Source: Escherichia phage IrisVonRoten. From it: a DNA stretch of 64,000 bases. The position numbers were made by a program, and so were the translations under genes. Shown here in pieces: positions 1 through 64,000 of this stretch. The stretch lies in sequence record MZ501075. The stretch is one strand, 5' to 3'. The notes under the pieces were generated by a model, which worked only from the letters and a program-made list of their open reading frames with translations, was not told the origin of the DNA and did no database searches. How positions within the stretch are numbered: the first letter of the stretch is position 1; each line of letters starts with the position of its first letter.

Positions 1-483
1 ATGGCAAATGATGTATTAGTACCAGATCTTATGTCCCCTGAAGGGATGGATGTGATTGAAGCTTATTTACAGTGTGGTAGCGATGTGCCTTCTGCCGCAC
101 GTAGTCTTGGAATGTCCGAAATTGCTTTCCGAGATATTATGAATCGTAGTGAAGTTAAGAACTACTTAAATGATATTTTTATGGAAAGTGGATTCCGTAA
201 TAGGGATCGTTTGTTCGGTGTTCTAGATGAAGTTATTAAGCGTAAGCTGGAGGAACTAGAAGAAACCGGCATGGGTTCTGATCAAGATATTATGGATATT
301 CTCTGGAAAGCACATAAAATGAAAATGGAAGAAATGAAAATGATGGTGGAGTTAGAAAAAGCTAAAGCTGCTGTCCGTGCTCCTGCTAATCAGACTAATA
401 TCCAGAATAATATTATTGCTGGAGCTGGGGATCAAAACTACATGGACTTAATTACTTCCCTAGCTACTGGAGGTAAGAAGTAA
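1..483 (+). CDS. putative terminase small subunit (may be 5'-truncated at window edge)
   Basis: 160-aa ORF overlapping the large terminase start (TAATG); HTH-like segment [18 protein letters not shown]; position directly upstream of terL. Confidence 0.4.
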
Positions 484-1799
484 TGGAAGTATCAAGACCC
501 TATGTTAATACAGTAGATGTTATAGATTTCGGTATAGATAAACGTTTCTTTCGTCTACCTGTTTCTGGAATACTGGCGCAAGAAGGTATTACACCTAATG
601 GTCCTCAAATAGCAATTATCAATGCGCTAGAAGATCCTAGACATCGTTTTGTAACGGCATGTGTATCACGCCGTGTAGGTAAATCTTTCATCGCATACAC
701 ACTTGGGTTCCTAAAGTTGCTGGAACCTAACGTGAAGGTGCTAGTAGTTGCTCCTAATTACTCACTGGCCAACATCGGTTGGTCTCAGATTCGTGGCCTT
801 ATTAAAAAGTACGGCCTACAGACCGAACGTGAGAACGCTAAAGATAAAGAGATTGAGTTAGCTAATGGTTCTCTATTTAAACTAGCTTCCGCGGCTCAGG
901 CTGACTCCGCGGTTGGACGTTCATATGATTTTATCATCTTTGACGAGGCGGCAATTTCCGATGTGGGTGGTGATGCCTTTAGAGTTCAGCTGCGTCCTAC
1001 TCTAGATAAGCCTAATTCTAAGGCTTTATTTATCTCTACTCCTCGTGGTGGTAACTGGTTTAAAGAGTTTTATGCCTATGGATTTGATGATACGTTGCCT
1101 AACTGGGTATCTATTCATGGTACATATCGTGATAACCCACGTGCTGATCTGAATGACATTGAGGAAGCACGTCGTACAGTTAGTAAAAACTACTTCCGCC
1201 AGGAATACGAGGCTGACTTCTCTGTATTCGAAGGCCAGATCTTTGATACCTTTAATGCTATCGATCATGTTAAAGACCTCAAAGGTATGCGTCACTTCTT
1301 TAAAGATGATGAAGCATTCGAAACGTTGCTTGGTATTGACGTTGGTTATCGTGATCCTACAGCAGTTCTTACTATTAAATATCATTACGACACTGATACT
1401 TACTATGTATTAGAAGAGTACCAGCAGGCGGAAAAAACTACAGCTCAGCATGCTGCTTATATTCAGCATTGTATAGATCGTTATAAAGTTGATCGTATTT
1501 TTGTTGACTCCGCGGCAGCTCAGTTCCGTCAAGACTTAGCTTATGAGCATGAAATTGCATCAGCTCCAGCTAAAAAATCTGTCCTAGATGGCCTAGCATG
1601 TTTGCAAGCGTTATTTCAGCAGGGCAAGATTATTGTAGATGCCTCATGTTCCTCCTTAATTCATGCATTGCAGAATTATAAGTGGGACTTCCAGGAAGGT
1701 GAAGAAAAATTATCACGTGAAAAACCACGTCATGATGCTAACTCTCACCTTTGTGATGCGCTCCGCTATGGAATTTACTCTATTTCCCGTGGTAAATAA
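483..1799 (+). CDS. terL: terminase large subunit
   Basis: 438 aa; P-loop-like RRVGKSF and Walker-B-like DFIIFDEAA; same size as T5 TerL as recalled; followed by hairpin. Confidence 0.8.
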   Translation: MEVSRPYVNTVDVIDFGIDKRFFRLPVSGILAQEGITPNGPQIAIINALEDPRHRFVTACVSRRVGKSFIAYTLGFLKLLEPNVKVLVVAPNYSLANIGWSQIRGLIKKYGLQTERENAKDKEIELANGSLFKLASAAQADSAVGRSYDFIIFDEAAISDVGGDAFRVQLRPTLDKPNSKALFISTPRGGNWFKEFYAYGFDDTLPNWVSIHGTYRDNPRADLNDIEEARRTVSKNYFRQEYEADFSVFEGQIFDTFNAIDHVKDLKGMRHFFKDDEAFETLLGIDVGYRDPTAVLTIKYHYDTDTYYVLEEYQQAEKTTAQHAAYIQHCIDRYKVDRIFVDSAAAQFRQDLAYEHEIASAPAKKSVLDGLACLQALFQQGKIIVDASCSSLIHALQNYKWDFQEGEEKLSREKPRHDANSHLCDALRYGIYSISRGK

Positions 1800-1807
1800 A
1801 TAAGTAT

Positions 1808-1848
1808 AGGATGGGATACTACTCAGTTGGTATCCCATTCCTGTATTT
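1808..1848 (+). terminator. putative hairpin terminator after terL
   Basis: imperfect inverted repeat ATGGGATAC/GTATCCCAT with 10-nt loop followed by T-rich run. Confidence 0.35.
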
Positions 1849-1858
1849 TAAAATCCCC

Positions 1859-1887
1859 TTTACAAATTCGATACGATTATGTATACT
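1859..1887 (+). promoter_or_regulatory. sigma70-like promoter for endonuclease cassette
   Basis: TTTACA-N17-TATACT, followed by RBS TAGGAGA 7 nt before ATG at 1971. Confidence 0.45.
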
Positions 1888-1970
1888 ATATTCATTGATC
1901 GGGAGAACTTCTCCCATAATAGAACGTAAACAAGAAAAATTAATGCTCTACATGAGGTGTAGGAGATTCT

Positions 1971-2645
1971 ATGGGTCGACAAAAGCTAACAATAAAAGAT
2001 ATAAATATTAGATTAGCTGATCGTGGAATCCAAATTGTCGGTGAATATGTAAACCAACGTACAAAAACAGTATTTAAGTGCCAGAGAGCACACGTTTGGG
2101 AAGCAACACCACATTCTATACTCCATATGAGGAGAGGTTGTCCGCACTGCTCCAATAATACAATATCGTTAGATGAAGTTAGTAACAGAATATCTAATAT
2201 AGGGTATACTCTGTTAAGCAGCTATACTAATGCTAAAACAAAACTACATCTACGCTGCAATAATGGGCATGACTGTTTCATTACCTTAGATGGATTGACT
2301 CAAGGTAAAAGATGTCCTTATTGTTCTCTTAAGTGGGAGAATGGCGGATTCCTCTATATCATGTCCTCCTCTAGTGGTACTAAAGTAGGCATAAGCTTAT
2401 ACCCTGAGAAACGGCTGAATGAAGTTAAAAGAGAATCTGGATTTTCTGACCTATACTTGTTCACCATGTATCATCTGCCAGATAGAGAGACTGCTTTAGA
2501 TTTAGAAAAGGAAGTTCACAGAGAATATTATAATAAAAACTGTGGGTTTTCTAATTTTACGGGAAGCACAGAATTTTTTAATGTTGCTCCTGAGGACATA
2601 GTAATCTTTCTAAGTAGCTTTGGATTGGAGGAGTATGGCCACTAA
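1971..2645 (+). CDS. putative homing endonuclease, T5orf172/GIY-YIG-like catalytic domain with two N-terminal Cys-rich modules
   Basis: 224 aa; two repeated modules ending CPHCS / CPYCS; C-terminal GFLYIM..KVGIS..EKRLNE..TEFF resembles T5orf172-type GIY-YIG-like domain; own promoter and RBS. Confidence 0.5.
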   Translation: MGRQKLTIKDINIRLADRGIQIVGEYVNQRTKTVFKCQRAHVWEATPHSILHMRRGCPHCSNNTISLDEVSNRISNIGYTLLSSYTNAKTKLHLRCNNGHDCFITLDGLTQGKRCPYCSLKWENGGFLYIMSSSSGTKVGISLYPEKRLNEVKRESGFSDLYLFTMYHLPDRETALDLEKEVHREYYNKNCGFSNFTGSTEFFNVAPEDIVIFLSSFGLEEYGH

Positions 2646-3072
2646 TACTAAGTACAAACGTGATGCCATTTCCATAATGAGGGATGGTATAAAATCTAGG
2701 TATAGTAAGGATGGTTGCTGTGCTATATGTGGTAGTAGTGAAGACCTAGAACTTCATCATTATCATACTATATCTCAGCTAATAAAAAAATTTGCTAAAG
2801 AACTCCAGCTGGATTTCACTGATGAGAATATCGTCCTTTCAAATAGGGAAGCATTCTACAAGAAATATGAGCATGAGTTAGTTAGGGACGTGGTAACATT
2901 GTGCCAGCACCATCACCAACTATTACATAAGGTTTACACGAAAGAACCTCCCTTATTTTCTGCTAATAAGCAAAAAGCGTGGGTTCAAAAGCAGAAAGAC
3001 AAAATACAGAATCCTCAAGAAAAGACACAAGTCAAGACTGAAACAAAATCAGGATTCGCAAGGTTCTTATAA
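2635..3072 (+). CDS. HNH homing endonuclease
   Basis: CCAICGSSEDLELHHYH ... LCQHHHQLLH (HNH-type motifs); strong RBS GGAGGAG before ATG at 2635 (track ORF begins at upstream TTG 2620). Confidence 0.6.
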   Translation: MATNTKYKRDAISIMRDGIKSRYSKDGCCAICGSSEDLELHHYHTISQLIKKFAKELQLDFTDENIVLSNREAFYKKYEHELVRDVVTLCQHHHQLLHKVYTKEPPLFSANKQKAWVQKQKDKIQNPQEKTQVKTETKSGFARFL

Positions 3073-4289
3073 TGGGTTTTAAAAGCTGGATTACTGAAAA
3101 GCTAAATCCGGGTCAACGTATTATAAGAGACATGGAACCAGTTAGTCATCGCACTAACCGTAAGCCTTTTACCACTGGACAAGCCTATAGCAAGATTGAG
3201 ATTCTCAATCGAACTGCCAATATGGTTATAGATAGTGCGGCGGAGTGTTCTTATACTGTCGGAGATAAATATAATATTGTTACGTACGCTAATGGCGTCA
3301 AAACAAAGACTCTAGACACTCTCTTAAATGTACGACCTAATCCATTCATGGATATAAGCACATTCCGTAGACTTGTAGTCACTGACCTACTTTTTGAAGG
3401 TTGTGCATACATCTATTGGGATGGCACATCGCTTTACCATGTCCCGGCTGCTCTTATGCAGGTCGAGGCAGATGCCAATAAGTTTATCAAAAAATTTATA
3501 TTTAATAATCAGATAAACTATCGCGTAGATGAGATTATCTTTATAAAGGATAACAGTTACGTGTGTGGCACAAATTCTCAAATTTCTGGACAATCTCGTG
3601 TTGCTACTGTTATTGACTCTCTTGAAAAGCGTTCTAAAATGCTTAACTTTAAAGAGAAATTCCTAGATAACGGAACCGTGATTGGTCTTATTCTTGAGAC
3701 GGATGAAATCCTGAACAAGAAATTGCGTGAGCGTAAACAAGAAGAATTACAACTCGATTATAATCCTAGTACTGGTCAGTCTTCTGTCCTGATTCTAGAT
3801 GGTGGTATGAAAGCTAAACCGTACTCCCAAATATCCTCTTTTAAAGATCTAGACTTTAAGGAAGACATCGAAGGATTTAATAAATCTATTTGTCTAGCCT
3901 TTGGAGTTCCGCAAGTACTGCTTGATGGTGGTAATAATGCGAATATTCGACCAAACATCGAATTGTTCTATTATATGACTATCATTCCTATGCTGAACAA
4001 ACTGACTAGTTCTCTTACTTTCTTTTTTGGTTATAAGATTACTCCTAATACTAAGGAAGTAGCTGCATTAACACCAGATAAAGAAGCTGAGGCTAAACAT
4101 TTAACCTCATTGGTTAATAATGGTATTATGACTGGTAACGAAGCTCGTTTAGAGCTGAACCTTGAACCTTTAGATGATGAGCAGATGGATAGGATTCGTA
4201 TTCCTGCTAACGTTGCTGGTTCTGCAACAGGTGTATCTGGTCAAGAAGGTGGTAGACCTCAAGGTTCCACCGAGGGAGATAAAGAATGA
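3072..4289 (+). CDS. portal protein
   Basis: 405 aa; position between terminase and head genes; size matches T5 portal as recalled; start overlaps upstream stop (TAATG). Confidence 0.8.
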   Translation: MGFKSWITEKLNPGQRIIRDMEPVSHRTNRKPFTTGQAYSKIEILNRTANMVIDSAAECSYTVGDKYNIVTYANGVKTKTLDTLLNVRPNPFMDISTFRRLVVTDLLFEGCAYIYWDGTSLYHVPAALMQVEADANKFIKKFIFNNQINYRVDEIIFIKDNSYVCGTNSQISGQSRVATVIDSLEKRSKMLNFKEKFLDNGTVIGLILETDEILNKKLRERKQEELQLDYNPSTGQSSVLILDGGMKAKPYSQISSFKDLDFKEDIEGFNKSICLAFGVPQVLLDGGNNANIRPNIELFYYMTIIPMLNKLTSSLTFFFGYKITPNTKEVAALTPDKEAEAKHLTSLVNNGIMTGNEARLELNLEPLDDEQMDRIRIPANVAGSATGVSGQEGGRPQGSTEGDKE

Positions 4290-4780
4290 TTGATTATAAT
4301 GGTCTAAAGACCATTTTTGGTGAAAAACTGCCAGAATCTCATATCTTCTTTGCTACGGTTGCTGCGCATAAATATGTTCCTAGCTATGCTTTTCTGCGTA
4401 GAGAATTAGGACTTTCATCTGCGCATACTAACCGTAAAGTATGGAAGAAATTTGTAGAGGCCTATGGTAAAGCAGTTCCTCCTGCTCCACCGGCTCCACC
4501 ATTAACTCTTTCTAGAGATTTAACTGCTAGCATGTCAGTTGAAGAGGGAGCAGCATTAACACTTTCTGTTACTGCAACTGGTGGTACTGGTCCATATACT
4601 TATGCATGGACTAAAGATGGTTCTCCTATTCCTGGTGCTTCAGGAGCTACCTATACTAAGCCTGCAGCAGCTACGGAGGATGCCGGCTCTTATAAAGTAA
4701 CTGTAACAGATAGTAAGCAAGTAAGTAAGGATTCTACTGCATGTGCTGTGACAGTTAATCCTACTGTTCCTGGAGGCTAA
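4286..4780 (+). CDS. head decoration protein (pb10-like) with C-terminal Ig-like domain
   Basis: 164 aa; PPAPPAPP linker then Ig-like segment TYAWTKDGSPIPGASGATYT..YKVTVTD; ATGA start/stop coupling with portal gene. Confidence 0.6.
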   Translation: MIDYNGLKTIFGEKLPESHIFFATVAAHKYVPSYAFLRRELGLSSAHTNRKVWKKFVEAYGKAVPPAPPAPPLTLSRDLTASMSVEEGAALTLSVTATGGTGPYTYAWTKDGSPIPGASGATYTKPAAATEDAGSYKVTVTDSKQVSKDSTACAVTVNPTVPGG

Positions 4781-4783
4781 TAA

Positions 4784-5416
4784 ATGACACAAGCTGCTAT
4801 TGACTATAACAAGTTAAAATCAGCACCCGTTCATTTAGATGCTTATATTAAATCTATTGATAGCGAATCCAAAGAGGGCGTTGTAAAAATCCGTGGATTC
4901 GCTAATACAATTAGTAAAGATCGCGCTGGTGATGTAATTCCTGCTTCTGCGTGGAAAACATCTAATGCACTTGCTAACTATATGAAAAACCCGATTATTC
5001 TTTTCGGACACGATCATCGTCGTCCAATCGGTAAGTGTATTGATCTTAACCCTACTGAAATGGGTCTCGAAATAGAATGCGAGATCTATGAAAGTTCTGA
5101 CCCGGCTATCTTTTCACTAATTAAAAACGGTGTACTGAAAACTTTTAGTATCGGATTCCGCTGCCTAGATGCAGAGTGGGATGAAGCTACTGATATATTT
5201 ATTATTAAAGATTTAGAACTATACGAAGTTTCGGTAGTTTCTGTACCTTGTAATCAGGACTCAACGTTCAATCTCGCTAAGAGCATGAATGGTCATGATT
5301 ATACTGAATGGCGTAAATCTTTTACTGCAATAAGTTCTAAAGCTGTCCCAGCTCAAGAACGTAATCTTTCTGAACTAGAAAAACTTGCGATAGCTTTAGG
5401 CTACGTTAAAGAATAA
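4784..5416 (+). CDS. prohead maturation protease
   Basis: 210 aa, immediately upstream of major capsid gene; same size as T5 pb11 as recalled. Confidence 0.7.
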   Translation: MTQAAIDYNKLKSAPVHLDAYIKSIDSESKEGVVKIRGFANTISKDRAGDVIPASAWKTSNALANYMKNPIILFGHDHRRPIGKCIDLNPTEMGLEIECEIYESSDPAIFSLIKNGVLKTFSIGFRCLDAEWDEATDIFIIKDLELYEVSVVSVPCNQDSTFNLAKSMNGHDYTEWRKSFTAISSKAVPAQERNLSELEKLAIALGYVKE

Positions 5417-5433
5417 CGGAGAATTATTTAAAA

Positions 5434-6807
5434 ATGACTATTGATATTAATAAGCTGAAAGAAGAACTTGGTCTGGGTGATCTGGCTAAATCTCTGGAAG
5501 GTCTGACCGCTGCTCAGAAAGCTCAGGAAGCTGAACGTATGCGTAAAGAGCAGGAAGAAAAAGAACTGGCTCGTATGAATGACCTGGTTTCTAAAGCAGT
5601 TGGCGAAGATCGTAAGCGTCTGGAAGAGGCTCTGGATCTGGTTAAGTCTCTGGATGAGAAATCTAAGAAGAGCGCAGAACTGTTTGCACAAACTGTAGAA
5701 AAACAACAGGAAACTATTGTTGGTCTTCAGGATGAAATTAAATCTCTGCTGACAGCTCGTGAAGGTCGCTCCTTCGTCGGTGATAGCGTAGCTAAAGCAC
5801 TGTACGGTACTCAAGAAAACTTTGAAGATGAAGTTGAAAAACTAGTTCTGTTATCTTATGTAATGGAAAAGGGTGTATTCGAGACCGAACATGGTCAGAG
5901 ACACCTGAAAGCAGTGAATCAGTCCTCTTCTGTAGAAGTTTCTAGTGAAAGCTATGAAACTATTTTCTCCCAGCGTATTATCCGTGACCTGCAGAAAGAG
6001 CTGGTAGTTGGCGCACTGTTCGAAGAACTGCCGATGTCTAGTAAAATTCTTACTATGTTGGTTGAGCCAGACGCTGGTAAAGCTACTTGGGTTGCTGCTT
6101 CTACTTATGGTACTGATGCAACTACTGGTGATGAAGTTAAAGGTGCTCTTAAAGAAATCCACTTCAGTACTTACAAACTGGCTGCTAAGTCCTTCATTAC
6201 TGATGAAACTGAAGAAGATGCAATCTTCTCTCTGCTGCCTCTGCTGCGTAAGCGCCTGATTGAAGCACACGCTGTTTCTATCGAAGAAGCGTTTATGACT
6301 GGTGATGGTTCTGGTAAGCCGAAAGGCCTGTTGACTCTTGCTAGCGAAGATGGTGCTAAAGTTGCTACTGAAGCTAAAGCTGATGGTACTGTTCTGGTAA
6401 CTGCTAAAACTATCTCTAAACTGCGTCGTAAACTGGGTCGTCATGGTCTGAAACTGAGCAAACTGGTACTTATCGTATCTATGGATGCTTACTATGATCT
6501 TCTGGAAGATGAAGAATGGCAGGATGTTGCACAGGTTGGTAACGATGCTGTTAAACTGCAAGGTCAGGTTGGTCGTATTTACGGTCTGCCGGTTGTAGTT
6601 TCTGAGTACTTCCCAGCTAAAGCTGCTTCCGCAGAGTTCGCAGTTATTGTTTATAAAGATAACTTCGTAATGCCGCGTCAGCGTGCTGTTACTGTTGAGC
6701 GTGAGCGCCAAGCTGGTAAACAGCGTGACGCATACTACGTTACCCAGCGTGTTAACCTGCAACGTTACTTTGCAAATGGCGTTGTATCTGGTACTTACGC
6801 TGCTTAA
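5434..6807 (+). CDS. major capsid protein precursor (HK97-fold, with N-terminal scaffolding delta domain)
   Basis: 457 aa; N-terminal ~150 aa coiled-coil-rich (delta domain-like); strongly biased optimal codons (CTG, CGT, GGT); strong hairpin terminator downstream. Confidence 0.9.
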   Translation: MTIDINKLKEELGLGDLAKSLEGLTAAQKAQEAERMRKEQEEKELARMNDLVSKAVGEDRKRLEEALDLVKSLDEKSKKSAELFAQTVEKQQETIVGLQDEIKSLLTAREGRSFVGDSVAKALYGTQENFEDEVEKLVLLSYVMEKGVFETEHGQRHLKAVNQSSSVEVSSESYETIFSQRIIRDLQKELVVGALFEELPMSSKILTMLVEPDAGKATWVAASTYGTDATTGDEVKGALKEIHFSTYKLAAKSFITDETEEDAIFSLLPLLRKRLIEAHAVSIEEAFMTGDGSGKPKGLLTLASEDGAKVATEAKADGTVLVTAKTISKLRRKLGRHGLKLSKLVLIVSMDAYYDLLEDEEWQDVAQVGNDAVKLQGQVGRIYGLPVVVSEYFPAKAASAEFAVIVYKDNFVMPRQRAVTVERERQAGKQRDAYYVTQRVNLQRYFANGVVSGTYAA

Positions 6808-6828
6808 TACAGGCTTTTCAGCCGATAA

Positions 6829-6852
6829 GGAGAGCTTCGGCTCTCCTTTTTT
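6829..6852 (+). terminator. rho-independent terminator after major capsid gene
   Basis: GGAGAGC-TTCG-GCTCTCC stem-loop followed by TTTTTT. Confidence 0.75.
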
Positions 6853-6866
6853 ATTGGGAAAAATAA

Positions 6867-7379
6867 ATGCAAATCATCACAGCTGAAGATTATAGATTAT
6901 ACGGTGGTTTAAAACGACCTGAATTAGAATCTGGAGTAGAGATGATGATTACTGCTGCCAATGCGCTGATTACTAGCCTTTTAGGTATGGATGATGCTGA
7001 TGCGGTAGACCAGTTAATCAATACAAAACCTACTCGTAAAAAATACTTTTTAAGTTCTCCCTCGGCTACTTCAGTAACCAAAATAACTATTAACGACAAG
7101 GAGATAGACCCCGAGCAATATAGGCTGTACTCTGATGGGGTTATACTTCTTAAATTTAATCCTCCAGAAGGTTATATGGATGTAGCATATACACAAGGTG
7201 GATTTAATCCAATACCTGAGGATCTCAAACTTGCAGCATGTATGCTAGTAGATCATTGGCACAAACAGGATTATCGCCAAGCTAAAACAATTGGTGGAGA
7301 AACAGTTACTTTTAATAATACTAAGTCTGGTATTCCAGAGCATATTCGTACTATTATTGAAGTTTACAGGAGAGTATAA
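6867..7379 (+). CDS. head completion / connector protein (T5 p144-like)
   Basis: 170 aa; position after capsid gene; size and order match T5 late region as recalled. Confidence 0.4.
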   Translation: MQIITAEDYRLYGGLKRPELESGVEMMITAANALITSLLGMDDADAVDQLINTKPTRKKYFLSSPSATSVTKITINDKEIDPEQYRLYSDGVILLKFNPPEGYMDVAYTQGGFNPIPEDLKLAACMLVDHWHKQDYRQAKTIGGETVTFNNTKSGIPEHIRTIIEVYRRV

Positions 7380-8146
7380 TGTCTCTTTCTGATTTAGCTA
7401 CACAAATTATTAAGGAGCAGCTAGATAATGTTGGACGTTCCGAGAACAATAAGAATACTGTTGTATACTCTGTTGAAACAGGACTGAAAGATCCTACTAG
7501 AGATGGTACTGTTGCTCAGGTATCTTTTAAATTCTCAAAACCTGTATCCCAAGACCTCCTTAATGTTAGGACCGCTTCTATTCTAAAAGCAGTTTCTTCT
7601 AGCTTAGATCTAACAGGAGATTTAGGTGCTCTAGAGAATTTAATACAAGCAACCGCCGGTAAAAAATCTGCTGTAGGTAAAAAACGTTCTACTGGTAGAG
7701 TTCAAGTAAACTTTGGGGATCCTAGAGACGTAGAAGATGGATATTCTGGTGCAGTAACAGGTGCTTCTGGTCGTTTTGTATCAAATAGTAATATGAAGGT
7801 TATTCTGGAGTTGGTTGCTAAAGAATACTTAATAAAGGATATGAAAAAAGCAGGAGCTCCACTTAAATTTAGAACAGGTCGTTTTGCAAATTCTCTAAAA
7901 ATTAAAGATGTTATGCTTAGAGATGCTGGAACTAGCAAAGGTGCTCCTGAATTAAATGTTACATATAATTATATGGTACGTCCATATTCAGTATTTAATC
8001 CTGCAGTATCTACATATCGAAGATTGTCATTACGACCCTACCCAGGTGCTAGAAACCCCCAAAGACTAATTGGAGAGGCTATAGCTAAAGCTGCAAGAGA
8101 CTTAATTCACTCCAGATATAAAATTAAGGTTAATCAAGGAACCTAA
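7379..8146 (+). CDS. tail completion protein (T5 p143-like)
   Basis: 255 aa; ATGTCT start overlaps previous stop; synteny. Confidence 0.4.
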   Translation: MSLSDLATQIIKEQLDNVGRSENNKNTVVYSVETGLKDPTRDGTVAQVSFKFSKPVSQDLLNVRTASILKAVSSSLDLTGDLGALENLIQATAGKKSAVGKKRSTGRVQVNFGDPRDVEDGYSGAVTGASGRFVSNSNMKVILELVAKEYLIKDMKKAGAPLKFRTGRFANSLKIKDVMLRDAGTSKGAPELNVTYNYMVRPYSVFNPAVSTYRRLSLRPYPGARNPQRLIGEAIAKAARDLIHSRYKIKVNQGT

Positions 8147-8149
8147 TAA

Positions 8150-8635
8150 ATGGATCACAGAACAAGTATAGCACAAGCTCTGGTTGATCGAATAGCCAAA
8201 CAAATGGATGGCTCTCAACCAGATGAATATTTTAATAACTTGTATGGAAACGTCTCACGTCAAACTTATAAGTTTGAGGAGATACGAGAGTTTCCTTATG
8301 TTGCAGTTCATATCGGAACTGAAACTGGGCAGTATCTTCCCTCAGGTCAACAGTGGATGTTTTTAGAACTTCCTATCCTGGTGTATGATAAAGAGAAAAC
8401 AGACATTCAAGAGCAACTTGAAAAACTCGTAGCGGATATAAAAACCGTTATTGACACAGGTGGAAATTTAGAATATACTGTTAGTAAACCTAATGGATCG
8501 ACCTTCCCATGTGAGGCGACTGATATGAGCATTACATCAGTTAGTACAGATGAGGGTCTACTGGCCCCATATGGTTTAGCAGAAATAAATGTAACAGTGA
8601 GGTATCAGCCTCCACGTAGGTCACTTCGCAGATAA
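8150..8635 (+). CDS. tail terminator protein (T5 p142-like)
   Basis: 161 aa; directly upstream of tail tube gene; synteny and size. Confidence 0.4.
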   Translation: MDHRTSIAQALVDRIAKQMDGSQPDEYFNNLYGNVSRQTYKFEEIREFPYVAVHIGTETGQYLPSGQQWMFLELPILVYDKEKTDIQEQLEKLVADIKTVIDTGGNLEYTVSKPNGSTFPCEATDMSITSVSTDEGLLAPYGLAEINVTVRYQPPRRSLRR

Positions 8636-8661
8636 GTTACAGATTAGGAGAAAATAATTAA

Positions 8662-10059
8662 ATGTCTTTACAACTATTACGTAATACTCGAATCTTCGTG
8701 TCTACGGTTAAGACTGGTCATAATAAGACCAACACGCAAGAGATTCTAGTTCAGGATGATATTTCTTGGGGTCAGGACAGTAACTCAACAGATATTACTG
8801 TTAATGAAGCTGGTCCGCGTCCAACTCGTGGTTCTAAACGTTTTAATGACTCTTTAAACGCGGCTGAGTGGAGTTTCTCTACTTACATCCTGCCCTATAT
8901 CAATAAAGATGATCAGAAGCAAATCGTTCCTGACTATATGTTATGGCATGCACTTTCTAGTGGTAAAGCTATTAACTTAGAAGGTAATACAGGGGCACAC
9001 AATAACGAAGCTAACTTCATGGTTAACTTCAAAGATAACTCCTACCATGAGTTAGCAATGTTACATATTTATATTCTGACTGATAAAGCATGGAGTTATA
9101 TCGATTCCTGTCAGATTAATCAGGCAGAAGTTAACGTTGATATCGAAGATATTGGCCGTGTAACTTGGTCTGGTAATGGTAATCAGCTCATTCCTCTGGA
9201 TGCGCAACCATTTGACCCAGATGAGTTAGGTATTGATGATGAAACTTATATGACTATCCAGGGTTCTTATATTAAGAACAAACTAACGATTTTGAAGATC
9301 AAAGACATGGATACCAATAAGTCTTATGATATTCCTATTACTGGTGGTACTTTCACTATTAATAACAACATCACGTACCTAACCCCGAATATTATGTCTC
9401 GTGTTAATATTCCAATTGGTTCATTTACTGGTGCTTTTGAATTAACTGGTTCATTAACTGCTTATCTGAATGATAAGTCTCTTGGTTCTATGGAGCTGTA
9501 TAAAGATCTTATCAAAACTCTGAAGGTAGTTAACCGCTTCGAAATTGCTCTAGTACTTGGTGGTGAATACGATGAAGAACGTCCTGCGGCTATTCTGGTA
9601 GCTAAACAAGCACACGTTAATACTCCTACTATTGAAACTGATGATGTACTTGGTACTTCAGTAGAGTTTAAAGCTATTCCATCTGATCTGGATGCTGGTG
9701 ACGAAGGTTACTTAGGCTTCTCTAGTAAATATACCAAAACAACTATTAATAACTTGATTGTTAATGGTGATGGTGCTACTAATGCTGTAACTGCAATTAC
9801 TGTTAAATCTGCTGGTGATGCTACTACAGTAAATAACTCGGCTACTCTTCAAATGAGTGTTGAAGTTACTCCTTCTTCCGCAAAGAATAAGGAAGTTACT
9901 TGGGCTATCACTGCCGGTGATGCAGCTACAATTGATCCAGAATCTGGCCTATTAACTGCGGACACCACTAAAACTGGTGAAGTAACTGTAGAAGCTACTG
10001 CTAAAGATGGTTCTGGAGTTAAAGGTACTAAACAGATTACTGTAACAGCAGGTGGCTAA
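8662..10059 (+). CDS. major tail tube protein (pb6-like) with C-terminal Ig-like (Big_2-type) domain
   Basis: 465 aa; C-terminal TWAITAGDAATIDPESGLLTADTTKTGEVTVEATAKDGSG resembles Big_2 Ig-like domain; size as T5 pb6. Confidence 0.75.
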   Translation: MSLQLLRNTRIFVSTVKTGHNKTNTQEILVQDDISWGQDSNSTDITVNEAGPRPTRGSKRFNDSLNAAEWSFSTYILPYINKDDQKQIVPDYMLWHALSSGKAINLEGNTGAHNNEANFMVNFKDNSYHELAMLHIYILTDKAWSYIDSCQINQAEVNVDIEDIGRVTWSGNGNQLIPLDAQPFDPDELGIDDETYMTIQGSYIKNKLTILKIKDMDTNKSYDIPITGGTFTINNNITYLTPNIMSRVNIPIGSFTGAFELTGSLTAYLNDKSLGSMELYKDLIKTLKVVNRFEIALVLGGEYDEERPAAILVAKQAHVNTPTIETDDVLGTSVEFKAIPSDLDAGDEGYLGFSSKYTKTTINNLIVNGDGATNAVTAITVKSAGDATTVNNSATLQMSVEVTPSSAKNKEVTWAITAGDAATIDPESGLLTADTTKTGEVTVEATAKDGSGVKGTKQITVTAGG

Positions 10060-10063
10060 TTAA

Positions 10064-10966
10064 ATGTACTACTCTCTAATGAGAGAGTCAAAAGTTATAG
10101 TTGAGTATGATGGTAGGGCATTTCATTTTGATGCCCTATCAAACTATGATGTACAAACCTCCTACGAAGAATTTAAGACTCTTCGTAGGACTATTCATCG
10201 TAGAACTAACTATGCAGACTCTATTATAAATGCTCAAACTCCTTCTTCTATCTCTCTAGCAGTAAATTTTAGTAATACGCTTACCGAAGCTAATTTCTTC
10301 GAATGGCTAGGTTTTGATAGAAAAGGTAATACTTTCTTACTACCACTATATAGTAACAATATTGAACCTATTATGTTTAATATCTATATAGTAAATAAAG
10401 ATAATAACTGTGTATATTTTGAGAACTGCTATGTATCTACTGTAGATTTTTCTTTGGATAAGAATATACCAATTCTTAACGTTGGTATTGAGTCAGGGAA
10501 ATTCTCCGAGGTATCTACATATAGAGAAGCAGCTTCTATTATACAAGGTGAAGCAATGTCTTATAGCCCGGTAATAGTTTCTACTAACGGTAGCATCTTA
10601 CCTGGCCTTATTTCCGCCTCTTTATCTTTTCAACAGCAATGCTCTTGGAGAGAAGATAAGAGTGTTTTTGATATAAATAAAATCTATAATAATAAAAGAG
10701 CCTATGTAAATGAAATGAATGCTTCAGCAACCATTTCTCTATATTACTTAAAACGTTTTGCTGGAGATATGGTTTACAATATCGAACCAGAGACCGATGT
10801 ACCTTTAAATATAAGAAATAATAATATTTCTATAGATTTTCCTTTAGCACGTATTACAAAACGCCTAGATTTCTCAGATGTGTATAAAGTTGAGTGGGAT
10901 ATTATACCTACTGCTTCTTCAGACCCAGTGAGAATAGATTTCTTTGGAGAAATTAAAAATGATTAA
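10064..10966 (+). CDS. tail-associated protein of unknown function (T5 p140-like)
   Basis: 300 aa; AT-rich codon usage; position between tube and chaperone genes. Confidence 0.3.
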   Translation: MYYSLMRESKVIVEYDGRAFHFDALSNYDVQTSYEEFKTLRRTIHRRTNYADSIINAQTPSSISLAVNFSNTLTEANFFEWLGFDRKGNTFLLPLYSNNIEPIMFNIYIVNKDNNCVYFENCYVSTVDFSLDKNIPILNVGIESGKFSEVSTYREAASIIQGEAMSYSPVIVSTNGSILPGLISASLSFQQQCSWREDKSVFDINKIYNNKRAYVNEMNASATISLYYLKRFAGDMVYNIEPETDVPLNIRNNNISIDFPLARITKRLDFSDVYKVEWDIIPTASSDPVRIDFFGEIKND

Positions 10967-11363
10967 TTTAAAAGATATTACTCTTGATACCCGCACTATT
11001 ACTCTTTCATACCCAGGTATGCCGAACTTTAAGCTAGAACTTAACTATATGTCTCGTGCTACCTCTAAACGTGTTATTTCTTCTGCTAAACGTGACGAAT
11101 GGGTTAATGGTACGCTGATACAAGTACAGGATGACGATAAGTTTATTGAAGCTTTCGTTGATGCTGCAATTAAAGGTTGGACTGGTTTGACTGTAGGCGA
11201 CGTTGAAAAGCTGATGCTGATTGAAACAGATGCTGATCCTACTACTGAAGTTCCATTTAGTCGTGATAATGCTGTAATGCTTATGCAGAACTCTGCTGCG
11301 TTTGATTCTTGGATCAACCAGACAGTGTTCCACCTCGACACTTTTCGTAGCTCAAAAGCGTAA
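10959..11363 (+). CDS. putative tape-measure chaperone (gpG-like)
   Basis: ~134 aa from ATG 10959 (track ORF begins at TTG 10944); position upstream of tape measure; overlaps next ORF in another frame. Confidence 0.35.
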   Translation: MINLKDITLDTRTITLSYPGMPNFKLELNYMSRATSKRVISSAKRDEWVNGTLIQVQDDDKFIEAFVDAAIKGWTGLTVGDVEKLMLIETDADPTTEVPFSRDNAVMLMQNSAAFDSWINQTVFHLDTFRSSKA

Positions 11364-11793
11364 AGAACTACTAGATGCTGTTGCTGATTTTGCCGATAAG
11401 TGTATTAAAAGCTCAGCATCTAAAATGACTAAACAACAATATTTAATACTTTGTGAGTCAATGGGTATAGAACCTGATCCTAAGGCTATGCCTGTTGAAC
11501 TTGAAGACTTTCCACCTATTGTAGCTATTAGTATGAATATTTATAATAGTCTAGTTGACTGTTTCATACCTGGTGACTTTCCTATATTTATAGGTAAAGA
11601 CAAAGCTGCTTTAGGTGTTTTATTTGATATTTATGGGATTACTGATCCTATAGAGAAAGAATTTGTTCTACACATTATCAATATATTTGATGCTAAAGCT
11701 GTAGATGCTGCACGTAAACGTGCTGAGAAGCATAAACCGCAAAACGGAAGGATTCCTAACGTTAAGCCACATGCTAGATCTCGTGCACGGTAA
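11302..11793 (+). CDS. putative tape-measure chaperone extension (gpT-like) or independent small tail protein
   Basis: 163-aa ORF opening in the +1 frame ~60 nt before the stop of the preceding ORF; no convincing own RBS at the TTG start. Confidence 0.3.
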   Translation: MILGSTRQCSTSTLFVAQKRKELLDAVADFADKCIKSSASKMTKQQYLILCESMGIEPDPKAMPVELEDFPPIVAISMNIYNSLVDCFIPGDFPIFIGKDKAALGVLFDIYGITDPIEKEFVLHIINIFDAKAVDAARKRAEKHKPQNGRIPNVKPHARSRAR

Positions 11794-11829
11794 AAGTTTC
11801 CTCCAATGGGGCGTTCCACGATGAGGCTT

Positions 11830-11861
11830 GGCTCTGGGTGATATGCCCAGAGCCTTTTTTA
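11830..11861 (+). terminator. rho-independent terminator
   Basis: GGCTCTGGG-7nt-CCCAGAGCC followed by TTTTTT. Confidence 0.65.
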
Positions 11862-11887
11862 TTTATAAACATATAGGTTGGTATAGT

Positions 11888-12640
11888 ATGGGAAAGAAGA
11901 TTACTAAACAGGATAGAGAGTCTCAGATAAGCAACATTTGCAATGATAAAAATTTATCCTTTGTTGGCTGGATAGGTGAGTACACTAATATTAAAAGCAC
12001 CCTTACACTTAAGTGTAATAAATGTTATTACACCTGGTCTCCTAGGTTGGATAACTTTTTACGGATTACTGCCCAAAAATGCCCTGCATGCGCAGGCAAA
12101 GCTAGATGGACGAAGGAAGAAAGAGAAGAACAAATAAAAAGTAAGTGTGCCGAGAAAGGATATAACTTTCTATCTTGGTCTTCCACCTATATTAATAAAG
12201 ATTCTAAGATTATACTTAAATGTTTAAAAGATGGTTGTATCTGGGATGTGTCTATACACCATTTTATTAATCACGATACAGGGTGTCCTGATTGTGCTTC
12301 AGGAGGATTTAATCCTAATATACCAGCTACTTTTTATATACAGAAATTAACGTATCAAGGGACTCACTTTCTAAAATTTGGGATCACTGGTAAGGATGTA
12401 CTAGAGAGAATGAGGCAGCAAAGCAATAAATCACTATGCGAGCACTCGGTAATTTTTTCTCATACTTTTTCTTATGGTTCTATGGCTAGGGGGCTAGAAA
12501 AAGTAGTAAAGGACTCAGTAAACACAGGAGTATTAGATAAACATATCCTTCCAGATGGGTACACCGAAACTTGTCACTACTCTGAGCTAGAAACTATACT
12601 ATCTTTAACTAATAGTTTTATACAGGAAAACATTAGATGA
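11888..12640 (+). CDS. putative homing endonuclease, T5orf172/GIY-YIG-like (paralog of 1971-2645)
   Basis: two N-terminal Cys-rich modules (KCPACAG, GCPDCAS) aligning with those of ORF 1971-2645; C-terminal FYIQKL..FLKFGITGKDVLERMRQ; inserted between chaperone genes and tape measure; stop overlaps tape measure start. Confidence 0.5.
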   Translation: MGKKITKQDRESQISNICNDKNLSFVGWIGEYTNIKSTLTLKCNKCYYTWSPRLDNFLRITAQKCPACAGKARWTKEEREEQIKSKCAEKGYNFLSWSSTYINKDSKIILKCLKDGCIWDVSIHHFINHDTGCPDCASGGFNPNIPATFYIQKLTYQGTHFLKFGITGKDVLERMRQQSNKSLCEHSVIFSHTFSYGSMARGLEKVVKDSVNTGVLDKHILPDGYTETCHYSELETILSLTNSFIQENIR

Positions 12641-15600
12641 CTGATAAGCTAATACGAGAATTACTAATAGATGTTAAACAGAAAGGGGCAACCCGTACTG
12701 CAAAGTCTATTGAAAACGTATCTGATGCGTTGGAAAACGCTGCTGCTGCTTCCGAACTGACAAATGAGCAGTTAGGTAAAATGCCCAAAACCCTTTACTC
12801 CATTGAGAGGGCAGCGGATAGAGCAGCAAAAAGTCTTACTAAAATGCAAGCTAGTAGGGGTATGGCTGGTATCACTAAATCCATTGATGGTATTGGTGAT
12901 AAGCTAGATTACCTGGCTATCCAACTTATTGAAGTAACAGATAAACTAGAAATTGGATTCGATGGAGTTTCTAGATCTGTTAAAACAATGGGTAATGATG
13001 TTGCAGCTGCAACAGAAAAAGTCCAGGATAGATTATACGATACTAATAGGGCTTTAGGCGGTACATCTAGAGGGTTTAATGACACTGCTGGTGCTGCCGG
13101 TAGGGCTTCTAGAGCTTTAGGTAATACTTCCGGTTCCGCACGCGGAGCTACTCGTGACTTTGCAGCAATGGCTAAGATCGGCGGTAGGTTACCTATTATG
13201 TATGCAGCTCTTGCTTCTAACGTATTCGTCCTACAGACTGCTTTTGAGAGCCTAAAAGTAGGTGACCAGCTAAATAGGCTGGAACAGTTCGGCACTATTG
13301 TTGGCACCATGACAGGTACACCGGTACAGACACTAGCTTTATCACTACAAAACGCTACTAATGGTGCTATATCCTTTGAAGAGGCTATGCGTCAAGCATC
13401 CTCTGCTTCCGCTTATGGATTTGACAGCGAACAACTAGAGCAGTTCGGTTTAGTAGCACGTCGTGCGGCTGCTGTTCTTGGTGTTGATATGACTGACGCA
13501 CTTAACCGTGTAATTAAGGGTGTATCAAAGCAAGAAATCGAACTTCTGGATGAACTTGGTGTTACTATTCGTCTTAACGATGCGTATGAAAATTACGTTA
13601 AACAATTAAATGCTACCAGTACAGGTATTAAATATACTGTAGATAGTTTAACTACATACCAGAAACAACAAGCGTATGCAAATGAAGTTATTGCAGAGTC
13701 TACTCGTAGATTTGGATACCTAGATGATGCTCTTAAGGCAACCTCTTGGGAACAATTTGCTGCCAATGCTAACTCAGCTCTAAGAAGTTTACAACAAAGT
13801 GCTGCAACATACTTAAATCCTGTTATGGATACCCTTAATACTTTCTTATACCAAACTAAAGCTTCTCAGATGAGAGTTTCTGCAATGGCACGTAGTGCAT
13901 CCGCTAAAACTACTCCATCCGAAAACGTTACAGCTTTAATAGAGAATGCTGTAGGGGCACGAGAAGATCTAGATACGTATCTTAAAGAAAGCGAAGAACG
14001 TGTTAAGAAAGCTCAAGAGCTTAAGCAGAAATTGGATGATCTTAAGGCAAAACAGGCGGCTTCTGCTCCTGTCGCTAATGCTTTTGCTTCCCTCAGTATT
14101 GGGGGTGATGAGAGTAATAAGTTAGTAGCACAACTCACTAATGAATATATTCGTCAAAACAAAGAACTAGAAGAACGCGCCAAAACTGAGAAGGTTCTAA
14201 GACAAGCGGTACAGGATACTGGAGAAGCTCTATTACGTAACGGCAAACTAGCTGAGCAGTTAGGCGCTAAGATGAAGTATGCTGCTACTGCTGTTCCAGG
14301 AGACAAAGGAGTATTCGAAGTTGATCCTAATAACCTCAAAGCTGTATCAGAGATACAGAAGAACTTTGATTTTCTGAAGAAAAGCTCTAGTGATACTGCA
14401 AATAACATAAGAATGGCGGCAAGTAGTATTACTAACGCTAAAAAGGCCTCTAGTGACCTAAATAGTGTTGTAAAAGCAGTAGAAGATACTTCTAAAGTAA
14501 CCGGGCAAAGTGCAGATACTCTAGTTAAGAACCTAAATCTAGGTTTCTCAAGCCTAGATCAAATGAAGAATGCTCAGAAAGGCCTAGCAGAATATGTAGC
14601 TGTTATGGATAAGGATGAGCAGAACGCGCTAGAAGTAGCTAAACGTAAGGACGAAGTTTACACTCGGACTAAGGATAAGGCTAAAGCAGAAGCAGCAGCT
14701 AGAGAGGTATTACTACGACAGCAGCAGGAACAGCTTACGGCCGCAAAAGCGTTGCTAGCTATTAACCCTAATGATCCGGAAGCATTAAAACAAGTAGCTA
14801 AGATAGAGACAGAAATTCTTAATACTAAAGCCCAGGGATTCGAAAATGCTAAGAAGACTAAAGACTATACTGATAAGATTCTTGGTGTAGATCGTGAGAT
14901 AGCTCTTCTGAATGACCGTACTATGACGAGTACTCAGTATCGTTTGGCGCAGTTAAGACTAGAGCTGCAGTTAGAGCAGGAAAAAACGGAATTATACTCT
15001 AAACAAGCGGATGGTCAAGCTAAAGTAGAACAGTCAAGGCGTGCTCAGGCACAGATAAGTAGAGAGCTATGGGAAGCAGAAAATCAGGCAACTGCCTCAC
15101 ATGTGTCAGCCCTCATGGATGCACTAGAAGTCAGCCAAACACAAAGAAATGTTACTGGCCAATCCCAAATTCTTACGGAAAGACTATCCATTCTGCAGCA
15201 ACAGCTGGAACTATCTAAGGGTAATACGGAAGAGGAGCTTAAGTATCGTAATGAGATTTATAAAACTGCTGCCGCTTTAGAGCAACTTAGAAAGCAGAGA
15301 GAAAGTCAGATGCAGCAACAGGTAGGATCTTCTGTAGGTGCTGTATACACCCCTACTACTGGGTTAATCGGGGAAGATAAAGATTTTGCTGATATGCAAA
15401 ATAGAATGGCTTCTTATGATCAGGCAATCTCTAAGCTATCTGAATTAAATTCTGAAGCAACTGCAGTAGCACAAAGTATGGGTAACTTAACTAATGCTAT
15501 GATTCAGTTCTCAATGAAATCACTAGATACTACTTCCACGATCGCAGCAGGTATGCAAGCTGTATCTTCTGTGATTCAGTATAGTGCTAGTCAGCAGGTT

Positions 15601-16296
15601 AGTGCAATTGATCAGGCTATTGCAGCAGAACAGAAACGTGATGGTAAATCAGAAGCATCCAAAGCTAAGTTGAAGAAGTTGGAAGCTGAAAAGCTGAAGA
15701 TTCAACAAGACGCAGCTAAGAAGCAGATTATCATCCAAACTGCAGTAGCTGTAATGCAGGCGGCAACAGCTGTTCCATACCCGTTCTCTATTCCTTTGAT
15801 GGTGGCGGCAGGTTTGGCGGGTGCCTTAGCTCTTGCTCAAGCATCTTCTGCATCTGGTATGTCAAGTATTGCTGATTCTGGAGCGGATACAACTAGTTAC
15901 CTAACCTTAGGAGAGCGTCAGAAGAATATAGATGTGTCTATGTCTGCTAATGCTGGTGAATTATCTTATATCCGTGGTGATAAAGGCATAGGCGGTGCTA
16001 ACTCTTTCGTTCCTCGTGCTGAGGGTGGTAATATGTACCCTGGGGTTAGCTATCAAATGGGTGAGCATGGTACAGAAGTAGTTACCCCTATGGTTCCTAT
16101 GAAAGCTACGCCTAATGATGAGCTAAAAACCTCATCTAACTCAACTTCAGGAAGACCTATCATCCTGAATATTAGTGCTATGGATGCTGCAAGTTTTAGA
16201 GAGTTTGCTTCTAGTAATAGTGGTGCTCTAAGAGACGCAGTAGAATTAGCTCTGAACGAGAACGGTGCTAGTCTGAAAACATTAGGAAATTCTTAA
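12637..16296 (+). CDS. tail tape measure protein (pb2-like)
   Basis: 1219 aa, long helical/coiled-coil low-complexity protein; identical length to T5 pb2 as recalled; optimal codon bias. Confidence 0.9.
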   Translation: MTDKLIRELLIDVKQKGATRTAKSIENVSDALENAAAASELTNEQLGKMPKTLYSIERAADRAAKSLTKMQASRGMAGITKSIDGIGDKLDYLAIQLIEVTDKLEIGFDGVSRSVKTMGNDVAAATEKVQDRLYDTNRALGGTSRGFNDTAGAAGRASRALGNTSGSARGATRDFAAMAKIGGRLPIMYAALASNVFVLQTAFESLKVGDQLNRLEQFGTIVGTMTGTPVQTLALSLQNATNGAISFEEAMRQASSASAYGFDSEQLEQFGLVARRAAAVLGVDMTDALNRVIKGVSKQEIELLDELGVTIRLNDAYENYVKQLNATSTGIKYTVDSLTTYQKQQAYANEVIAESTRRFGYLDDALKATSWEQFAANANSALRSLQQSAATYLNPVMDTLNTFLYQTKASQMRVSAMARSASAKTTPSENVTALIENAVGAREDLDTYLKESEERVKKAQELKQKLDDLKAKQAASAPVANAFASLSIGGDESNKLVAQLTNEYIRQNKELEERAKTEKVLRQAVQDTGEALLRNGKLAEQLGAKMKYAATAVPGDKGVFEVDPNNLKAVSEIQKNFDFLKKSSSDTANNIRMAASSITNAKKASSDLNSVVKAVEDTSKVTGQSADTLVKNLNLGFSSLDQMKNAQKGLAEYVAVMDKDEQNALEVAKRKDEVYTRTKDKAKAEAAAREVLLRQQQEQLTAAKALLAINPNDPEALKQVAKIETEILNTKAQGFENAKKTKDYTDKILGVDREIALLNDRTMTSTQYRLAQLRLELQLEQEKTELYSKQADGQAKVEQSRRAQAQISRELWEAENQATASHVSALMDALEVSQTQRNVTGQSQILTERLSILQQQLELSKGNTEEELKYRNEIYKTAAALEQLRKQRESQMQQQVGSSVGAVYTPTTGLIGEDKDFADMQNRMASYDQAISKLSELNSEATAVAQSMGNLTNAMIQFSMKSLDTTSTIAAGMQAVSSVIQYSASQQVSAIDQAIAAEQKRDGKSEASKAKLKKLEAEKLKIQQDAAKKQIIIQTAVAVMQAATAVPYPFSIPLMVAAGLAGALALAQASSASGMSSIADSGADTTSYLTLGERQKNIDVSMSANAGELSYIRGDKGIGGANSFVPRAEGGNMYPGVSYQMGEHGTEVVTPMVPMKATPNDELKTSSNSTSGRPIILNISAMDAASFREFASSNSGALRDAVELALNENGASLKTLGNS

Positions 16297-16300
16297 AACT

Positions 16301-16330
16301 GGAGGAGGACTCAAAGTCCTCCTTTTCTTT
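16301..16330 (+). terminator. rho-independent terminator after tape measure gene
   Basis: GGAGGACT-CAA-AGTCCTCC followed by TTTTCTTT. Confidence 0.65.
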
Positions 16331-16349
16331 ATGGAAAAATAAAAATTTC

Positions 16350-16378
16350 TTGATAAAATTTTCTAATACTATTATAAT
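16350..16378 (+). promoter_or_regulatory. sigma70-like promoter upstream of Dit gene
   Basis: TTGATA-N17-TATAAT followed by ATTAAAGAGGAGAAATTAACTATG, which matches the T5-derived RBS used in pQE expression vectors as I recall it. Confidence 0.5.
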
Positions 16379-16405
16379 ATTGTTATTAAAGAGGAGAAAT
16401 TAACT

Positions 16406-17020
16406 ATGAGATTACCAGACCCATACACGAATCCAGAACTTTCAGGCTTAGGATTCGAAAGTGTTAACCTGATTGATAATGACCCAGTAATTCGTGATGA
16501 GTTACCAAATGGTAAAGTTAACGAAGTTAAGGTATCTGCTCAATACTGGGGTATAAATATTTCTTATCCAGAATTATTTCCAGATGAATATAGTGTTCTA
16601 GATGCTTTTATTCTAGAATACAAAAGGACTGGTGGTTATATAGATGTTATATTACCCCAATACGAAGCTTTTAGAGTTAGAGGTAATACTAGTCTAGTAA
16701 GTATACCTGCTGGACAGAAGGGTTCTAATATAACTATGGATACAAAAGGGCTTCTTACAGGTACTCCAAAACCAGGGGATCTATTTAAGCTATCTAACCA
16801 CCCAAAAGTATATAAAATAACATCATTTAACAAATCAGGTAATACATGGTCCATAAACTTATACCCTGATTTATTTATAACTACTACTGGAGCGGAGAAG
16901 CCAGTATTTAATGGAATACTATTTAGAACAAAACTCATGAATGGTGATGCTTTCGGATCTACATTAAATAATAACGGAACATATTCCGGCATCTCATTAA
17001 ATTTACGGGAAAGTTTATGA
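16406..17020 (+). CDS. distal tail protein Dit (pb9-like)
   Basis: 204 aa, same size as T5 pb9 as recalled; directly after tape measure. Confidence 0.7.
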   Translation: MRLPDPYTNPELSGLGFESVNLIDNDPVIRDELPNGKVNEVKVSAQYWGINISYPELFPDEYSVLDAFILEYKRTGGYIDVILPQYEAFRVRGNTSLVSIPAGQKGSNITMDTKGLLTGTPKPGDLFKLSNHPKVYKITSFNKSGNTWSINLYPDLFITTTGAEKPVFNGILFRTKLMNGDAFGSTLNNNGTYSGISLNLRESL

Positions 17021-19866
17021 AGAAAATACTAGATAGTGCTAGAAACTACTTAAAAAATAATAGCAGAATAAAAACTGCTAGTCTAATTTCTCTAGAATTA
17101 CCTGGCTCTACTGGTACTAGTACTGCTTTTATTTACTTAACTGATTATTTTAGAGATGTACTATATAATGGTATTTTGTACCAGGCCGGTAAAGTTAAGT
17201 CTATTAGCACACATAAACAAAATAGAGATTTATCTATTGGCAGTCTATCTTTTACTATTACGGGTACAGCGCAGGATGAAGTACTGAAATTAGTGCAGAA
17301 TGGTGTATCCTTTTTAGATAGACTAGTATCAATCCACCAAGCAATTATTACAGAGGATGGTTCTATTTTACCTGTAGACCCAGACACAAATGGCCCTTTA
17401 TTATACTTTAGAGGGAGAATTACTGGTGGGGGTATTAAGGACAATATTAGTACTTCTGGGGTTGGAACCTCCACAATTACTTGGAATTGTTCTAACCAAT
17501 TCTATGATTTTGATAGGGTTAATGGTAGATTTACTGATGATGCTTCTCACAGAGGGCTTGAAGTTGTGGCAGGACAATTAGTTCCATCTAACGGGGCTAA
17601 AAGACTTGAATACCAAGAAGATTATGGGTTCTTTCATGCTAATAAAAGTATCTCTATTCTAGCAAAATATCAGGTACAGGAAGAAAGATACAAGCTAAAG
17701 TCTAAGAAAAAGCTATTTGGCCTATCTAGAAGCTATAGTCTTAAAAAGTATTATGAGACTGTTACTAAAGAAGTAGATATAGATTTTAACCTTGCTGCTA
17801 AGTATATACCAGTAGTTTATGGTGTACAGAAAATACCGGGAATACCTATTTTTGCGGATACGGAATTACACAATCCTAATATAGTTTACGTAGTATATGC
17901 TTTTGCTGAAGGAGAGATAGACGGTTTTCTTGACTTTTCCTTCGGGGATAACCCTATGATTTGTATGGACTCTAATGATAGCTCTGCTAGAACCTGTTTC
18001 GGTGTTAAAAAAGTAGCTGGAGACACCATGCAAAGAATAGCATCAGGAGTATCTTCTAGTAGTCCTTCTGTGCATGGTCAGGAATATAAGTATAATGATG
18101 GTAATGGTGATATAAGGATTTGGACTTATCATGGAAAAGCAGACCAAACGGCTTCTGAAGTATTAGTAGACATAGCGAAAGAACGTGGGTTCTACCTTCA
18201 AAATATGAACGGTAATGGGCCTGAATACTGGGATGCTAGGTATAAACTACTAGATACTGCATACGCGGTAGTACGTTTTACTATTAATGAAAATAGGACT
18301 GAGATTCCAGAAGTTAGTGCTGAGATTCAGGGTAAGAAGATAAAAATCTATCATTCTGATGGTAGAGTAACTGCTAATAGTACTAGTTTAAATGGTATTT
18401 GGCAAACACTTGATTACTTAACTTCAGATAGATACGGAGCTAACATTACTATTGATCAGTTCCCTCTTCAACAATTGATACAAGAAGCTGCTATCCTAGA
18501 TATTATAGATGAATCTTACCAAGTATCCTGGCAACCATACTGGAGATACGTTGGGTGGACTGATCCATTAGCAGAAAATAGACAAATAGTACAAATGAAT
18601 ACTATTCTAGATACATCTGAATCAGTATTTAAAAACGTACAAGGTTTGTTAGAGTCCTACGGTGGGGCTATTAACAACTTATCCGGTCAGTATAGGATTA
18701 CTGTAGAAAAATATTCTAATACTCCATTAGAGATTAATTTTCTGGATACTTATGGTGATTTGGAGCTATCAGATACTACTGGTAGAAATAAATTCAACTC
18801 AGTTCAAGCATCTATCATAGACCCAGCTCTTAGCTGGAAAACTAATGCTATTACCTTTTACAACTCTAAATATAAAGAGCAAGATAAAAATCTAGACAAA
18901 AAATTACAGTTATCTTTTGCAAATATAACTAACTACTATACTGCTAGAAGTTTTGCAGACAGAGAACTTAAGAAATCTAGGTATTCTAGAACCCTCTCAT
19001 TTTCTTTACCATATCAATTCATTGGTATTGAGCCTAACGATGCTATTGCATTTACATACGACCGTTATGGATGGGATAAGAAATACTTTTTAGTAGATGA
19101 AGTAGAAAACTCTAGAGAAGGAAAGATAAACGTCACCCTACAGGAGTATGGAGAAGATGTATTTATCAACTCTGATCAAGTAGATAATAGTGGTAATGAT
19201 ATACCAGATATTAGTAACAATGTTCTTCCTCCTAGAGATTTTAAATATACTCCTACACCCGGTGGTTTAGTTGGCTCTATAGGAAAAAATGGTGAGCTAT
19301 CTTGGCTTCCAAGTTTAACTAATAACGTAGTTTATTACTCTATCGTGCATTCAGGTCATGCTGAACCCTATATCGTGCAACAACTAGAAACAAACCCCAA
19401 TGAACGCATGATCCAAGAGATAATTGGAGAGCCTGCAGGTTTAGCAATATTTGAAATAAGGGCTGTGGATATAAACGGTAGAAGAAGTTCTCCAGTAACA
19501 TTATCTATAGAACTTAACTCTGCTAAAAACCTAAGCGTAGTATCTAATTTTAGAGTAACTAATACGGCCTCTGGGGATGTAACTGAGTTTGTAGGCCCAG
19601 ATGTAAAACTAGCTTGGGATAGGATACCGGAAGAAGATATAATAGAAAGTATATTCTATACTCTGGAGATCTATGATTCTCAGAATAGAATGCTAAGAAG
19701 TGTACGCATTGAAAATCAGTATACTTATGACTATTTATTAACATATAATAAGGCAGATTTTGCTCTTCATAACAGTGGTGCTCTAGGGATCAATAGAAAA
19801 CTATATTTTCGTATTAGAGCAGAAGGAGATGATGGAGAACAGTCTGTGGAGTGGGCATCCATTTAA
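17017..19866 (+). CDS. baseplate hub protein (pb3-like)
   Basis: 949 aa, same size as T5 pb3 as recalled; follows Dit with ATGA overlap. Confidence 0.7.
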   Translation: MKKILDSARNYLKNNSRIKTASLISLELPGSTGTSTAFIYLTDYFRDVLYNGILYQAGKVKSISTHKQNRDLSIGSLSFTITGTAQDEVLKLVQNGVSFLDRLVSIHQAIITEDGSILPVDPDTNGPLLYFRGRITGGGIKDNISTSGVGTSTITWNCSNQFYDFDRVNGRFTDDASHRGLEVVAGQLVPSNGAKRLEYQEDYGFFHANKSISILAKYQVQEERYKLKSKKKLFGLSRSYSLKKYYETVTKEVDIDFNLAAKYIPVVYGVQKIPGIPIFADTELHNPNIVYVVYAFAEGEIDGFLDFSFGDNPMICMDSNDSSARTCFGVKKVAGDTMQRIASGVSSSSPSVHGQEYKYNDGNGDIRIWTYHGKADQTASEVLVDIAKERGFYLQNMNGNGPEYWDARYKLLDTAYAVVRFTINENRTEIPEVSAEIQGKKIKIYHSDGRVTANSTSLNGIWQTLDYLTSDRYGANITIDQFPLQQLIQEAAILDIIDESYQVSWQPYWRYVGWTDPLAENRQIVQMNTILDTSESVFKNVQGLLESYGGAINNLSGQYRITVEKYSNTPLEINFLDTYGDLELSDTTGRNKFNSVQASIIDPALSWKTNAITFYNSKYKEQDKNLDKKLQLSFANITNYYTARSFADRELKKSRYSRTLSFSLPYQFIGIEPNDAIAFTYDRYGWDKKYFLVDEVENSREGKINVTLQEYGEDVFINSDQVDNSGNDIPDISNNVLPPRDFKYTPTPGGLVGSIGKNGELSWLPSLTNNVVYYSIVHSGHAEPYIVQQLETNPNERMIQEIIGEPAGLAIFEIRAVDINGRRSSPVTLSIELNSAKNLSVVSNFRVTNTASGDVTEFVGPDVKLAWDRIPEEDIIESIFYTLEIYDSQNRMLRSVRIENQYTYDYLLTYNKADFALHNSGALGINRKLYFRIRAEGDDGEQSVEWASI

Positions 19867-21923
19867 TGATTTCGAATAATGCACCAGCCAAAATGGTCTT
19901 AAATAGTATAATGACTGGATATACAATGGCGTATGTCCAGCACTCCATTTATACTGATTATGATGTTATTGGTAGATCTTTTTGGTTAAAAATAGGAGAA
20001 AGTATAGATAGACGTGATTACACCGGTATAGATACTTTCTTCGTAATGATTAATAATTTAACCCCCTCTACCTCCTATGAGATTCAGGGGGCTTTCTATG
20101 ACTCAATTATTGACTCAGAGTTACTAGAAGCTAAGATTGGTATCAACCTCTCTAATGAAACTAACTTTAGAACAAAGGAAAAGCCAATAATTACTGCAGC
20201 AAGATCTGAATCAGAACCCGTTGACGTTGGTGTTGGTGCTCCAATAGTTGTTGTAGAGACTGCTGGTGAGGCTAGTTACTGCACTATTGAATTAAAAAGT
20301 ACTGCATCAGAAGATAGTGAATGGGTTAAATATTACATAGGAGCACTGGGACCTACTATCAAATTTGGTGGTGTTCCTGTTGGCAACTATAAGATCAGAA
20401 TATCTGGTCAAGTTACTATGCCAGATGGTGTTACAGTTGACTCATCTGGCTATTATGAATATCCTAGCGTTTTCACTGTAGCTTATAATTTCGTACCACC
20501 TACTGCACCTACTAACATTGACTTTAAAGCTGCACGAATCGCAGACGGTAAGGAACGATATGATGTTAGAATAGAGTGGGACTGGGAACGTGGTGGTGGT
20601 GCTAATGTTCGTGAGTTCTTGGTTACATATATAAATTCTGAAGAATACGCTAAGACTGGCTGGGCTAAAGCTCAAAAGATAAACGTTGGTGCTGCTAGAG
20701 CTGCAACAATTATATCATTCCCATGGAAAGTTGAACATACTTTTAAGGTATCATCAATTGCCTGGGGACCAAATAAACAAGATATAACAGAATCAGCTCC
20801 TGTAACATTTATATTGAATGAAGATACTCCTCTAGATAACAGCTTTGTCAATGAGACGGGTATTGATGTTAACTATGCCTTTATTAAGGGCAGCATGAAA
20901 GATGGAGAAATCTGGAGACAGACATTCTTAATCGATGCAGCTACTGGTGCTATTAACATTGGTCTGCTAGATGAAGAAGGAAAAGCACCTATTTCTTTTG
21001 ATCCTATAAACCGTGTTGTTAACGTTGATGGTAAAGTAATTACTAGAGATATTAATGCTGCGAACTTTATCATGACTAACTTATCTGGTAAGGATAATCC
21101 AGCAATTTACACTCAAGGTAAATCTTGGGGGGATAATAACTCAGGTATTTGGATGGGTATGGATAATACCTCTGCCAAAGCTAAACTAGACATTGGTAAC
21201 GCTACACAATGGATACGTTATGATGGTACTACTTTGCGTATCTCTAGTGGTGTAGTAATTGGGACACCAAATGGTGACGTAGATATTGAGACTGGTTTAC
21301 AAGGTAAACAGACAGTATTTGTTTATAAGTTAGCAACATCTCTACCTGCTAAACCACTAGAACAAGATTATCCACCTCCTGGTTGGTCAAAAACTCCACC
21401 TAACCGTACAGATATGACACAAAATATCTATGCGACTACGGGTACGCTTGATCCAGTTACTAACAAACTTCTTGAAGGTACTAGCTGGTCTGATGTAGTT
21501 CAGTGGAGTGGTACTGAAGGTACTATAGGACATGATGGACAACGTGGTCCTGGAATGTACTCCATAGGTATAGCAGGTTTAGGTGGTTGGGATGATGGAC
21601 AAGCTAATTCCTTCTTTCAAAGTAACTTCGGTTCTCCCCCAGTTAAATATGATGTATTAACTGAATTTAATAGTAATGCACCACAATCAGCATTTACAAG
21701 GCAATGGAATGGGTCTGGTTGGGTTAACCCTGCAATGGTTCTCCACGGAAACATGATTGTTAATGGGACGGTGACGGCAGATAAAATTGTAGCAGGAAAT
21801 GCTTTCTTATCTCAGATCGGTGTTAACATCATTTATGATAGGAACGCTGCGTTATCAGGAAACCCTGAGGCATACTACAAGATGAAGATAGACCTAAATA
21901 GTGGGTATATCCATATAAGGTAA
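19866..21923 (+). CDS. tail tip / central fibre protein (pb4-like)
   Basis: ~685 aa from ATG 19866 (TAATG overlap with pb3-like stop); synteny with T5 pb4. Confidence 0.6.
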   Translation: MISNNAPAKMVLNSIMTGYTMAYVQHSIYTDYDVIGRSFWLKIGESIDRRDYTGIDTFFVMINNLTPSTSYEIQGAFYDSIIDSELLEAKIGINLSNETNFRTKEKPIITAARSESEPVDVGVGAPIVVVETAGEASYCTIELKSTASEDSEWVKYYIGALGPTIKFGGVPVGNYKIRISGQVTMPDGVTVDSSGYYEYPSVFTVAYNFVPPTAPTNIDFKAARIADGKERYDVRIEWDWERGGGANVREFLVTYINSEEYAKTGWAKAQKINVGAARAATIISFPWKVEHTFKVSSIAWGPNKQDITESAPVTFILNEDTPLDNSFVNETGIDVNYAFIKGSMKDGEIWRQTFLIDAATGAINIGLLDEEGKAPISFDPINRVVNVDGKVITRDINAANFIMTNLSGKDNPAIYTQGKSWGDNNSGIWMGMDNTSAKAKLDIGNATQWIRYDGTTLRISSGVVIGTPNGDVDIETGLQGKQTVFVYKLATSLPAKPLEQDYPPPGWSKTPPNRTDMTQNIYATTGTLDPVTNKLLEGTSWSDVVQWSGTEGTIGHDGQRGPGMYSIGIAGLGGWDDGQANSFFQSNFGSPPVKYDVLTEFNSNAPQSAFTRQWNGSGWVNPAMVLHGNMIVNGTVTADKIVAGNAFLSQIGVNIIYDRNAALSGNPEAYYKMKIDLNSGYIHIR

Positions 21924-21929
21924 TAAATA

Positions 21930-22352
21930 ATGAGTACTGAAAATAGAGTTATAGACTTAGTGATAGATGAGAAAGTACCCTATGGTCTAATGATGCAATT
22001 CTTAGATGTTGATGATAGTACTTACCCACCTACAAATACCCCTGTTAATTTAACAGGGTATTCCCTAAGGGGTACTATAAAGGCCGGGCTTGACGAGAAT
22101 GCGGAAACTTTGGCATCTTTTACTACTAAAATTATTGATGCTGCTCAAGGTGCCATAGCTATAAGTTTACCTGTAGAGGCGGTAGATAATATTGGTGAAA
22201 AAGCCACCAAAGAGAGAGATAAGTATAACCCTCGCCAACGTTTTGCAGGATACTATGATATAATTATGACACGAGATGTCATAGGATCAGCTATTAGCTC
22301 TTTTCGTATAATGGAGGGTAAAGTATTTATCAGTGATGGGGTAACTAGATAA
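21930..22352 (+). CDS. collar protein (T5 p132-like)
   Basis: 140 aa, same size and position as T5 p132 as recalled. Confidence 0.55.
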
Positions 22353-24742
22353 TGGCAATAACTACTAAGATTATTGTACAACAAATATTAAATATTGATG
22401 ATACTAAAGCTACTGCTAGTAAGTTTCCTAGATACACAGTAACTCTTGGAAATTCTATTAGCTCTATTACTGCTAATGAGTTAGTATCCTCTATAGAGGC
22501 CGCTGCTAAATCTGCTGCGGCTGCAAAAGATTCTGAAATAGCAGCTAAGACTTCAGAGCTTAATGCTAAGAACTCTGAACAGGAAGCTGCTATTTCTGCC
22601 GGAGCTTCAGAAGCTTCTGCTACTCAGTCTGCTACATCTGCTACTCAATCTGCTGCATCAGCGGATAAATCTGCAGAATCAGCCGCAGCAGCTAAAGTAT
22701 CCGAGACTAACTCGAAGACTAGTGAGGCTGATGCAAAGACTAGCGAAACTAATGCAAAAACATCAGAAACTAATGCAAAGTCTAGTGAAACCAAAGCTAA
22801 GGCCTCCGAGACTAATGCTAAGGCTAGTGAAACTAATGCTGCTGCTTCGGCTGCAGCGGCAAAACTTAGTGAGACTAACGCAAAGGTCAGTGAGACTAAT
22901 GCTGCCGCTTCTGCTGCGGATTCCAGTGGTTTTAGGAATGAGGCGGAAACATTCTCTACACAAGCTGCTACATCAGCGTCTGCTGCAAAAACCTCCGAAA
23001 CAAAGGCTAAAACTAGCGAAACTAATGCAAAAACTAGTGAGACTAAAGCCAAAGCTAGTGAGACTAACGCAGCTAGTTCCGCAACCTCAGCTAGTCAGTC
23101 AGTAACTACTATACAAGGCTTAAAATCAGATGTTGAGCAACTAAAATCAGATACTCAGGCCATTAAAAACAGTGCTGTAACAGAGACAACAGCTATAAAG
23201 GCAGATGTTGCGCAGTTAAAAACAGACACACAAGGTATTAAGAATAGTGCGGTAACAGAAACTACCGCGTTAAAAAACCAAGCTGCAACTTCCGCAACTA
23301 ATGCAGCTAGTTCTGCAACAGAAGCAGGAAAACAAGCTACTAATGCTGCCAATAGTGCTAAGACTGCCAAGACTGAGGCCGACCGTTCAAAAACTGAGGC
23401 TGATAGATCAGAAGCTGCTGCTAATTCTACCCCCGACATTCAACCTCTTCCAGATGTATGGATACCTTTCAACGACTCGCTGGACATGCTAGCAGGATTT
23501 GCACCAGGCTATAAGCAAATAACTGTAGGTGATGATGTTATTAAAATGCCATCCGATAAGGTTGTGGATTTCAAACGGGCGTCAGGTGCGACGTACATTA
23601 ATAAATCTGGCGTTTTAACCGTTGCAGAGATTAACGAGCCTAGATTTGAACGAGACGGCTTATTAATTGAGGGGCAAAGAACTAACTATCATCTTAATTC
23701 ACTTACGCCATCTAAGTGGGGAGCTACAACAAGTGTAACTATAACAGAAAGTGGTGTTGATGAGTTTGGCTTTACTTATGGACGGTTTCAAATAAAGGAC
23801 GAAAAAATTGGGACAAATACGACAATGAATATCGCTGCGATTCCAGGAGGAAGAGGTGTCGATGTTACTGGAACCGAAAAGTATGTTACAACATCATGTC
23901 GTGTAAAAAGTGATAGTGCTAATATACAATGTCGTATAAGATTTGAAAGATATGACGGGTCCGCATATTTTTATCTGGCAGATGCATATCTTAATATAAC
24001 AGATATGTCCATTAGAAAAACTGGAGAAGGGGCTGCAAGAATAACCGCCAGAGCGGAGAAAGAATCTAATGGATGGATTTATTTCGAGGTTACATATCAA
24101 TCTGAAGCTATTGATAATATGGTTGGCTCTCAGATCCAAATTGCTCCACCTGTGTCTCCTGGCACTTATTCTGGTGGAGAGTATTTACAGGTAGCTACAC
24201 CACAATTTGAAGGCGGGGCGTGCGCTTCATCGTTTATTATTACAGAAGCGACTCCAGTAACACGGGCAAGCGATATGGTCACATTACCAATAAAAAACAA
24301 CCTTTACAATTTGCCGTTTACAGTACTTGTGGAAGCTCATAAAAACTGGAGTATAACGCCAAATGCAGCGCCACGTGTTTTTGATACCAGCGGTCATCAA
24401 ACCGGAGCGGCTATTATTCTTGCTTTCGGATCTGCCGAAGGCGATAATGATGGATTCCCTTATTGCGATATAGGTAAATCAAATAGAAGGGTTTACGAGA
24501 ATGCAAAACTAAAAAAGATGATCATGGGAATGAGAGTAAAGAGTGATTACAATAATTGCTGTGTAAGTAATGCCAGAATATCAAGCGAAACAAAAACGGA
24601 ATGGAGATACATACAATCAACGGCTACTATAAGGATTGGAGGACAAACAAATACTGGAGAACGACATTTATTTGGCCATATCCGAAACTTTAGAATCTGG
24701 CATAAGGAACTAACTGATAGACAAATGAAGGAGTATGTATGA
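22352..24742 (+). CDS. L-shaped tail fibre protein, proximal part (LtfA-like)
   Basis: 796 aa; N-terminal Ala/Ser-rich region with >15 SETNAK-type heptad repeats; C-terminal region ending HLFGHIRNFRIWHKELTDRQMKEY resembles LamG/concanavalin-like lectin fold. Confidence 0.65.
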   Translation: MAITTKIIVQQILNIDDTKATASKFPRYTVTLGNSISSITANELVSSIEAAAKSAAAAKDSEIAAKTSELNAKNSEQEAAISAGASEASATQSATSATQSAASADKSAESAAAAKVSETNSKTSEADAKTSETNAKTSETNAKSSETKAKASETNAKASETNAAASAAAAKLSETNAKVSETNAAASAADSSGFRNEAETFSTQAATSASAAKTSETKAKTSETNAKTSETKAKASETNAASSATSASQSVTTIQGLKSDVEQLKSDTQAIKNSAVTETTAIKADVAQLKTDTQGIKNSAVTETTALKNQAATSATNAASSATEAGKQATNAANSAKTAKTEADRSKTEADRSEAAANSTPDIQPLPDVWIPFNDSLDMLAGFAPGYKQITVGDDVIKMPSDKVVDFKRASGATYINKSGVLTVAEINEPRFERDGLLIEGQRTNYHLNSLTPSKWGATTSVTITESGVDEFGFTYGRFQIKDEKIGTNTTMNIAAIPGGRGVDVTGTEKYVTTSCRVKSDSANIQCRIRFERYDGSAYFYLADAYLNITDMSIRKTGEGAARITARAEKESNGWIYFEVTYQSEAIDNMVGSQIQIAPPVSPGTYSGGEYLQVATPQFEGGACASSFIITEATPVTRASDMVTLPIKNNLYNLPFTVLVEAHKNWSITPNAAPRVFDTSGHQTGAAIILAFGSAEGDNDGFPYCDIGKSNRRVYENAKLKKMIMGMRVKSDYNNCCVSNARISSETKTEWRYIQSTATIRIGGQTNTGERHLFGHIRNFRIWHKELTDRQMKEYV
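22670..23090 (+). repeat. imperfect 21-bp tandem repeats (encode SETNAK heptads)
   Basis: repeated units such as agtgaaactaatgcaaaaact / agcgaaactaatgcaaaaaca visible directly in the sequence. Confidence 0.8.
23113..23285 (+). repeat. degenerate ~78-bp direct duplication inside fibre gene
   Basis: two adjacent units encoding LKSDVEQLKSDTQAIKNSAVTETTAIK / ADVAQLKTDTQGIKNSAVTETTALK. Confidence 0.7.
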
Positions 24743-25017
24743 GAGATATAATCCTAAAATTCACGGATAAATCAGCATATAAAGATTTTCTCGTTCAAAT
24801 AGGGTGGGATACTAATGAAACTTTGCAAAATCAAATAATGCTTGATGAAATTGGCTATACTTATACTGAAATCTCTCCGCTAGGAGATGAGGAGCCTAGA
24901 TGCACCCGTAATGAAGGGTATTATGTTAATGTAAGGATTCTTGATGAATCCTTTACTTACGAATACTTCGAGCCTTTTATAGTTCAGCTAGAACAGCCTC
25001 TTAGAGTATGGGCATAA
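24739..25017 (+). CDS. small hypothetical protein between fibre genes
   Basis: 92-aa ORF with ATGA overlap with LtfA-like stop. Confidence 0.3.
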   Translation: MRDIILKFTDKSAYKDFLVQIGWDTNETLQNQIMLDEIGYTYTEISPLGDEEPRCTRNEGYYVNVRILDESFTYEYFEPFIVQLEQPLRVWA

Positions 25018-25026
25018 GGTTTTATA

Positions 25027-26751
25027 ATGGTAACTAAAACAGTAATTCCTACGGATATTACAAAACTTAAAAATGAGTCACTTAATAAAAATAATAACCT
25101 GAGTGACTTAGCAGACCGTGCAGCAGCGTGGCTAAACGTGCGTCCTATTGGGTCCACCCCTCTTGCGGGGGATCCTGTTGGGGACTATGATGCCGCAACT
25201 AAACGTTGGGTAGAGAATAAGATTAACACTGGTACAGTTGGACCCACTATGAGTGGTGTTATGAACTACGGTGTTGGTGATTTTCACCTCCGAGATAGTC
25301 GTGCGTATATTCAACCATACGAAGTCGTTTCTGACGGACAGCTTCTTAATAGGGCTGACTGGCCTGAACTTTGGGCGTATGCACAAATGGTTGGGGCTAT
25401 AGATGATTCAGTTTGGTTAGGAGATAAATTCCAGCGCGGTAAGTACTCATCAGGGAATGGAACAACAACCTTTCGTGTTCCAGATAGAAATGGTGTGCAG
25501 TCTGGTTCAGTATATGGTCTATTTGCTCGTGGTGATGGTGGTCAAAGTAGTATTAATGGAGCAATTTATGAATCTGGTGCACCTAATATAGTTTTTACTT
25601 CTCCGCATACTATGGTAACGCTTGCTTCAGCAGCTGGCCAAGTTGCAACAATTGGAGCGTTACAATCAACCACGTCAAGTGATGCTCCGGCACCAGTAGG
25701 TTCTGGTGGTAGGTACATTAATACAAATTTTGATGCGTCAAGATGTAGTTCTATATACGGGAGAACGGTATCCGAACTACGCCCTAATAACTTCATTGGC
25801 GTCTGGGTAATCCGTGCTTCTGGTGGGTTCGTGGCTGCAAAGACTTCGTGGAGTGTTATTAGTGGTGATGCTGTCAAACCTAATACTGGTACTACTGTTT
25901 ATGGCGGGAGTGTACTATCTGAGTATAAAGTAGGTACTAGTAGTGAGGCTGTAAGTACACTACGAGCTAAAGCTACTATTGGTGGCACCTACTCTACTGA
26001 ACTACTAATAGACAATAAATCTACCGGTAAATCGAATTCCGCCCAGCTTGTAGATAATGGAGATTTTGTAACGGATCGTTTTAAAGCTAGATTAGTTACT
26101 GGCATGGCGTGGTCTCAGACTGGCTGGGTACAAGGTACTCTTTCTCAGAACGAGGTCAATATAGGTAGTACATTTAACTTTAATAGTATATTGAGCGGTT
26201 CCCAGTCTTCTTCCGCAGGGTATAAGACATCTGCACATTTTGGATTAATTCATAATGACTTAGGCTCATTTGCAGATTCTTGTTGGCAGGTAGCGGGAGA
26301 TGATGATAATAAATTTGGTGTGCGTTTAAAAATTCAGCCGAATAATAATAGTATTTATTTTTATTCTTGGTGGCCCGGTGCTTCAGCAACCTATACTTTG
26401 CAATTAAATGCTGTATCTGATTCTCGCTTAAAGCATGATATTAAGGCTATAGACGCAACTAAGTCCATCGAGGTATTAAAAGGATTAGAATTCCAATCCT
26501 TTGTATATAATAACGATGAAAAATCTCGTGTCCGACGTGGGGTTATTGCTCAGCAAGTAGAGACTATAGAACCACTTTATGTAAAAACTAGAAGATTTTA
26601 TAATGATGACGGAATAGAGCAGGAGCAAAAGGAATTAGATACAACTCCAATGCTTCTTGACACTATGCATGTTGTGCAAGATCTTATTAAACGGATTGAA
26701 GATCTGGAGAAAGAGCTTGAGCAATTAAAGGTACAATTAGTATCACAATAA
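25027..26751 (+). CDS. distal tail fibre protein (LtfB-like) with tail-collar-type domain and C-terminal intramolecular chaperone
   Basis: 574 aa; PELWAYAQMVG..TTFRVPDRNG resembles phage tail collar domain; C-terminal SRLKHDIKAID..LEFQSFVYNNDE..RRGVIAQQVE resembles S74-type self-cleaving chaperone of fibre/endosialidase proteins. Confidence 0.65.
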   Translation: MVTKTVIPTDITKLKNESLNKNNNLSDLADRAAAWLNVRPIGSTPLAGDPVGDYDAATKRWVENKINTGTVGPTMSGVMNYGVGDFHLRDSRAYIQPYEVVSDGQLLNRADWPELWAYAQMVGAIDDSVWLGDKFQRGKYSSGNGTTTFRVPDRNGVQSGSVYGLFARGDGGQSSINGAIYESGAPNIVFTSPHTMVTLASAAGQVATIGALQSTTSSDAPAPVGSGGRYINTNFDASRCSSIYGRTVSELRPNNFIGVWVIRASGGFVAAKTSWSVISGDAVKPNTGTTVYGGSVLSEYKVGTSSEAVSTLRAKATIGGTYSTELLIDNKSTGKSNSAQLVDNGDFVTDRFKARLVTGMAWSQTGWVQGTLSQNEVNIGSTFNFNSILSGSQSSSAGYKTSAHFGLIHNDLGSFADSCWQVAGDDDNKFGVRLKIQPNNNSIYFYSWWPGASATYTLQLNAVSDSRLKHDIKAIDATKSIEVLKGLEFQSFVYNNDEKSRVRRGVIAQQVETIEPLYVKTRRFYNDDGIEQEQKELDTTPMLLDTMHVVQDLIKRIEDLEKELEQLKVQLVSQ

Positions 26752-26756
26752 AAGAA

Positions 26757-26790
26757 AACCCCAGTGGACAAAATCCACTGGGGTTTATTA
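26757..26790. terminator. bidirectional rho-independent terminator between convergent late (+) and early (-) modules
   Basis: CCCCAGTGGA-CAAAA-TCCACTGGGG with T-rich tract on + and A-rich (T-rich on -) tract upstream. Confidence 0.7.
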
Positions 26791-26807
26791 TTTATTTTAT
26801 ATGTAGA

Positions 26808-27254
26808 TTATTTACTTCCTGAACTTCCAAATCCGCCTTCCCCACGTACAGTCTCTTCTAACTCATCAACGATTTCAAAATTATGGGTTGAGTAGTGTGG
26901 TAGTACTACTAGCTGACAAAGTCTCTCGAAATTCTCCAGAGTTTGCATTTCAGAACCGTAATTATAGAGGTTCATCTTAATAGTACCACGATAGTCTGAG
27001 TCAATCACCCCTGCGGTATTTGCAATCATCAGATGACGCTTACCCAAAGAGCTGCGAGGAACCACCAAACCTAACCAACCCCGCGGAATTTCTACCGCGA
27101 CACCGGTGTCAATCATTAGGGACTTGCCTGGTGCAATAGCGCGTAAATCCGCTGCAGGGTTAGTACCAAAGAATGCCCGCAGATCCATACCTGCGGCATC
27201 TTCGGAACCAATCTTAGGCATACAATCTGGATGAGTTAATTTAATTTTAATCAT
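26808..27254 (-). CDS. dut: dUTPase
   Basis: 148 aa; motifs RSSLGKRHLMIANTAGVIDSDYRG and C-terminal RGEGGFGSSG typical of trimeric dUTPases. Confidence 0.85.
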   Translation of the reverse strand: MIKIKLTHPDCMPKIGSEDAAGMDLRAFFGTNPAADLRAIAPGKSLMIDTGVAVEIPRGWLGLVVPRSSLGKRHLMIANTAGVIDSDYRGTIKMNLYNYGSEMQTLENFERLCQLVVLPHYSTHNFEIVDELEETVRGEGGFGSSGSK

Positions 27255-28126
27255 TGTCCTGCAATCTCCAAAATATCTTTTGTAAACTTATCTAATACGT
27301 CTGGACCTACAGCAGCAATAGCATCTACACAGTAGGTAGGTAAATCAACCAGAATTAGGTTTCGGTAAAGCAATTCTTCCGAAGCATTTAAATTCTGTAT
27401 ATATTTCTGTTTTCCAGGTAGTGGAAGCTGATCAATAATATCCAGAACGTTACCAAATTCACGAATAATGTTATACCCGCGTTTTGCTCCAATTCCTTCA
27501 ACACCACGGATATTATCCCCTAAATCACCCATAATTGCTTTTAGAGAGATAAACTGCTCAACATCATCAACATTATGATGTTCATACATATCACGAAGAT
27601 GATACTCACGACGTGTAGTGAAGGAGAAACGAGAAACTTTATCAGTAAGTAGGGTGTCCCAGTCACCATCAGTAGATATTAGCCAAACATGGTCATATAA
27701 GTGACCAATTAGTTTAACAATATAAGCCGCCATATCATCTGCTTCTACGCCACGAATGGTAAAGGTTGGGAATGTGGTTTCACATAACTCGAAAGCATCA
27801 CGCAGGTACTCGAAGAACTGCTCATCTAGTGCTTTCTCCTCTTCCGTACGCTGAGAGTATTTCTCATCTCGATTCCCCTTATACTCAGGGAGATGCTCTA
27901 AGCGGAATGCGGACTTCCCTTTATCCCCTAAAACTATTGTAGTTCTAGCAGAATAAGATTTTGCTAGAGACTGAATAGTGGAAACATAACTTGAGGCAAA
28001 TGGTTTTTTACTGTTGTTATGTTTGAAGCGAAAGCCTAAGTTAGTTCCATCGACAATCATTAGGTTACGACGGGAAGCCATTTCAGCTTCCTCTTCTTCA
28101 ATAAATTTTCCCCAGGATTTACTCAT
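27251..28126 (-). CDS. flap endonuclease / 5'-3' exonuclease (T5 D15-like)
   Basis: 291 aa, same length as T5 D15 as recalled; 5'-nuclease-type motifs (IVDGTNL.., GDKGKSAFR, ISTDGDWDTLL, GVEGIGAKRG). Confidence 0.85.
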   Translation of the reverse strand: MSKSWGKFIEEEEAEMASRRNLMIVDGTNLGFRFKHNNSKKPFASSYVSTIQSLAKSYSARTTIVLGDKGKSAFRLEHLPEYKGNRDEKYSQRTEEEKALDEQFFEYLRDAFELCETTFPTFTIRGVEADDMAAYIVKLIGHLYDHVWLISTDGDWDTLLTDKVSRFSFTTRREYHLRDMYEHHNVDDVEQFISLKAIMGDLGDNIRGVEGIGAKRGYNIIREFGNVLDIIDQLPLPGKQKYIQNLNASEELLYRNLILVDLPTYCVDAIAAVGPDVLDKFTKDILEIAGQ

Positions 28127-28608
28127 TATTTAATTAAGTCCTCAACAGATGCATTATGTAGCCACGGCTCAAATAAACCGATTACGATTTCCATGCCTTT
28201 CTTATTTAACACCATATGGGTACGACTCATTAAGTTGTCAACCATCGGGTCTGAGCTATCCAAAGCTATTAACCACTGTCCTCTGTCTTTTTTGAATATT
28301 AATGCAGGTTTGGAGTTCATCTGCTCACCTTCACGTGAGCACTGCTGCCACCACTTCTCTAGAGTGGATTCACCAACATTAAATAAATTACTTGATATAT
28401 TATCATCTTTATACCACTTAACTTCGAAGCAGTATTTACTAATGTGTCCGCTTTGTGGGGGAAGGTAGATATCACCCTTTAGTCCATGACTCTGACCAAA
28501 AGCACCAGAGCCTGGAACACGTTCCCACTCAAGACCTGTACGTTCACGTAGTATATCTCTTACCTGATACTCACCACGTTTGCCTTTCTCTCTACTATCT
28601 ACGGCCAT
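28126..28608 (-). CDS. putative Holliday-junction resolvase, Hjc/PD-(D/E)xK-like
   Basis: 160 aa; KGKRGEYQVRDILRERTGLEWERVPGSGAFG..KGDIYL..CFEVKWYKD fits Hjc-type G-x-ER..SG..D-I..EVK pattern. Confidence 0.45.
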   Translation of the reverse strand: MAVDSREKGKRGEYQVRDILRERTGLEWERVPGSGAFGQSHGLKGDIYLPPQSGHISKYCFEVKWYKDDNISSNLFNVGESTLEKWWQQCSREGEQMNSKPALIFKKDRGQWLIALDSSDPMVDNLMSRTHMVLNKKGMEIVIGLFEPWLHNASVEDLIK

Positions 28609-28612
28609 GTTT

Positions 28613-30451
28613 TTATTCTAAGTAGGAAAATCCTTCTGCATCTTTTTTGACAGTAATCTTATGGGCTAATGGATGCGTATGCCCATGTGAAACAATGATA
28701 GAGTTAAGACTATCTTCCTTGTTTAACAATTCAACTAGAGTATCAAGTCCTTTCGTATCGATAAAGCTAATTACTTCATCAAGGAATAGAAGATTAATAT
28801 TAACTTTACTAATAGATGTTAACAGCATACGAATCGCTAACAATGTTGCTAGATTGATTCGACTTTGCTGACCAGTAGAGCAGTTCTCCATACTGGTACG
28901 ATTCCCATCATTGAAGATTACTACTTGTAATTTTGTTTCATCAAGTTCAAATCCAAGTGCGAATTTACCGCCAGTCATAATAGAAAGATATTTATTAATT
29001 AGCTCTTCAAATACTTTCACACTATGCTCTAGTTTATACCCCACCAGATTTTTCAATGCAGCAATTAGAATATCGAGATCAGCAACAGCTTCTGATACTT
29101 CATCCAGTTTGGAAGTAATTTCAGTCATTTCTGCTTCTGCTTTCTCAATCTGTTCTAGCTTTGCTTTATATTTTGCATTGGCTAATTCGACATTTGCATT
29201 ATGCTCTTTGGCAATTGCAACCTTAGAACGGCCATCAGCGATTTCCTGTTCTAATTGTCGGATTTGCACCTGTAGGATTTGCACATTGAGTTCTTCAAAA
29301 GAAGCATCACCCATTGAATTTTTGAACTCGTCTCTAGCTACCACCGCTTTATCCAAAGCATCCTTTGCTCTAGTATACACAACGTACTCAAGTTGTTCTT
29401 TCTTCAACTGTTCTAGCTTAGCTTCAAGAGATTGCTTCTCTTTGAACAGAGGATCATATTCTATTCTAGCCATATCCATTGCTTTTTGAGCAGCAGTTGT
29501 ATCCAGGTGAGTACCACAAGTAGGGCATTCAGTGTTTGAAGCCTCTTGCTTGAACTTCTGATAACGTTTCTTGACTTCACCTGCACGTGAGGTCACAATC
29601 GTTAGGTCACGCGTAACACTTGAGATCTCTTCATTTTGGTCGGTGGGCGCGGGAAGATTTTTATATGATTCGAAAGATTGTTCGGCAACTTGTACAGCTT
29701 TGTCCAAATTACGCAACTTAGTAATATTAGCCTCTTGAGACTTGGCTAATGCCGCCTTAATTTTCGATTCAGTAAGTTCTTGTGCTAATGGTTCTTCATC
29801 AAACTCCGGTACTTCTACAGGTTCCTGCAAAGTTCCTAGATTATTTCTTCCATTAAGGATTTTTGTAATTACAGCCATTTGGCCCTGCAAATTATTTAAG
29901 GTATTTGCTATTTCTTTACGGTCAGCCTTAATAGTTTCCGACATTTCTTTGTATTGTTCTTGATTGAACAAATTAACAAGAAAAGCCTTACGTGTTGCAT
30001 CCGTTGCTTTTAGAAAATCTAGGTTGGAACCCACTGATTGATAAATCAGTTTGGTGAATGTTTGAAAGTCACCACCCATAATCTCTTCAATCATCTTATA
30101 TGTTTGGGTTGCTGTATGCCCACTAATATCTTCGCCATTCTTAATGAGTGTAACTTTAGCAGTTGATTTAACTACTTTATGCAGCTCATACTCATCATCA
30201 TCTTTCGAGAAATAAGCGTGCATATCATACTCTTTCTTAGGGGCATTCCAAGAGAACAATGCATCCTTTTTAATACCGCGAGAATTTTTATTATAGAATA
30301 GCTCTTCTATAACCGTGGCGATAGTGGATTTCCCTAGTCCATTGCCACCAATTAGTTGAGTAACTGGATTCTTATCGAAATGAATTACGATGTCCTTACC
30401 GTAAGACATAACGTTACTAAATTTTAGTGTCTTAATTGTAATCTTTGACAT
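28613..30451 (-). CDS. SbcC/Rad50-like recombination ATPase (T5 D13-like)
   Basis: Walker A GGNGLGKST near N-terminus, long coiled-coil middle, C-terminal signature/Walker B region (LLFLDEVISFID); likely ATG at 30451 (track ORF extends to 30553). Confidence 0.75.
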   Translation of the reverse strand: MSKITIKTLKFSNVMSYGKDIVIHFDKNPVTQLIGGNGLGKSTIATVIEELFYNKNSRGIKKDALFSWNAPKKEYDMHAYFSKDDDEYELHKVVKSTAKVTLIKNGEDISGHTATQTYKMIEEIMGGDFQTFTKLIYQSVGSNLDFLKATDATRKAFLVNLFNQEQYKEMSETIKADRKEIANTLNNLQGQMAVITKILNGRNNLGTLQEPVEVPEFDEEPLAQELTESKIKAALAKSQEANITKLRNLDKAVQVAEQSFESYKNLPAPTDQNEEISSVTRDLTIVTSRAGEVKKRYQKFKQEASNTECPTCGTHLDTTAAQKAMDMARIEYDPLFKEKQSLEAKLEQLKKEQLEYVVYTRAKDALDKAVVARDEFKNSMGDASFEELNVQILQVQIRQLEQEIADGRSKVAIAKEHNANVELANAKYKAKLEQIEKAEAEMTEITSKLDEVSEAVADLDILIAALKNLVGYKLEHSVKVFEELINKYLSIMTGGKFALGFELDETKLQVVIFNDGNRTSMENCSTGQQSRINLATLLAIRMLLTSISKVNINLLFLDEVISFIDTKGLDTLVELLNKEDSLNSIIVSHGHTHPLAHKITVKKDAEGFSYLE

Positions 30452-31409
30452 ATTTCGCAGCTCTAGCCAAGATTCTATCAATGTCGCCTTGAGATAGCTT
30501 CTCGACTTCACGGAAGTAAAGTTCAAGTTCGCCCAACATATCAAGATCAACAAGATTTAACTTAGCATCTTTAGTAACTCGATGGTTAATCTTCTTATCT
30601 AGTAAATCAGAGTCTTTAATAGACTTTAATTGAACAACGTCACCAGTAACTTCGTAGACTACACGATCATAATCACTAGGTTCCATCTCTTCACCTGCTC
30701 CGATTGTTTTACGAATCAGTTGTGGTAAATCACCTAGTTCAATCCATTCTACTTTTAATGTGTTGGTATCAATGATAAAGCAACCATTTGTACCTTTTGT
30801 GCGTTCTCTATGGAACGATGTAGTTAATGGAGACCCTGGGTAGAGGAGTCTAGTAGGTCCGATAGTTTGGCTATTAGTATAAGAATGTAAATCACCAGCA
30901 ATTACAGTATCATAACAGTTGTACTTAGTTAGATCAATTTCTGGTTTTACATGTGGAGGGATTTCACCACGAATATGCGTGAAACATAGTTTTGATTCAG
31001 CAGGTTTCCACTTGGGTTTATGAATCTCATCATACGGAACAATATCAAATTCAGGGGAACGATATGGTTTGGTAATTACTTCCCACTTCCCACTAGTTAC
31101 TTTATTAATAACTCCCGCATAATGGTACAGACATGAAATGGTTTTAGTTAACATTTCATGATTTCCAGTAAAGATTTTGCCTGGATGGTCAAGTCTTGAC
31201 ATGAACTGTTCAAGCAGTTCTATTTCTTCTGACGACGGGTCGGCAACATCAAGTATATCACCACCAGCAATATGAAGATCACAGTTATGATTATGGAATA
31301 TATCATTTAACCGTTCTCCTAGCATCAGGAAGCGACGCTTCTGCCATTCCTTTGGAACTTTATCTTGTCCTAGTTTGATATGATGATCAGCACTAAATAA
31401 TATTCTCAT
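30432..31409 (-). CDS. SbcD/Mre11-like nuclease (T5 D12-like)
   Basis: 325 aa; calcineurin-like phosphoesterase motifs MRILFSADHH, GDILD, GNHE. Confidence 0.75.
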   Translation of the reverse strand: MRILFSADHHIKLGQDKVPKEWQKRRFLMLGERLNDIFHNHNCDLHIAGGDILDVADPSSEEIELLEQFMSRLDHPGKIFTGNHEMLTKTISCLYHYAGVINKVTSGKWEVITKPYRSPEFDIVPYDEIHKPKWKPAESKLCFTHIRGEIPPHVKPEIDLTKYNCYDTVIAGDLHSYTNSQTIGPTRLLYPGSPLTTSFHRERTKGTNGCFIIDTNTLKVEWIELGDLPQLIRKTIGAGEEMEPSDYDRVVYEVTGDVVQLKSIKDSDLLDKKINHRVTKDAKLNLVDLDMLGELELYFREVEKLSQGDIDRILARAAKYVKDYN

Positions 31410-31415
31410 TGGTTA

Positions 31416-31442
31416 AAAAGAAAGGGGCCGAAGCCCCTCTAT
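31416..31442 (-). terminator. rho-independent terminator (minus strand)
   Basis: minus-sense AGGGGC-TTCG-GCCCCT followed by TTCTTTTT. Confidence 0.6.
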
Positions 31443-31445
31443 TTA

Positions 31446-32219
31446 TTAGTCATCCAGATCGCTTGCAGCTTCGTGGTCAATACCTTTCTGGGAACCAGCA
31501 TTGCTGTTACCAGATTTGGCATCATCATCTTTATTCTCACGACCTTCCATGAAGGCTTGAATTGCTTCTTTCTGCTCTTCATAGGTAGGAACCGGATAGG
31601 TTTGTTCCAGAGAAGGAACTTTCTCAAACTTAATGATGTCGCCATCTTCATCACACATAGCTTCACCAATCAGATCTACATCCGCAGCATATTGCTTAGA
31701 TTCTGCACTGTTAGGATCTTGTAGCTTAATCTGGAACTGCATAGCAGCAATCTGCTGTACATCATACTCAGTATCGAAACCTTTGCCTTTTTTCTCGATA
31801 GAAATATCAATATCAAACGGAGTTGCCAGGTTCAACTGCTTCATGATAGACTGGATGCCTTTCAGAATAGTAGCTTTGACTTCCATTACTTTCAGTTTGT
31901 TATCGGAACGGTCGATAACAAAAGCGATATAGTTTTTCTTCGGTTTCAGCGGAACACGATTGCCATCTTTATCCAGCTCTTTCTCAAAGAAGCCCATCTC
32001 ATGAACCGGATCAGCTTTACCACGAACAAAGCTCTCTTTGTCGCGGTTAAAACGGAGACATTCGAAAGGAGCTACGCTACCTTCTTTATTAGTCAGCCAA
32101 TAGACATAACGTGGAAGAACACCAGAAACGATACGAACACGAGTGATACCGTTGTTGAACTTCAGGAATTCGATTTTATCGTTAGAACCGCCAGTAGTTT
32201 CGCCCCAAGACTTAGCCAT
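31446..32219 (-). CDS. hypothetical protein with acidic C-terminal tail (possible ssDNA-binding/recombination accessory protein)
   Basis: 257 aa; optimal codon bias suggesting high expression; C-terminus rich in D/E (..EAASDLDD); adjacent to SbcCD-like genes. Confidence 0.3.
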   Translation of the reverse strand: MAKSWGETTGGSNDKIEFLKFNNGITRVRIVSGVLPRYVYWLTNKEGSVAPFECLRFNRDKESFVRGKADPVHEMGFFEKELDKDGNRVPLKPKKNYIAFVIDRSDNKLKVMEVKATILKGIQSIMKQLNLATPFDIDISIEKKGKGFDTEYDVQQIAAMQFQIKLQDPNSAESKQYAADVDLIGEAMCDEDGDIIKFEKVPSLEQTYPVPTYEEQKEAIQAFMEGRENKDDDAKSGNSNAGSQKGIDHEAASDLDD

Positions 32220-32496
32220 ATTTTATTTCCTCTTTAAAGATTAATTTCGATTTGTTAATTGCGATTAGTGGGTTAGTGTCGATTACTAAACGTGGTATCC
32301 ATACTGGAACATATTGTATGTCCAAACTAGGATCGTTTGTAAACTTGTATTCGGCATAATTTCGTAGACTTAAAATTCCTAGATATTCTGCCAGTTGTCT
32401 ATTAGACAATTTATTTGGATTATCAACTATTGTTGATTCATTCAAAATGAATGAGGAACCGACCAATAATTGGTGAGCATCAGGCTCTGTAAGCAT
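32212..32496 (-). CDS. hypothetical protein
   Basis: 94-aa ORF; weak RBS. Confidence 0.25.
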   Translation of the reverse strand: MLTEPDAHQLLVGSSFILNESTIVDNPNKLSNRQLAEYLGILSLRNYAEYKFTNDPSLDIQYVPVWIPRLVIDTNPLIAINKSKLIFKEEIKYG

Positions 32497-32603
32497 TCTT
32501 TTGAATAACTTAATAATTAGGTCGGAATTTCCTCTAGCTAGTAAGTATAGCTTTTCATAATCGAAGAATTTAATTTTTGTTTTCTCCTCGAATTTATGTA
32601 TAT

Positions 32604-32633
32604 ATTATACTAGATTTCGAGAGAATTTAGCAA
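32604..32633 (-). promoter_or_regulatory. T5 early-type promoter (copy 1 of tandem pair)
   Basis: minus-sense TTGCTA-N18-TATAAT followed by ATATACATAAATTCGAGGAGAAA. Confidence 0.5.
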
Positions 32634-32704
32634 CTAAAATTTTTATTTTTCTGCTTCGGACTTTCTTATCAATCCGAAACTTTCTCTCTCAAATTTATGT
32701 ATAT

Positions 32705-32733
32705 ATTATACATCATTTATAAGCTGTTGCCAA
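32705..32733 (-). promoter_or_regulatory. T5 early-type promoter (copy 2 of tandem pair)
   Basis: minus-sense TTGGCA-N17-TATAAT followed by ATATACATAAATTTGAGAGAGAAAG; overlaps 3' end of helicase gene. Confidence 0.4.
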
Positions 32734-34069
32734 ATGCAATTTTAGCTAATTGAACTGCTTTCTCCGGAGTCATAGTAATAGTTTTCCATCCGTTGTTACG
32801 ATATACTGCCATACGTCCAGAAGCCTGTCTTAGTCCAGTGCCACCTTTCATAATTAGATCTACAACAATAGGGTCGAGTTTACCCTCGACAATACGTTGA
32901 ACACGGCCTGCAAGCTGTTCAATGAGAGATTCATTATTAATGAGGCTTCCCATTATTAAACAAGATAGCTCATTAAGGGAAATACCTTCAGAGAAGATAC
33001 TTTGAGCTGCTGCAAGTACACAAGGGGCACCTTTTGCTATATCTTTCTGAATTTTTAACCGATCATCAAGTGGGGTTGCGCCAATAATCTCATAGGTTGT
33101 GACGCCTCGCTGAGATAGTGCTTCTAGTACTGTTTGGATTAACTCTGTTCTATCACTTACAATGAGTACTTTATGTCCCATATTCACATATAAATGTGCT
33201 AGGTTTATAATAGTCTCTCGATATTCAGGATGATTATACACATCGTTAGCACGTAATGCCCACGGTACGTTTTGGTTTCCTGATAGCTCAACAGGCACGG
33301 AGTACCTATGGATTGTAGGTGCAACAGTATTATTAACCGGCGGGCTAAATATCTTATATCCAAAGAAATCTTTGAACATAACTTGCAAGCCATCCTTCCG
33401 TTTTAATGTTCCAGATAGTCCGATCTTATAGCGAGCACAGGATATTTCTAGGAAGTTAGTGAAAGTTGTAGCTACACAATGGTGAACTTCATCAACTATA
33501 ACAGTACCGAATACTTTAGAAAGATTATTCGCATGTTTATTCACTGTTTGAATATTACTGACTACAATTGGTGGATCAATATTATATTTCCCAGAACCTA
33601 TGATACCTGGTTCAAACCCAAACCATTTACGAACTTCTGCCGCCCACATTTCACGAATAGATGTGTTGGTACAAATTACCAAAGTTTTTTGGCCAAATTT
33701 ATACGCAAGTGCAAGGGCTAGGATAGTTTTACCAAATCCAGGCTTACCATTAATAATACAGGTATCATCGCATTCTTCGTATATTGGGAGCTGATCTTCT
33801 TCACGCAGTTTGAACTTAGGTTTTGGTATATCTACAGGAGCTAATGTGCGTTTATCGACTAATTCGTATTTTACTCCTTTAGCATCTAGTAAATCCAGAC
33901 GCGTGATAGGAATCCACTTAATCTCTTTAGCAACAACACCACTATTCTTATACATAATAGGGTATTTACTAGTCATTGTCTCAATGTGATAAGTGGTTTG
34001 CTTACTACAATAATCCCAAAGTTCATCATCGGGCTTGAAATAGGCTTTATTAGATATAACAACCTTCAT
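32717..34069 (-). CDS. SF2 DNA helicase (T5 D10-like)
   Basis: 450 aa (same as T5 D10 as recalled); Walker A GKPGFGKT, DEVHH box, C-terminal helicase domain. Confidence 0.75.
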   Translation of the reverse strand: MKVVISNKAYFKPDDELWDYCSKQTTYHIETMTSKYPIMYKNSGVVAKEIKWIPITRLDLLDAKGVKYELVDKRTLAPVDIPKPKFKLREEDQLPIYEECDDTCIINGKPGFGKTILALALAYKFGQKTLVICTNTSIREMWAAEVRKWFGFEPGIIGSGKYNIDPPIVVSNIQTVNKHANNLSKVFGTVIVDEVHHCVATTFTNFLEISCARYKIGLSGTLKRKDGLQVMFKDFFGYKIFSPPVNNTVAPTIHRYSVPVELSGNQNVPWALRANDVYNHPEYRETIINLAHLYVNMGHKVLIVSDRTELIQTVLEALSQRGVTTYEIIGATPLDDRLKIQKDIAKGAPCVLAAAQSIFSEGISLNELSCLIMGSLINNESLIEQLAGRVQRIVEGKLDPIVVDLIMKGGTGLRQASGRMAVYRNNGWKTITMTPEKAVQLAKIAFGNSL

Positions 34070-34563
34070 AATTTTATTCTAAGTCTAGGAATTTCAGGCT
34101 CCTCTTGATGGACTTGATAAATAACAGGGCTATTATTTATCAGGATATAGCTTATATAAGCTGGAACGTAGGATAATACAAATGGATAAGGGACTTTAGC
34201 CACATAGCATTGGTATTTTCCATTATAAATTCTAGCTGAATGCAAAACTTTAGAGGTGACAACATCATAGAACGTAGTTTTCTTCCAATTAATAAGATTT
34301 CCATCAGAATCTATAAATTGGTTACGCTTTGACCCAACTAATTGAGACAACATTGATATTCTACCCCTAATAGGATAGAGCTTATAGGGTAATTCTTTCC
34401 GTTTCTCAAATAGAATAAGCCTACGTTGAGAAAACGTGCCAGGCAACTTCCTGTTATCTAGCACATATTTATTATATCTTGTTGTAATTACGGAATAATC
34501 ACCTTCTTGCTCAATTGATACAAACGCCCGTAACGCATAGACGGGCAATTTGAAATTAAGCAC
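34066..34563 (-). CDS. hypothetical protein
   Basis: 165-aa ORF, AT-rich codon usage, overlaps neighbours by a few nt. Confidence 0.3.
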   Translation of the reverse strand: MLNFKLPVYALRAFVSIEQEGDYSVITTRYNKYVLDNRKLPGTFSQRRLILFEKRKELPYKLYPIRGRISMLSQLVGSKRNQFIDSDGNLINWKKTTFYDVVTSKVLHSARIYNGKYQCYVAKVPYPFVLSYVPAYISYILINNSPVIYQVHQEEPEIPRLRIKL

Positions 34564-37123
34564 CGAGAATCCTTTTCACGTTATCCAGATCTTTACATAC
34601 AGCAATAAACTTATCATCCTTGTACTTGCTGTGGTCTGGATGCTCTTTATCCATCGCAGCTAATTTCTTATACTCGAAATCTGCATCAAGTAGCATTTCT
34701 TTAACGTAACGAGTATATTCGTCATCATCAATACAAGCGATTGATGGGTGCTGTTTCTTCATCTTACCACAAGAATAGTCACGAGAACCTCCAGCTTCAG
34801 AATCTGAATCAATACCAATCGGACAGCCAGGAATACTGATACCACGGTCTTTCTGAATATTACGAATCAGGATTTCATTGTATTGGTCGATCAAATCCTC
34901 ACGAACAATAGCAACTACGGAGTCATGAACCAGCATAACAATCTTCATCTCTTGTTCTAAACCAAGAGAAATGATTTCATTATCTGCATCTACAGCACCT
35001 AAAAGGAGACTATCAGAAGAAGCAGACTGAATGATTGCGTTAAATCCAGAACGAATTTCTTCACCCTGAACGCCACGGTCCTCGGAGTGGATATTATGTA
35101 GACGACGTTTGCGACCAAAGTGACTATAGATAAATCCATGATTCTTGATCTGATCGTGGCACTTATCAATCCAACGCTTAAGCTGTGGGAATTGACTAAA
35201 GTAAGTCTCAATGTACTCTTTAGCATCTGCAACAGTACATTCAACAAACGGTTCACCAGTTTTGGCTGCTTGTTCGAGCAATGCTTCGTTAACAGAATGT
35301 GCTACTTTAGCCGGGCCAGAACCATACAAAATACCAAAGGTAATTGCCTTAGCTGCCTGACGTAGAGCTGGGAACAGCTTCTTAACATCACGAGGTTCAC
35401 ATTGCAATTTAAATACCATGTGGGCGATGTTAGAGTGGAAGTCAGGGTATTTATCAGGTTCATTTCTCATGTTGATAAATACTTGTTGCATATTTCTATC
35501 ACCAGATAGAACAGCAGCATAATAAACTTCCGCAGTTGTTAAGTCCCATGCGATTACACGGTATCCAGGTGGTGCAACTACACAACCCTTAATGATAGAT
35601 TCATCACGGGGTAACTGTTGCAGGTTCAGTTTACCAGAAGAACTCAGACGACCAGAAGTAGTCATGTGTTCGTGGAAACCAGTACGAATGCAACCATCAG
35701 CATCAATGCTCAGAAGAATCTTCTCAACGTAAGTAGAGATCAGCTTAGTCAGCTTACGAATCTCTAGTAGAGTCTTAGCAATTGGATGCTGTGTAGACAA
35801 TTCGTTCAGAGCTTCTGCGTCTGTAGAGTCTGCTCCAGTATCCGTCAATTTACCCGTTGGAGTTAAGCCAACATAATCAAACAGAAGAACACGGAGTTGT
35901 TTAACAGAGTTTGGGTTAAACGCTTCGTTCTGATCTTTCTCTAGCTGAACGACTTCTGGATAAGTATACAGCTTTTCACGAGCTTTATTCAGATTATGGG
36001 TTAACTGGTACTGAGCTTCTTTTAAACGATCAATAGAAATAGGTACACCACGATCCTCAACACGCTGGAGAAATACACAACCAGGCATTAGGACATCATA
36101 ATACAGACTGCAAAGTTTTTCATTCTTCTCAATTTTTGGTAAGAAGAAGTTGTGCAAACGTATGGTGGCATCGGTATCTTTTGCAGCGTAAGGCCACATA
36201 ATATCAAACGGAATTAAATCATAGGTGAAATCTTCTTTCTTGATTTTATGTGCTTTGCAGTAATCATCTTTGAACTTATCTAGTTCAAAGTCATAGTCAC
36301 CCATATCTGTATACTTCATTGCTAGAGATTTCAAGCCATGAGTACCACGACGCTCATCTAGAACATAATGCTGCAACATTGTATCATGGAGTCTGCGTTC
36401 TTTATGTGCTTTATCAAAAGTAAGTCCCAGATGGTACTTATAAAAGTGCATATCAAACTTCAAGTTGTGAAAAACAATAGTGTGGTTTTCACTATCCAGA
36501 ATTTTCTGGAGATAATATACTGCAACCTCTGTGAGACAATCAGAATCGATATATACACCCTGATACTCTTGGTGAGATATAGAAACACCAAGCAGATAAC
36601 CATCTCGACAGTATAGTGCTGAGGTTTCGGAGTCGAATGCGACAGGTCCGATAACCATATTATACACCATCTTGATATATTCTTCTGCCTCATCAGGGTC
36701 AGTAATAGGGCGGTAATCACCAGCTTTTGCAATCTTCTCACGACCATTGATAATATCGTGGATATTCTCTACTGTTGCATCAAAAACTGGTTTCATTTCA
36801 GGTTTAAAGTGTAACTGGGCTGGGCTGATACTCGCAATCCAGTTAGCATATCCATTATACTCTACACGTTTACCGGTATAATCACCAATACCTTTCTTAC
36901 CTGCAAAGTACAAGAAAGGTTCGGCACCTACCAGTATAACAAAATCATAGTCACTCGGGTCAAATGGGTTTTCCGGAGTCCCGATAGTAATATGCTTTTT
37001 GAGCAAACGACCGGACAACTTCTCGTTACACATATGGAATACATCAACTTCCTCGCCGTATAGCTGGAAATGTTTATCATAACGAGTGTTGTTTAGAGCT
37101 TTATCAACTACTGCGATTTTCAA
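34556..37123 (-). CDS. DNA polymerase, family A (T5 DNA polymerase-like)
   Basis: 855 aa (same as T5 polymerase as recalled); 3'-5' exonuclease and PolA palm motifs; TTG start preceded by AAGAGGAGA RBS. Confidence 0.9.
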   Translation of the reverse strand: MKIAVVDKALNNTRYDKHFQLYGEEVDVFHMCNEKLSGRLLKKHITIGTPENPFDPSDYDFVILVGAEPFLYFAGKKGIGDYTGKRVEYNGYANWIASISPAQLHFKPEMKPVFDATVENIHDIINGREKIAKAGDYRPITDPDEAEEYIKMVYNMVIGPVAFDSETSALYCRDGYLLGVSISHQEYQGVYIDSDCLTEVAVYYLQKILDSENHTIVFHNLKFDMHFYKYHLGLTFDKAHKERRLHDTMLQHYVLDERRGTHGLKSLAMKYTDMGDYDFELDKFKDDYCKAHKIKKEDFTYDLIPFDIMWPYAAKDTDATIRLHNFFLPKIEKNEKLCSLYYDVLMPGCVFLQRVEDRGVPISIDRLKEAQYQLTHNLNKAREKLYTYPEVVQLEKDQNEAFNPNSVKQLRVLLFDYVGLTPTGKLTDTGADSTDAEALNELSTQHPIAKTLLEIRKLTKLISTYVEKILLSIDADGCIRTGFHEHMTTSGRLSSSGKLNLQQLPRDESIIKGCVVAPPGYRVIAWDLTTAEVYYAAVLSGDRNMQQVFINMRNEPDKYPDFHSNIAHMVFKLQCEPRDVKKLFPALRQAAKAITFGILYGSGPAKVAHSVNEALLEQAAKTGEPFVECTVADAKEYIETYFSQFPQLKRWIDKCHDQIKNHGFIYSHFGRKRRLHNIHSEDRGVQGEEIRSGFNAIIQSASSDSLLLGAVDADNEIISLGLEQEMKIVMLVHDSVVAIVREDLIDQYNEILIRNIQKDRGISIPGCPIGIDSDSEAGGSRDYSCGKMKKQHPSIACIDDDEYTRYVKEMLLDADFEYKKLAAMDKEHPDHSKYKDDKFIAVCKDLDNVKRILGA

Positions 37124-37184
37124 ATTTAATCTCCTCTTGGTAAGTAAGTATAACTTCAGTGTTTCTTCTCTAACTTACCAATAT

Positions 37185-37214
37185 ATTATACCAAATCTTT
37201 AAGCGATTCAGCAA
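37185..37214 (-). promoter_or_regulatory. T5 early-type promoter upstream of DNA polymerase gene
   Basis: minus-sense TTGCTG-N18-TATAAT, overlapping 3' end of primase gene. Confidence 0.45.
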
Positions 37215-38076
37215 CTAAAATTTCAATACGTTTTGCTAACATATCAATCTCTTCTTTATTTAAGTCCCCAGGGTCTTTACCTTCAGGCAGAAGAAAGTTA
37301 GCAACTACAGGTGTTAAACGCGTTTTTGTACGAATTAGCTTGGCCAGTGCTTGTGCAGCTTTATTACCAGAAGCATCATTATCTAGTAAGATAACAACAA
37401 CTTTTACACCGGCAATAATATAAGGACTGAACTTATCTGCAATGTTATCTGAAGTAAACTGATGTGTACCAAAGCAGCAGGAAGCATAGTCTATACCATT
37501 ATCCTCTAGGTTCAGCATATCAAAGATACCTTCAACTAGAATAAGAACTGGAGTATTATATCGTACAGGAAAAATTGGTGGTGAAACTTGTTTTGGTTTT
37601 ACTAAGTATTTAGGAGGGGCAGAACTGTTTATAGAACGACCCAAAAATAGGATATTGCGTCCAACAGCATCTGTGATTGGGAATACAATTCTGCCTTCCC
37701 AGTCTGCTTGGTGTTGGAAAGCAAAATATTTCTTCAAGGTCTTAGAACTTATACCCCGGAAATCACCTTCGAAAAGGTAAGCAGATTCAGGGATTGCAAG
37801 ATTCGTTGATCCATTCCTAATCTCTGAAATCTTTTTACGTACTTGCGATAGCCTTGGGGACTGTCGGTACTGAGTCTCATTAAAATAATGGTAAATGCTC
37901 GGTATACCTTTACCGAAGCCACAACTCAAGCAGTGCATAATACCTGTTTCAGGGTCAATACGCAAACTTGGGTGTTTATCGTCATGATCTGGATTGAGAC
38001 AACAGATGAGGATGTCCCCACCTGTGTCCTTATATTCAATGCCTTTCAGATCAAGTAGTTCTGTTATTCTACTCAT
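37186..38076 (-). CDS. DNA primase (zinc-finger + TOPRIM)
   Basis: 296 aa; N-terminal CCLNPDHDDKHPS..CLSCG zinc finger; TOPRIM-like VEGIFD and DNDASG motifs. Confidence 0.7.
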   Translation of the reverse strand: MSRITELLDLKGIEYKDTGGDILICCLNPDHDDKHPSLRIDPETGIMHCLSCGFGKGIPSIYHYFNETQYRQSPRLSQVRKKISEIRNGSTNLAIPESAYLFEGDFRGISSKTLKKYFAFQHQADWEGRIVFPITDAVGRNILFLGRSINSSAPPKYLVKPKQVSPPIFPVRYNTPVLILVEGIFDMLNLEDNGIDYASCCFGTHQFTSDNIADKFSPYIIAGVKVVVILLDNDASGNKAAQALAKLIRTKTRLTPVVANFLLPEGKDPGDLNKEEIDMLAKRIEILVAESLKDLV

Positions 38077-39596
38077 ATATCGCTGGCCTGTTCACCTGTT
38101 GAATTTTCAGCTTTGTCTTTCTTAGCACGTTTAGATTGAGCCGGCTTATCCTTCTCAATAGGGATAACGAACTCAGCTTCCATTTGAGATATATCTTCCA
38201 TTGCTAGGTTGGTAGTGTTATCCATCCGCAGGGTTTCCCAGTTCATTTTAGGCATAAACTTCACGCTATCAGAAGAACGGGTCTTAACGAAGTCAAACAT
38301 AATAGCACCTTGACCATTATCAGCTTTTGCAGCATTAAGATTAGCAGCCATGTCTGCGGAATCAAGAATCCCCTTTGACATACGTGTTCTACCATCTTGA
38401 TCAATCTGGTAAGGAGCTACACCAGCCACGTTATGCTTCTGGCAGATGGATTTGAAAGACGAGCTAACAACCATCTGTTCTTTCCAGTCGTACATATCAA
38501 TGGTTTTAGAATCTGGAAGTCGGGTTTGGTTAATATAGTCAAGTAAAGCTACTGTAACTTTATCCCCATATCTAGCAACTAATTTATTTAATTCTACGTC
38601 AACTGTTGTAATAGACAGCTCAGGGTCATAAACAATAATCATAGGAGTATGTAGTTCATACCCTTCTATTAGCTTACTTTCCATATCGTAGAAATCACTC
38701 ATCTTAGCCATTGTGTACTGTTTAACGAAGTTATCGAAAAGCTCTTCACCACCGTTAAACATCCTAGCTCTAGTTCTGGCTAATCTCAACAGAGCTGCAC
38801 CTTCTAGAGTATTATTACGCATTGCTAGTGCTGATACACCAGCTAACATGGCTAGATTACGTCTAAATACTTCATGTTCTTTCATCTCAATTGAGAAGTA
38901 TGGAGCAATATCCCCATTCAAATATTGCTGAACCTGTATGTTTGAACAGATAATGGATTTACCAGTACCACGCCAACCACCAAGCAGTAACGTTTCTGTG
39001 CGAGCTAAACCAATTTGAGCGTCGAACTCATTACAAATACCAAGAGCGATTAAGTTCAGTTTGGTATCTTCTTCTCTCTGGAAAATACGCATGTTATCTG
39101 CGTTGAATACTTTTCCAGTATTCGTTACTTTCTCTTCTAATTTTAAGTGAAGGGAGGCAACTCGGTTAAGAATTTCTCCCTGATCCAGCATTGTTAAATC
39201 TTGAAGCACGTCTGTTTCTAGAAGCTTCAGGAATAAATCCTGTGTATACTCGGCCTCTAGGACTTCAAGTGCCTGTTCCATGCTAACTTCTGGAATTTGA
39301 GTGTTAGCTAAAACGACTAGAGCTTGAGAAAGGCGGGCGTTCCTATTAGCCTCAAGCATCAGTGCGTCAATGGACGGCATTGTGTTATATTTTTTATAAT
39401 AATTCTGGACGGCTTGGTAAATTGAGGAGAAAGCGTCACTAAAATGATCTTTATGCAGTTTTGAGAATGTTTCCAATGCTATTTGCTTCTGTTCGGAAGC
39501 TAGAAGCATCTTCAACACTACAGCTTGCACGTTAAACAAGGTCATTCTCCTTTGCACGCTTTCGTGCCTTCTAAATGCAAAAAGGGGAAGGAGCAT
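38073..39596 (-). CDS. replicative DNA helicase, DnaB-like
   Basis: Walker A GGWRGTGKS, RecA-like C-terminal domain; start uncertain (alternative ATG at 39545). Confidence 0.65.
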   Translation of the reverse strand: MLLPLFAFRRHESVQRRMTLFNVQAVVLKMLLASEQKQIALETFSKLHKDHFSDAFSSIYQAVQNYYKKYNTMPSIDALMLEANRNARLSQALVVLANTQIPEVSMEQALEVLEAEYTQDLFLKLLETDVLQDLTMLDQGEILNRVASLHLKLEEKVTNTGKVFNADNMRIFQREEDTKLNLIALGICNEFDAQIGLARTETLLLGGWRGTGKSIICSNIQVQQYLNGDIAPYFSIEMKEHEVFRRNLAMLAGVSALAMRNNTLEGAALLRLARTRARMFNGGEELFDNFVKQYTMAKMSDFYDMESKLIEGYELHTPMIIVYDPELSITTVDVELNKLVARYGDKVTVALLDYINQTRLPDSKTIDMYDWKEQMVVSSSFKSICQKHNVAGVAPYQIDQDGRTRMSKGILDSADMAANLNAAKADNGQGAIMFDFVKTRSSDSVKFMPKMNWETLRMDNTTNLAMEDISQMEAEFVIPIEKDKPAQSKRAKKDKAENSTGEQASDI

Positions 39597-39612
39597 AGCC
39601 CCCTCCCCTTAG
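39580..39612 (-). terminator. putative terminator (minus strand) after D5-like gene
   Basis: minus-sense AAGGGGAGG..CCTTCCCCTT imperfect hairpin followed by TTTTTG. Confidence 0.4.
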
Positions 39613-39627
39613 GTTTAATTTACCAGA

Positions 39628-40395
39628 TTATTCAGCAGCCGCAGCTTTTGCATCCAGTTTAGCACGCTTAGCGGCACCATCATAGTCCTTAGCAACCAGA
39701 CCACGACGAGACAGCATAGATTTAACACCGCGCTCAGACTTACCAGTTTTCTCAGCGATCTCAGCAACAGTCATGTTAGCCAGATCCAGACCTTCTAAAA
39801 GATCTTCACGAGTTTTAGCACTTGAAGTTTCCTGTACCGGCATAGCAGCGATACGACCTTCACGAAGCAGACTCAGAGCTTTACCACGGATCTGCTTGAT
39901 ATTACGACCGAAGTGAGCAGCGATAGCTTCAATAGTAGCTCCAGCAACAACCTGATTAACAAAGTCAGTTTCTTCATCCGGAGTGAAGGAACGAACAGCA
40001 GCAGCTTTTTCGGTCGGCTTAACAGATGCGGTCATTTCCAGACTCAAGATTTTACCCTGTACCTGCTTAGCACCGAACTGACCACCAGCTACAGCAGCAG
40101 CGATTTCAGCATAAGTATACTGACCAGCATGAGCGTTCAGGAAATCAACCAGTTCAGCTTCCTGCTCAGGAGTCCATGGGGATTTCTGTACTTCGTTAGC
40201 TTTCTGTACTTCGAAACCTTCTTTACGCAGCTTAGAGCCAACAGAGCGAGCGGTAACGTCTTTGCCAGTTTCAGCAGCCAGTTCAGCAGCGATAGCAGCT
40301 ACTTGTTCTTGAGAGATTACAGCAACACCCAGAGCAGTGGCTTTTGCTTTCAGAGACTCGGTTACACCTTCTACGTTCCAGTTCAGTTTAGACAT
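39628..40395 (-). CDS. DNA-binding protein with three HTH-like repeats (T5 D5-like)
   Basis: 255 aa; three repeats of pattern E-IAxxxG..........LxxxGL; strongly optimal codon usage. Confidence 0.45.
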   Translation of the reverse strand: MSKLNWNVEGVTESLKAKATALGVAVISQEQVAAIAAELAAETGKDVTARSVGSKLRKEGFEVQKANEVQKSPWTPEQEAELVDFLNAHAGQYTYAEIAAAVAGGQFGAKQVQGKILSLEMTASVKPTEKAAAVRSFTPDEETDFVNQVVAGATIEAIAAHFGRNIKQIRGKALSLLREGRIAAMPVQETSSAKTREDLLEGLDLANMTVAEIAEKTGKSERGVKSMLSRRGLVAKDYDGAAKRAKLDAKAAAAE

Positions 40396-41167
40396 TATTA
40401 TTTTTCTCCAATAGTTCTTTAATCGACAGGATTTCTATCCCATTCGTTTCGGCTTTCTTATAAGATGAGGAAGAACGCTTCGATTCATCCTCACAGATTA
40501 GGTATTTGACGTCTTTGGTAACGGATTTCTTAACCGTATATCCTAGACCTTCTAAATAGTTTGTTGCATCCGTTCTATTTGCAAAATCTTGCAAAGATCC
40601 GGTAATACATACCGTTATTCCGTTTGGTTGGGCTACTAGACCATCAGTGATGATGACCTCAGCTTTAGCACCTTTAATACCAGTTGTGAATTTCCACGGT
40701 AATTCGATAACATCCTTGCCTTGTGGGGAATTTAGCCAGGCTTTATAATTTTCTCCAGCTCTGCCATCAGCTCTCACATCTTGAAAACTGGTGCAATTTT
40801 GGGACAATTTCTTTGCTGCAACCTCTCCGATTAGAGGGATTCCTAAAGAACCGAGAACTGAACCAAAGTCAATGTCTCCGCGAACTTTATTATTTAATTC
40901 GCTAATTAACTTAGCGGCAACCTTGCTACCCACGACTCTAACCAAATCTTCTTCGGTTAGGTAAAATAGTTCTGAAATCTTCGTCAGCTCCAGCTTCTCA
41001 ATAGTTTTTGGGCCAAAGCCCTTTAACTTCATTTTTGTACAGAAGTTCTCAATTAACTTACTTGATTGCGCTGGACAGTTGGACTTATTACGACAGAATA
41101 ATTGTCCGTTGACAAGATCTAGTTTAGAACCACAAGAGGGACATTGTGTTGGAATTTCGATTTTCAT
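40388..41167 (-). CDS. NAD-dependent DNA ligase, C-terminal subunit (Zn-finger/HhH/BRCT part)
   Basis: ~259 aa from ATG 41167; CPSCGSKL..C zinc finger, helix-hairpin-helix segments, C-terminal BRCT-like region. Confidence 0.7.
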   Translation of the reverse strand: MKIEIPTQCPSCGSKLDLVNGQLFCRNKSNCPAQSSKLIENFCTKMKLKGFGPKTIEKLELTKISELFYLTEEDLVRVVGSKVAAKLISELNNKVRGDIDFGSVLGSLGIPLIGEVAAKKLSQNCTSFQDVRADGRAGENYKAWLNSPQGKDVIELPWKFTTGIKGAKAEVIITDGLVAQPNGITVCITGSLQDFANRTDATNYLEGLGYTVKKSVTKDVKYLICEDESKRSSSSYKKAETNGIEILSIKELLEKNNNV

Positions 41168-41197
41168 CAAATTTCTTCCTTATCAATTTATATAAAT

Positions 41198-41226
41198 ATT
41201 ATAGCAAGTATTTAAGCATTTAGCAA
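41198..41226 (-). promoter_or_regulatory. T5 early-type promoter inside the ligase split
   Basis: minus-sense TTGCTA-N17-TATAAT followed by RBS AAGGAAG and the C-terminal ligase subunit start. Confidence 0.5.
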
Positions 41227-41369
41227 CTACAATTTTAACTAACTTTGCTTACCCTCGCCATAACTTTCTATCCCTCAACTGAATGATAATAGTATATACC
41301 TAAGCGGCGAAAATGTCAATAACCACTTTATAATTCCGATATGGTAGATGGGTAGCAAAGGGTTGTGTA

Positions 41370-42344
41370 TTAATCGTATACTCGCTCTACTATGCACGGG
41401 ATTACACCACCAGCACGAATCACTCGAATCTGGCAACCGATCTCTAGATCAAGAGAGTTAATATAATCAACGTTATTAAGAGTCGCTTTAACAATTGTAG
41501 CATCATCAATAATTACCGGTTCGAAATAACCAACTGGAGTTACTTTACCAGAAGCCCCTACCTGCCATTCAACTTTAGTAAGAGTTGTAATCTCGCCTTC
41601 TTCATCCTCTTTAATAGCGAATGCTCCACGAGGGAATTTATTAGTCCAGCCTTCGCGGAAGAATTTGTTGTTGTCATTAATACGAACAACTTTACCGTCC
41701 GTTGGAATCCATTTAAAGAAGGAACGCACATTAACAACTGTTAAGAAGTTCTCATTCTCTAGCCAAAGCATATCTTTTAAATATGCTTCTGTAATACCCA
41801 CAGATTCAGCAGAACATTGGATACCATAAGCAACAAAGATTAAACCACCTTCCCCAATACGTTGTACGAAATCATCGCTATCTTTGAGGTTAATAGCACC
41901 AGAGGCAAAGTTACGTTTATTTTCTACTTCTTTTGTAATTAGAACTTCACCAGTGATTTGAGTAGGTACTTTTTGGGAAATCTTTTTAGGAATGTTCAGC
42001 AATCTTACGTTGCTTGTGACATCATTCCCCAGAATACCATTACCACGAGTTAGTGCTTGAACAAATTCACCGTTAATATATAACAGAGAAATTGCACAAC
42101 CATCTAACTTATCGGTTTCCACCTGACCTAAAGGATTGAAGGGTGGTTTATCACCACGGTTATAGTAAACTTTCTGTAAAGAATACATACGATATAGATG
42201 TGGAATATCACCCTTAGGCCCGATCTCTTCCTCTAACGGGAAGCGTTTTACCAGGCAATCATACTCCTCATCAGAGATTAAAGACATGCCTTGATAATAT
42301 GCTTCTTGACAACGCTTAATAAAGCCTTTTACATTATTCATCAT
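41370..42344 (-). CDS. NAD-dependent DNA ligase, N-terminal adenylation subunit
   Basis: 324 aa; adenylation motif TDKLDGCAISL (KxDG), OB-fold region; ends with stop 199 bp upstream of the C-terminal subunit start. Confidence 0.7.
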   Translation of the reverse strand: MMNNVKGFIKRCQEAYYQGMSLISDEEYDCLVKRFPLEEEIGPKGDIPHLYRMYSLQKVYYNRGDKPPFNPLGQVETDKLDGCAISLLYINGEFVQALTRGNGILGNDVTSNVRLLNIPKKISQKVPTQITGEVLITKEVENKRNFASGAINLKDSDDFVQRIGEGGLIFVAYGIQCSAESVGITEAYLKDMLWLENENFLTVVNVRSFFKWIPTDGKVVRINDNNKFFREGWTNKFPRGAFAIKEDEEGEITTLTKVEWQVGASGKVTPVGYFEPVIIDDATIVKATLNNVDYINSLDLEIGCQIRVIRAGGVIPCIVERVYD

Positions 42345-42552
42345 CGGCGATTTCCATCTTGAGTTCTTTATTATATTGTGTAACCATATCCATCAAATCA
42401 GCAGATTCTTTCAGAAACGCATCTTTGTACACCTTTTGATTTACTGTGCCTATGTTATCCTGATAATTAATGCGTGCTGTGGAAAGTAGATTAAGTTTTG
42501 CTTGAATCTTGGGAAGTGTTACTGTCATTGCCATGATTGATCCTCTTATCAA
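42334..42552 (-). CDS. hypothetical small protein
   Basis: 72-aa ORF with RBS AGAGGA and own upstream promoter. Confidence 0.3.
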   Translation of the reverse strand: MIRGSIMAMTVTLPKIQAKLNLLSTARINYQDNIGTVNQKVYKDAFLKESADLMDMVTQYNKELKMEIADDE

Positions 42553-42563
42553 TTTATATAAAT

Positions 42564-42592
42564 ATTATATAACAAAACTGAGTTGAAAGCAA
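42564..42592 (-). promoter_or_regulatory. T5 early-type promoter
   Basis: minus-sense TTGCTT-N17-TATAAT. Confidence 0.5.
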
Positions 42593-42619
42593 ATACATTT
42601 ATAAAGAAAAAGCCAAGAA

Positions 42620-42928
42620 CTAGGCATTCTTGGCTTTGAGTTCTTCAGCTCGTTTCTGTACTTCATGTAAAACCTCAGATTCGCTAAGAATCTGTGTAAA
42701 CGCATAGAAAAGCTGTGATGTTGTTTCTAGGGTGTAAGGAAAAGAGAAGCCAGATTTCGTTGGAAACCATTCATCATTAATATCAAGAAGCCAGTAACGA
42801 ATACCCATGTATAGATTCCCACGAAATTCAGATACTGTTAATCTTACTTGTTCCCCCTCCTTCTCCCAAAGTATGATGGACTGGTCATCAACGTGTCCTT
42901 CATAGTTTTGATTTACCTGTTCGCTCAT
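42620..42928 (-). CDS. PC4-like ssDNA-binding protein
   Basis: 102 aa; IILWEKEGEQVRLTVSEFRGNLYMGIRYW fits the PC4/YdbC fold pattern; a PC4-like protein has been described in T5 (recalled, not verified here). Confidence 0.45.
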   Translation of the reverse strand: MSEQVNQNYEGHVDDQSIILWEKEGEQVRLTVSEFRGNLYMGIRYWLLDINDEWFPTKSGFSFPYTLETTSQLFYAFTQILSESEVLHEVQKRAEELKAKNA

Positions 42929-42944
42929 TTACATATCCCAAATA

Positions 42945-42970
42945 CACAAAAAGCCCCATATAGGGGCTAA
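42945..42970 (-). terminator. rho-independent terminator (minus strand)
   Basis: minus-sense AGCCCC-TATAT-GGGGCT followed by TTTTTGTG. Confidence 0.5.
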
Positions 42971-42978
42971 TTGTTTTC

Positions 42979-43275
42979 TTATCGGCCTACTGGAGAAGCA
43001 CGATCTAACTCTGATTGGAGGCTAGTCACACGACGAACTTTCTCGACAGGAATAAAACGGAAGCTATCATTAGTACGAGAGAAGACAAGGATTTCATCAT
43101 CTTTCGCTTTACGAATACGTTCACGTTTAATACGCTCAGCCAGATATTTATCCTGGGCTGGATCAAATTCCATTGTACCCTGAAGGTACGTGGTTCCTTT
43201 CTGACGAAGTTTCTCGTAATGAAGATAAAACTCACCAAATTTTTCACACTGTGCGATAATTTCAGCTTTGGTCAT
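42979..43275 (-). CDS. hypothetical protein
   Basis: 98-aa ORF, basic/charged. Confidence 0.3.
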   Translation of the reverse strand: MTKAEIIAQCEKFGEFYLHYEKLRQKGTTYLQGTMEFDPAQDKYLAERIKRERIRKAKDDEILVFSRTNDSFRFIPVEKVRRVTSLQSELDRASPVGR

Positions 43276-43312
43276 AACTGTAGTTCCTTTTGTTGGTGGA
43301 TTTATCTAAATA

Positions 43313-43723
43313 TTACTTAGTGATAGCTCGGATTGCTTCTGCCAGATGAGCAGCCGCTTTACCGGTCAGTTTGTCGATAATTGCATCATCCAGAAAATCT
43401 GGTGCTAAGCCAGCATCAGAGAACGCTGAACGAAGGTCGGCATGAGCTTGGGCTTTGGAGGTGCGAGAACCACCGGAAGCTTTTTCTCCAGTAGATGCGC
43501 TAGATTTAGAAGTAGAACCAGCAGCTTTCTTAATATACAAACCTGCTTTAGTCAGCTTCATACGAAAACCGTTCGGAGTTACACCATTTTCCTGGGCAAT
43601 TTCACTAACAATTTCCATGCTAACACTCGGACGTTCATCCTCTGGGAATTGCTCCATACGAGCAACGTATTCGGAAGACATTTTTTCGAACAGTTCATCA
43701 GTCCACTGAGTTGGAGTAGTCAT
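43313..43723 (-). CDS. hypothetical protein with HTH-like repeat related to the D5-like protein
   Basis: 136 aa; EIVSEIAQENGVTPNGFRMKLTKAGL resembles repeats in ORF 39628-40395; RBS AAGGAAA; own promoter. Confidence 0.35.
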   Translation of the reverse strand: MTTPTQWTDELFEKMSSEYVARMEQFPEDERPSVSMEIVSEIAQENGVTPNGFRMKLTKAGLYIKKAAGSTSKSSASTGEKASGGSRTSKAQAHADLRSAFSDAGLAPDFLDDAIIDKLTGKAAAHLAEAIRAITK

Positions 43724-43780
43724 ATTTTATATTTCCTTAATTAAGAATTAAACAGAATAGTTCTTTCAAACTATGAGAAT

Positions 43781-43809
43781 ATTATATCAAGAATTGTAGG
43801 ATTAAGCAA
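43781..43809 (-). promoter_or_regulatory. T5 early-type promoter
   Basis: minus-sense TTGCTT-N17-TATAAT. Confidence 0.5.
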
Positions 43810-43829
43810 CTGAAATTTTTAAGTAGTTA

Positions 43830-44102
43830 CTACACCAGGCCAACAGCGAGCATATCATCAATGCTGGCAGCCTCCCAATCGTCCGCAATAGCTTCACATA
43901 CTGTTAATGAAACAACTTCGCTATACGGATAGTTACCAGCTACCCAAGTATGCTGAGTAGCTACATCCGAGTCAGCGTCTAAAGTTAGTAACACTAAGCC
44001 ATTATTGTCATTATCCCAGCTTCTACGATATAGAGTTTTTACTTCTCCATCTTTAAGTAAATCAGTTAGTTTACTCACGGCGTTTTCCTTTTTCTTTATC
44101 AA
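43830..44102 (-). CDS. hypothetical protein
   Basis: 90-aa ORF. Confidence 0.3.
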   Translation of the reverse strand: MIKKKENAVSKLTDLLKDGEVKTLYRRSWDNDNNGLVLLTLDADSDVATQHTWVAGNYPYSEVVSLTVCEAIADDWEAASIDDMLAVGLV

Positions 44103-44775
44103 GTTTCAAGGCAGCCTTAACAGCTTCGTTAATCAACGTAATAACTTCTTCACGAGTCCACTTGTACCCCAGGGATTTTACGTCAACCCCTAACTTTTCC
44201 AGATGTTTAACAGAAGCCAGCTCGTAATTCATATAATGAACGTTCTGTTGTTTGCCTTCTGATAGAAGCCATACACGGTAACAACCAACAGGATTATCCA
44301 TTGCTTTTTTGATTTCACCGATACACTGGTATCCAGGAACCCAAACAAGCTCGCCTATCTCAAATTCTTCTGCTACAGCATCGTCAGGAATAATTGGAGG
44401 ATTCAATGGGTCTACAATATCGTTCAAACGAAGTAGAGCACCATATCGTTCCAGGACAGATTTAACCATTGCTACAGAGCGATAATTACGATCAGCAATC
44501 TCTTCAAAAGAATCACCAGATAAATACTGTTCAATAACGTTAGCTAACTCGATGCCTTCAATGAGTGTACCACGTTTCTTTTTCTTCATCTCGGCAACTT
44601 GAATTTGGCGATCTTGCCATTCTTCAATCATCCTTTCCATAGTTGGATTGGATGATACGCCGAGCATTTCGCATGCTGCTTTCTTAGTACCACCGTTTTC
44701 CAGATGCTCTATAACTTTTTTAAAGACTTCATCCGGGATTTCATGGATATGTTTCTTTCTGCGAGAACCAGCCAT
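44071..44775 (-). CDS. putative HTH DNA-binding regulator
   Basis: 234 aa; N-terminal HTH-like segment GTKKAACEMLGVSSNPTMERMIEEW; first gene downstream of PN25-like promoter. Confidence 0.35.
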   Translation of the reverse strand: MAGSRRKKHIHEIPDEVFKKVIEHLENGGTKKAACEMLGVSSNPTMERMIEEWQDRQIQVAEMKKKKRGTLIEGIELANVIEQYLSGDSFEEIADRNYRSVAMVKSVLERYGALLRLNDIVDPLNPPIIPDDAVAEEFEIGELVWVPGYQCIGEIKKAMDNPVGCYRVWLLSEGKQQNVHYMNYELASVKHLEKLGVDVKSLGYKWTREEVITLINEAVKAALKLDKEKGKRRE

Positions 44776-44806
44776 ATTTAAACTCCTCTCTCAAATTTAT
44801 GAATCT

Positions 44807-44835
44807 ATTATACAGAAAAATTTTCCTGAAAGCAA
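44807..44835 (-). promoter_or_regulatory. T5 PN25-like early promoter
   Basis: minus-sense AAAATTTATTTGCTTTCAGGAAAATTTTTCTGTATAATAGATTCATAAATTTGAGAGAGGAG matches the T5 PN25 promoter sequence as I recall it; TTGCTT-N17-TATAAT. Confidence 0.75.
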
Positions 44836-44843
44836 ATAAATTT

Positions 44844-45077
44844 TTACGATTCCTTGAGCAAAGAAGAAAGTTCAGCATATACTTTATCTAACTCAAACCC
44901 TATGCGAAGAGATACGTTAGTCCTCCGTTGTTTAAGTAACCACTCGGATATGTTAGGGATACCAGCTAATCTATGTGGTACCACTCTACATAGCTTTTCC
45001 GAAGTATCATAAACAGGAACTTTACGTTCTTTTACTGGAAACTTCCTTGTTTCCCATTTTTTATTCTTCACTGTCAT
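44844..45077 (-). CDS. hypothetical small protein
   Basis: ~77 aa from ATG 45077 with RBS GGAGAGAT (track ORF extends to 45185 inside the neighbouring gene). Confidence 0.3.
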   Translation of the reverse strand: MTVKNKKWETRKFPVKERKVPVYDTSEKLCRVVPHRLAGIPNISEWLLKQRRTNVSLRIGFELDKVYAELSSLLKES

Positions 45078-45591
45078 ATCTCTCCGAGGGATTAAATTCA
45101 CCAAACAATTCTTTAACTCCCCTAAGGTATAGCTGATGGGCTTCTTCCGGGGTATCTCGTCTACCAAAAATATGCTGCTTTCCATCGCAGTAAGCGTAGG
45201 CCATATACCTATTACCTCGTTTTACAACTCCAGTGAATCCGGTAGAATTAGTAGAACACTTCTTATTCTTTCCATTTTCGGAATAGGTAGCCTTACGTAA
45301 ATTATCCCACAAGTTGTTTAAACTATCACCGTCTTTATGGTCGATAGTTTTATCTCCAGGATCTTCGCCTGTCTTTATAAACCAGATTATTCTATGGGCT
45401 AAGTAAGCTGTCCGCTCCCCATTTATCGTAAACTCTAACTGTCTCCCAGTTTTCATTTTGGAGCCCGCTACCTTTCCCTTCCTTGGGCCAGATAACCAAA
45501 TTAAGTCCCCAGTACTTTCGTCATACCTAAGCTTTTCTAGGATAAATTCCATAGGAGGCATTGGTTTATGCATCTTCATTAGTTGCTCCAA
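45061..45591 (-). CDS. HNH homing endonuclease with AP2-like DNA-binding domain
   Basis: 176 aa; HNH segment IDHKDGDSLNNLWDNLR; AP2-like segment STGFTGVVKRGNRYMAYAY. Confidence 0.55.
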   Translation of the reverse strand: MEQLMKMHKPMPPMEFILEKLRYDESTGDLIWLSGPRKGKVAGSKMKTGRQLEFTINGERTAYLAHRIIWFIKTGEDPGDKTIDHKDGDSLNNLWDNLRKATYSENGKNKKCSTNSTGFTGVVKRGNRYMAYAYCDGKQHIFGRRDTPEEAHQLYLRGVKELFGEFNPSERYDSEE

Positions 45592-48352
45592 GTTCGGACA
45601 TTACTTCTTCTGCCATAGCTTTCTCCTCCTCTGTCATGAATTTGAAAGGAATTGGCATACACTCTATTTTACAATAGGTTCTGTACCAGTCTACGATATT
45701 CTCCGTGTTCATATCTTTACCAATACCCATCATACCAAGATACATTCTAGCATATTTTGGGTTCGCACTCTGACCTGTTTTAAGGAAGAAGTCCTTCTTC
45801 TTACCTTTCAGAGCTTCTATGAATGGTTTAATGGTCACATTTGAACATTTCTTAATATCTTCCCAGAACATCTCGTGCATCTTATGGAAGAATGCAGCTC
45901 GATCATTCGGCTTATCTTTGATATATTGTTCAACATGCTCAACTGTTACATCTTTAATAGACTCAAGATGATAGTAGCGAACAAGAAGTAGTTTAGCTTC
46001 ATACGCATCCACATGACGTGGAGCACAATAATCCGGAGTTGAATGTAGAATAGCTTTGATTCGCTCTTCTGTGTACTCTTTACCAGCACCTTCAATAGTT
46101 CCCCAGCTTTCGCTGAAAATATCAATAGTTGCACCCTGATCAAGCAAGTAATAACGTAAGGTACTAGTATAGTTTCTAGATTCCAGCTCCCTGCGACGTG
46201 CATATAATTGCTGTGCTAACTCCAGCCAACCCTCATCAATATTATATTGTTCAGAACCTGCAGAGAATCCACTCGTAGATTTATCAATAAAATAATAGAT
46301 ATTCTGAGCACCACGGTCGCGCCTGATTGCTTGAAAACGCATGTTTGGCGCTTGATTACTAGTTCTCGTAATAACAAATACGTTATCGAAGTAGTTGAAG
46401 TCAACGCCACTCGTTACGGATGGACTACATAATAAGCAATCAATTTGTTGATCAATTAGCTCATTAGTTGTGTAATCCAGAATACGTCTAATATCCACAT
46501 CAGATGTAGAGTTTGAATGGATTTCCTTAACTAACGCACCAGTATTGCGACGTAGTGCCATACCCTTCTCATTAAGCTCATCAGGCCCACAATCAGATAC
46601 TAGAATAGATTTCTCACCCATCTCTAGAGAAGTCTGAAGTGCAACCCAAATACTGGACTCATCAGGGAACTCATAAGCATGAGCTTTTGACAGCATTTTA
46701 CGGTGATGATTGTAAAATGCTACTGGTTTATCGAACTCAATCAAAGAACCATATGCTTCAATTGTTTCAGCACTAATATCACCATCTGATAGTATAATGA
46801 TTTTTGCAGTTGCAAGAATATCACGAAGAACCTGAATACACTCACGACGTTGCTTAACAACCGGGGCGAATAATAGGTCATTCATTACTGCATCACATTC
46901 ATCTATAAAGATTGCATCAATTTGACCAATAAAACTCTTAAACTTATGCAAAGAGTGAATGGTTGTGGACATACGGTCAATAGCACCACGCTTGAAATTA
47001 AGCATATCTACAGACTTATCATATTGTCCTGCACTAAATTTCTTAGCATTTGAAGATACCAGTGCTCTAGTGTTGGTAATTGCTAAGAAATTACCTTTAA
47101 TAACTCCTGAATCCAGCCAACGAACAACAGCTGTTGTTTTACCCGTGCCTAGACTTGCTTTTACAAAAGTCATATAGCCTTCTGGTGGTACAGTATTTAA
47201 TTTCAAGAAGTTGTCGGTCTCTAGTGAATTAGTTTCTAGCTTTTTAAGGGGGATACCTTTTAATATTTCAGGGATCTCACGCTTAGAGTTATTCACAAAG
47301 GCTTTTAATGCCTGCTTCCGTCCGTTATTGAAATAATCCTGAATATTACGGCTATTATCTTTAGTTGCAATATATTCTGATAAAGCTGGGCGGATTTCTT
47401 TTTCTAGCCAACCAAAATCTACCCCATCCTCTAACGCTCGGTGATATAGCTTTGGAATAATACGTAAGTATACCCCATCATCAGCCTCTTCTAGCTCACT
47501 GATAGTTTCCTCTACTTTATCAGAGGCAGCTTTTTTACCTTTAATTTGATCGAGTAAAGAGTAGAATTCCTCTTTAAACTCTCCTCTAGTTGTTTCATAG
47601 TCAACTAGATTATTAGGTAAATTTACTTTTGAGCCTTTAACAAATACCAGACGTGAAGCACCCTCCGCTTTAAACGGATCAACTATACCATCAGTAAATA
47701 AAGGATCTGCAAAATAGTGGAGCTGTACGGAAGAGTAATAAGCTAAGTCGGCAATATCAAAGCCATACTTTTGTCTACTACTTTCGTTGATAGATGTAAA
47801 TAAGAACTTGATCTGACCCTGTGTAACTTTAACATTAGATTCTAGTATTAAGTGCATTCGGATACCTGGTTTTAGTCCAGCCGAAGACGATGCATGAGCA
47901 ATAAACCCTGCATCAAGAGGAAACATATCCTCACTAATACTATTCAACATCCTAATAATAAGACGCGCCATGCCAACAAGATCAAACTTGTTACAACCTC
48001 CTGTATCTACAATACCATCCACATCCATTGCGATTATATGACTTGGATTAGATACATTAAAGTTGCCCTTCTTACGTCGCACATTATTTTTGGGTGCAAG
48101 ACATCGACCTCGCACCGCAACGATATGAGGGTCAGACGTTAAACGTCTCATAAGAGGAAGCATTTCTACTAGGGTTTGAGGATCAACTTCGTCAATTACA
48201 TCAAACTTGAAGGGCATTGAAGCTGGTTTACCTTCAGGATGCTTTGAGGAAAATCTTTTAGCAAAAAGATAATCTTCTGCTTTAACTTCTCGCCAATTGC
48301 CTGTGGCTAAATCGCGATGAAATCCTGCATGACCTTGTAGGATTGAAAACAC
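45566..48352 (-). CDS. large replication protein: N-terminal primase-like (AEP DxD) region plus Walker A/B ATPase/helicase
   Basis: Walker A ASLGTGKTT, Walker B FIDECDAV; N-terminal IIAMDVDG (DxD); start uncertain, proposed GTG at 48352 preceded by AGGAG (track ORF begins at 48430). Confidence 0.5.
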   Translation of the reverse strand: MFSILQGHAGFHRDLATGNWREVKAEDYLFAKRFSSKHPEGKPASMPFKFDVIDEVDPQTLVEMLPLMRRLTSDPHIVAVRGRCLAPKNNVRRKKGNFNVSNPSHIIAMDVDGIVDTGGCNKFDLVGMARLIIRMLNSISEDMFPLDAGFIAHASSSAGLKPGIRMHLILESNVKVTQGQIKFLFTSINESSRQKYGFDIADLAYYSSVQLHYFADPLFTDGIVDPFKAEGASRLVFVKGSKVNLPNNLVDYETTRGEFKEEFYSLLDQIKGKKAASDKVEETISELEEADDGVYLRIIPKLYHRALEDGVDFGWLEKEIRPALSEYIATKDNSRNIQDYFNNGRKQALKAFVNNSKREIPEILKGIPLKKLETNSLETDNFLKLNTVPPEGYMTFVKASLGTGKTTAVVRWLDSGVIKGNFLAITNTRALVSSNAKKFSAGQYDKSVDMLNFKRGAIDRMSTTIHSLHKFKSFIGQIDAIFIDECDAVMNDLLFAPVVKQRRECIQVLRDILATAKIIILSDGDISAETIEAYGSLIEFDKPVAFYNHHRKMLSKAHAYEFPDESSIWVALQTSLEMGEKSILVSDCGPDELNEKGMALRRNTGALVKEIHSNSTSDVDIRRILDYTTNELIDQQIDCLLCSPSVTSGVDFNYFDNVFVITRTSNQAPNMRFQAIRRDRGAQNIYYFIDKSTSGFSAGSEQYNIDEGWLELAQQLYARRRELESRNYTSTLRYYLLDQGATIDIFSESWGTIEGAGKEYTEERIKAILHSTPDYCAPRHVDAYEAKLLLVRYYHLESIKDVTVEHVEQYIKDKPNDRAAFFHKMHEMFWEDIKKCSNVTIKPFIEALKGKKKDFFLKTGQSANPKYARMYLGMMGIGKDMNTENIVDWYRTYCKIECMPIPFKFMTEEEKAMAEEVMSELGATNEDA

Positions 48353-48853
48353 AACAATACTCCTGTGTTGGAAATGAAATAAGTTTTCTTTAGGACTATT
48401 CAGAAAGAATAGAACAACTGTTACTGTCAATTTCTCAACAAATTAATTGCAAATACTGAAGTGGGGTGGCAACTTCCACTTTCACGCTGCGCTGCTGCCT
48501 CATTATATCGCACAAATCCTTGAGGATGGCCGCTAAGCCAGATTTGCTCACCTAATGCTTCATATACTAGCTCATACTAGATGCAATATAACTTACAGAA
48601 TCACGTCTCGGTAGTTTTTCACTCCTCCCATCTCACTTCACAACCACCTCATACTAGGTTGCTTCGAGGCCTTACCAGGGTTCCTATGGGACGCAGATCG
48701 CTAAGTATTCTATTAACTATTTGTTTAAAAACTAACACGTAACAGTTAAAACAACCCTTAATGGGGCAGCCTAACTGTTCCGTATCGCGGATTGTAAACA
48801 AGAAAAATTAGTAAAACCAATTTTTACTAATGTCTCTCAATTCAATATAAATA

Positions 48854-48881
48854 TTATATCAAGATTTTGAGTATCATGCAA
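48854..48881 (-). promoter_or_regulatory. T5 early-type promoter preceding an ORF-free ~500-nt region
   Basis: minus-sense TTGCAT-N16-TATAAT with conserved downstream ATTTATATTGAATTGAGAGA. Confidence 0.4.
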
Positions 48882-48918
48882 GTAAAATTTTCCGGATGGT
48901 GCTATCAGTGTCTTTGAG

Positions 48919-48945
48919 TACAGAGAAAACCGAGCCAAAATGACT
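48919..48945 (-). terminator. putative terminator (minus strand)
   Basis: minus-sense AACCGAG-9nt-CTCGGTT followed by TTCTCTG. Confidence 0.4.
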
Positions 48946-48957
48946 CGGTTATACGGA

Positions 48958-49152
48958 TTAATCATAAAAAAGACCACGAATAGTATTAGCAAATTTAAGT
49001 ATAATAGCGCGGTTTGAGCTACTTAACTTTTTAATATCGAAAGTGGGATCAGTCAAATATCTCGCCATAAATTTTACTTGTTTAGCGGAAAGTTGACCCT
49101 TATTCCACTTTTTAATTTTACCATAACATACCCAATATTCTTTATTCATCAT
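48958..49152 (-). CDS. hypothetical small protein
   Basis: 64-aa ORF. Confidence 0.3.
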   Translation of the reverse strand: MMNKEYWVCYGKIKKWNKGQLSAKQVKFMARYLTDPTFDIKKLSSSNRAIILKFANTIRGLFYD

Positions 49153-49534
49153 TTAGTCCCGGAACATAGATTCCAACACGATTTAATTGTTCTTTAGCTT
49201 CTTTGAGAATACCTGGAGTGTACTCCCAAATATCATCTTCCACCTGTAAAAGATGGGGCGAACAACCGTCACCAGGCACACGACATATGGCCAAACCACG
49301 TGGATGGAACAAAGAGAAATTTAGTGCAACAATTAAACCCATAGCAGACAATTCATTCCAATCCAATTCCCATTCCCTAGCGTAGCCTGATAGGAAAACA
49401 CCAACACAGGGATCATCTATTTGCTGCTCTGGAAAAGTGAAGGAGGCTTGTCTTACCCCCAACCAACGTTGTAGCAGCTTCTCCGCACGCTTCACCAAAC
49501 TAGGATCAATCTGACGCCAATATACTTGTTTCAT
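49142..49534 (-). CDS. hypothetical protein, tandem paralog A
   Basis: 130 aa; shares MGL[IV]xALN[FY]xLF.P and G[IY]x[VI]PGL motifs with the adjacent ORF 49543-49971. Confidence 0.4.
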   Translation of the reverse strand: MKQVYWRQIDPSLVKRAEKLLQRWLGVRQASFTFPEQQIDDPCVGVFLSGYAREWELDWNELSAMGLIVALNFSLFHPRGLAICRVPGDGCSPHLLQVEDDIWEYTPGILKEAKEQLNRVGIYVPGLNDE

Positions 49535-49542
49535 TGTGCCCC

Positions 49543-49971
49543 TTAGGCAGTTAAACCCGGAATTTGATAACCAAAACGACGAAGTTTTTGGATACCATCA
49601 TTTACTTCTTCCGGTGAGTAAGACCAACCGTAATGTTCATTAATTTGAAAGCCTGGAGATTCACTGGTTTTATAATTAACAACAATACGGTGTTTATTGG
49701 GCATAAATAGCTTATAGTTTAATGCAAAAACCAAGCCCATTTCATCTAACTCTTTCCAGCCGACAATCTCTTCAAGACCATCCTCTACCTGCACAATTAA
49801 ACCAATACAGGGAGCTTCTTCAATCTCACCTTTAAAAGCAAAGGAGATTTCATTATTCTCACACCATATTTTCAGAGCATTAATAGCCTCATTGTACAGG
49901 TTGTCTGGAAGAGTACGCCAAAAATTAACCAATATTGGGTTAGCTTCTTTAGAGAATACATTATTGAACAT
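49543..49971 (-). CDS. hypothetical protein, tandem paralog B
   Basis: 142 aa; alignable with ORF 49142-49534 over ~90 residues. Confidence 0.4.
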   Translation of the reverse strand: MFNNVFSKEANPILVNFWRTLPDNLYNEAINALKIWCENNEISFAFKGEIEEAPCIGLIVQVEDGLEEIVGWKELDEMGLVFALNYKLFMPNKHRIVVNYKTSESPGFQINEHYGWSYSPEEVNDGIQKLRRFGYQIPGLTA

Positions 49972-49973
49972 AT

Positions 49974-50480
49974 TTACACCTTAAATTGTTGTAGGGCTTT
50001 ACACATTTCAAGATCTGGACTAAATTCTAACATATAGCTAACAGCTTTTAAATCTTGAAGATTTATTCCAGTTCTACCGTTGACTATAACCGTTGGATAC
50101 TGGTACATCATAGCACCAGCGTCATCCAGCACACACCAATGTTTGAGCTTATGCTTTTCAACAAAGCGAAGAACAGAATTACCCCTAGATAGCCCACCAC
50201 CAGTAAAATCCGTTGTACCAAGAAAACGATCGATAAGATCTAATCCGGTCATAATCTGAACGTTCTCCATCTCATTCCTAACAGAGAACCATGAAGATAC
50301 CCCAACAATCATTATTGGAGAAGGACTAATAAAGTCCTGAAAAGCCTTGAGAAGCGGTTTAAAAACCCAGTCACTTCCAAAGAAAATCTTTTCATCATCA
50401 GGTGCATGGTGATGGGAGATGCTCGAGTTGAGCACCCCATCAATATCTAGAAAAATAATTGGAGTATTACTTATTTCCAT
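49974..50480 (-). CDS. HAD-superfamily phosphatase-like protein
   Basis: 168 aa; N-terminal IIFLDIDGVLN (HAD motif I DxDGx). Confidence 0.45.
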   Translation of the reverse strand: MEISNTPIIFLDIDGVLNSSISHHHAPDDEKIFFGSDWVFKPLLKAFQDFISPSPIMIVGVSSWFSVRNEMENVQIMTGLDLIDRFLGTTDFTGGGLSRGNSVLRFVEKHKLKHWCVLDDAGAMMYQYPTVIVNGRTGINLQDLKAVSYMLEFSPDLEMCKALQQFKV

Positions 50481-50649
50481 TTTTGTTCCTTTCTAAGAAC
50501 GTATCATACTCAACTGTATCAACATATATGACACCATAGTCATCGGATTTATAGTCCATTTCCCATAGCTCACATCGATAGCACCAACTACCATCCGCCC
50601 ATACAAATATATCATCGGGATGTGTATATACAGATTTAACTATGGACAT
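50467..50649 (-). CDS. hypothetical small protein
   Basis: 60-aa ORF bridging the HAD and Sir2-like genes with overlaps. Confidence 0.25.
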   Translation of the reverse strand: MSIVKSVYTHPDDIFVWADGSWCYRCELWEMDYKSDDYGVIYVDTVEYDTFLERNKNGNK

Positions 50650-51464
50650 ATCTGTTTCCCCGGCATATAAGGTCTACCCTCTAGATGAGCTTCCACACGA
50701 GCAATAAAACCAGGGTCACTGAAAGCATCTACCGCACCTTTACTCCAGTAAGGAATACCACGATCTTCCAGTTGGTACATATCACTACGAGTCATACCTT
50801 GATAGCCTGGTTCCGCCGCTAAGGCACTATCGTAGTAGTTAACTACCATAAGTTTCGCAGCAGTCCGATTAAGAACAGGGAATAATTCCCAGTAGAAGTT
50901 AATTACTTGGTTAGAGCAACCAACCACCACAATCATATCTTGACTGGTAATACCATCAAAAACATTGTACATCTCAGCGTATGCTGGAGCACACTCCCCA
51001 AAGAAGATTACATTAGGTTTAACCCATTTATAATCATCAGGGTCAATAGAGCTATACCCAACATCAATAACTCGTTTATTACTACTATTGTAGCTATCAG
51101 CTACAACAACCTCTTTTAAATACCCGTGAATGTGCAGAATGTCACTATGTGGAACGCCAGCACGCTCAATAAGGTCATCAACGTTGGTAGTTAAGTTTAC
51201 TACTTGACCCGGATATTTCTTATACCATTCACCAATACGCAGGTGTGCAAGATTGGGCTCAACAGTTTCTAACTCTTCACGACGTTTGTTGTAAAACATG
51301 TGGGTTTTATGATAAAAGTTACCACGAAAGGCATGAATATTACATACCTCTTCTAAGTCATAATCATCCCACAATGCTTTACCACTAGCAGTATCAGTAC
51401 GAAAAGCTCGTACACCACTTTCAACACTCAAACCCGCACCGCTAATAATAATTAATCTACGCAC
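50640..51464 (-). CDS. Sir2-family (sirtuin-like) NAD-binding protein lacking the zinc-ribbon cysteines
   Basis: 274 aa; ISGAGLSVESGVRAFR, NLTTNVDDLIERAG, HIHG, VIFFGE, VVGCSNQV align with the canonical sirtuin motifs (as in CobB); no Cys pairs where the Zn module normally sits. Confidence 0.65.
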   Translation of the reverse strand: MRRLIIISGAGLSVESGVRAFRTDTASGKALWDDYDLEEVCNIHAFRGNFYHKTHMFYNKRREELETVEPNLAHLRIGEWYKKYPGQVVNLTTNVDDLIERAGVPHSDILHIHGYLKEVVVADSYNSSNKRVIDVGYSSIDPDDYKWVKPNVIFFGECAPAYAEMYNVFDGITSQDMIVVVGCSNQVINFYWELFPVLNRTAAKLMVVNYYDSALAAEPGYQGMTRSDMYQLEDRGIPYWSKGAVDAFSDPGFIARVEAHLEGRPYMPGKQICP

Positions 51465-51658
51465 TATACGATTCCTTGCTTAAATCCTTCGATAATATTT
51501 CGGAGTAAAATTGCTTCCTCCGGGCGTACCTTTTCTTGTTTAATAAGCATATCCAATCTAGCAATACAAGTAGCTACACCAGCATTATAACCAAAGTTCC
51601 ACTGCTCAATAAGCATGTTTTCTGGATTACTTTTTAGATTCTGATTCAAGAAGTCCAT
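51464..51658 (-). CDS. hypothetical small protein
   Basis: 64-aa ORF. Confidence 0.25.
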   Translation of the reverse strand: MDFLNQNLKSNPENMLIEQWNFGYNAGVATCIARLDMLIKQEKVRPEEAILLRNIIEGFKQGIV

Positions 51659-51830
51659 AAAGTTTCTCCTCTAGTTCCATAACACGATTTTCATAAGAAG
51701 CACGCAACTTTTCAATTGCCAGTGCACGCACTGTAACCTCATTAGAATTAATAGCTAGTTGGGCCAGATCTTCTGTTTCCATACGTCCGTTGTAAATTAA
51801 GCGATATTTAAGATGTTTTACGTTTTTCAT
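51627..51830 (-). CDS. hypothetical small protein
   Basis: 67-aa ORF. Confidence 0.25.
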   Translation of the reverse strand: MKNVKHLKYRLIYNGRMETEDLAQLAINSNEVTVRALAIEKLRASYENRVMELEEKLYGLLESESKK

Positions 51831-51895
51831 TCTTGTTCCTCAAACATTTCAATTTCTGCATTAGCAATAGAAAGGGCGGGCTCAGATAAGCACAA

Positions 51896-52039
51896 TCACG
51901 CCCTAAGATCAATCTTCTCTTCGTCCATCCAAGTATTTACTAAACATAATTTAGTTATACCCTCACGGAGAATGGAACCATATGCCCCAGAATCCATAAT
52001 AAAATAGATACGTTCTTTATCTACCTTGTGAACTCTCAT
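51896..52039 (-). CDS. small ORF (47 aa) directly behind an early promoter, not in the ORF track
   Basis: hand translation MRVHKVDKERIYFIMDSGAYGSILREGITKLCLVNTWMDEEKIDLRA; strong RBS GAGAGGAGAAAG; coordinates approximate to within a few nt. Confidence 0.35.
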   Translation of the reverse strand: MRVHKVDKERIYFIMDSGAYGSILREGITKLCLVNTWMDEEKIDLRA

Positions 52040-52067
52040 ATCTTTCTCCTCTCAAATTTATAAATCT

Positions 52068-52096
52068 ATTATATATAAATTTTTGGCTGAAAGCAA
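52068..52096 (-). promoter_or_regulatory. T5 early-type promoter
   Basis: minus-sense TTGCTT-N17-TATAAT followed by AGATTTATAAATTTGAGAGGAGA. Confidence 0.55.
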
Positions 52097-52138
52097 ATAA
52101 AATAAAAGCCAGGTCGACTAGCAACCCGGCTGATTAGC

Positions 52139-54013
52139 TTATTTAGCTCGAATATCCTGATGTTTCACCCTGCCCATAACCTCGTGCTGTTTGCCGGGGT
52201 TAAATGGACGAGCACCTGGATTTCCAAGATACCCACAAACTCGACGAGTTACTTCAAGAGTTTCGGGGTCATGATTACCACAGATAGGGCACTTAAACCC
52301 ATCTTCGGATGCTACTGTTTCACCTAAGAATCCACATTTACCGCAAGAATCCACTGGAGTATTAATACCGAAGTAATGAACTTTACTAGCAGCATAATTA
52401 ATAACCCATTCCAGTGCATCTGGGAATCGTTTCATATCTGGTAGTTCTACATAGGAAATACACCCACCAGAAGCAATAGGAGTAAAGTTAGATTCATAAT
52501 CAAATTTCACGTTAGGAGCAACTTTACGTTCCACATCAAGGTGGTGAGAGTTGGTGTAGTATCCTTTGGACAGAATATCTTCATGCTCCGGGAAATATTC
52601 ACGGTCTAGACGACAAAAGCGATCACATAGGGACTCTGATGGTGTAGCATACAGGCTATAACCTAACTTAGTCTCTTCCTTCTTCTGATCGACCCTATCC
52701 CGCATGTACTGCAATACACGCTGAACAAACTTGATGCAGGTCTCAGACATTGTATCTACATCTTTGCCAAACATGAACTGTAGCATTTCATGGCAACCAA
52801 TATACCCCAGAGATACAGAAGCACGGTTATAGAAATGATCGAATACATATTCATCCGGCCCTAAGCGTAGTCCAAAGGCTCCTGACATATAGAGGATGGG
52901 TGCGGCTTTAGCTTGAATGTACTTTAAGCGATCAACTCTCCACTCCAATGCTTTTAACGCTGTATCCACACGTAGCTCGAGCAAATCAAAGAATAGATCA
53001 ATATTCCCTTCAGCTTCGATAGCAATTCTAGGCAGGTTTACAGAAACAACACCTAAGTTATTACGACCTGCAGTTTCACCATCTTCTGTAGCAGCCAGGA
53101 ATGAACGGCAGCCCATAGAAACTTTATAGTCACCAGTAACTTCCACAACCTTATCGTAGCTGATATAGTCGGGATACATACGTTCAGCAGTACATTTCAT
53201 AGCTAACTTCTTGACGTCATAATTAACATCTCCTGGCTTCATATTTACGCCATCACGCAGAACAAACACCAGTTTCGGGAAGATAGCTGTACGTTTATTG
53301 ATACCTAAACCATCCATGCGTACTTTCAGTATTGCTTTCTGTACTAGACGTGCTTCCCAAGAAGTTCCTAGACCAAAACCAAAGGTAATAAATGGACTCT
53401 GACCATTAGAGTTGAACATGGTATTGATTTCATATTCTAAACCCTGACAAGCGTCATAGACTTCTTTTTCAGTCATCTCCGTAGCCATTACGGATGCTTT
53501 GGCTTCATCCTTAGTCCAACGTTTTGCAAACGCATGATTTTTGTCATAGGATTTACGAACATAAGGGGCTAATACTTCATCAAGGCGATCTACAGAAGTA
53601 CCACCATACTGATGGGAGCTAACCTGAGTGATAATCTGAGCAGTAATAGCCGCCGCAGTAGTGATAGAGTTTGGAGTGCTAATTTCAGCATTACCAACCT
53701 TCATACCATTCTTCAACATATCTTCCAAAGCTACCAGACAACAGTTAGTCATACCTAATGCAGCATAATCAGCATCATGGAAATGAATATCTCCAATCAT
53801 ATGAGCATTTCGAATCTGAATTGGCATTTCTTCTAGAATCAGATATTTACTTAACTCCCCTGCAAGCATATCCCTTTGTGTAGGGAAACGCTCAGAGGGT
53901 TTATTCGCATTATTAAAGAGAAGCTCTTCATCAGCAGAACCCTCAATAATTTCTTTGCAGTTTCTAATCAAGGACTGCATTTCCTTGTATTTTAGTTCAT
54001 CATTGCGATTCAT
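52139..54013 (-). CDS. nrdD: anaerobic ribonucleoside-triphosphate reductase
   Basis: 624 aa; C-terminal glycyl-radical motif RRVCGYLG and Zn-site cysteines (CGKCG, CPICG). Confidence 0.9.
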   Translation of the reverse strand: MNRNDELKYKEMQSLIRNCKEIIEGSADEELLFNNANKPSERFPTQRDMLAGELSKYLILEEMPIQIRNAHMIGDIHFHDADYAALGMTNCCLVALEDMLKNGMKVGNAEISTPNSITTAAAITAQIITQVSSHQYGGTSVDRLDEVLAPYVRKSYDKNHAFAKRWTKDEAKASVMATEMTEKEVYDACQGLEYEINTMFNSNGQSPFITFGFGLGTSWEARLVQKAILKVRMDGLGINKRTAIFPKLVFVLRDGVNMKPGDVNYDVKKLAMKCTAERMYPDYISYDKVVEVTGDYKVSMGCRSFLAATEDGETAGRNNLGVVSVNLPRIAIEAEGNIDLFFDLLELRVDTALKALEWRVDRLKYIQAKAAPILYMSGAFGLRLGPDEYVFDHFYNRASVSLGYIGCHEMLQFMFGKDVDTMSETCIKFVQRVLQYMRDRVDQKKEETKLGYSLYATPSESLCDRFCRLDREYFPEHEDILSKGYYTNSHHLDVERKVAPNVKFDYESNFTPIASGGCISYVELPDMKRFPDALEWVINYAASKVHYFGINTPVDSCGKCGFLGETVASEDGFKCPICGNHDPETLEVTRRVCGYLGNPGARPFNPGKQHEVMGRVKHQDIRAK

Positions 54014-54043
54014 TATACTCTCCTTCTCTAACTAAGACTACTA

Positions 54044-54072
54044 TTATAGCTTATTCAAGGGCAAATGTCAAT
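54044..54072 (-). promoter_or_regulatory. consensus sigma70 promoter for nrdD
   Basis: minus-sense TTGACA-N17-TATAAT, then RBS GAGAAGGAGAG before the nrdD ATG. Confidence 0.6.
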
Positions 54073-54140
54073 ATAATTTTTCTCTTAGATATTGTATTTT
54101 GATCTGTGCTAAAAGGTTAGCAAATTGTTAAAAAATTTAT

Positions 54141-54169
54141 TTGCTATTTTGTACTTAAAATAGTATAAT
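54141..54169 (+). promoter_or_regulatory. T5 early-type promoter (upstream member of tandem pair)
   Basis: TTGCTA-N17-TATAAT. Confidence 0.45.
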
Positions 54170-54281
54170 CACGCGCCTATGTACGCGGTATAAAATGATT
54201 ATCTAATACCATACATTTCCCATTAAAAGCAAGCAAATTTTTTATTTAAATGCAATATCATAGGCTTATTTAAAATTGTAG

Positions 54282-54310
54282 TTGCTTTTTACTGTATATA
54301 CTGGTATAAT
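54282..54310 (+). promoter_or_regulatory. T5 early-type promoter for phoH
   Basis: TTGCTT-N17-TATAAT followed by GTAAGTTGATAAACAAG leader and RBS TAGGAG. Confidence 0.55.
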
Positions 54311-54383
54311 ATATTTGTAAGTTGATAAACAAGATCTTTTTGTTGATCCTCTGTTAGCGAAGTACACTATAGGAGTGTTATTT

Positions 54384-55136
54384 ATGGGAAAAGCACGTCA
54401 AAAAAGAGAGAACCGCAATGGTTCAAGAAAGCGTGGCAACAAATATGAGAATAACGTAATTCAGGCTGATTTTTCTAATGATTACGCTAACCCAGTTGCT
54501 AAATCCCTAGTAGGTAAAAACCGAGAGCAAAAATCATATATCAATATGATCAAGAACAACACAGTGACTGTGGGTATCGGTGAGCCAGGTACTGGTAAAA
54601 CCTTTATCCCGTCTGTTCTTGCAGCTCAGGAACTCGTAGACATTCACTCAGATATTGAGCAAGTGATCCTCGTACGTCCTAACGAACCTCTAGGTAAGTC
54701 TCTTGGTATGCTTCCTGGTGACCTAGCAGAAAAGCTAGAGCCTTGGTTAGAGCCAATAGCTGATGGTATGAAATGGGCCATCGGTGATCATGCCTATAAG
54801 GGATATGTCGAACGTCAGAAAATTAAATTTTTGGCTATAGAACATGCTCGTGGCAGAACTTTCAACAACTCCTATGTAATTGTCGATGAAGCTCAGAATA
54901 TTTCCGTTGAGGCAATGGTTTGTCTCCTAACTCGTGTAGGACAAGACTGCCGTTTAATTATCTGCGGGGATATAGCTCAAAAAGACATTAAAGGTGACTC
55001 AGGTCTAGCACTTCTTATGGAAGTTTATGAGAAATATGAAAATGCTCCATTCTCAATGATCGAATTAATTGATAACGTTCGTTCTGCTGAGTCTAAAGCA
55101 TTCTACGATATTTTTAAAGACATGGGGAAGGTGTAA
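54384..55136 (+). CDS. phoH: PhoH-like ATPase
   Basis: Walker A GIGEPGTGKTF, Walker B VIVDEAQN; ATG 54384 with RBS (track ORF begins at 54375). Confidence 0.8.
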   Translation: MGKARQKRENRNGSRKRGNKYENNVIQADFSNDYANPVAKSLVGKNREQKSYINMIKNNTVTVGIGEPGTGKTFIPSVLAAQELVDIHSDIEQVILVRPNEPLGKSLGMLPGDLAEKLEPWLEPIADGMKWAIGDHAYKGYVERQKIKFLAIEHARGRTFNNSYVIVDEAQNISVEAMVCLLTRVGQDCRLIICGDIAQKDIKGDSGLALLMEVYEKYENAPFSMIELIDNVRSAESKAFYDIFKDMGKV

Positions 55137-55137
55137 T

Positions 55138-55335
55138 ATGGGAGACGTTGTACATCTACACCGAAAAACTAAAATACATCGTACTTCACTGAGTGCTGCT
55201 AATATGATTACACGTAAGGAAGGGGAAGAAAGTCCTAAGACTACCCTAGCGTGGAAAATTGTAACCTCAAATCCAAATCGGCCCTTCAATTATAATGAAC
55301 TAAGTACCTCAATAGATATTCTGCTGAGAACTTAA
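55138..55335 (+). CDS. hypothetical small protein
   Basis: ~65 aa from ATG 55138 immediately after phoH stop. Confidence 0.25.
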   Translation: MGDVVHLHRKTKIHRTSLSAANMITRKEGEESPKTTLAWKIVTSNPNRPFNYNELSTSIDILLRT

Positions 55336-55476
55336 GTGGCCAAAAACTAGACTGACAACACAGAAGGCCTGGGTATGAAAATACTCGGGCCTTTTCTATC
55401 AGAAAATTTTATTTGCCAAATGACTGAGAATAAAGTAGAATATTCCTTAAATCCTGATAACTATAAAAAGGAAAAC

Positions 55477-57810
55477 CAAATGAGCCATCGCATTGAAAAA
55501 GTAATTAAACGTGACGGTACTGTAGAAGACTTTGCTCCTGAAAAACTCAATGGTTGGGCAGAGTATGGTTGCAAAACAGTTGATGTAAGTTGGTCAGCCA
55601 TTACTATGGCTGCTCAAAAAACTCTGCCTAAAGGGGTTGTAGATTCCGACACTCTGATGGATGCTTTAATTAAGGCTGCTGAAAGTCTTATCAAAGATAA
55701 TCCAGCATACGACGTGCCAGCAAAGGAATTACGTCTTGCGCAAATGCGTAAACGCCTTTATGATTCCTTCGAACCACCTTCTCTGCGCTTTTTCCACGAT
55801 CATATGGTTAGTGTAGGTGCATGGGAAGACATGAGTGCATGGATTACCAATGAGCAATTTGAAGCTCTGAATCAGGTTATCGACCATGATCGCGACCGTC
55901 TTTTCACTAGCGGAGGATTGAAACAATTCTTTGATAAGTATTCTCGTCGTAATATCGCAACTGGCGAAATTTACGAAACCCCGCAATTTGCCTATATGGG
56001 TATGGCAATGGCGATGTTATCTCAACCTAATTGGACAATTCTAGATGCAATCGACCTCTACAACGCAATGTCGCTACACAAAATCAACGTTCCTACGCCG
56101 CCATTGGTTGGCTTGCGCTCTAGTGACCGTGGATTTGCTAGTTGCTGCCTCGTGGATTCCACTGACACGTTGGATTCAATCGACACAGCCGAGCACATCG
56201 TCTTCAAAATGGTCGCAGCCAGAGCGGGAATCGGGTATCATCTTGAAAGCCGATCAATTGCTGATCCGGTGCGAAATGGGGCATTCCCGCATTCCGGAAA
56301 ACTGCCATATTATCGACACATTGACCGATCAGTAAAGGCTAATACTCAGCAAACTCGTGGCGGTTCTGCTACAGTGTCTTATCCTTACTTTGACCCTGAA
56401 ATCATTCAGTTGATGCAGGTTAAGCAACAACGTGCTACAGATGAGAATAAAATCGATAAGATGGATTATTCTCTGAGCTTCAACAATCTTTTGTTAAAAC
56501 GTTATCTGAAAAATGAAGATATTACGCTAATGTCATACTTCTATGCTCCAGAAGTTCATGAAGCGTTTTATAGTGATGACGAGGCTAAATTTGAAGAAAT
56601 CTATGTGGCAGCGGAGAAACGTGTGGCATCTCTTACAAAGATCGACCACGAAGGAAAAACAGTTCCAGCAGCTCCTAAAGTCTCTGCAAAAGAAATCCTA
56701 GATACTTGGCTACGTATCCGAATGGAAACAGGACGTATGTATGCTCACCACATCGGGGAATCTAATCGTCATGGTAACTTCCTTGATCCGATCCGTATGA
56801 CAAACCTTTGTGTTGAAATTACTCAGCCTACACGCCCATTCCACCACATTACAGAGCTGTATAAAACAAAAGAACAACTTGATCAAATGAAGCCGGAGGA
56901 TATTGGGGAAGTATCTCTGTGTAACTTAGGTGGTGTTGTACTAGGACGCATGGAATCTCTGGCTGAGTGGGAAAAGACTTGCTATATTCTTCTGAAATTC
57001 GTTGATACCATCATTGAAATTCAGGACTATCCGTTCCCAACTATGGAATATACAGCTAAGAAACGTCGTAACGTTGGTATTGGCCTTATGAACGCAGCAG
57101 GTGCAATGGCAGCAGAAGGTCTGGCTTATGAAGGCGTTGAAGCACGTAACTGGATCCATCGTGAAGCTGAAAAACTGTCCTACTTCCTGCATAAAGCTTC
57201 TGTACGTCTGGCTAAAGAACAAGGTGCATGTGAATGGTTTAATCGTACTAAACCATCTAAAGGAACTCTGGTAATCGATACGTATAAGAAAACTGTTGAT
57301 GAGCTGGTATCAGTAGGCCTAGAAATGGATTGGGAATCTCTGCGTGCAGATATTCTGAAATACGGTATGCGTAACTCTGTTCTGACGGCACAGATGCCGG
57401 GAGAAAGTTCTTCCGTTCTGTTAGGGGTTACTAACTCTATTGAACCACCTCGTAAGATTGTATCTATCAAGGGTAGTGCAGTGAATAAAGTAATTGCAAT
57501 TGCTCCCGGTGCAACCGATTGGGAAACTTTAATGAGCTATAAACTGGCTTATGATGTGGATCGTATTGAATGGATCAAATGGGTAGCAACTATGCAGAAA
57601 TTCTTCAGCCAGTCTATCAGTACTAATATGTACTACGACTACACCAAGTTTGAGAATGAAATCATTCCTGGCCCAGTAGTAGTTCGTGATTTCATGACTG
57701 CTGTTAAATATGGTTGGAAGACTTGGTACTACGCAAACTTCAACACTGCGAATGGTGGAGGAGCGGGTGAAGAAGCAGCGGGTTGTGCTTCTGGTGGTTG
57801 CCAGTTGTAA
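55477..57810 (+). CDS. nrdA: ribonucleotide reductase class Ia large subunit
   Basis: N-terminal ATP-cone (VIKRDGTVEDF); catalytic-site region (NLCVEI) and C-terminal Cys pair; ATG 55477 with RBS AAGGAAA (track ORF begins at 55375). Confidence 0.9.
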   Translation, partial: QMSHRIEKVIKRDGTVEDFAPEKLNGWAEYGCKTVDVSWSAITMAAQKTLPKGVVDSDTLMDALIKAAESLIKDNPAYDVPAKELRLAQMRKRLYDSFEPPSLRFFHDHMVSVGAWEDMSAWITNEQFEALNQVIDHDRDRLFTSGGLKQFFDKYSRRNIATGEIYETPQFAYMGMAMAMLSQPNWTILDAIDLYNAMSLHKINVPTPPLVGLRSSDRGFASCCLVDSTDTLDSIDTAEHIVFKMVAARAGIGYHLESRSIADPVRNGAFPHSGKLPYYRHIDRSVKANTQQTRGGSATVSYPYFDPEIIQLMQVKQQRATDENKIDKMDYSLSFNNLLLKRYLKNEDITLMSYFYAPEVHEAFYSDDEAKFEEIYVAAEKRVASLTKIDHEGKTVPAAPKVSAKEILDTWLRIRMETGRMYAHHIGESNRHGNFLDPIRMTNLCVEITQPTRPFHHITELYKTKEQLDQMKPEDIGEVSLCNLGGVVLGRMESLAEWEKTCYILLKFVDTIIEIQDYPFPTMEYTAKKRRNVGIGLMNAAGAMAAEGLAYEGVEARNWIHREAEKLSYFLHKASVRLAKEQGACEWFNRTKPSKGTLVIDTYKKTVDELVSVGLEMDWESLRADILKYGMRNSVLTAQMPGESSSVLLGVTNSIEPPRKIVSIKGSAVNKVIAIAPGATDWETLMSYKLAYDVDRIEWIKWVATMQKFFSQSISTNMYYDYTKFENEIIPGPVVVRDFMTAVKYGWKTWYYANFNTANGGGAGEEAAGCASGGCQL

Positions 57811-57820
57811 TAAAAGACAA

Positions 57821-57846
57821 GGAGATCTTCGGGTCTCCTTTTTCTT
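57821..57846 (+). terminator. rho-independent terminator after nrdA
   Basis: GGAGAUC-UUCG-GGUCUCC (one G-U pair) followed by TTTTTCTTT. Confidence 0.7.
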
Positions 57847-57857
57847 TGAAATTTTAC

Positions 57858-57886
57858 TTGCTAATCGCTACCTGATTTGCTATAAT
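57858..57886 (+). promoter_or_regulatory. T5 early-type promoter for nrdB
   Basis: TTGCTA-N17-TATAAT, RBS GAGAAAGAGGAAA. Confidence 0.55.
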
Positions 57887-57917
57887 ATTCCTGAAATAGT
57901 GAGAAAGAGGAAAATCA

Positions 57918-59063
57918 ATGACTACTTTACTAAACCTGAATTGGGATCATACTAACGCTGATCTTTTCCTGGGCGATTCTCTAGGTATCGCAGATTATGT
58001 ACGTGTAGCACATCCAGAACTAGAACGTCTGGCACTTCTGCAACGCTCTCAATTTTGGACTGAGACAGAAATCAGTTTAGAAGCTGATAAGAAACAATGG
58101 CCTAACCTCCCACGTGAAATTCAGGAAATTACACTTCTGAATTTAGCATGGCAGACTCAAACTGATTCCTTTATCAGTCGAGCGCCTGAAGCAGCTATTA
58201 TGCCACTTGTAAGTCGTCCAGAACTAGAGGGTATGCTCAAGCAGTGGAGCTACTTTGAAGACCTGCATAGTCGTGCTTATAGTAATATTATTCGTAATGT
58301 GCTGACTGATCCAGCAGAATTTATTGATTCTGTAACTAAAAACCAAGAAGCATTTGCACGTATTGCAGATTCTGTTGAACTGTTCGATGAACTGTACCAG
58401 TTAGGTCAGTATTTCATCGCAGTACGTGATCATCGTGGTGACAATACATATCCAGAAACTGAGTTCCCTGAAGTTAAGCGTGAAACTCAGGCTAAACTGT
58501 TAGATGCTTATTTTGCAATCTACGGTCTGGAAGCAATGCAGTTCTACGCATCCTTTGCGTGTACTTTTGCTCTAGCAGAGAACGATATTCTGCAGGGTAT
58601 TGCTAAAAATCTGCAATTAATCGCTAAAGATGAGGCTCTGCACACCCAGATGTCTAAAGCAATCATCCAGATTATGTTCCAGCAGTTTGACAAAGATCTG
58701 GTAGATGAAGCAGTGGCTAAAGCACCAGCACAGCTCCTGAAAACTCTGAAAACTGAAATTGAATGGGGTCATTTCATCTTCAAAGGTCGTAGTCTAATCG
58801 GTTTGAATGCAGAACTTCTAGAAGAATACTTGTACTTTGTGGGGCGTAATGCATTTATGCACATTGGTGTAGAATGGCCTAGTCACTTACCAGTAATCAC
58901 TAAAAACCCTATTCCGTGGATCATGAACTGGTTGGATACTACTTCTCTACAGCCTGCTCCACAAGAAATCCAGATTGGCGCAGCCTACCGTGTAGGTCAG
59001 GTAACTGAGACCTCTACTGATACTCTGAAAGATCTGGGCAATGAATTTGGAGATTTCCTATGA
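57918..59063 (+). CDS. nrdB: ribonucleotide reductase class Ia small subunit
   Basis: 381 aa; di-iron/tyrosyl radical protein family features; follows nrdA. Confidence 0.9.
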   Translation: MTTLLNLNWDHTNADLFLGDSLGIADYVRVAHPELERLALLQRSQFWTETEISLEADKKQWPNLPREIQEITLLNLAWQTQTDSFISRAPEAAIMPLVSRPELEGMLKQWSYFEDLHSRAYSNIIRNVLTDPAEFIDSVTKNQEAFARIADSVELFDELYQLGQYFIAVRDHRGDNTYPETEFPEVKRETQAKLLDAYFAIYGLEAMQFYASFACTFALAENDILQGIAKNLQLIAKDEALHTQMSKAIIQIMFQQFDKDLVDEAVAKAPAQLLKTLKTEIEWGHFIFKGRSLIGLNAELLEEYLYFVGRNAFMHIGVEWPSHLPVITKNPIPWIMNWLDTTSLQPAPQEIQIGAAYRVGQVTETSTDTLKDLGNEFGDFL

Positions 59064-59593
59064 TTACAGCAATGTATGCAGTTGGGCCGAATGGGGAGTT
59101 CGGCCTCCGAGGTAAGCTTCCCTGGGGTTCTTTTAAAGAAGAACTAGATGCTTTTTATTCACAATTAGATGTACTAAATCCTGATAATATTATTATTGGG
59201 GCGGGTACTTATTTAGCTCTTCCATATGCCGTTAGGGAACGTATGATTGGAGCTTCTGACCTATTTATTCGTGCTGATCGTCCATTGCCAGACGATATTA
59301 CACATGATATTTACACTCCCATATCAATGATAGGTGATACACTACCTACTTTTCTAAAAGATCAGCAAACAGTAGTTCTAGGTGGAGCTAATCTTCTTCT
59401 AGAAATGTACCAACATGGACATATTGAAAGTGCTTTTGTATCTACAATTTTTAGCGAGCAGAAGCTAGAGGCAGATACACACCTAGATAGTATGATACTG
59501 GATTATAACTATGAATCCACTCGATTAGTCTATGCAGTTGGCGCAAACAGTGATAACAGCCTGCGATTTGTACAGGAATTGGTTACTTATTAA
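59060..59593 (+). CDS. dihydrofolate reductase
   Basis: 177 aa; N-terminal MITAMYAVGPNGEFGLRGKLPW typical of DHFR; ATGA coupling with nrdB. Confidence 0.8.
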   Translation: MITAMYAVGPNGEFGLRGKLPWGSFKEELDAFYSQLDVLNPDNIIIGAGTYLALPYAVRERMIGASDLFIRADRPLPDDITHDIYTPISMIGDTLPTFLKDQQTVVLGGANLLLEMYQHGHIESAFVSTIFSEQKLEADTHLDSMILDYNYESTRLVYAVGANSDNSLRFVQELVTY

Positions 59594-60432
59594 TGCAACA
59601 ATACTTAAAAATTTTGACAGATGTAATTTTACTAGGTGAACCCCGTAATGACCGTACAGGAACAGGCACAGTTTCAATTTTTGATTCCTATGCTAAGTTT
59701 GACCTACGTGAAGGGTTCCCGGCTGTAACTACTAAACGCCTGGCCTGGAAATCAGTAGTAGGAGAACTTTTATGGTTCTTGTCTGGCTCCACAAATCTTC
59801 ATGATCTACGTGTATTCACATTTGGGCGTGACGAAGGACAGTGGACCATCTGGACTCCAAATTATGAAGACCAAGCTATAAGTATGGGGTATGATAAGGG
59901 TAATCTAGGACCAGTATATGGTAAACAGTGGCGTAACTTTGGTGGGCGAGATCAGATTCTAGAACTTATTGAAGGACTCAAGAATAATCCTCATGGCCGC
60001 AGACATCTAGTTTCTGCGTGGAACGTAGCTGAACTTGATAAAATGGCATTACCACCTTGTCACTACGGCTTCCAGTGTTATGTAAGTAACGATGGATACC
60101 TAGATCTTAAATGGACACAACGCTCTGTGGATTGTTTCCTCGGTTTACCTTTCAATATTGCTAGTTATGCTTTATTAACGCATATATTAGCAAAACTGAC
60201 AGGATTAAAACCTCGTTATCTTATCTTTAGTGGCGGTGATACTCATATCTATAATGACCACATGGAACAGGTAGAAGAACAGGTAAAACGCAAGCCACGC
60301 CCTCTACCAACTCTAGTAATGCCAGAGTTTGTAGATCTTTACGATTTATTAGAAAACAATACAGCAGCTTGGTCATTCCATTTAGAGGGGTACGATCCTC
60401 ATCCAGCTCTTAAAGCTAAAATGTCCTCTTAA
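59593..60432 (+). CDS. thymidylate synthase
   Basis: 279 aa; ThyA-like motifs (PPCH at the catalytic Cys, DRTGTG); TAATG coupling with DHFR. Confidence 0.85.
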   Translation: MQQYLKILTDVILLGEPRNDRTGTGTVSIFDSYAKFDLREGFPAVTTKRLAWKSVVGELLWFLSGSTNLHDLRVFTFGRDEGQWTIWTPNYEDQAISMGYDKGNLGPVYGKQWRNFGGRDQILELIEGLKNNPHGRRHLVSAWNVAELDKMALPPCHYGFQCYVSNDGYLDLKWTQRSVDCFLGLPFNIASYALLTHILAKLTGLKPRYLIFSGGDTHIYNDHMEQVEEQVKRKPRPLPTLVMPEFVDLYDLLENNTAAWSFHLEGYDPHPALKAKMSS

Positions 60433-60437
60433 CTTAA

Positions 60438-60462
60438 ATAGCCCTTCGGGGCTATTATATTT
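60438..60462 (+). terminator. rho-independent terminator after thymidylate synthase
   Basis: ATAGCCC-TTCG-GGGCTAT followed by TATATTT. Confidence 0.5.
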
Positions 60463-60471
60463 AAATTTCAT

Positions 60472-60500
60472 TTGCTTATTTAGTGAAATTTAAATATAAT
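60472..60500 (+). promoter_or_regulatory. T5 early-type promoter
   Basis: TTGCTT-N17-TATAAT, RBS TTGGAGG. Confidence 0.55.
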
Positions 60501-60525
60501 ATATTTTATAAATTGGAGGTATACA

Positions 60526-60807
60526 ATGATTTCAGCCAAAGAAGCCCAAGAACTTGCAGGATTAACAGAAGTACCTGCATTTCTAAAGTTTATAGAAGAA
60601 AAGATTGTAGAAGCTGCTAAGTCTGGAAATACAGAAGTAATTATTCGAGATAATCCTTACGCTAGGTGGCTATATAATCCTAGAGAAATGCCAGGAGCCG
60701 CTAAATCGGTACTAAAAACCTTATCGGATAAGGGGTATCATCTCTCACAATACTACCGAGAAGCCACCTTTGTAGACATGGGTCTTAAAATTAGTTGGGA
60801 GGTATAA
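60526..60807 (+). CDS. hypothetical protein
   Basis: 93-aa ORF. Confidence 0.3.
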   Translation: MISAKEAQELAGLTEVPAFLKFIEEKIVEAAKSGNTEVIIRDNPYARWLYNPREMPGAAKSVLKTLSDKGYHLSQYYREATFVDMGLKISWEV

Positions 60808-61283
60808 TGTCGGTTTTCCACATTTATACAGATGGTGCTTGTAAGTCTAACCCAGGTCCAGGCGCTTGGGGTTTTATTGTCTATGATGATAACGACGATC
60901 GTTTAGGTTCTAAATCTGGTTATAACCCTAAAACTACAAATAATGAGATGGAACTCACAGCTATCGTAGAAGCCCTACGTTGGTCTGTTAAAAAAGATAA
61001 TAGACCAATTGCTATCTATACTGACTCTGCTTATTGCAAAAATGGCATGGAAAGTTGGATGTTTTCTTGGCAAAGGAAAGGCTGGAAGAAAGCAGATGGT
61101 GAAGTTCCTCTTAATCTAGAACTTTGGCAGGAAGCATTTAAATTAACACAGCAGTATATCAACTTTCATAATACTAACCCTACTTTTATTAAGGTTAAAG
61201 GACATTCTGGTATTAGTGGTAATGAAGCTGTAGACGCCTTATGTAACACAGTTATTACTGAAGCTGAAATGGCTGAGATGTGA
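60807..61283 (+). CDS. rnh: ribonuclease H
   Basis: RNase HI motifs YTDGAC..GPGAWGF, NNEMEL, YTDSAYC, GHSGISGNEAVD; ATG 60807 (TAATG coupling; track ORF begins at TTG 60795). Confidence 0.8.
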   Translation: MSVFHIYTDGACKSNPGPGAWGFIVYDDNDDRLGSKSGYNPKTTNNEMELTAIVEALRWSVKKDNRPIAIYTDSAYCKNGMESWMFSWQRKGWKKADGEVPLNLELWQEAFKLTQQYINFHNTNPTFIKVKGHSGISGNEAVDALCNTVITEAEMAEM

Positions 61284-61301
61284 TAAATAAGTTAAAAATC
61301 T

Positions 61302-61330
61302 TCTTGCTTAAAGCCCTCTAATTTAGTATA
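61302..61330 (+). promoter_or_regulatory. T5 early-type promoter flanked by an inverted repeat
   Basis: TTGCTT-N17-TATAAT; AAAGCCCTC (61308-61316) and GAGGGCTTT (61349-61357) form an inverted repeat around the -10 and RBS. Confidence 0.5.
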
Positions 61331-61359
61331 ATATTCGTATTGAAAGTGAGGAGGGCTTT

Positions 61360-61644
61360 ATGCGAATTTATAACTCAAATTCATTAGGATTTAAACCGTT
61401 GAGAAAACGTGCACAATCACCTCGTCAAATAAGAAAGGCTAATATTGGTGAGCCAGAAACACGTCTTCCACCTCCTCCAGAACAACGTTTAGTTTATCTG
61501 GATGAAGAATTAGCTGAACGCGAAGGAAAAGCTCAAGAAGAGATTGAGCGTAAGAAAATGTGTACTGCTCCAGCCTACTCCAAAGGGGCTTATCAGTATA
61601 TCTATACAGCCGAAGAGGCTAAAGATGCGGGGCGTAAAAAATGA
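61360..61644 (+). CDS. hypothetical protein (basic, Pro-rich centre)
   Basis: 94-aa ORF with RBS GAGGAGGG. Confidence 0.3.
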   Translation: MRIYNSNSLGFKPLRKRAQSPRQIRKANIGEPETRLPPPPEQRLVYLDEELAEREGKAQEEIERKKMCTAPAYSKGAYQYIYTAEEAKDAGRKK

Positions 61645-62090
61645 AGATTACTGAATTTAAAGGTGCTTATAGTTTCTTATCTAACTTTTATTTATCACCA
61701 ATTACTTTCGAATATCTAAATGAAATATGGCATGCTGATACTGTAGAACATGCTTTTCAGGCTATGAAATCCGACCAAAAAGATGATGTAGCTCATGTAC
61801 TACGCTCCCTAAATGCAGGAGTTGCTAAACGTAGAGGACGTAAATTAACTCTACGCTCTGACTGGGATAAGGTAAAAGATGATGTAATGCTAGAGCTTTT
61901 ACGGTTAAAGTTTGCAATCCCTGATTTGAGAGATAAACTGTTAGCAACAGAAAATGCAACTTTGATTGAAGGAAATACCTGGGGAGATACATATTGGGGT
62001 GTTTGCCGAGGCATCGGGGATAATACTTTAGGAGTTCTTTTGATGCAGGTAAGGTCTGAAATTAAAAGAAGCTTACAGTTAATAAATTAA
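61641..62090 (+). CDS. NADAR/YbiA-family protein (DUF1768-like)
   Basis: 149 aa; FLSNFY, EHAFQAMK, LLATENATLIEGNTWGDTYWG, NTLGVLLMQVR align with YbiA-type motifs. Confidence 0.6.
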   Translation: MKITEFKGAYSFLSNFYLSPITFEYLNEIWHADTVEHAFQAMKSDQKDDVAHVLRSLNAGVAKRRGRKLTLRSDWDKVKDDVMLELLRLKFAIPDLRDKLLATENATLIEGNTWGDTYWGVCRGIGDNTLGVLLMQVRSEIKRSLQLIN

Positions 62091-62098
62091 AAATTCAT

Positions 62099-62127
62099 TT
62101 GCTAAACGCTTCAAATTCTCGTATAAT
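62099..62127 (+). promoter_or_regulatory. T5 early-type promoter
   Basis: TTGCTA-N17-TATAAT followed by leader ATAAATTGATAAACAA and RBS AAGGAAA. Confidence 0.55.
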
Positions 62128-62165
62128 ATACTTCATAAATTGATAAACAAAAAGGAAAACAAATA

Positions 62166-62681
62166 ATGGCTAAGCAGAAAAACGCAAAAACTCAAGCAGC
62201 TACTACAGTTAAAACTTTCCCGCAGACTGAGGCTAACCGCAAAGCTCGTCTGGAACGCCATCTGCGCAAGCACCCTACTGATGCTCAAGCTGCACAGGCA
62301 CTGAATCGTCCGGCTCCGATTCGTCAAAAGCCGAAGGCTAAGAATGCTACTCGTTCTGTAGCCCGCCTTGTGACCTATGTACAGGGTTATGGCCACAAAT
62401 CTGTTCCAGTAACACTGAGTTTCAATGCTGGAGCTGAATTGTTCTCTCGTAATGGCATGGCCATGAAAGATTATGAGAAAGCAGTTAACCAGAAGCGTAA
62501 ACCAACGGCAGATGTACTGCGTGATACTCGCGGACAGTTCGGTTCTGTTAAACCAAATATCTTTGGTGTAGAATATAGCAAAGATAACGTTCGTGCTCTG
62601 TGTTATGGTGTGGGGATTAAATTCACAGGCGATTCTGCTCGTAAATCTGCTAAACCAGCTCGCAAGCGTAAAGCGAAGTAA
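62166..62681 (+). CDS. highly basic hypothetical protein, likely highly expressed
   Basis: 171 aa; Lys/Arg-rich N- and C-termini; strongly optimal codon usage (CGT, CTG, GCT); bracketed by GGGGCGAAAGCCCC-type hairpins. Confidence 0.4.
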   Translation: MAKQKNAKTQAATTVKTFPQTEANRKARLERHLRKHPTDAQAAQALNRPAPIRQKPKAKNATRSVARLVTYVQGYGHKSVPVTLSFNAGAELFSRNGMAMKDYEKAVNQKRKPTADVLRDTRGQFGSVKPNIFGVEYSKDNVRALCYGVGIKFTGDSARKSAKPARKRKAK

Positions 62682-62740
62682 TAGATAGGGGCGAAAGCCC
62701 CTACAGTCAACTAATTCTCTAACCAATCCAGGATATTTTT

Positions 62741-62956
62741 ATGTTCTCTAAGAAACCACGTTCCGTTACTGAAATCGTTGCTTCCTTTACTACTATTACT
62801 GATGAACTTCAAGCTCGTATTGAGGCTGATCAGAAAATTGCTGCTGATATTCAGAAACAGCAGGAAGAACTCGCTCTGAAGTTGGCTGAAACCAACAAGA
62901 GCGAAAAATCTGCCCAAACTATTATGGAAAATATCCTTAAACTGCTTGGCAAGTAA
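62741..62956 (+). CDS. small coiled-coil protein
   Basis: 71-aa ORF, helical heptad-like composition; followed by hairpin. Confidence 0.3.
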   Translation: MFSKKPRSVTEIVASFTTITDELQARIEADQKIAADIQKQQEELALKLAETNKSEKSAQTIMENILKLLGK

Positions 62957-62964
62957 TTTAAATC

Positions 62965-62990
62965 AGGGGGCGAAAGCCCCTCTTATTTGG
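62965..62990 (+). terminator. putative terminator hairpin
   Basis: GGGGC-GAAA-GCCCC followed by TCTTATTT; near-identical stem also at 62686-62703. Confidence 0.45.
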
Positions 62991-62997
62991 AGAAATT

Positions 62998-63234
62998 ATG
63001 CGTAATTTTGTAGCAAAGAATGATTTTAACCGTGCTAGCACTCATAAGTCCGCTAGAGATTATACACGACTTTCTAGTCATGAGGTAATGGATACCTGTT
63101 ATGAAGAGCTGGAAGGTAGTTGGAATGAATGGCCTGACTTCTCTATGGAAGAGAACTGGGATGTCAGTGAGGATATGCTTCCTGGTTTCAAAGACCCCAA
63201 GAAGTGGGAGTCTATTAAAGAGACAGCTCTTTAA
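62998..63234 (+). CDS. small acidic hypothetical protein
   Basis: 78-aa ORF rich in E/D/W. Confidence 0.3.
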   Translation: MRNFVAKNDFNRASTHKSARDYTRLSSHEVMDTCYEELEGSWNEWPDFSMEENWDVSEDMLPGFKDPKKWESIKETAL

Positions 63235-63262
63235 TAGTTTTCTACACAATAAAGGATAAGTT

Positions 63263-63964
63263 ATGAAAGTAAAACCATTTGGTATGCTAGATATTGAATC
63301 TCTAGGAACTCCAGGAGATTGTGGTACTACTCATATCGCAATGCCTTCTTTCGCTTTTGTGGCTATGCACGGAATTGATAAAGACCCTGATCTAGTGTTT
63401 GTTACTTTGGATGTACAAGATCAGCTTAACTCTGGAGCTAAAGTTACGGCATCTACTCTAGCATTCTGGATGGATCAAGCTAAGAATAGCCCATCAGCTC
63501 TACATATTATGGAAGCTATGAAGGAATGCAATCCAAAGCTGATTGCTTTTCAAGATGGTAAACATCACTGTACTAATAAGCTAGGCTCTAACTATGCAGC
63601 TTATTCTATGGCTAAAAACATTATGGAGTTGGCTCTAGGTGAGAATGCTTTGTATTATGGCAATGGCCCAGAGTTTGATATGACTATCTACTCTGCAAAC
63701 ACTTTCCATGCTGGAACCAATGAAGAAATAGTTCCGTGGAAATTCTGGAACTTAGGCAATGTTCGATCTCTCCGCAATCTCTGGATGCAGGCTGGTTATA
63801 GTTACAAAGACCTAGAAGCAGAGGGAATTAGCTGGGCAAAAGCTAAGATGGAGAAGATGGACACTATTCGTTATGGGATCTATCCGGTTAAGCATGATCC
63901 AGCATTCGATGCCTTAGTTGAGAGCTATTGTGTTGCAGCTATGGTCGAAAAAATCAAAATTTGA
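63263..63964 (+). CDS. putative DEDDh-type 3'-5' exonuclease (DnaQ-like fold)
   Basis: 233 aa; N-terminal FGMLDIESLG (D-x-E) and C-terminal HDPAFDALVESY (H-x4-D) resemble Exo I and Exo III motifs. Confidence 0.4.
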   Translation: MKVKPFGMLDIESLGTPGDCGTTHIAMPSFAFVAMHGIDKDPDLVFVTLDVQDQLNSGAKVTASTLAFWMDQAKNSPSALHIMEAMKECNPKLIAFQDGKHHCTNKLGSNYAAYSMAKNIMELALGENALYYGNGPEFDMTIYSANTFHAGTNEEIVPWKFWNLGNVRSLRNLWMQAGYSYKDLEAEGISWAKAKMEKMDTIRYGIYPVKHDPAFDALVESYCVAAMVEKIKI

Positions 63965-63965
63965 T

Positions 63966-63994
63966 TTGCTTCCAGCTTCAAAATTCTGTATAAT
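63966..63994 (+). promoter_or_regulatory. T5 early-type promoter at window end
   Basis: TTGCTT-N17-TATAAT. Confidence 0.5.
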
Positions 63995-64000
63995 ATACTC

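Follow-up and report, generated by a model that had tools for sequence, protein, structure and literature searches.

A window of 64,000 nucleotides from Escherichia phage IrisVonRoten (MZ501075) was analysed, in which positions 26808-31409 carry, on the minus strand, the DNA replication and repair genes dut-D15-D14-D13-D12 of a T5-like phage (Table 1). All five consecutive minus-strand genes named in the original prediction, an earlier reading of this DNA, were found, and its assignments of a dUTPase, a flap endonuclease and an SbcC/SbcD-like pair held against family models, the matches of the block proteins lying far above chance level. The 4.6-kb block shares 95% DNA identity with phages Bf23 and T5, and the five products are 97.6-98.8% identical to their T5 counterparts, which places the source in Tequintavirus. 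Gene set, order, strand, overlaps and flanking terminators are identical to those of T5 (NC_005859, T5.131-T5.127) with strain-level differences only, and the same block occurs in Bf23, DaisyDussoix and about 430 other Tequintavirus and Epseptimavirus records. Judged from its sequence, the block corresponds to the early operon dut-D15-D14-D13-D12 of a T5-like phage (Tequintavirus), a known and unremarkable gene cluster that is the T5 replication/repair operon of the textbooks.

The genes are closely packed, with overlaps of 4 nt between dut and D15, 1 nt between D15 and D14 and 20 nt between D13 and D12, and a gap of 4 nt between D14 and D13. A bidirectional terminator separates dut from a convergent tail-fibre gene on the plus strand and closes the operon at its 3' end; the T5 record annotates an 'efficient bidirectional' terminator in the matching intergenic region downstream of dut. 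At the upstream edge of the block, between D11 and D12, lies a terminator-like hairpin that matches a putative terminator annotated in T5. The overlapping and abutting frames, together with the terminators on both flanks, indicate a single predicted transcription unit.

Table 1 Features of the dut-D12 block and of related replication genes in the window
Feature	Position	Strand	Length	Assignment	Details
Terminator	26756..26786	both		bidirectional rho-independent terminator	13-14 bp G+C-rich stem, then T run
dut	26808..27254	-	148 aa	dUTPase	PF00692 1e-25; 98.0% identical to T5 Dut
D15	27251..28126	-	291 aa	flap endonuclease / 5'-3' exonuclease	PF02739 and PF01367; 97.6% identical to T5 D15
D14	28126..28608	-	160 aa	Hjc-like PD-(D/E)xK nuclease, putative junction-resolving/debranching enzyme
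D14 catalytic core	28417..28572	-			translation EYQVRD...GDIYL...FEVK
D14 K64 codon	28417-28419	-
D14 E62 codon	28423-28425	-
D14 D46 codon	28471-28473	-
D14 E13 codon	28570-28572	-
D13	28613..30451	-	612 aa	SbcC/Rad50-like ATPase	phrog_77 9e-134; 97.9% identical to T5 D13
D12	30432..31409	-	325 aa	SbcD/Mre11-like phosphoesterase	phrog_100 5e-62; Metallophos 1.6e-6; 98.2% identical to T5 D12
Hairpin	31421..31440	-		terminator-like hairpin	8-bp stem, 5 G-C pairs, then T run
D11	31446..32219	-	257 aa	single-strand DNA-binding protein	phrog_1607 5.5e-106; 99.2% identical to T5 D11
D10	32717..34069	-	450 aa	SF2 helicase / branch-migration enzyme	ResIII and Helicase_C; 98.4% identical to T5 D10
PC4-like gene	42620..42928	-	102 aa	PC4-like ssDNA-binding protein	PC4 (PF02229) 8.1e-8, 32.1 bits (cutoff 25)

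Dut scored 168 bits with TIGR00576 (cutoff 102.55) and 124.9 bits with NF001862 (cutoff 103), and on passing the curated cutoff it is classed as a dUTPase of the trimeric Dut family. D15 matches the sequences of PDB entries 1ut5 and 1exn, crystal structures of the T5 exonuclease (E 8.4e-193 over 291/291 residues to 1ut5), and is a T5-type FEN with predicted N-terminal PIN-like and C-terminal helix-hairpin-helix (H3TH) domains. The mechanically called reading frame of D13, 28613-30553, opens at a TTG; comparison with T5 puts the true start at the ATG at 30451, giving 612 residues. In this numbering D13 carries a Walker A motif (GGNGLGKS, 35), a hook-like CPTC (309), the signature STGQ (525), a Walker B motif (LLFLDE, 554) and VSH (587), and it matches AAA_15, SMC_N and SbcC_Walker_B in Pfam. 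D12 contains the motifs DHH (8), GDILD (50), GNHE (82), GDLH (172) and GSP (192). The adjacent genes therefore have the features of SbcCD/Mre11-Rad50: phosphoesterase motifs in D12 and, in D13, the Walker A, signature and Walker B motifs together with a hook-like CxxC. The NCBIfam sbcc and sbcd matches fall below the equivalog cutoffs (for D12, TIGR00619 sbcd at 5.6e-10), so these are divergent phage versions.

D14 matches PF24608 (PDDEXK_15, phage putative PD-(D/E)xK endonuclease) over its full length, with residues 4-160 covering all 164 profile positions (1-164; E 1.4e-47; 162.1 bits, cutoff 27), as did 42/42 diverse relatives. Across these relatives, which are 22-59% identical, K8, G9, E13, R30, S34, G35, D46, E62 and K64 are invariant. 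E13, D46, E62 and K64 are likewise invariant in the close T5-like set, in which H41, K85, Q89, R92, E93, K107, D108 and W112 are also fixed. Besides the tetrad the core contains R30 and a P32-G-S-G35 loop. The T5 protein differs from that of IrisVonRoten at two non-motif positions, with D for G138 and H for N152. The Pfam Hjc model PF01870 gave no match to D14 even at E up to 10 and matched one of the 42 relatives weakly (E 0.0088); D14 is therefore assigned to a sister family within the same superfamily, PF24608, and not to PF01870 itself.

An AlphaFold model of D14 (pLDDT 87.2, pTM 0.84) was compared with known structures using Foldseek. The best 17 PDB matches were all archaeal Hjc, headed by 2wcw (E 4.5e-4, probability 1.00), and the model shows a restriction-endonuclease-like core of the PD-(D/E)xK type, to which Hjc/Hje structures come nearest; RecU was nearest to D14 neither as a structure nor as a family. 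Alignment of the D14 family profile with hhalign to Pyrococcus (Pfu) Hjc, whose sequence was confirmed to be identical to PDB 1gef, gave a probability of 89.9% (E 1.7e-6, 84 columns) and placed E13/D46/E62/K64 on Hjc E9/D33/E46/K48 and R30 on R25. The D14 residues aligned with the dimer-interface phenylalanines of Hjc have no obvious conservation. Four independent lines, namely family match, invariant tetrad, profile alignment and model fold, bear out the Hjc-like PD-(D/E)xK call of the original prediction. The same tetrad makes it extremely improbable that D14 is a tRNA-type RNA endonuclease or a catalytically inert DNA-binding protein. The invariant acidic and lysine residues correspond to the DNA-nuclease metal site of Hjc, which to our knowledge tRNA-splicing endonucleases lack; all four are strictly conserved, against an inert protein; and D14 is surrounded by DNA replication and repair genes, not by a tRNA cluster.

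With archaeal Hjc/Hje (PF01870; PDB 1gef, 2wcw, 1hh1, 1ob8) D14 shares only 17-22% sequence identity. It is mesophilic and encoded by a bacterial phage, is about 20-40 residues longer, and has a longer beta1-beta2 loop and insertions in its C-terminal half. A search of its profile against the PDB gave as top match the N-terminus of Hjc_15-6 (PDB 7bgs/7bnx), at a non-significant E of 0.29. Hjc_15-6, from the Thermus thermophilus phage Tth15-6, carries an E-xD-EVK signature and cuts X-shaped DNA but not linear duplex (PMC8805305). Like D14, it is phage-encoded, archaeal-type and roughly 160 residues long, and the N-termini closely resemble each other (SKDKGRRYENE...RVPLSGALG in Hjc_15-6, SREKGKRGEYQ...RVPGSGAFG in D14). 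The two share the E-xD-EVK signature, and in both the catalytic Asp is preceded by a disordered loop; the loop is disordered in the Hjc_15-6 crystal, and its D14 counterpart, residues 35-39, has low confidence in the model.

RefSeq and PHROGs label D14 a RusA-like resolvase, a name that phrog_244 bears and that NC_005859 and numerous further phage records have taken over. We give this reading almost no credence, since it is refuted by both fold and sequence tests: RusA has the wrong fold and is absent from the structural matches, Pfam PF05866 was not matched, and hhalign against the verified E. coli RusA sequence gave a probability of 0.4%. The widely spread "RusA-like Holliday junction resolvase" thus names the wrong family for an Hjc-type PD-(D/E)xK nuclease.

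The PD-(D/E)xK fold is common to restriction enzymes, nickases, repair nucleases and tRNA-splicing endonucleases, and with so many kinds of enzyme the substrate of D14 is not set by fold alone. Because nicking endonucleases are among them, D14 might be the site-specific nickase that makes the single-strand interruptions of T5 DNA at PuGCGC-type sites. The T5 nicking enzyme carries no assignment in the records examined, and a major nick site, consensus GGCGCGGG, lies at 29646-29653 inside the neighbouring D13. We nevertheless regard this as very unlikely. For the nicking genes, sciA and sciB, a position in the late region is reported (PMC3517423), whereas D14 belongs to the early replication operon, and two paralogous late-region endonuclease genes fit better. 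The best structural matches of D14 are, moreover, structure-specific rather than sequence-specific enzymes. Myophages of Staphylococcus, Bacillus and Enterococcus also commonly encode D14 homologues, and are not known to have T5-type nicks.

The surroundings of D14 link it with replication and recombination genes. Both further genes in the earlier account, a D10-like helicase and a PC4-like protein, were located (Table 1). The T5 orthologue of D10 is a demonstrated branch-migration enzyme, which in vitro both unwinds Holliday junctions and drives their branch migration (PMC5180179), and D10 is the likely functional partner of D14. D11 lies outside the flagged span and forms part of the context of the cluster. 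The T5 RefSeq record, taken as a whole, annotates no further candidate for a junction resolvase, leaving D14 as the only evident one in T5, near a demonstrated branch-migration helicase. In Vibrio, Klebsiella and Providencia relatives (46-74% identity) the order FEN-D14-D13 is conserved. D14-type proteins (PF24608) form about 1,700 clusters at 50% identity, in Demerecviridae and Herelleviridae. The Herelleviridae homologues (26-29% identity over about 80% of D14 by tblastn), among them the PF24608-type ORF064/orf121 of Staphylococcus Kayvirus and QEG04191 of Bacillus phage BC-T25, are annotated 'putative resolvase', a label for which we found no characterisation of these proteins. Within the replication module, an SbcD/SbcC-like pair lies about 2.5-4 kb upstream of them, a primase is likewise upstream, and nucleotide-metabolism genes adjoin them. 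Unlike D14 they are about 190-200 aa long, with an extra C-terminal extension, and have no adjacent flap endonuclease.

This arrangement also bears on a different substrate. D14 could be a structure-specific nuclease of the same fold whose real substrates are other branched or damaged intermediates, for example flaps, D-loops, nicked junctions and forks that have stalled or regressed; it might assist the SbcCD-like D12/D13 complex instead of resolving Holliday junctions symmetrically in the canonical way. Its gene lies immediately between those for the flap endonuclease and the SbcC-like protein, in frames that overlap or abut, the D14 family keeps company with SbcD/SbcC even in the unrelated Herelleviridae, PF24608 is separate from Hjc, and the further residues invariant among T5-like phages have no described Hjc counterpart. 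Against this, the nearest structural and profile relatives of D14 are all bona fide junction resolvases, and the proposal overlaps with junction resolution itself, as resolvases commonly cut forks and Y-structures too; we therefore hold it to be possible, if unlikely. A bolder proposal, which we consider rather doubtful, is that PF24608 does not simply duplicate Hjc but is a distinct, very widespread phage clade, its conserved linkage to SbcD/SbcC reflecting a dedicated partnership, perhaps with a specificity that differs from symmetric junction resolution. Branches or hairpins cut by the D14-type nuclease could, for instance, be passed on to the Mre11/Rad50-like machine of the phage, and such a role, if true, could explain the invariance of the additional T5-like residues.

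On balance, we favour D14 as an Hjc-type, metal-dependent PD-(D/E)xK endonuclease and the putative junction-resolving or debranching enzyme of the T5-like operon, with a probability of roughly 0.6. E13 in the first helix, D46 in strand 2 and E62-V-K64 in strand 3 would form its Mg2+ site, and contacts with DNA would be made by R30, the N-terminal segment K8-G9 and the flexible P-G-S-G loop. The analogy with Hjc and with its counterpart in Thermus phage Tth15-6 makes a dimer the most likely active form; it would recognise branched DNA, four-way junctions included, by structure and part the duplexes through paired nicks. In the infected cell D14 would clear the branches left in T5 concatemers by recombination and replication-fork processing. 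Its partners would be the branch-migration helicase D10, the SbcCD-like end- and hairpin-processing nuclease D12/D13, the flap endonuclease D15, the PC4-like protein and the SSB D11. In principle, though, the phage could rely on E. coli RuvC, which would make a dedicated resolvase dispensable.

The block genes are not new, and public records already label D14 as a putative endonuclease or junction resolvase; in the searchable literature we found no biochemical or genetic data on D14 and no junction-cleavage assay. The discovery value is accordingly small, the modest gain being a cleaner fold assignment for T5 gene D14. Cleavage of junctions by D14 would bear on a long-standing gap in what is described of T5 DNA metabolism, and its family also occurs among therapeutic myophages of Staphylococcus, Enterococcus and Bacillus. 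The analogues of its proposed role are T4 endonuclease VII (gp49), T7 endonuclease I (gp3), E. coli RuvC and RusA, and Bacillus RecU. D14 would be to T5 what endonuclease VII is to T4 and endonuclease I to T7, an enzyme that removes four-way and branched DNA either ahead of packaging or while it proceeds, together with a branch-migration helicase, UvsW in T4 and D10 in T5.

The interval 26808-31409 corresponds to dut-D15-D14-D13-D12, the early operon known classically from T5. The ORF map and family matches recovered the five consecutive minus-strand ORFs of the original prediction exactly as described, and its dUTPase, flap endonuclease and SbcC/SbcD-like pair are all borne out by the matches tabulated here. 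Neighbouring genes overlap or abut (from dut to D12: a 4-nt overlap, a 1-nt overlap, a 4-nt gap and a 20-nt overlap). The mechanical ORF for D13 begins at TTG 30553, and comparison with T5 places the true start at ATG 30451. Motifs of the SbcCD-like pair are legible in both D13 (GGNGLGKS 35, central CPTC 309, STGQ 525, LLFLDE 554) and D12 (DHH 8, GDILD 50, GNHE 82, GDLH 172, GSP 192).

Features of the recombination/repair block and associated genes in the window
Feature	Coordinates	Strand	Description
Late-region endonuclease	1971-2645	+	phrog_681; treble-clef zinc finger and CapR homology domain; also T5orf172/MUG113 GIY-YIG-like domain
Late-region endonuclease	11828-12640	+	phrog_681; treble-clef zinc finger and CapR homology domain; paralogue of 1971-2645
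Terminator	26756-26786		Bidirectional, 14-bp stem; block boundary
dut	26808-27254	-	148 aa; dUTPase PF00692 1e-25; TIGR00576 168 bits against cutoff 102.55
D15	27251-28126	-	291 aa; both 5'-3' exonuclease domains; T5 flap endonuclease 1ut5/1exn E 8.4e-193, whole length
D14	28126-28608	-	160 aa; Pfam PF24608 "phage putative PDDEXK endonuclease" 1.4e-47, end to end
D13	28613-30451	-	612 aa; phrog_77 SbcC-like 9e-134; SMC/AAA/SbcC Walker B domains
D12	30432-31409	-	325 aa; phrog_100 SbcD-like 5e-62; Metallophos
Terminator	31421-31440		Hairpin; block boundary
PC4-like protein	42620-42928		Pfam scan

The 4.6-kb block shares ~95% identity with Bf23, DaisyDussoix and T5 and is carried by >430 T5-like phage records. 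Dut, D15, D14, D13 and D12 are 98.0, 97.6, 98.8, 97.9 and 98.2% identical to their T5 counterparts; the neighbouring single-stranded DNA-binding protein D11 reaches 99.2%, and D10, in agreement with the predicted D10-like helicase, 98.4%. Gene order, overlaps and terminators are those of the T5 RefSeq annotation, and together with these identities they place the window in Tequintavirus; across its structural half, identity to known members of the genus is 93-95%. The genes are already known from T5, and a resolvase annotation of D14 pre-exists, under a misleading family name.

Other parts of the window can be compared with T5 in the same way. The lateral tail-fibre region (22352-26751, +) holds a 796-aa ORF, with a long Ala/Ser/Thr-rich repeat (...KTSETNAK...), and a 574-aa ORF, with a 92-aa ORF between them; this is unlike the single 1396-aa ltf gene of T5 and resembles the LtfA/LtfB arrangement that has been discussed for other T5-like phages. 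The NAD-dependent DNA ligase is divided between 41370-42344 (-) and 40388-41170 (-), with adenylation and OB domains in one gene and HhH/SAM-like and BRCT domains in the other, the same split as T5 ligA/ligB. At 37186-39596 (-), a 296-aa ORF with the length and position of the T5 primase is followed directly by a 507-aa ORF located where T5 has D6 (a putative DnaB-like helicase), whereas T5 carries the HNH endonuclease gene hegJ between the two; the mobile hegJ insertion therefore appears to be missing from this phage. A different HNH_3 gene lies at 45061-45591. Among database records, the 1723-bp OR847760.1, deposited as 'Listeria phage LM 4-11-1', encodes a D14 100% identical to that of the window, and hits to the T5-like structural region include 12 'Listeria' records in all; such records probably hold T5-like sequence that was mislabelled or entered as a contaminant.

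A scan of 26400-32800 found 16 sigma-70-like matches, below the shuffle mean of 19.9. Only 4 of the 16 lie inside the D12-dut block on the minus strand, all of them weak (9/12), while the two strong matches (10-11/12) fall at 32604-32733, in the area around the D10 start that carries P31A/P31B in the T5 annotation. The scarcity and weakness of the matches within the block suggest that it has no strong promoter and probably depends on read-through of the D11/D12 hairpin for its transcription.

D14 had been called an Hjc-like PD-(D/E)xK protein, after the archaeal Holliday junction resolvase, from a short motif pattern. We found residues K8, G9, E13, R30, S34, G35, D46, E62 and K64 to be invariant both among 36 relatives of 45-82% identity and among 42 relatives reaching down to 22%, giving the family pattern [K]-G-x3-E ... 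R-x-P-x-S-G ... G-D ... E-V-K. The set of 42 was taken from an exhaustive HMM search yielding ~1,700 clusters. Counts from the search of the representative library with the D14 profile should be read with caution, since its matches include P0144 (1605 aa), which is unrelated to D14: its E of 2.4e-30 comes from summed weak matches over 28 stretches, and with ~28 near-identical 53-residue tandem repeats it looks like an assembly artefact.

Aligned with hhalign to Pyrococcus furiosus Hjc (a sequence identical to PDB 1gef), the diverse family profile gave a probability of 89.9% (E 1.7e-6, 84 columns), whereas a narrow alignment of T5-like sequences gave only 19.6%; the match is convincing only with the diverse set. 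E13/D46/E62/K64 of D14 pair with E9/D33/E46/K48 of Hjc, and R30 with R25. These catalytic residues form the same three-part E-xD-EVK signature as has been described for archaeal and phage Hjc enzymes, including that of phage Tth15-6 (PMC8805305). A search of PDB sequences with D14 alone returned nothing significant, the best match being a tyrosine phosphatase (E 0.47); Hjc_15-6 of phage Tth15-6 (PDB 7bgs) stood at E 1.1. With the family profile the N-terminus of Hjc_15-6 (SKDKGRRYENE...RVPLSGALG) became the nearest PDB sequence neighbour, at E 0.29, also non-significant. Fold matches in BFVD were phage proteins like the putative resolvases of Herelleviridae, and neither Pfam (at E up to 10) nor NCBIfam returned a second family. 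Four independent lines, including conservation, profile alignment and nearest PDB neighbour, make D14 Hjc-like, and the lack of structural similarity to Hjc/RecU-type nucleases that would have counted against the call was not seen. We put the probability that D14 is an Hjc-type PD-(D/E)xK nuclease at about 0.9. The invariant metal-site tetrad and the genomic context conflict with D14 being an RNA-endonuclease or an inert protein.

The name 'RusA-like Holliday junction resolvase' (phrog_244) has spread to D14 in the RefSeq record of T5 and in numerous further phage genomes. This is refuted at the family level: D14 has no Pfam RusA match, and hhalign detected no relationship to E. coli RusA, the diverse family profile aligning to that sequence (verified as PDB 1q8r) with a probability of 0.4% as a negative control. 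Other names also occur among the relatives, one being 'tRNA endonuclease-like' and another locus 'holin'. Our literature searches found no published characterisation of T5 D14 ("D14" matched mostly Asp14 or day 14), and the practical gain here is a corrected fold assignment.

T5-type nicking would be a different role for D14. The sequence GGCGCGGG at 29646-29653 (+), inside D13, fits the T5 major-nick consensus R/GCGCRGG and occupies the equivalent of the position at which T5 D13 is annotated with a 'major DNA single-chain interruption'. Only one other match occurs in the window (17268-17275) and two are expected by chance, so the evidence for the D13 site is its positional correspondence. That D14 is the nicking enzyme is unlikely. 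Its family is abundant in Herelleviridae, which are not known to carry T5-type nicks. The window also encodes two paralogous late-region endonucleases, which correspond to T5.154 and T5.141 and adjoin the terminase large subunit gene and the upstream side of the tape-measure gene, respectively. The genes for T5 nicking, sciA and sciB, are reported to map in the late region (PMC3517423, a secondary citation); on that account the nickase reading of D14 is largely rejected and the two phrog_681 paralogues are natural candidates for the nickase.

Relatives from Klebsiella, Providencia and Vibrio, with D14 identities of 74-46%, keep the order FEN-D14-D13. More telling are the homologues in Herelleviridae, 26-29% identical and named "putative resolvase" or "Holliday junction resolvase" in their records (Staphylococcus Kayvirus and Bacillus Tsarbombavirus are examples). 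They too belong to the replication module, with an SbcD/SbcC-like pair and primase ~2.5-4 kb upstream of them and ribonucleotide reductase genes immediately downstream. The full T5 RefSeq record annotates no other junction resolvase, its nucleases being HNH homing endonucleases, FEN, the SbcCD-like pair, RNase H, an exonuclease and the two late-region endonucleases. The PC4-like protein expected further along is indeed encoded; PDB sequence searches did not find it in D11, a 94-aa ORF or a 165-aa ORF. The T5 D10 helicase catalyses Holliday junction branch migration in vitro (PMC5180179).

We consider it reasonably probable that D14 is a junction resolvase or debranching enzyme; that it has a wider or another specificity for branched DNA, perhaps linked to D12/D13, seems rather unlikely. 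What the computational analysis shows, in support of the resolvase interpretation, is the fold of D14, its active site and its genomic association; substrate, oligomeric state and role in vivo we infer, the most economical reading being a Mg2+-dependent structure-specific endonuclease, probably a dimer. Such an enzyme would resolve or debranch four-way and similar structures in T5 concatemers during their replication, with D10 driving branch migration, D12/D13 processing ends and hairpins, and D15 removing flaps, a role that would be analogous to those of T4 endonuclease VII and T7 endonuclease I.

Follow-up and report, generated by a model that had tools for sequence, protein, structure and literature searches.

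A DNA ligase encoded by two genes has been in the literature for bacteriophage T5 since 2005 (Wang et al. 2005). The T5 record AY587007.1 carries the genes as dnlj1 and dnlj2 (AAU05253/AAU05254) and already annotates two putative early promoters, T5P36 and T5P37, in the spacer between them. The orthologous two-subunit enzyme of Providencia phage PR1 is broken at the same point and has a 192-bp gap with both promoters; it is found in PDB entries 9hu3 and 9i5i (2026), 'PR1 phage heterodimeric DNA ligase in complex with 21-mer nicked DNA', which contain both chains. The titles of these entries cover a heterodimer on nicked DNA, without mention of sealing. Bacterial LigA, in contrast, is one chain of ~670 aa (E. 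coli 2owo; T. filiformis 1v9p/1dgs). A literature search returned no experiment on the ligase of T5 itself or of Escherichia phage IrisVonRoten, whose ligase locus is analysed here.

A two-gene ligase in IrisVonRoten

Judged by its sequence, the window (the whole 64-kb stretch of IrisVonRoten DNA that was analysed) comes from a T5-like phage. In a database comparison the DNA identity of the ligase locus to T5-like phages was 98.1%; 428 phage records span 80% or more of it, and those listed annotate two ligase genes. We therefore consider it highly probable that the locus encodes the two-subunit NAD+-dependent DNA ligase typical of the T5-like phages (family Demerecviridae), and this judgement takes in the proposals on transcription and evolution made below. 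The split ligase is an already known feature of these phages and not a new discovery; the sequence-only reading of this DNA had not recognised the T5 split ligase of 2005 as the identity of the locus. The T5 genes are the same genes (97-98% amino-acid identity), the T5 spacer is the same 202 nt with two differences (1/35 in the variable part and 1/167 in the core), and the promoters T5P36/T5P37, repeat b and the neighbours D5 and DnaB-like helicase are shared. T5 differs in being without orf72: its P35 leader abuts dnlj1, whereas IrisVonRoten has a 72-codon ORF there, a 191-bp difference. The order ligA, ligB, D5, DnaB-like helicase, with a tandem promoter module before ligB, is present in the window. 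Features are listed in Table 1.

Table 1. Features of the IrisVonRoten ligase locus, in window coordinates.
Feature	Position	Strand	Description
Terminator-like hairpin	42609..42637	-	12-bp stem and T-run; ends the transcription unit of the upstream PC4-like gene
P35-type early promoter	42564..42592	-	TTGCTT-N17-TATAAT, upstream of orf72-ligA
Leader repeat (T5 'repeat b' copy 4 equivalent)	42545..42564	-	last -10 base and initial transcribed region
orf72	42334..42552	-	small gene; phrog_8267, unknown function; stop overlaps ligA start by 11 nt
ligA	41370..42344	-	324 aa; Ia-like N-terminal helices, nucleotidyltransferase domain with K79, OB fold
Variable spacer start	41335..41369	-	first 35 nt after the ligA stop codon
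Hyperconserved spacer core	41168..41334	-	167 nt; tandem-promoter module of ligB
Upstream spacer promoter (T5P36 equivalent)	41291..41319	-	TTGACA-N17-TATACT, 11/12; predicted start near 41284
Downstream spacer promoter (T5P37 equivalent)	41198..41226	-	TTGCTA-N17-TATAAT, 10/12 and extended -10 TG; predicted start near 41191
Leader repeat (T5 'repeat b' copy 5 equivalent)	41179..41198	-	identical to the copy upstream of orf72-ligA
ligB RBS	41175..41181	-	AAGGAAG, 7 nt before the ATG
ligB	40388..41167	-	C4 Zn finger, HhH region, BRCT; matches TIGR00575 positions 388-651
D5-like DNA-binding/transcription factor gene	39628..40395	-	phrog_323 'transcriptional regulator, D5-like'; annotated D5 in relatives
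Strong terminator-like hairpin	39582..39610	-	13-bp stem, 8 GC pairs, T-run; ends the ligB-D5 unit

The sequence-only reading had described the locus as two separate cistrons, one with an adenylation domain carrying KxDG and the other with a Zn finger, HhH and BRCT, and this description was borne out. Both genes lie on the minus strand as separate cistrons in the ORF listing, and together they tile TIGR00575 (652 positions) end to end, the first half reaching position 378 and LigB beginning at 388. Similarly, the two halves tile phrog_3869 (9-381, then 388-654), and matches were found to the dedicated families phrog_3359 (E=1.9e-175) and phrog_3498 (E=7.9e-136). Against the NCBIfam LigA equivalog, whose cut-off is 444 bits, the halves score far lower (172 and 108 bits), and where the LigA family has a single polypeptide there are two cistrons here. 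The phage ligase is a split variant of the LigA family and not a canonical member. It shares domain order and catalytic motifs with bacterial LigA, but is compact (583 aa in total, 324 aa and 259 aa) and split in the OB-Zn linker.

LigA matches the Pfam NAD-ligase adenylation domain (PF01653, E=2.3e-23), followed by an OB domain above cut-off (PF03120, E=3.8e-22). Its KLDG motif is K79-G82 (window 42110-42099) and aligns to E. coli K115. Moreover, E133, D216/G217 and K245 align to E. coli E173, D285/G286 and K314, and R310 and V314/I315 align to R379 and V383/I384. The KxDG lysine and motifs III, IIIa, IV and V of the nucleotidyltransferases can all be located, with Arg in place of the motif IV lysine family-wide. 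Across 46 family members, K79/D81/G82, E133, R144, D216/G217, K245 and R310 do not vary. Two differences count against the assignment: the equivalents of E. coli K290 and R333, essential positions of the bacterial enzyme, are R221, an invariant Arg in the family, and A264. Pfam gave no match to domain Ia for LigA residues 1-69. In this putative Ia region Y16 is invariant, at least 90% of family members keep S24, E27, Y28 and D29, and the residues align weakly to the T. filiformis Ia motif over a non-significant stretch. The AF2 model of LigA (pLDDT 89.5; TM 0.84-0.86 to 9hu3_A/9i5i_A) has two N-terminal helices, at 2-17 and 25-34.

LigB carries the C4 zinc finger, HhH region and BRCT domain that follow the OB fold in the LigA family. 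The four zinc-finger cysteines (CPSC...C...C) are present, PF03119 matches over the full length although below cut-off (E=0.0054), the HhH match is weak (HHH_2 at 24.7 bits, just under the cut-off of 27) and the BRCT match is above cut-off (35 bits vs 21.3). The protein is 259 aa from the ATG, the start used in T5, most relatives and the PDB chain, or 260 aa from a TTG at 41170.

The break bisects the OB-Zn linker and lies in the identical place in every relative examined. LigA ends 6-8 residues after GGxIP, as do 135/161 split-type proteins, and LigB starts ~8 residues before CPxC. The 8 + 8 residues around the break match the 16-29-residue linker of the unsplit forms described below.

The earlier claim that the enzyme must assemble from two polypeptides is supported by the PR1 orthologue, crystallised as a heterodimer, which has 53-55% amino-acid identity to each half (matches to both chains in 9hu3 and 9i5i, E=2.6e-103 and 3.5e-80). 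In PR1 the heterodimer on nicked DNA is seen structurally; for IrisVonRoten we infer it by extrapolation from an orthologue of this identity. The two proteins would reassemble non-covalently around nicked DNA, with no residues lost at the break. LigA alone probably self-adenylates with NAD+, and LigB may provide the DNA clamp for the later nick-sealing steps. A LigN fragment equivalent to LigA is capable of self-adenylation and not of ligation. Such an enzyme would act on Okazaki fragments as well as on the nicks naturally present in T5-type genomes.

The spacer and transcription of the locus

An AT-rich spacer of 199 bp with a TTGCTA-N17-TATAAT promoter and an RBS had been reported between the two genes. 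The length stands if ligB starts at the TTG, but is 202 bp from the ATG. The base composition was confirmed (GC 0.317 vs 0.38-0.39 in the flanking genes), and both signals are present: the promoter, which the T5 record lists as putative early, is retained throughout the family, and the records of phages Stitch and phiR2-01 mark an RBS at the position corresponding to AAGGAAG. The upstream promoter had been overlooked, and its TTGACA-N17-TATACT is a better match than the promoter reported. Klebsiella, Providencia, Pantoea and Vibrio phages retain it, as do metagenomic relatives. Across phages of hosts ranging from Escherichia to Vibrio, the two promoters keep a fixed distance of ~95 bp, and every lineage has an inverted repeat flanking the downstream promoter's -35 box. 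Within the 3.9 kb scanned, no other minus-strand site matches as well as these two. However, promoter-like matches over this region as a whole showed no enrichment (7 found vs 9.1 expected from shuffles); since this total is not above expectation, the predicted promoters rest on conservation and not on the scan by itself. A literature search found no T5 transcription start sites, and the spacer promoters are sequence predictions. The 20-mer leader repeat occurs exactly twice in the 64-kb window, vs 0.04 occurrences expected.

Conservation is very unevenly distributed over the spacer. The first 35 nt show 6-10 differences from Epseptimavirus relatives and appear to behave as unconstrained sequence. 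The 167-nt core shows 0-1 differences from Stitch, rokbiter and GSW6 and 4 from phiR201, whilst for Stitch, rokbiter and phiR201 the flanking genes diverge at 23-56% of their synonymous sites. The core is conserved more than the neighbouring P35 region and the nonsynonymous sites of the ligase. We infer that the spacer acts as a promoter module for ligB-D5 under strong constraint, rather than being leftover sequence. A further suggestion, that the core is a regulatory node (e.g. an operator for D5 self-control) whose need before D5 drove or maintains the ligase fission, we regard as rather improbable. In line with it, the best promoter-like site of the two unsplit relatives closest to the split forms falls within the linker codons. 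When the unsplit genes as a whole were examined for an internal promoter older than the split, however, the best coding-strand sigma-70-like site was in the linker in only 2/7 (binomial P=0.096). A clustering of sigma-70-like sites 40-190 nt downstream in the other unsplit genes is a post hoc observation.

Other functions for the spacer were considered and rejected. A structured RNA is unsupported, as Rfam searches at E up to 10 gave noise only. The P36 leader RNA folds better than shuffles here (z=-3.5) and less so in relatives (z from -0.9 to -2.6), and RNAalifold predicted 0 pairs on 8 divergent P36 leaders, giving neither consensus nor covariation support. A mini-ORF (MARVSKVS) behind a GAGGGA after the upstream promoter is not conserved in Klebsiella, Providencia and Vibrio phages; other small spacer ORFs on either strand are frame-overlap artefacts, and no spacer ORF of at least 20 aa has a family match. 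A replication origin at the spacer is likewise unsupported, as GC skew turns at ~26 kb and ~54 kb, the places at which gene orientation switches, and shows no turn at 41.2 kb.

Upstream, the P35-type promoter corresponds to the putative early promoter T5P35 in AY587007.1 and is conserved in relatives, although the consensus scan misses it because of a weak -35 box. The T5 record also annotates a rho-independent terminator at the place equivalent to the hairpin preceding this promoter. The extra 274 bp of oldekolle-type phages is an additional ORF upstream of ligA and lies outside the spacer. A hairpin scan found no terminator between ligA and ligB. Downstream, the start of the D5 gene overlaps the stop of ligB (ATGTCTAA), and the two genes are therefore expected to be co-transcribed and are probably translationally coupled. 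We propose that orf72-ligA would be transcribed from the P35-type promoter, reading on without a terminator before ligB, whilst the two tandem sigma-70 early promoters of the spacer would add transcripts of ligB and the overlapping D5 only, which would end at the terminator after D5.

Unsplit relatives and the origin of the split

The two-gene layout is found in >400 independent phage genomes and in all of the best 120 protein matches, down to 46% identity. Unsplit ligases of 555-586 aa (P0152, P0159, P0171, P0179-P0181 and P0186) occur at the same genomic position in uncultured T5-like phages. A search of relatives for an intact single-ORF ligase or an endonuclease in the gap had been proposed; the former was found, in these uncultured phages, and the latter was absent from the gaps examined. 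The unsplit ligases (556-586 aa in the comparison) are of similar compact size, share 39-46% identity over the LigA part and share the synteny of ligase, D5-like gene, DnaB, primase and PolA, but consist of one ORF with a 16-29-residue linker and are without the intergenic promoter module. Because they hold the same position, the data suggest that the single-chain form is ancestral. The ancestor would have been a compact single-chain ligase, surviving in the uncultured phages, with gene fission at the linker occurring in the lineage leading to known Demerecviridae. The gap may later have become a slot for cargo genes in some lineages: Pantoea phages, Vibrio phages and one metagenomic relative have one to three extra genes in it, and where cargo genes part ligB from ligA the tandem-promoter module stays with ligB. 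The neighbour-joining tree of split and unsplit forms is poorly resolved and does not settle the number or direction of fission or fusion events.

The sequence-only reading had offered the spacer as the scar of an excised mobile element. On this account the domain boundary received a free-standing homing endonuclease gene or a self-splicing intron, which subsequently disappeared. HNH endonucleases abound in T5-like phages, and T5 carries nine (Stitch genome note). Furthermore, an HNH gene lies ~450 bp upstream of ligA in Klebsiella phage vB_Kpn13-P2, and the gap evidently tolerates inserted genes. In T4-like phages, the split NrdA of Aeromonas phage Aeh1 with mobE is such a case of 'genes in pieces', arising by homing-endonuclease insertion; this too is an essential phage enzyme made as two cistrons whose products reassemble, but with an endonuclease gene in the gap where the T5-like ligase has a conserved promoter module. 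Neither an endonuclease ORF nor a remnant lies between the ligase halves, here or in any of the gaps examined (13 isolate and 3 metagenomic), and the gap genes of relatives, either DprA-like or small unknowns, gave no match to HNH, GIY-YIG or LAGLIDADG families. Nor is a group I or II intron indicated: Rfam at E up to 10 gave no intron-like RNA, and the halves are out of frame, each with start or stop signals of its own. Moreover, 167/202 spacer bases are nearly invariant and form a family-wide promoter module, the opposite of a decaying scar. We conclude that the scar is unsupported and a mobile-element origin very unlikely.

An artificial stop from sequencing or assembly error, or one half being decaying debris, had been named as what could undo the split altogether. 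Additional frameshifts do occur within one half in a few single records (GSW6 and IME178, with three 'ligase' CDS), a sign that errors or recent lesions can arise at this locus, but these records are uninformative on the split. The layout and break point are constant over the genomes and protein matches given above, and both halves are under purifying selection, with dN/dS far below 1 (0.01-0.25 for ligA and 0.08-0.24 for ligB). In addition, ligB is out of frame with ligA (an offset of 205 nt, remainder 1 after division by 3), all three spacer frames contain stops across the 202 nt, and the PR1 orthologue was crystallised as two chains. We regard both artefacts as excluded, the chance of either being negligible. 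Phages do have means of restoring a single polypeptide from an interrupted gene, such as the T4 gene 60 bypass and the td/nrdB introns, and the folding of the P36 leader RNA could be read as a sign of splicing, ribosomal bypass or frameshifting. That hairpin is without consensus or covariation, no intron family matches, and the stops in all frames stand in the way; ligB has its own conserved RBS and ATG, whole genes occupy the gap in relatives, and the PDB entries hold separate chains named subunits. A restored chain is thus extremely improbable.

A regulatory split, the other option raised from the sequence, is plausible. In its adaptive form, LigB would differ from LigA in level or timing, or would, besides its part in the ligase, serve other replication proteins as a free HhH/BRCT DNA-binding or docking module; this is compatible with the two-subunit T5-type ligase and not exclusive of it. 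In its favour, ligB has two dedicated promoters that ligA does not, it is linked to D5 transcriptionally and probably translationally, and its promoter module is conserved beyond the P35 region and ligase nonsynonymous sites and remains attached to ligB despite cargo genes. However, the replication module can do without the split, since unsplit relatives share its synteny, and in T5 ligA and ligB share the -10/leader repeat, which favours matched over different expression. We rate an adaptive split as possible but rather unlikely.

In summary, the split ligase belongs to the textbook picture of T5-like phages: hundreds of genomes have it annotated, and its structure has now been solved. The comparisons made here add context, namely the unsplit orthologues in uncultured relatives, the constant break point and the hyperconserved ligB-D5 promoter module, and leave the established picture unchanged. 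More generally, the T5-like ligase is of interest as a natural case in which an essential enzyme functions as a pair of chains, with the cut at a domain linker.

Two ligase genes and a probable two-chain enzyme

The ligase of IrisVonRoten is encoded by two consecutive minus-strand ORFs with complementary ligase domains, bearing out the split proposed in the sequence-only reading. The KxDG motif of LigA reads K79-L-D-G. Together the halves tile TIGR00575 (up to position 378, then 388-651 of 652) and phrog_3869 (9-381, then 388-654 of 656) end to end, and each also has a PHROG family of its own. The spacer measures 202 bp when ligB is taken to begin at its ATG (41167), as in T5, most relatives and the PDB chain, and 199 bp when the TTG at 41170 is used instead. 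Stops occur in all three spacer frames, ligB is not in the frame of ligA, and the GC content is 0.317 in the spacer against 0.38-0.39 in the two genes.

Features of the ligase locus and its immediate surroundings
Feature	Coordinates	Strand	Description
orf72	42334-42552	minus	72 codons; phrog_8267 (function unknown); between P35 leader and ligA; overlaps ligA start by 11 nt
ligA	41370-42344	minus	324 aa; PF01653 adenylation (E=2.3e-23), PF03120 OB (E=3.8e-22)
Upstream spacer promoter (predicted)	41319..41291	minus	TTGACA-N17-TATACT; 11/12 consensus match
Downstream spacer promoter (predicted)	41226..41198	minus	TTGCTA-N17-TATAAT; extended -10 TG
ligB	40388-41167	minus	259 aa from ATG; BRCT above Pfam cut-off, weak HhH, four-cysteine Zn finger
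Terminator-like site	39610..39582	minus	strong; after D5 gene, end of ligB-D5 unit

Identity of the locus to T5-like phages is 98.1%; of 516 matching phage records, 428 span at least 80% of it. Every annotated record among the matches listed carries two ligase CDS, often named subunit A and subunit B. The T5 reference (AY587007.1) annotates dnlj1 and dnlj2 and, in the spacer, 'putative early promoter T5P36', 'putative early promoter T5P37' and 'repeat b copy 5', and in later papers ligA and ligB are listed as subunits. The split and the gap promoters have thus both been recorded before, and what IrisVonRoten carries is the split ligase already known from T5-like phages. In the records of GSW6 and IME178 one ligase half is broken again into two CDS, probably through sequencing errors or recent frameshifts. 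Salmonella phage rokbiter has a ligB with 8 extra codons, and a 32-nt repeat_region is annotated within the gene (970-1001 of that locus). An Enterococcus faecalis assembly includes a 723-bp contig with a partial hypothetical protein, 240 aa long, that matches LigA at 100% identity; T5-like phage contamination of that assembly is its most likely source.

The claim that the enzyme must assemble from two polypeptides is supported by structures of an orthologue. PDB entries 9hu3 and 9i5i each hold a 339-aa 'DNA ligase (NAD(+))' chain and a 248-aa 'DNA ligase subunit B' chain, matching the two ORFs with E=2.6e-103 and 3.5e-80, and the LigB protein of Providencia phage PR1/PSTCR5 (Demerecviridae) matches chain B at 100% identity. 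One entry, released 2026-01-14, is titled 'PR1 phage heterodimeric DNA ligase in complex with 21-mer nicked DNA containing phage nick sequence'; the second, released 2026-02-18, bears the same title but with '(random sequence)'. The AlphaFold model of LigA is confident (pLDDT 89.5), with a TM score of 0.84-0.86 to PDB chain A. Since our literature search found no paper on the PR1 structures or T5 ligase biochemistry, we infer heterodimer formation in IrisVonRoten from the PR1 orthologue, at 53-55% identity. A LigN fragment equivalent to LigA shows normal self-adenylation but no ligation without the ZnF-HhH-BRCT part, and a similar division of labour between LigA and LigB is therefore likely.

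Alignment to E. coli LigA pairs K79 with K115, E133 with E173, D216/G217 with D285/G286, K245 with K314, R310 with R379 and V314/I315 with V383/I384. Mutagenesis by the Shuman laboratory reportedly found these E. coli residues essential. Across 46 family members (47-87% identity) K79, E133, D216/G217, K245, R310 and I315 are invariant, and V314 is absent from the conserved columns. Unlike E. coli LigA, the phage protein has R221 in place of K290, an Arg invariant across the phage family, and A264 in place of R333. Domain Ia of LigA gave no Pfam match; the AlphaFold model has two N-terminal helices, Y16 is invariant, and S24, E27, Y28 and D29 are kept in at least 90% of the family. Both genes are under purifying selection, with dN/dS of 0.01-0.25 for either half (relatives with dS up to ~2). 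Sequencing error and inactive debris, the two refuting outcomes named in the sequence-only reading, are both excluded.

Spread and origin of the split

The order ligA, gap, ligB, D5-like and DnaB-like gene is kept in Klebsiella, Providencia, Pantoea and Vibrio phages and in metagenomic contigs. The best 120 database matches to LigA (down to 46% identity) are all 307-337 aa long with adenylation and OB domains only. The break falls at a constant point: of 161 split-type proteins, 135 stop 6-8 residues past the GGxIP motif. An exhaustive profile-free search also recovered compact single-chain relatives of 555-586 aa at 39-46% identity. In these, GGxIP and the first Zn-finger cysteine are 16-29 residues apart; the 8-residue tail of LigA and 8-residue head of LigB likewise make 16, which indicates that the break bisects the OB-Zn linker.

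Seven of these unsplit genes sit in the same T5-type replication module, followed by a 240-253-aa gene in the D5 position (with faint Sigma70_r4_2 matches in two), then by DnaB and primase where the contigs reach, with PolA seen in one. Their closest isolated-phage relatives are the split Demerecviridae ligases. A neighbour-joining tree, poorly resolved, sets the compact clade apart from bacterial LigA, with unsplit forms mostly basal, two of them nested among split ones, and all isolates in a purely split subclade. The simplest reading of these sequences is a single-chain ancestor and fission, in one or more events, within the T5-like phage lineage.

Conservation and predicted promoters of the spacer

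The TTGCTA-N17-TATAAT promoter and RBS AAGGAAG claimed for the gap are both found there, together with an upstream promoter-like sequence that is a better match and had been overlooked. The two are the best minus-strand matches in the 3.9 kb scanned, a scan that overall is not enriched over shuffles. Against Epseptimavirus relatives the first 35 nt of the spacer show 6-10 differences and the 167-nt core (41168-41334) 0-1; against phiR2-01 the core shows 4. The flanking genes differ from Stitch, rokbiter and phiR2-01 at 23-56% of synonymous and 2-9% of nonsynonymous sites. The core has 0-1 differences from phages whose synonymous sites are 23-44% different, and is more conserved than the ligase nonsynonymous sites. 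Conservation is clearly lower in the neighbouring P35 region, where by count about 5 of 87 nt differ from Stitch. The two promoters and their upstream and leader regions may explain most of this conservation, but not that of about 20 nt between them.

Directly upstream of ligB, the Klebsiella, Providencia, Pantoea and Vibrio phages and metagenomic relatives carry the pair TTGACA-N17-TATACT and TTGCTn-N17/18-TATAAT, the two -35 boxes separated by 93-98 bp, and they do so both with and without cargo genes between ligA and ligB. Some 26 nt of -10 box and leader (T5 'repeat b') are identical between the downstream spacer promoter and the promoter before orf72-ligA. orf72 is found in most relatives but not in T5 itself, where the P35 promoter with its repeat b directly precedes dnlj1. 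In oldekolle, phA11 and phC11 a further 273-bp ORF lies just upstream of orf72.

The suggestion that the spacer is the scar of an excised mobile element found no support: none of the extra genes in the relatives' gaps examined is an endonuclease, an Rfam scan of the spacer returned nothing intron-like, and the spacer, judged by its conservation, is not decaying. More distant relatives have between one and three additional genes in the gap, encoding DprA-like proteins, small unknowns and a 73-aa protein of a PHROG family named 'DNA ligase'. This last, in Vibrio phage JSF12 (2071-2292 of locus L006), belongs to phrog_13916, has no ligase domain detectable by Pfam and is probably named through guilt by position. 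A DprA-like recombination-mediator gene recurs beside the split ligase, in the gap in Vibrio phages JSF12 and Javier and just upstream of ligA in Pantoea phage AAS21, and is missing from the IrisVonRoten window.

The spacer contains no credible small ORF, and a mini-ORF behind an SD-like GAGGGA is not conserved. The leader RNA from the upstream promoter (41160-41285, minus strand) is predicted to fold into a long hairpin (z=-3.5), the 3′ arm of which reaches into the downstream promoter; in each divergent relative, some inverted repeat surrounds the -35 box of the latter. A conserved hairpin is not supported: the signal is weaker in relatives, and the consensus fold has no pairs and no alignable structure. 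Considered over the full length of each of 7 unsplit genes, the top promoter-like site falls in the linker codons in 2 (P=0.096, not significant). The two unsplit genes closest to split forms have their best sigma-70-like site, which includes an extended -10 TG, within these codons or just past them (L019 5952-5981, L021 5992-6020); the -10 region of L019, TGCTATAATAT, has the sequence found in the T5 ligB promoter.

Transcription units and significance

A terminator-like site lies upstream of the P35-type promoter and none between ligA and ligB. At ATGTCTAA the stop of ligB and the start of D5 overlap. The D5 protein binds DNA, is abundant and is required for late transcription. GC skew does not change at the spacer; its sign flips at ~26000 and ~54000, presumably marking gene-orientation switches between transcription blocks, and ARAGORN found no tRNA genes anywhere in the window.

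Our literature search found no transcription-start data. The conservation of the spacer, the family-wide promoter pair and the repeat b leader lead us to read it as a functional module of two predicted, tandem early promoters, which would serve the ligB-D5 unit on top of read-through from ligA; the gap promoter proposed in the sequence-only reading is thereby supported. Two points alone are modestly new: uncultured relatives carry unsplit orthologues, and the putative tandem-promoter module is unusually conserved and persists across the family.

Follow-up and report, generated by a model that had tools for sequence, protein, structure and literature searches.

A counterpart of the T5 promoter PN25 and its TTGCTW-N17-TATAAT promoter family in the early region of Escherichia phage IrisVonRoten

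The T5 promoter PN25 (N25), on which Gentz and Bujard reportedly published in 1985, has been under study since the 1980s. The 'T5 promoter' of pQE-type vectors derives from it, and it is a standard template for work on promoter escape. The early promoters of phage T4 are likewise sigma-70 promoters with extended conservation that includes an upstream A-tract. They too serve the unmodified host polymerase, are conserved beyond the hexamers and occur in many copies per genome, but their consensus is a different one, TTGCTW and its own initial transcribed sequence being those of T5, and the likeness is by description only. N25 is built of TTGctt, a 17-bp spacer and TATAAT. Its UP element has its centre near -49, its discriminator is 6 bp long with G at -5, and its transcribed sequence is optimised for escape; its open complex is extremely stable, and promoter escape is the limiting step (PMC12464699). 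Lambda PR resembles N25 in its near-consensus hexamers, 17-nt spacer, UP element and 6-nt discriminator with G at -5 (PMC12464699), whereas its sequence is unrelated and it is controlled by a repressor, an operator not being found in the T5 family. In T5 itself, all gene classes are transcribed by the host sigma-70 polymerase, the early promoters have an ATATT discriminator in common, and of the 19 promoters with in vitro activity only 11 could be seen by primer extension in infected cells (PMC7472727); some copies may therefore be inactive in vivo. The T5 early set (PN26, PK28a, PH207, P31A/B, and T5P22-38 of AY587007) stands in one-to-one orthology with the family described below, whereas the adjoining genes differ at several sites, where small ORFs are inserted or HNH endonuclease genes are absent. 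The finding, a PN25 counterpart together with the annotated T5 early-promoter family, is in this sense already known, correct but ordinary.

The stretch of DNA analysed, hereafter the window, comprises 64,000 nucleotides of the phage (MZ501075) with a G+C content of about 39%. In alignment it corresponds to the T5 reference reverse-complemented, running from about 108.4 kb to 44.4 kb. Positions 1-22474 match the T5 late (virion) region at 88% identity, the L-shaped tail-fibre region (22.5-26.8 kb) is unaligned to T5, and 26.8-64 kb match the T5 early region at 93-98% identity with small indels in between. A 601-nt query around the PN25 site matched 465 phage records, nearly all of them T5-like (Salmonella, Escherichia, Klebsiella), T5 itself at 96% identity. 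The nearest relative changes from segment to segment, and the source phage is therefore, as judged from these alignments, a mosaic Tequintavirus. The earlier note had read the PN25 match as confirming the phage lineage, and this stands as far as a T5-like phage is concerned, but not for T5 itself, to which the pieces are 88-98% identical. The switch of gene strand is visible both in GC skew and in the ORFs, and it matches the switch in promoter orientation.

On the minus strand, 44807-44835 read TTGCTTTCAGGAAAATTTTTCTGTATAAT. The whole module (44776..44860, minus strand) consists of an A-tract/UP-like region, the -35 TTGCTT (44830-44835), the 17-nt spacer TCAGGAAAATTTTTCTG, the -10 TATAAT (44807-44812), the discriminator AGATTC, and the initial transcribed sequence ATAAATTTGAGAGAGGAGTT, which holds the Shine-Dalgarno; the D2 start codon (44773-44775, minus strand) follows directly. 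Placed after the N25 literature (PMC12464699), the predicted +1 is the A at 44800 (minus strand), and the D2-like ORF (44071-44775) begins 25 nt past it. When aligned with the T5 feature 'promoter P-N 25' (NC_005859 63043-63117), all 65 bases of 44781-44845 on the minus strand agree (about -45 to +20), and the identity carries on through the D2 start codon. The 'putative early promoter T5P33' of AY587007, which lies at the same place as PN25, is identical at 64 of 64 bases, and the PN25 sequence printed as a primer in PMC4447248 agrees with that of T5. The position is conserved as well: the promoter lies between hegI/T5.110 and D2, downstream of obp/hegI and colinear with T5. Thus, the claim that the minus strand at 44.8 kb reproduces PN25 is borne out by direct alignment with the published promoter, which is a full match across the core with mismatches confined to the sequence upstream of -45.

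There, T5 has CAAAGAATCATAAAAAA and the window CAAGGAATCGTAAAAA, two differences that amount to one change from A in T5 to G in the window and an A5 tract instead of the A6 of T5. They fall within the described UP element, and the UP-element region is therefore not identical to that of T5, carrying a substitution and an A-tract shorter by one base. The A5 form is the commoner one: six of the eight relatives with a PN25 orthologue align unshifted, and T5 and Shivani carry the longer form. From the sequences compared, the difference reads as allelic variation and is no argument against orthology; it could alter the strength of PN25. The core is invariant in a diverged relative, and it is the UP-like region that varies. 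Taken together, 44807-44835 on the minus strand are almost certainly the orthologue of T5 PN25 in a Tequintavirus and one of some 16 copies of the T5 early promoter in the window. By analogy with T5, the first transcribed base would be the A of ATAAATTT, and E. coli sigma-70 polymerase would be highly active on the promoter.

Across the whole window, TTGCTW-N17-TATAAT occurs in 12 exact copies, as against 0.06 expected, and none of 100 shuffles reaches 12, so the recurrence of the pattern reported earlier is real and far beyond chance. All 12 lie within 41-64 kb and are oriented like their genes, on the minus strand at 41-52 kb and on the plus strand from 54.1 kb on, and all 12 map to promoters annotated in NC_005859 and/or AY587007, as do P31A, P31B, the pol promoter and T5P32, four copies with a looser match. 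The correspondence between family sites and T5 promoters is one-to-one, with order and orientation kept and identities mostly of 96-100% over 50-75 nt, the most diverged being 60472 (T5P27) at 86%. The family sites span 32.6-64 kb, which is the early region by synteny with T5, and a weight-matrix scan of the late region (1-26.8 kb) returned no family site. When one mismatch is allowed, T5P32 at 48853, the late PG25 at 16350 and a hit at 24420 are added, the last lying inside coding sequence and probably due to chance; allowing a spacer of 18 nt brings in P31B and the pol promoter. The family in the window thus numbers about 16, 12 by exact pattern and four on flank conservation. The figure of at least 17 further sites given in the earlier note is too high, the literal pattern yielding 11 further ones; reaching at least 17 requires orthologues that deviate by two to three positions, namely P31A, the nrdD promoter, T5P29 and PK28b. 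These same four, being off TTGCTW or TATAAT, are missed by the motif, and the promoter map that it provides falls short of near-complete.

Given a genome this rich in A/T, the matches might be chance products with no function. Loose sigma-70 criteria are indeed met as often in the window as in shuffled sequence, and 24420 is probably a case of this kind; on the other side stand the 12 exact copies, their strictly co-oriented and intergenic placement, flanks that are conserved independently of the hexamers, and hexamers that are held in relatives while spacer and flanks drift. The enrichment and conservation statistics refute a chance origin, the probability of which is negligible. Generic sigma-70 scans found 54, 60 and 44 sites as against 50, 59.7 and 58.4 in shuffled sequence, which makes them useless as a mapping tool here and, being at chance level, places the signal specifically in the TTGCTW variant. 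TTGCTW-N17-TATAAT taken together with its flanks, by comparison, finds early promoters of the T5 type and gives hardly any false positives.

The minus-strand sites of the early region can be followed from the lowest coordinate upward. P31B (TTGCTA-N18-TATAAT, 32604..32633) is identical to its T5 counterpart at 75 of 75 bases, and P31A (TTGGCA-N17-TATAAT, 32705..32733) is 98.7% identical and scores 35.4 with the hexamers masked, the null maximum being 17.9. The promoter of pol, the DNA polymerase gene (TTGCTG-N18-TATAAT, 37185..37214), is identical to that of T5 at 75 of 75 bases and also stays above the null with masked hexamers. The orthologues of 'P-K 28a' (TTGCTA-N17-TATAAT, 41198..41226), which lies upstream of ligB, and of 'P-K 28b' (TTGACA-N17-TATACT, 41291..41319) are each identical to T5 at 75 of 75 bases; the latter is a sigma-70 promoter outside the TTGCTW family and is not recovered by the family weight matrix. 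The T5P35 orthologue (42564..42592) has the exact pattern and follows a hairpin at 42609-42637. A 66-aa ORF (start 42534) stands between this promoter and ligA; in T5, the promoter is upstream of ligA. The orthologue of 'promoter P-N 26' (TTGCTT-N17-TATAAT, 43781..43809), upstream of D3, is again identical at 75 of 75 bases. Beyond PN25, the T5P32 orthologue (48853..48881) belongs to the family with one pattern mismatch, its -35 being TTGCAT; it is 96% identical to T5, scores above the null with masked hexamers, and is preceded by a terminator-like hairpin at 48928-48950. The T5P31 orthologue (52068..52096), with the exact pattern, follows the nrdD terminator (52107-52131). The nrdD promoter (54043..54071) has the consensus hexamers TTGACA-N17-TATAAT, is 98.6% identical to the annotated T5 nrdD promoter and is divergent from the adjoining plus-strand promoters; its matrix score of 18.4, against a null maximum of 15.8, makes it a borderline member of the family.

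On the plus strand, the first site is a family core, TTGCTA-N17-TATAAT, at 54141..54169, which corresponds to an unnamed T5 feature and lies 140 nt upstream of the next promoter. It is without the conserved downstream stretch, and no orthologue was found in SP3, Shivani or the Klebsiella phage. There follow the T5P30 orthologue upstream of phoH (54282..54310), which has the exact pattern and TTGATAAACAA in its leader, and the T5P29 orthologue upstream of nrdA (TTGCCA-N17-TAGAAT, 55413..55441), which is annotated only in AY587007 and is a weak, promoter-like site with a matrix score under the null. Three further exact family members are the orthologues of T5P28 (57858..57886), behind a terminator at 57819-57840, of T5P27 (60472..60500), and of T5P26 (61304..61332), a promoter annotated in T5. 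In the window, nrdB comes directly after the promoter at 57858; in T5, an HNH endonuclease gene lies in between. The promoter at 60472 sits in a perfect inverted repeat of 18 nt, in which 60453-60470 pair with 60484-60501. The 'P-H 207' orthologue (TTGCTA-N17-TATAAT, 62099..62127) is identical at 66 of 66 bases and also has TTGATAAACAA in its leader. The last exact site (63966..63994), which the end of the window cuts just past the -10, is the orthologue of an unnamed T5 promoter (NC_005859 44393-44467) and is identical to it at 52 of 52 bases. In the late region, plus-strand orthologues of two late T5 promoters are present, 'P-J 5' (TTGACA-N17-TATACT, 8451..8479) with 75 of 75 bases identical and 'P-G 25' (TTGATA-N17-TATAAT, 16350..16378) with 98.7% identity; the latter scores under the null with the family matrix and is outside the early family.

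The family is real beyond its hexamers by three independent tests, namely a weight matrix, leave-one-out scoring and a repeat search. The exact sites were used to build a weight matrix of two blocks, which recovered the family, including the four looser sites on their flanks alone: P31A, P31B, the pol promoter and T5P32 beat every shuffle with the hexamers masked, and PK28b, T5P29, PG25 and PJ5 fail the same matrix. In leave-one-out scoring, which considered only the 22 nt upstream of the -35 and the 24 nt downstream of the -10, 13 of 15 sites reached z values of 4.4-6.1, with T5P26 at 3.4 and the site at 54141 at 2.0. In an unsupervised search, the four largest direct-repeat families of the window proved to be these promoters. 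The upstream flank has the consensus TTAAAATTTTA and the downstream one AT.T.TATAAATT.GA.AG, covering -6 to +13; the features of the early class are accordingly present in the flanks, with an A-tract near -43, an A/T-rich discriminator of the ATATT type, and then ATAAATT.GA.

A conserved downstream leader had also been claimed, and here the looser AT.T.TATAAATT.GA stretch is real, but the literal strings are rare. AAATTTGAGAGGAGA has one exact copy (52045-52059, the leader of the promoter at 52068) and six hits with up to three mismatches, against 3.7 expected, and TTGATAAACAA has two exact copies, at 54322 and 62140. The literal strings, unenriched once mismatches are allowed, were dropped as a mark of the family in favour of the anchored consensus. 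The looser downstream motif TATAATANNNNNRTARRTTNGA has five hits against 0.05 expected, and AY587007 already has the leaders under the names 'repeat b' and 'repeat c', as dispersed repeats.

Conservation was assessed in nine relatives that are 65-97% identical to the window overall: T5, slur09, S131, SP3, Shivani, SP76, fuchur, IrmaTschudi and a Klebsiella phage. Across these, identity to the window is 100% for the TTGC of the -35, 96-100% for the -10 hexamer and 97-100% for the A-tract at -44 to -41, falling to about 91-92% for the discriminator and +1 to +14, 75-92% for the spacer and 60-80% for the outer flanks. The elements that contact polymerase are thus under purifying selection. The Klebsiella phage, with an overall identity of 65-72%, keeps the hexamers and the transcript start but has a scrambled spacer, and some of its 'orthologues' may be paralogous members of the family. 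Over the same 25 kb, each T5-like relative compared (Tequintavirus or Epseptimavirus) has 10-11 exact copies; T5 has 13, counted over a longer stretch of 40 kb, and the Klebsiella phage six.

Positions 4-5 of the -35, where C and T depart from the consensus, are also 87-100% conserved across the relatives, an observation that fits the proposal that TTGCTW, the AT.T.T discriminator and the ATAAATT.GA start are class signals for phage factors that switch early transcription off, in which case the sites would be more than simple constitutive promoters. Such a role would add to the main explanation and not replace it. The late promoters PG25 (TTGATA) and PJ5 (TTGACA/TATACT), like PK28b, are without the family flanks, and T5 early and late promoters differ mainly in the discriminator, where the phage protein gpT5.026 weakens polymerase contacts and aids the early-to-late changeover (PMC7472727). 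However, host polymerase by itself suffices for full activity of PN25 and its relatives, both in vitro and on plasmids (PMC4447248, PMC12464699), the effect of gpT5.026 in vitro is modest (PMC7472727), and no operator common to the family was found in the sequence. We therefore regard a class-signal function as possible but rather doubtful, and the family is read here primarily as a set of promoters for the host enzyme.

The genes that surround these promoters vary among relatives, and many breaks in homology adjoin a promoter module. In T4-type phages, cassettes of promoter and stem-loop have been proposed as points of recombination, and the promoter-plus-leader modules of the window could by the same token serve mainly to shuffle gene cassettes among T5-like phages, promoter activity being secondary. 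In keeping with this, breaks in homology are found at the 66-aa ORF just downstream of 42564, at a 93-aa ORF downstream of 60472 and at a 149-aa ORF just upstream of 62099; an HNH endonuclease gene is present or absent just downstream of 57858, and a segment just downstream of the promoter at 52068 (51840-52035) is replaced relative to relatives. The annotation of the leaders as dispersed repeats in AY587007 points the same way. Yet 10 of the 15 variable segments touch a gene boundary that bears a promoter, and about 60% would be expected to do so by chance, as estimated for a one-gene cassette with promoters at 13 of about 35 gene boundaries; there is no enrichment, and selection for expression would also place insertions just after promoters. 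No claim of recombination hot spots is made, and this account of the modules is improbable next to one in which they are promoters first. A comparison with the nine relatives made the replaced segment itself look unique, but further T5-like phages, VSe12 and EC100 among them, also carry it.

As for the layout of transcription, the distance from a family promoter to the next Shine-Dalgarno and start codon is in most cases 19-32 nt, and the downstream genes are co-oriented with the promoters; what looks like a conserved 'leader' is therefore the initial transcribed sequence joined to the ribosome-binding site. Five promoters have a terminator-like hairpin just ahead of them, those at 42564, 48853, 52068 and 57858, as given above, and that at 60472, where the hairpin lies at about 60440-60453. 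The minus-strand block ends at a bidirectional terminator (26756-26786), as annotated in T5. The small ORFs behind the promoters had been described as independently transcribed, which suits the five promoters that follow a terminator-like hairpin; the others are internal to operons and would add to read-through transcription.

Beside the observed identity, orthology, enrichment, co-orientation and conservation of elements, a working model may be set whose functional parts, namely the +1, recognition by sigma-70, the roles of the UP element and of escape, and the early timing, are carried over from T5. According to this model, unmodified host RNA polymerase with sigma-70 would read the family as strong promoters, each composed of a -35 TTGCTW, a spacer of 17 nt (sometimes 18) and a perfect -10 TATAAT. 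The A-tract around -44 to -41 would behave as an UP element, the +1 of the orthologues in the window would fall six or seven bases past the -10, and an A/T-rich discriminator, AT.T.T, would be followed by the purine-rich initial transcribed sequence ATAAATT.GA..., leading into the first gene's Shine-Dalgarno 19-32 nt downstream. The promoters would head, and lie within, two divergent early blocks, one on the minus strand from 54.0 to 26.8 kb and the other on the plus strand from 54.1 kb. For the annotation of a new T5-like genome such as this one, the family offers both a lineage marker and a ready map of transcription units.

Asking what each mapped promoter drives exposed one site that merits a separate look. 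The family promoter at 48853-48881 serves no ORF; it drives an untranslated leader of 494 nt (48353..48846, minus strand), which runs from the T5P32-type promoter to the GTG start (48350-48352) of obp, the gene for the replication-origin-binding protein. The sequence types have no conserved ORF in common within the leader: their longest ORFs in the sense direction are of 21-50 aa and lie at differing positions. The region is unannotated in both T5 records (NC_005859, AY587007). Rfam returned nothing at gathering thresholds for the whole window, and a search of 48250-49000 with E up to 10 gave best scores of 10-18 bits, far under the family thresholds. The architecture is conserved across T5-like phages with OBP identity down to 65%, and the length is kept at 468-494 nt, with 590 nt in SP3, owing to a duplication, and 613 nt in the most distant type. 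The sequence falls into at least six strongly diverged types, about 41% identical in the centre, in which islands are shared: GCUUAGCGGC in all six types and CAGUUAGGCUG in types A-E.

Several helices of the leader appear to be kept via many compensatory changes, among them the 5'-terminal hairpin, a long-range helix, and the helix capping the GCUUAGCGGC hairpin; a CAGU-UAG-GCUG hairpin is kept in types A-E and was not found in type F. In a two-type alignment of nine sequences, 17 of 82 predicted pairs show compensatory double changes, as against 1-5 in a 'slid' control with the 3' partners moved by 1-3 columns; 99.4% of cells are paired (slid, 36-51%), and the covariation score is 0.284 (slid, 0.04-0.09). 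In a five-type alignment of 12 sequences, compensatory double changes occur in 24 of 53 predicted pairs (slid, 5-13), 94.1% of cells are paired (slid, 40-48%), and the score is 0.413 (slid, 0.07-0.15). These counts are to be read with the structure having been predicted from the same alignments, with the centre of the multi-type alignment unreliable and with independent lineages few. In the antisense, only 79.8% of the same cells can pair, with 20% of cells G-U; therefore, the structure belongs to the transcript sense. Single-sequence folding energy is only mildly unusual (z = -1.85), so the case for a structured leader rests on covariation. We put at about even the chance that the T5P32-type promoter drives an untranslated, structured and hitherto undescribed RNA of some 470-610 nt into the obp gene, which may be a novelty beside the known promoter family.

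The RNA may act as a regulatory leader for obp, as an attenuator, or, at a replication origin, as primer or R-loop RNA. Its 5' hairpin is followed by a U-run and was called a terminator by the annotators of Shivani; therefore, attenuation is possible. Long-range masking of the obp Shine-Dalgarno, hinted at by the two-type alignment, was set aside, partition-function folding of eight types being inconsistent. No sequence-level map of T5 replication origins was found in the literature searched, and a promoter-driven structured RNA beside obp is therefore a concrete place to look. The leader has no recognisable sequence homology in the Serratia and Vibrio Demerecviridae. These phages have gene-poor gaps of 320-700 nt upstream of obp, located behind a promoter-like site and holding at most one small annotated ORF.

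The gene for the replication-origin-binding protein, obp, is preceded by an untranslated leader of approximately 470–610 nt that, judging from the sequence, is probably transcribed from a family-type promoter. In the window, this leader occupies 48353–48846 on the minus strand, behind such a promoter, and its counterparts in relatives (L handles) are located at L003:17094–17540, L008:8351–8840, L013:8901–9381, L059:5395–5875, L042:813–1280, and L094:~888–1500. The architecture is common to at least six diverged sequence types, across which compensatory base-pair changes are strong, the pairing is specific to the sense strand, and the hairpin motif GCUUAGCGGC is shared. No conserved ORF was found in the leader when the sequence types were compared, nor did it have a match in Rfam.

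The promoter at 60472–60500 (plus strand) is enclosed by a perfect 18-nt inverted repeat (60453–60470 with 60484–60501), with a GC-rich terminator hairpin immediately 5′ of it. When folded as RNA, 60440–60510 is predicted to form two neighbouring hairpins with a U-rich tail behind them, at −24.5 kcal/mol (z = −6.6). In T5, by comparison, the counterpart of the repeat is 16 nt long and is retained by way of a paired change from A/T to G/C. Here a terminator may overlap the promoter; alternatively, the segment may be an operator.

At the point where the two early blocks diverge (54020–54340), the minus-strand nrdD promoter (54043–54071), which has the full consensus, is placed back to back with plus-strand family promoters at 54141 and 54282, which form a tandem pair. 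The first of these, at 54141, is without the conserved transcribed sequence, and no orthologue of it was found in SP3, Shivani, or the Klebsiella phage.

In the plus-strand segment 16350–16411, the orthologue of the late promoter PG25 has ATTAAAGAGGAGAAATTAACTATGAGA downstream of it, and pQE30-type vectors carry the identical string as their ribosome-binding site and start (GAATTCATTAAAGAGGAGAAATTAACTATGAGAGGATCG; PMC11880969). Because the two strings coincide, the vector ribosome-binding site matches the natural leader of the gene behind PG25. The PN25 leader (window 44776–44786; L001:1730–1850 versus L002) differs by one T between the two T5 reference records, reading GGAGTTAAAT in NC_005859 and GGAGTTTAAAT in AY587007 as well as in the window.

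Small gene cassettes are variable between IrisVonRoten and T5 or other relatives, the variable segments being 42341–42543, 45081–45576, 57888–57893, 60508–60804, 61598–62089, and 62702–62960. Extra ORFs in the window encode 66 aa (behind promoter 42564), 93 aa (behind promoter 60472), 149 aa (upstream of PH207), and 71 aa (at 62741). T5 carries an HNH endonuclease gene behind the promoter at 57858 that the window lacks. The hegI-type HNH gene (45061–45591) is present in both the window and T5 and absent from most relatives. The tail-fibre region (22474–26807) gave no alignment with T5; it is matched best, at ~93%, by other phages (vB_Eco_mar004NP2 and SPLA5b are examples), a pattern in line with the exchange of host-range modules.

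Follow-up and report, generated by a model that had tools for sequence, protein, structure and literature searches.

A probable family of large structured RNAs in the leader of the presumed replication initiator gene of T5-like phages

The interval between an early promoter and the gene for OBP (the 'D2 helicase') in Escherichia phage IrisVonRoten very probably specifies a conserved, functional structured RNA. On comparative grounds, the most fitting description of this untranslated leader is that of a new family of large structured RNAs confined to the T5-like phages (Demerecviridae). The family hallmarks are the early promoter, a 5' hairpin (P1), a GAACRGU..GGC motif, a closing helix, an CUUAGCGG hairpin 231-239 nt downstream, and OBP; all of them were present in the window, that is, the 64 kb of phage DNA analysed here. 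The sequence-only reading of this DNA had suggested a long structured leader, which is supported by the conserved promoter-to-OBP position, by covarying, strand-specific structure, and by the lack of an internal terminator or promoter. A second suggestion, a small stable RNA, was wrong as worded, as the element is large (about 440-490 nt). The third, a cis-acting replication element, is a candidate role, and published strand-bias data for T5 speak against a dominant central origin (PMC10055335). As to the main job of the RNA, we tentatively favour cis control or processing of the initiator mRNA, with a confidence slightly short of even.

T5 has been a model phage for more than 70 years, and its replication initiation is poorly understood. 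The leader RNA sits in a tractable E. coli phage, directly before the presumed initiator gene, and its role can be tested by simple phage genetics. It would join a short list of large structured bacterial and phage RNAs. Moreover, as a natural strong-promoter leader, it could be reused in T5-promoter expression systems.

The gap and the gene that follows it

The region 48353-48957, together with its flanks, was 99.7% identical to Escherichia phage vB_EcoS_ESCO40 (Tequintavirus) and matched 522 phage records. The surrounding genes run on the minus strand, and the region is bounded by a 64-aa ORF (48958-49152, PHROG 29527) and the OBP gene. Between these two, the absence of any ORF of 60 aa or more over about 600 bp, as claimed earlier, was confirmed. 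When ORFs of at least 60 aa were ranked in six frames over the whole window, 48431-48957 was the longest ORF-free stretch (527 bp; the runner-up measured 361 bp). The claim stood at this length; allowing GTG and TTG starts added mechanical ORFs of 50 and 53 aa, both of which were without a ribosome-binding site or PHROG match and were not conserved. The mechanical OBP ORF itself extends to a TTG at 48430, and the annotated homologues all begin at GTG. The description of the region as relatively GC-rich held only in the relative sense, with a GC content of 0.40-0.45 at 48400-48700 versus 0.30 in the neighbouring AT-rich stretch at 48700-49000. The features of the locus are as follows.

45566-48352, minus strand: OBP or 'D2 helicase' gene, 928 aa, homologue of T5.108; full-length match to PHROG 3712, 'replication origin binding'
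48345-48369, minus strand: translation initiation region AACAC-AGGAG-N7-GUGUU, a predicted small hairpin
48353-48846, minus strand: untranslated leader RNA, 494 nt, the whole structured element, from length conservation and folding
48649-48801, minus strand: mechanical ORF of 50 aa
48581-48742, plus strand: mechanical ORF of 53 aa
48846-48900, minus strand: T5-type early promoter with an A/T-rich upstream element, from the sequence and the T5 homologue T5P32
48928-48950, minus strand: intrinsic terminator ending the upstream operon, a 10-bp stem followed by a T-run, from a terminator scan

The terminator/promoter pair that had been placed at 48.85-48.95 kb was identified as the terminator at 48950-48928 and the early promoter at 48881-48853. 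The homologous T5 site carries a terminator annotation, and the T5 homologue of the promoter is annotated as the early promoter T5P32. The promoter consists of a -35 box TTGCAT (48881-48876), a 17-nt spacer and a -10 box TATAAT (48858-48853); the generic promoter scan missed it because the -35 box fits in 3/6 positions only. The arrangement AAAATTTTACTTGCA-N17-TATAATAT was found upstream of the leader in the 37 loci scanned, which came from Tequintavirus, Epseptimavirus, Klebsiella, Providencia and Pectobacterium phages. By analogy with the T5 promoter PN25, transcription presumably starts at A 48846, hence the 494-nt leader. In this phage, scanning revealed neither a terminator nor a promoter between the structured element and the OBP start codon. 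The same holds for T5, and in consequence OBP must be translated from the leader in both.

In T5 records, the ~470 nt after the terminator and T5P32 are left blank. The interval was likewise unannotated in the other inspected records of relatives, save for dubious small ORF calls in some, and the curators of Proteus phage Stubb remarked on the region as 'an empty low gene density area'. Our literature search found no paper on the leader interval, nor transcript, processing or expression data for the region.

The N-terminal domain of OBP had no Pfam, PDB-sequence or profile match, and its single-sequence AlphaFold model was unusable (pLDDT 35.6); it may hold primase-like DxD...H motifs. Residues 394-533 matched Pfam Herpes_ori_bp, and residues 393-708 matched the NCBIfam plasmid replication protein CyRepA1 with E = 6e-35, a score below the family cut-off. 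The T5 homologue, T5.108, was studied biochemically as a bipolar 'D2 helicase' and was proposed to be the initiation protein (PMC3632103).

OBP starts at GTG 48352-48350, preceded by AGGAG at 48364-48360. In the predicted 5-bp hairpin of the start region, this Shine-Dalgarno sequence lies in the loop and the GTG in the stem. Most lineages start OBP with GTG or TTG, and the start codon is tracked by the base just 5' of AGGAG, which is C with GUG, U with AUG (Klebsiella) and A with UUG (metagenome contig L049). The apparent covariation, coming from three events, is suggestive only.

Conservation and folding of the leader

For comparison, 32 IMG/VR, 10 metagenome and 10 phage-record loci were oriented on the OBP start. 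The order of strong consensus promoter, untranslated leader and OBP start was kept in all Enterobacterales T5-like lineages examined, namely Tequintavirus, Epseptimavirus, Klebsiella (Sugarland-like), Pectobacterium (DU_PP_V, My1), Providencia and Proteus, although the identity of the OBP N-terminus falls to 56-73%. The leader measures 468-494 nt in the Tequintavirus, Epseptimavirus, Klebsiella and Pectobacterium lineages, 519 nt in L049, ~590 nt where a 97-nt optional insertion is present, ~610 nt in Providencia, and ~760 nt in Proteus. Ahead of OBP, Vibrio and Aeromonas relatives are also poor in coding sequence, over as much as 1.6 kb in Aeromonas phage TS3. The metagenome loci came from a scan with an OBP profile, which returned 10, one of them new and diverse.

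Compared with T5, the locus in this phage falls into sharply different zones. Identity is 95-100% over the terminator, the promoter and the leader's first ~100 nt, drops to only 54% in the central ~245 nt, where shuffling gives a baseline of 48%, and stands at 69% for the third codon positions of the neighbouring OBP gene. The islands that survive in all lineages are UACGGAACAGU..GGCUGCCCCA, GAGA(A/C)GUGA, GCUUAGCGGC, AAGUUGCCACCCC and CUGUUC. Wherever a lineage has both GAACRGU and GCUUAGCGG, the two motifs lie 231-239 nt apart. Divergent sequence combined with fixed spacing and invariant islands is the appearance of a folded RNA. The structural elements, with the kind of evidence for each, are listed below.

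48800-48838, minus strand: P1, 5' hairpin GAGAGA.AUUAGUAAAA / UUUUACUAAU.UUUCUU, followed by a U-run; covariation
48751-48795, minus strand: P2 domain, with the almost invariant motif UACGGAACAGUUAGGCUGCCCCA at 48762-48784; covariation
48703-48748, minus strand: P3, 5' strand of the closing helix; inverted repeats I1 and I6, duplex tests
48458-48702, minus strand: central core of ~245 nt, enclosed by P3; motif spacing and recurring helices
48601-48699, minus strand: core subdomain 1, stacked helices UCCCAU/AUGGGA, CUCG/UGAG and GCAACC/GGUUGU with a GGAGU hairpin
48509-48549, minus strand: helix Pk, GCAAAUC/GAUUUGU, around the hairpin GGCU-UAGC-GGCC; duplex test
48463-48482, minus strand: hairpin AGUGG-AAGUUGCCACC-CCACU; recurring position
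48415-48457, minus strand: P3, 3' strand, pairing with 48703-48748; inverted repeats I1 and I6, duplex tests
48396-48412, minus strand: last hairpin CUAUUC-UUUCU-GAAUAG, after the conserved CUGUUC; replaced stems in relatives

The sense leader folded with a minimum free energy (MFE) of -135 kcal/mol (z = -2.97; antisense z = -1.86), and a fold forced to hold the comparative helices lay just 1.8 kcal/mol above this value. The whole-leader MFE was lower on the sense strand in 9/9 lineages, and helices occurred at matching anchor-relative positions in nine representatives.

P1 and P2 (48838-48751) were assessed with RNAalifold on an 8-sequence alignment, with pairing partners slid by 1-3 columns and 500 column shuffles as controls. 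In this segment, 93.4% of the cells were paired (35-50% in the slid controls), and 15/33 pairs showed compensatory changes (2-3 in the slid controls); none of the 500 shuffles reached the observed pairing or covariation. P1 contributed ten of its 19 pairs, with changes among the Tequintavirus, Klebsiella and Pectobacterium lineages, whereas Providencia and L049 have differently sequenced hairpins at the P1 position. P2 carries the almost invariant GGAACAGU..GGCUGCCCC motif (GAACAGU..GGCUGC), and compensatory changes were seen in five of its 14 pairs. Among them are a change from G-C to A-U that falls within the conserved motif and one from C-G to U-A that separates two closely related Klebsiella phages.

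The central core begins with subdomain 1, which ends in the GAGA(A/C)GUGA motif and showed compensatory changes in 10/24 predicted pairs (6 sequences). The comparative alignment for compensatory base changes that the sequence-only reading had proposed thus gave a positive answer in P1, P2 and core subdomain 1. Further along, CUUAGCGG (48530-48537) was unchanged in all 12 sequences compared, which represent nine lineages, Providencia and Proteus among them. It forms a hairpin of 4 bp with covarying outer pairs: GG..CC, GA..UC (My1) and GC..GG (Proteus). The MAFFT alignment of this module misaligns the 3' strand, because loop lengths vary, and an alignment-free duplex test was used for the enclosing helix Pk instead. 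An 8-10 bp enclosing helix was present in 9/9 lineages, in unrelated sequences, and the cognate strand combination was the best in 8/9 rows.

Two smaller hairpins lie nearer to OBP. At the AGUGG position, all lineages have a hairpin with differing stems; this phage has the loop AAGU(U/G)(G/A)CCACC in common with Klebsiella and Pectobacterium phages, not with T5. This hairpin is the AAGTGG..CCACTT inverted repeat that had been picked out from the letters (48460-48482), and the short direct repeat reported with it, CTCATACTAG, was also present, at 48571-48580 and 48648-48657. The hairpin is kept in relatives and the direct repeat is not clearly kept; within the conserved fold, which is much larger, both are small components. 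The stem of the last hairpin is replaced by CUAUC/GAUAG in Klebsiella and by CCUG/CAGG in Providencia, and comparable hairpins were found in Pectobacterium DU_PP_V (CUUUCC/GGAAAG, as judged by eye from the letters) and L049 (AUACUAU/AUAGUAU).

The core is closed by P3, an AU/GU-rich helix with 24-43 predicted pairs in seven lineages. Its two strands were compared by an alignment-free test, in which the segments 24-84 nt and 315-378 nt after GAACRGU were combined across the seven lineages (49 combinations). The cognate duplexes had energies of -26 to -42 kcal/mol (mean -33.1), whereas the non-cognate ones averaged -17.3 kcal/mol, with -25.2 as the best. The cognate duplex was the best in all rows and columns of the 7x7 table, and z relative to shuffles ranged from -2.9 to -9.2. 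An example of compensation is AACUGUUAC/GUAACAGUU in this phage and AACUAUUAC/GUAAUAGUU in T5-type phages. The P3 strands vary freely and yet keep pairing, which fits a constraint at the RNA level rather than on the DNA sequence. G.U accounts for 44/251 P3 pairs, and in 6/7 lineages the duplex is far weaker when formed by the antisense strand (sense -31.7 vs antisense -9.0 in T5). This strand asymmetry, seen in the P3 G.U pairs, the MFE and z, points to an RNA made from the early promoter and not to a DNA cruciform or an antisense RNA. We must also note that the predicted P3 spans at least about two helical turns, the duplex length expected of an RNase III substrate.

Two readings without a structured RNA have to be weighed against these data. 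A non-functional spacer, whose hairpins arose by chance or composition, would fit the merely moderate z of the single-sequence fold (-2.97). Length, motif spacing and helices are, however, kept where neighbouring synonymous sites are saturated, and the compensatory changes lie far above the controls, which leaves this reading with very little credibility. Equally improbable is a missed protein-coding region, either small gene(s) or a decayed gene remnant. Mechanical ORFs of 50-60 aa do exist in some phages and were called by a few annotators, but the 50-60 aa sense ORF is absent from T5 and Epseptimavirus. No conserved ORF was found in the gap across lineages, nor any PHROG match; ORF similarity only mirrors nucleotide conservation, ribosome-binding sites are lacking, and the substitutions obey base pairing.

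The limits of the family were approached by several searches. With Rfam 15 at gathering thresholds, the 64-kb window gave no match. In E-value mode, the sole match in the region was MicF (48922-49009, 33.7 bits vs a threshold of 79), which we rejected, as the match is merely to the terminator hairpin. Rfam 15 likewise gave no match within the leader in nine related loci, and ARAGORN found no tRNA or tmRNA. The covariance-model search proposed in the sequence-only reading therefore returned neither an Rfam family nor a tRNA or tmRNA. The pattern GAACRGTYNGGC-N{220,245}-GCTTAGCGGC occurred in 30 IMG/VR contigs, all of 96-123 kb, and 30/30 occurrences overlapped T5-like OBP loci. In 596 Gb of bacterial and archaeal genomes, the same two-motif pattern gave 27 matches in unrelated taxa; since this is about the estimated chance number, there is no convincing bacterial counterpart. 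The covariance model of the 5' module (R1) found a single copy in the window, at 48745-48846. As R1 recovers only its source lineages and insertion variants and misses L049, Providencia, Proteus, Vibrio and Aeromonas, it cannot set the limits of the family.

Possible functions

Among the functional readings, we rank first the control or processing of the initiator mRNA in cis, and our confidence in it comes close to, without reaching, an even chance. Because the leader is the only RNA from which OBP can be translated, here and in T5, the structured element is, at a minimum, linked in cis to the initiator mRNA. Transcription from a strong T5 early promoter would yield the RNA as the 5' end of the OBP/D2 helicase mRNA, and its structured element would act in cis on its own transcript. 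The P3 duplex may be a substrate of the type that RNase III processes in T7 early RNA, the lambda N leader and rRNA precursors. Folding of P3, or cleavage there, would then decide how much stable, translatable initiator mRNA the very strong promoter yields. OBP translation may be kept low by its partly sequestered, non-AUG start, and the conserved unpaired motifs could serve to bind a protein or to make tertiary contacts. What speaks against this reading is the ~245-nt core with several deeply conserved unpaired motifs, an elaboration beyond what RNase III or stability leaders are known to require.

Several further candidates for signals or products of the leader were discarded. A boxA-like antitermination site, an anti-Shine-Dalgarno motif and a T5 nick site were dropped, as none of them is conserved across lineages. 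The T5 anti-retron factor 'Rad' was rejected as a leader product; Rad is a protein encoded elsewhere.

The elaborate core would suit an independent, trans-acting large RNA, which we regard as possible though distinctly less probable. In this case, the P3-closed core would be excised (e.g. by RNase III) and would accumulate as a stable RNA or RNA-protein particle, perhaps a scaffold or a ribozyme, that works elsewhere in infection, and its adjacency to OBP would be mere synteny. Its architecture resembles that of large structured RNAs in the fixed spacing of the motifs, the invariance of the loop motifs and a closing stalk of the rRNA-precursor kind. In addition, a very strong promoter followed by a weak, sequestered non-AUG start suggests that the RNA might be the main product. 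Two relatives are relevant here. In Proteus phages, OBP has its own perfect-consensus promoter, which lies downstream of the element and ahead of the ribosome-binding site of the gene. In Aeromonas phage TS3, the 1.6-kb ORF-free stretch contains CUUAGCGG motifs and, judging from the sequence, an apparent terminator-like hairpin between the element region and OBP. Together, the Proteus promoter and the TS3 hairpin suggest that the RNA may work outside the OBP mRNA. Nevertheless, nothing separates the element from the OBP start in this phage or in T5, the Aeromonas homology rests on the short motif only, with no match to model R1 there, and a discrete stable species is putative. The position before OBP says little either way, because T5-like genomes are syntenic overall.

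A replication-origin module appears unlikely to us. The transcript could act as a persistent RNA-DNA hybrid or primer, as in ColE1 RNA II and T4 oriF/oriG, or the DNA could hold sites to which the adjacent initiator binds, with replication then starting beside the OBP gene. The element lies directly upstream of an initiator-type helicase gene, and a promoter followed by ~490 nt of structured RNA, with AT-rich flanks, is similar in size to RNA II. In T5, the element is positioned at 48.5-48.9% of the genome, and Bourguignon et al. in 1976 reportedly located the first-round T5 origins near the genome centre. The proposal that OBP is the initiation protein (PMC3632103) would also fit. On the other hand, Recombitron editing at 5-7 sites across T5 showed one strand preference throughout, which the authors read as dominant unidirectional replication from one genome end (PMC10055335); this bias argues against a dominant central origin. 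No switch of GC skew was seen at the gap, and the skew minimum, near 53.5 kb, coincides with a change in gene orientation. The phiLLS paper placed an 'origin' ~3 kb away from GC skew alone; a skew origin of this type was rejected here, as the matching minimum coincides with the gene-orientation switch. In terms of initiator sites, this phage has no conserved iteron-like repeats, only a 2-copy repeat of 10-15 nt and short ones at chance level. The conserved motifs are single-copy and the helix strands vary freely. The gap also has no promoter-like site for an antisense regulator, and the P3 pairing kept despite free sequence change fits a constraint on RNA.

A bolder proposal is that the leader represents a new class of large RNA (about 450-750 nt), a catalyst or scaffold peculiar to T5-like phages, that would aid the adjacent initiator helicase in starting replication. 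We consider this speculative and improbable. If true, a structured primer or loader RNA would mean RNA-guided replication initiation in a classical lytic model phage.

Comparison with known RNA systems

In the transcripts of ColE1 RNA II, T4 oriF/oriG and the T7 primary origin, a promoter for the host RNA polymerase is likewise followed by a structured, non-coding transcript of ~500 nt in a replication module, and RNA folding is likewise what evolution conserves. ColE1 RNA II has no sequence or Rfam relation to the leader. Moreover, ColE1 has a promoter for the antisense RNA I, whereas nothing promoter-like was found on the plus strand within 48353-48957; the sole plus-strand promoter-like site, at 48244-48273, is inside the OBP coding sequence. 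Unlike RNA II, the leader transcript continues directly into the initiator gene, and an R-loop or primer role is only a candidate.

The RNase III stalks of 16S/23S rRNA precursors, the lambda N leader and the T7 R sites are also long imperfect duplexes that flank a structured RNA or precede a gene. P3 similarly varies in sequence with its pairing kept, and its cleavage is putative. The stalks of rRNA precursors enclose rRNA, whereas P3 encloses a conserved multi-helix domain.

With ROOL, GOLLD, OLE, HEARO and raiA, the leader RNA shares a size of several hundred nt, many covarying helices and invariant loop or junction motifs. ROOL and GOLLD are often borne by phages or prophages, as is the leader RNA. 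In contrast to these families, it was found only in Demerecviridae, always before OBP and embedded in an mRNA leader.

Finally, the leaders of T4 gene 32 and gene 43 and the RegA sites are likewise structured leaders of replication genes in which the region of the start codon is paired. Those operators measure 20-40 nt; the element described here is more than ten times larger and has a separate core domain.

Two types of leader core and an optional insertion

The 494-nt structured untranslated RNA that precedes the gene for the replication origin binding protein (OBP) has two types of core, as seen when window 48458-48748 was compared with the T5 locus (L019). The first type is found in the window phage, in the metagenome contig L049, and in Pectobacterium and Klebsiella phages; the second is found in T5, Epseptimavirus and Yersinia phage phiR2-01. 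The window phage and T5 cores are only 54% identical, against 95-100% for the flanking DNA and 69% for the third codon positions of OBP. This disparity between aligned sequences suggests either a recombinational exchange at the boundary between the second domain (P2) and the long-range closing helix (P3), or unusually fast evolution of the core.

Four relatives (L014, 1951-2065; L026; L036; L114) carry an optional 97-nt insertion immediately 3′ of the 5′ hairpin P1. The window is without it, and the equivalent site lies at about 48799. The insertion is 96-100% identical across window-type, T5-type and Yersinia phiR2-01-type backgrounds, is flanked by a duplication of TTTTTCTT, and includes its own hairpin. 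It resembles a small module that moves or recombines.

Promoters and the region before OBP in relatives

In Proteus phages RP7 and Stubb (L111, L112), the leader region extends over about 760 nt, and a second promoter with a perfect consensus is placed directly 5′ of the OBP ribosome-binding site (L111:2435-2464; L112). Judged from this arrangement, the OBP mRNA and the structured RNA can be separate transcripts in these phages. An alternative upstream promoter, TTGCAA..TATAAT, was observed in some relatives (L030, L017, L018, L011). In Shigella phage SHSML-45 (L030, about 1860-1990), the terminator is replaced by two tandem promoter-plus-P1 copies.

Aeromonas phage vB_AdhS_TS3 has 1.6 kb without annotated genes 5′ of OBP (L041:719-2308). 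The CUUAGCGG motif occurs in this stretch in two exact copies, one of them enclosed in a helix of CCCGAAAA and UUUUCGGG; at about 2180-2225 there is also a hairpin that resembles a terminator and carries a T-run. The stretch is possibly a larger relative of the leader element.

Neighbouring features of the window

48958-49152, minus strand: 64-aa ORF (PHROG 29527, unknown function), flanked by the T5.107 homologue and the terminator
54014-54374: divergent promoter region, second in length among the ORF-free stretches of the window, with the minus-strand gene 52139-54013 on one side and plus-strand genes on the other

The 64-aa ORF is present in the window phage and a few relatives, and is missing in T5. 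The minus strand of the divergent region has a perfect-consensus TTGACA-17-TATAAT at 54071-54043, and the cumulative GC-skew minimum is near 53.5 kb, where gene orientation switches. Its minus-strand neighbour is probably an nrdD homologue, given its position and comparison with related phages.

The N-terminal third of OBP

Residues 1-390 of OBP (window 47183-48352) gave no match in Pfam, PDB-sequence or profile searches, and the single-sequence AlphaFold model of this third had a pLDDT of 35.6, too low to use. The third contains invariant DxD and His residues, which are reminiscent of primase-polymerase motifs.
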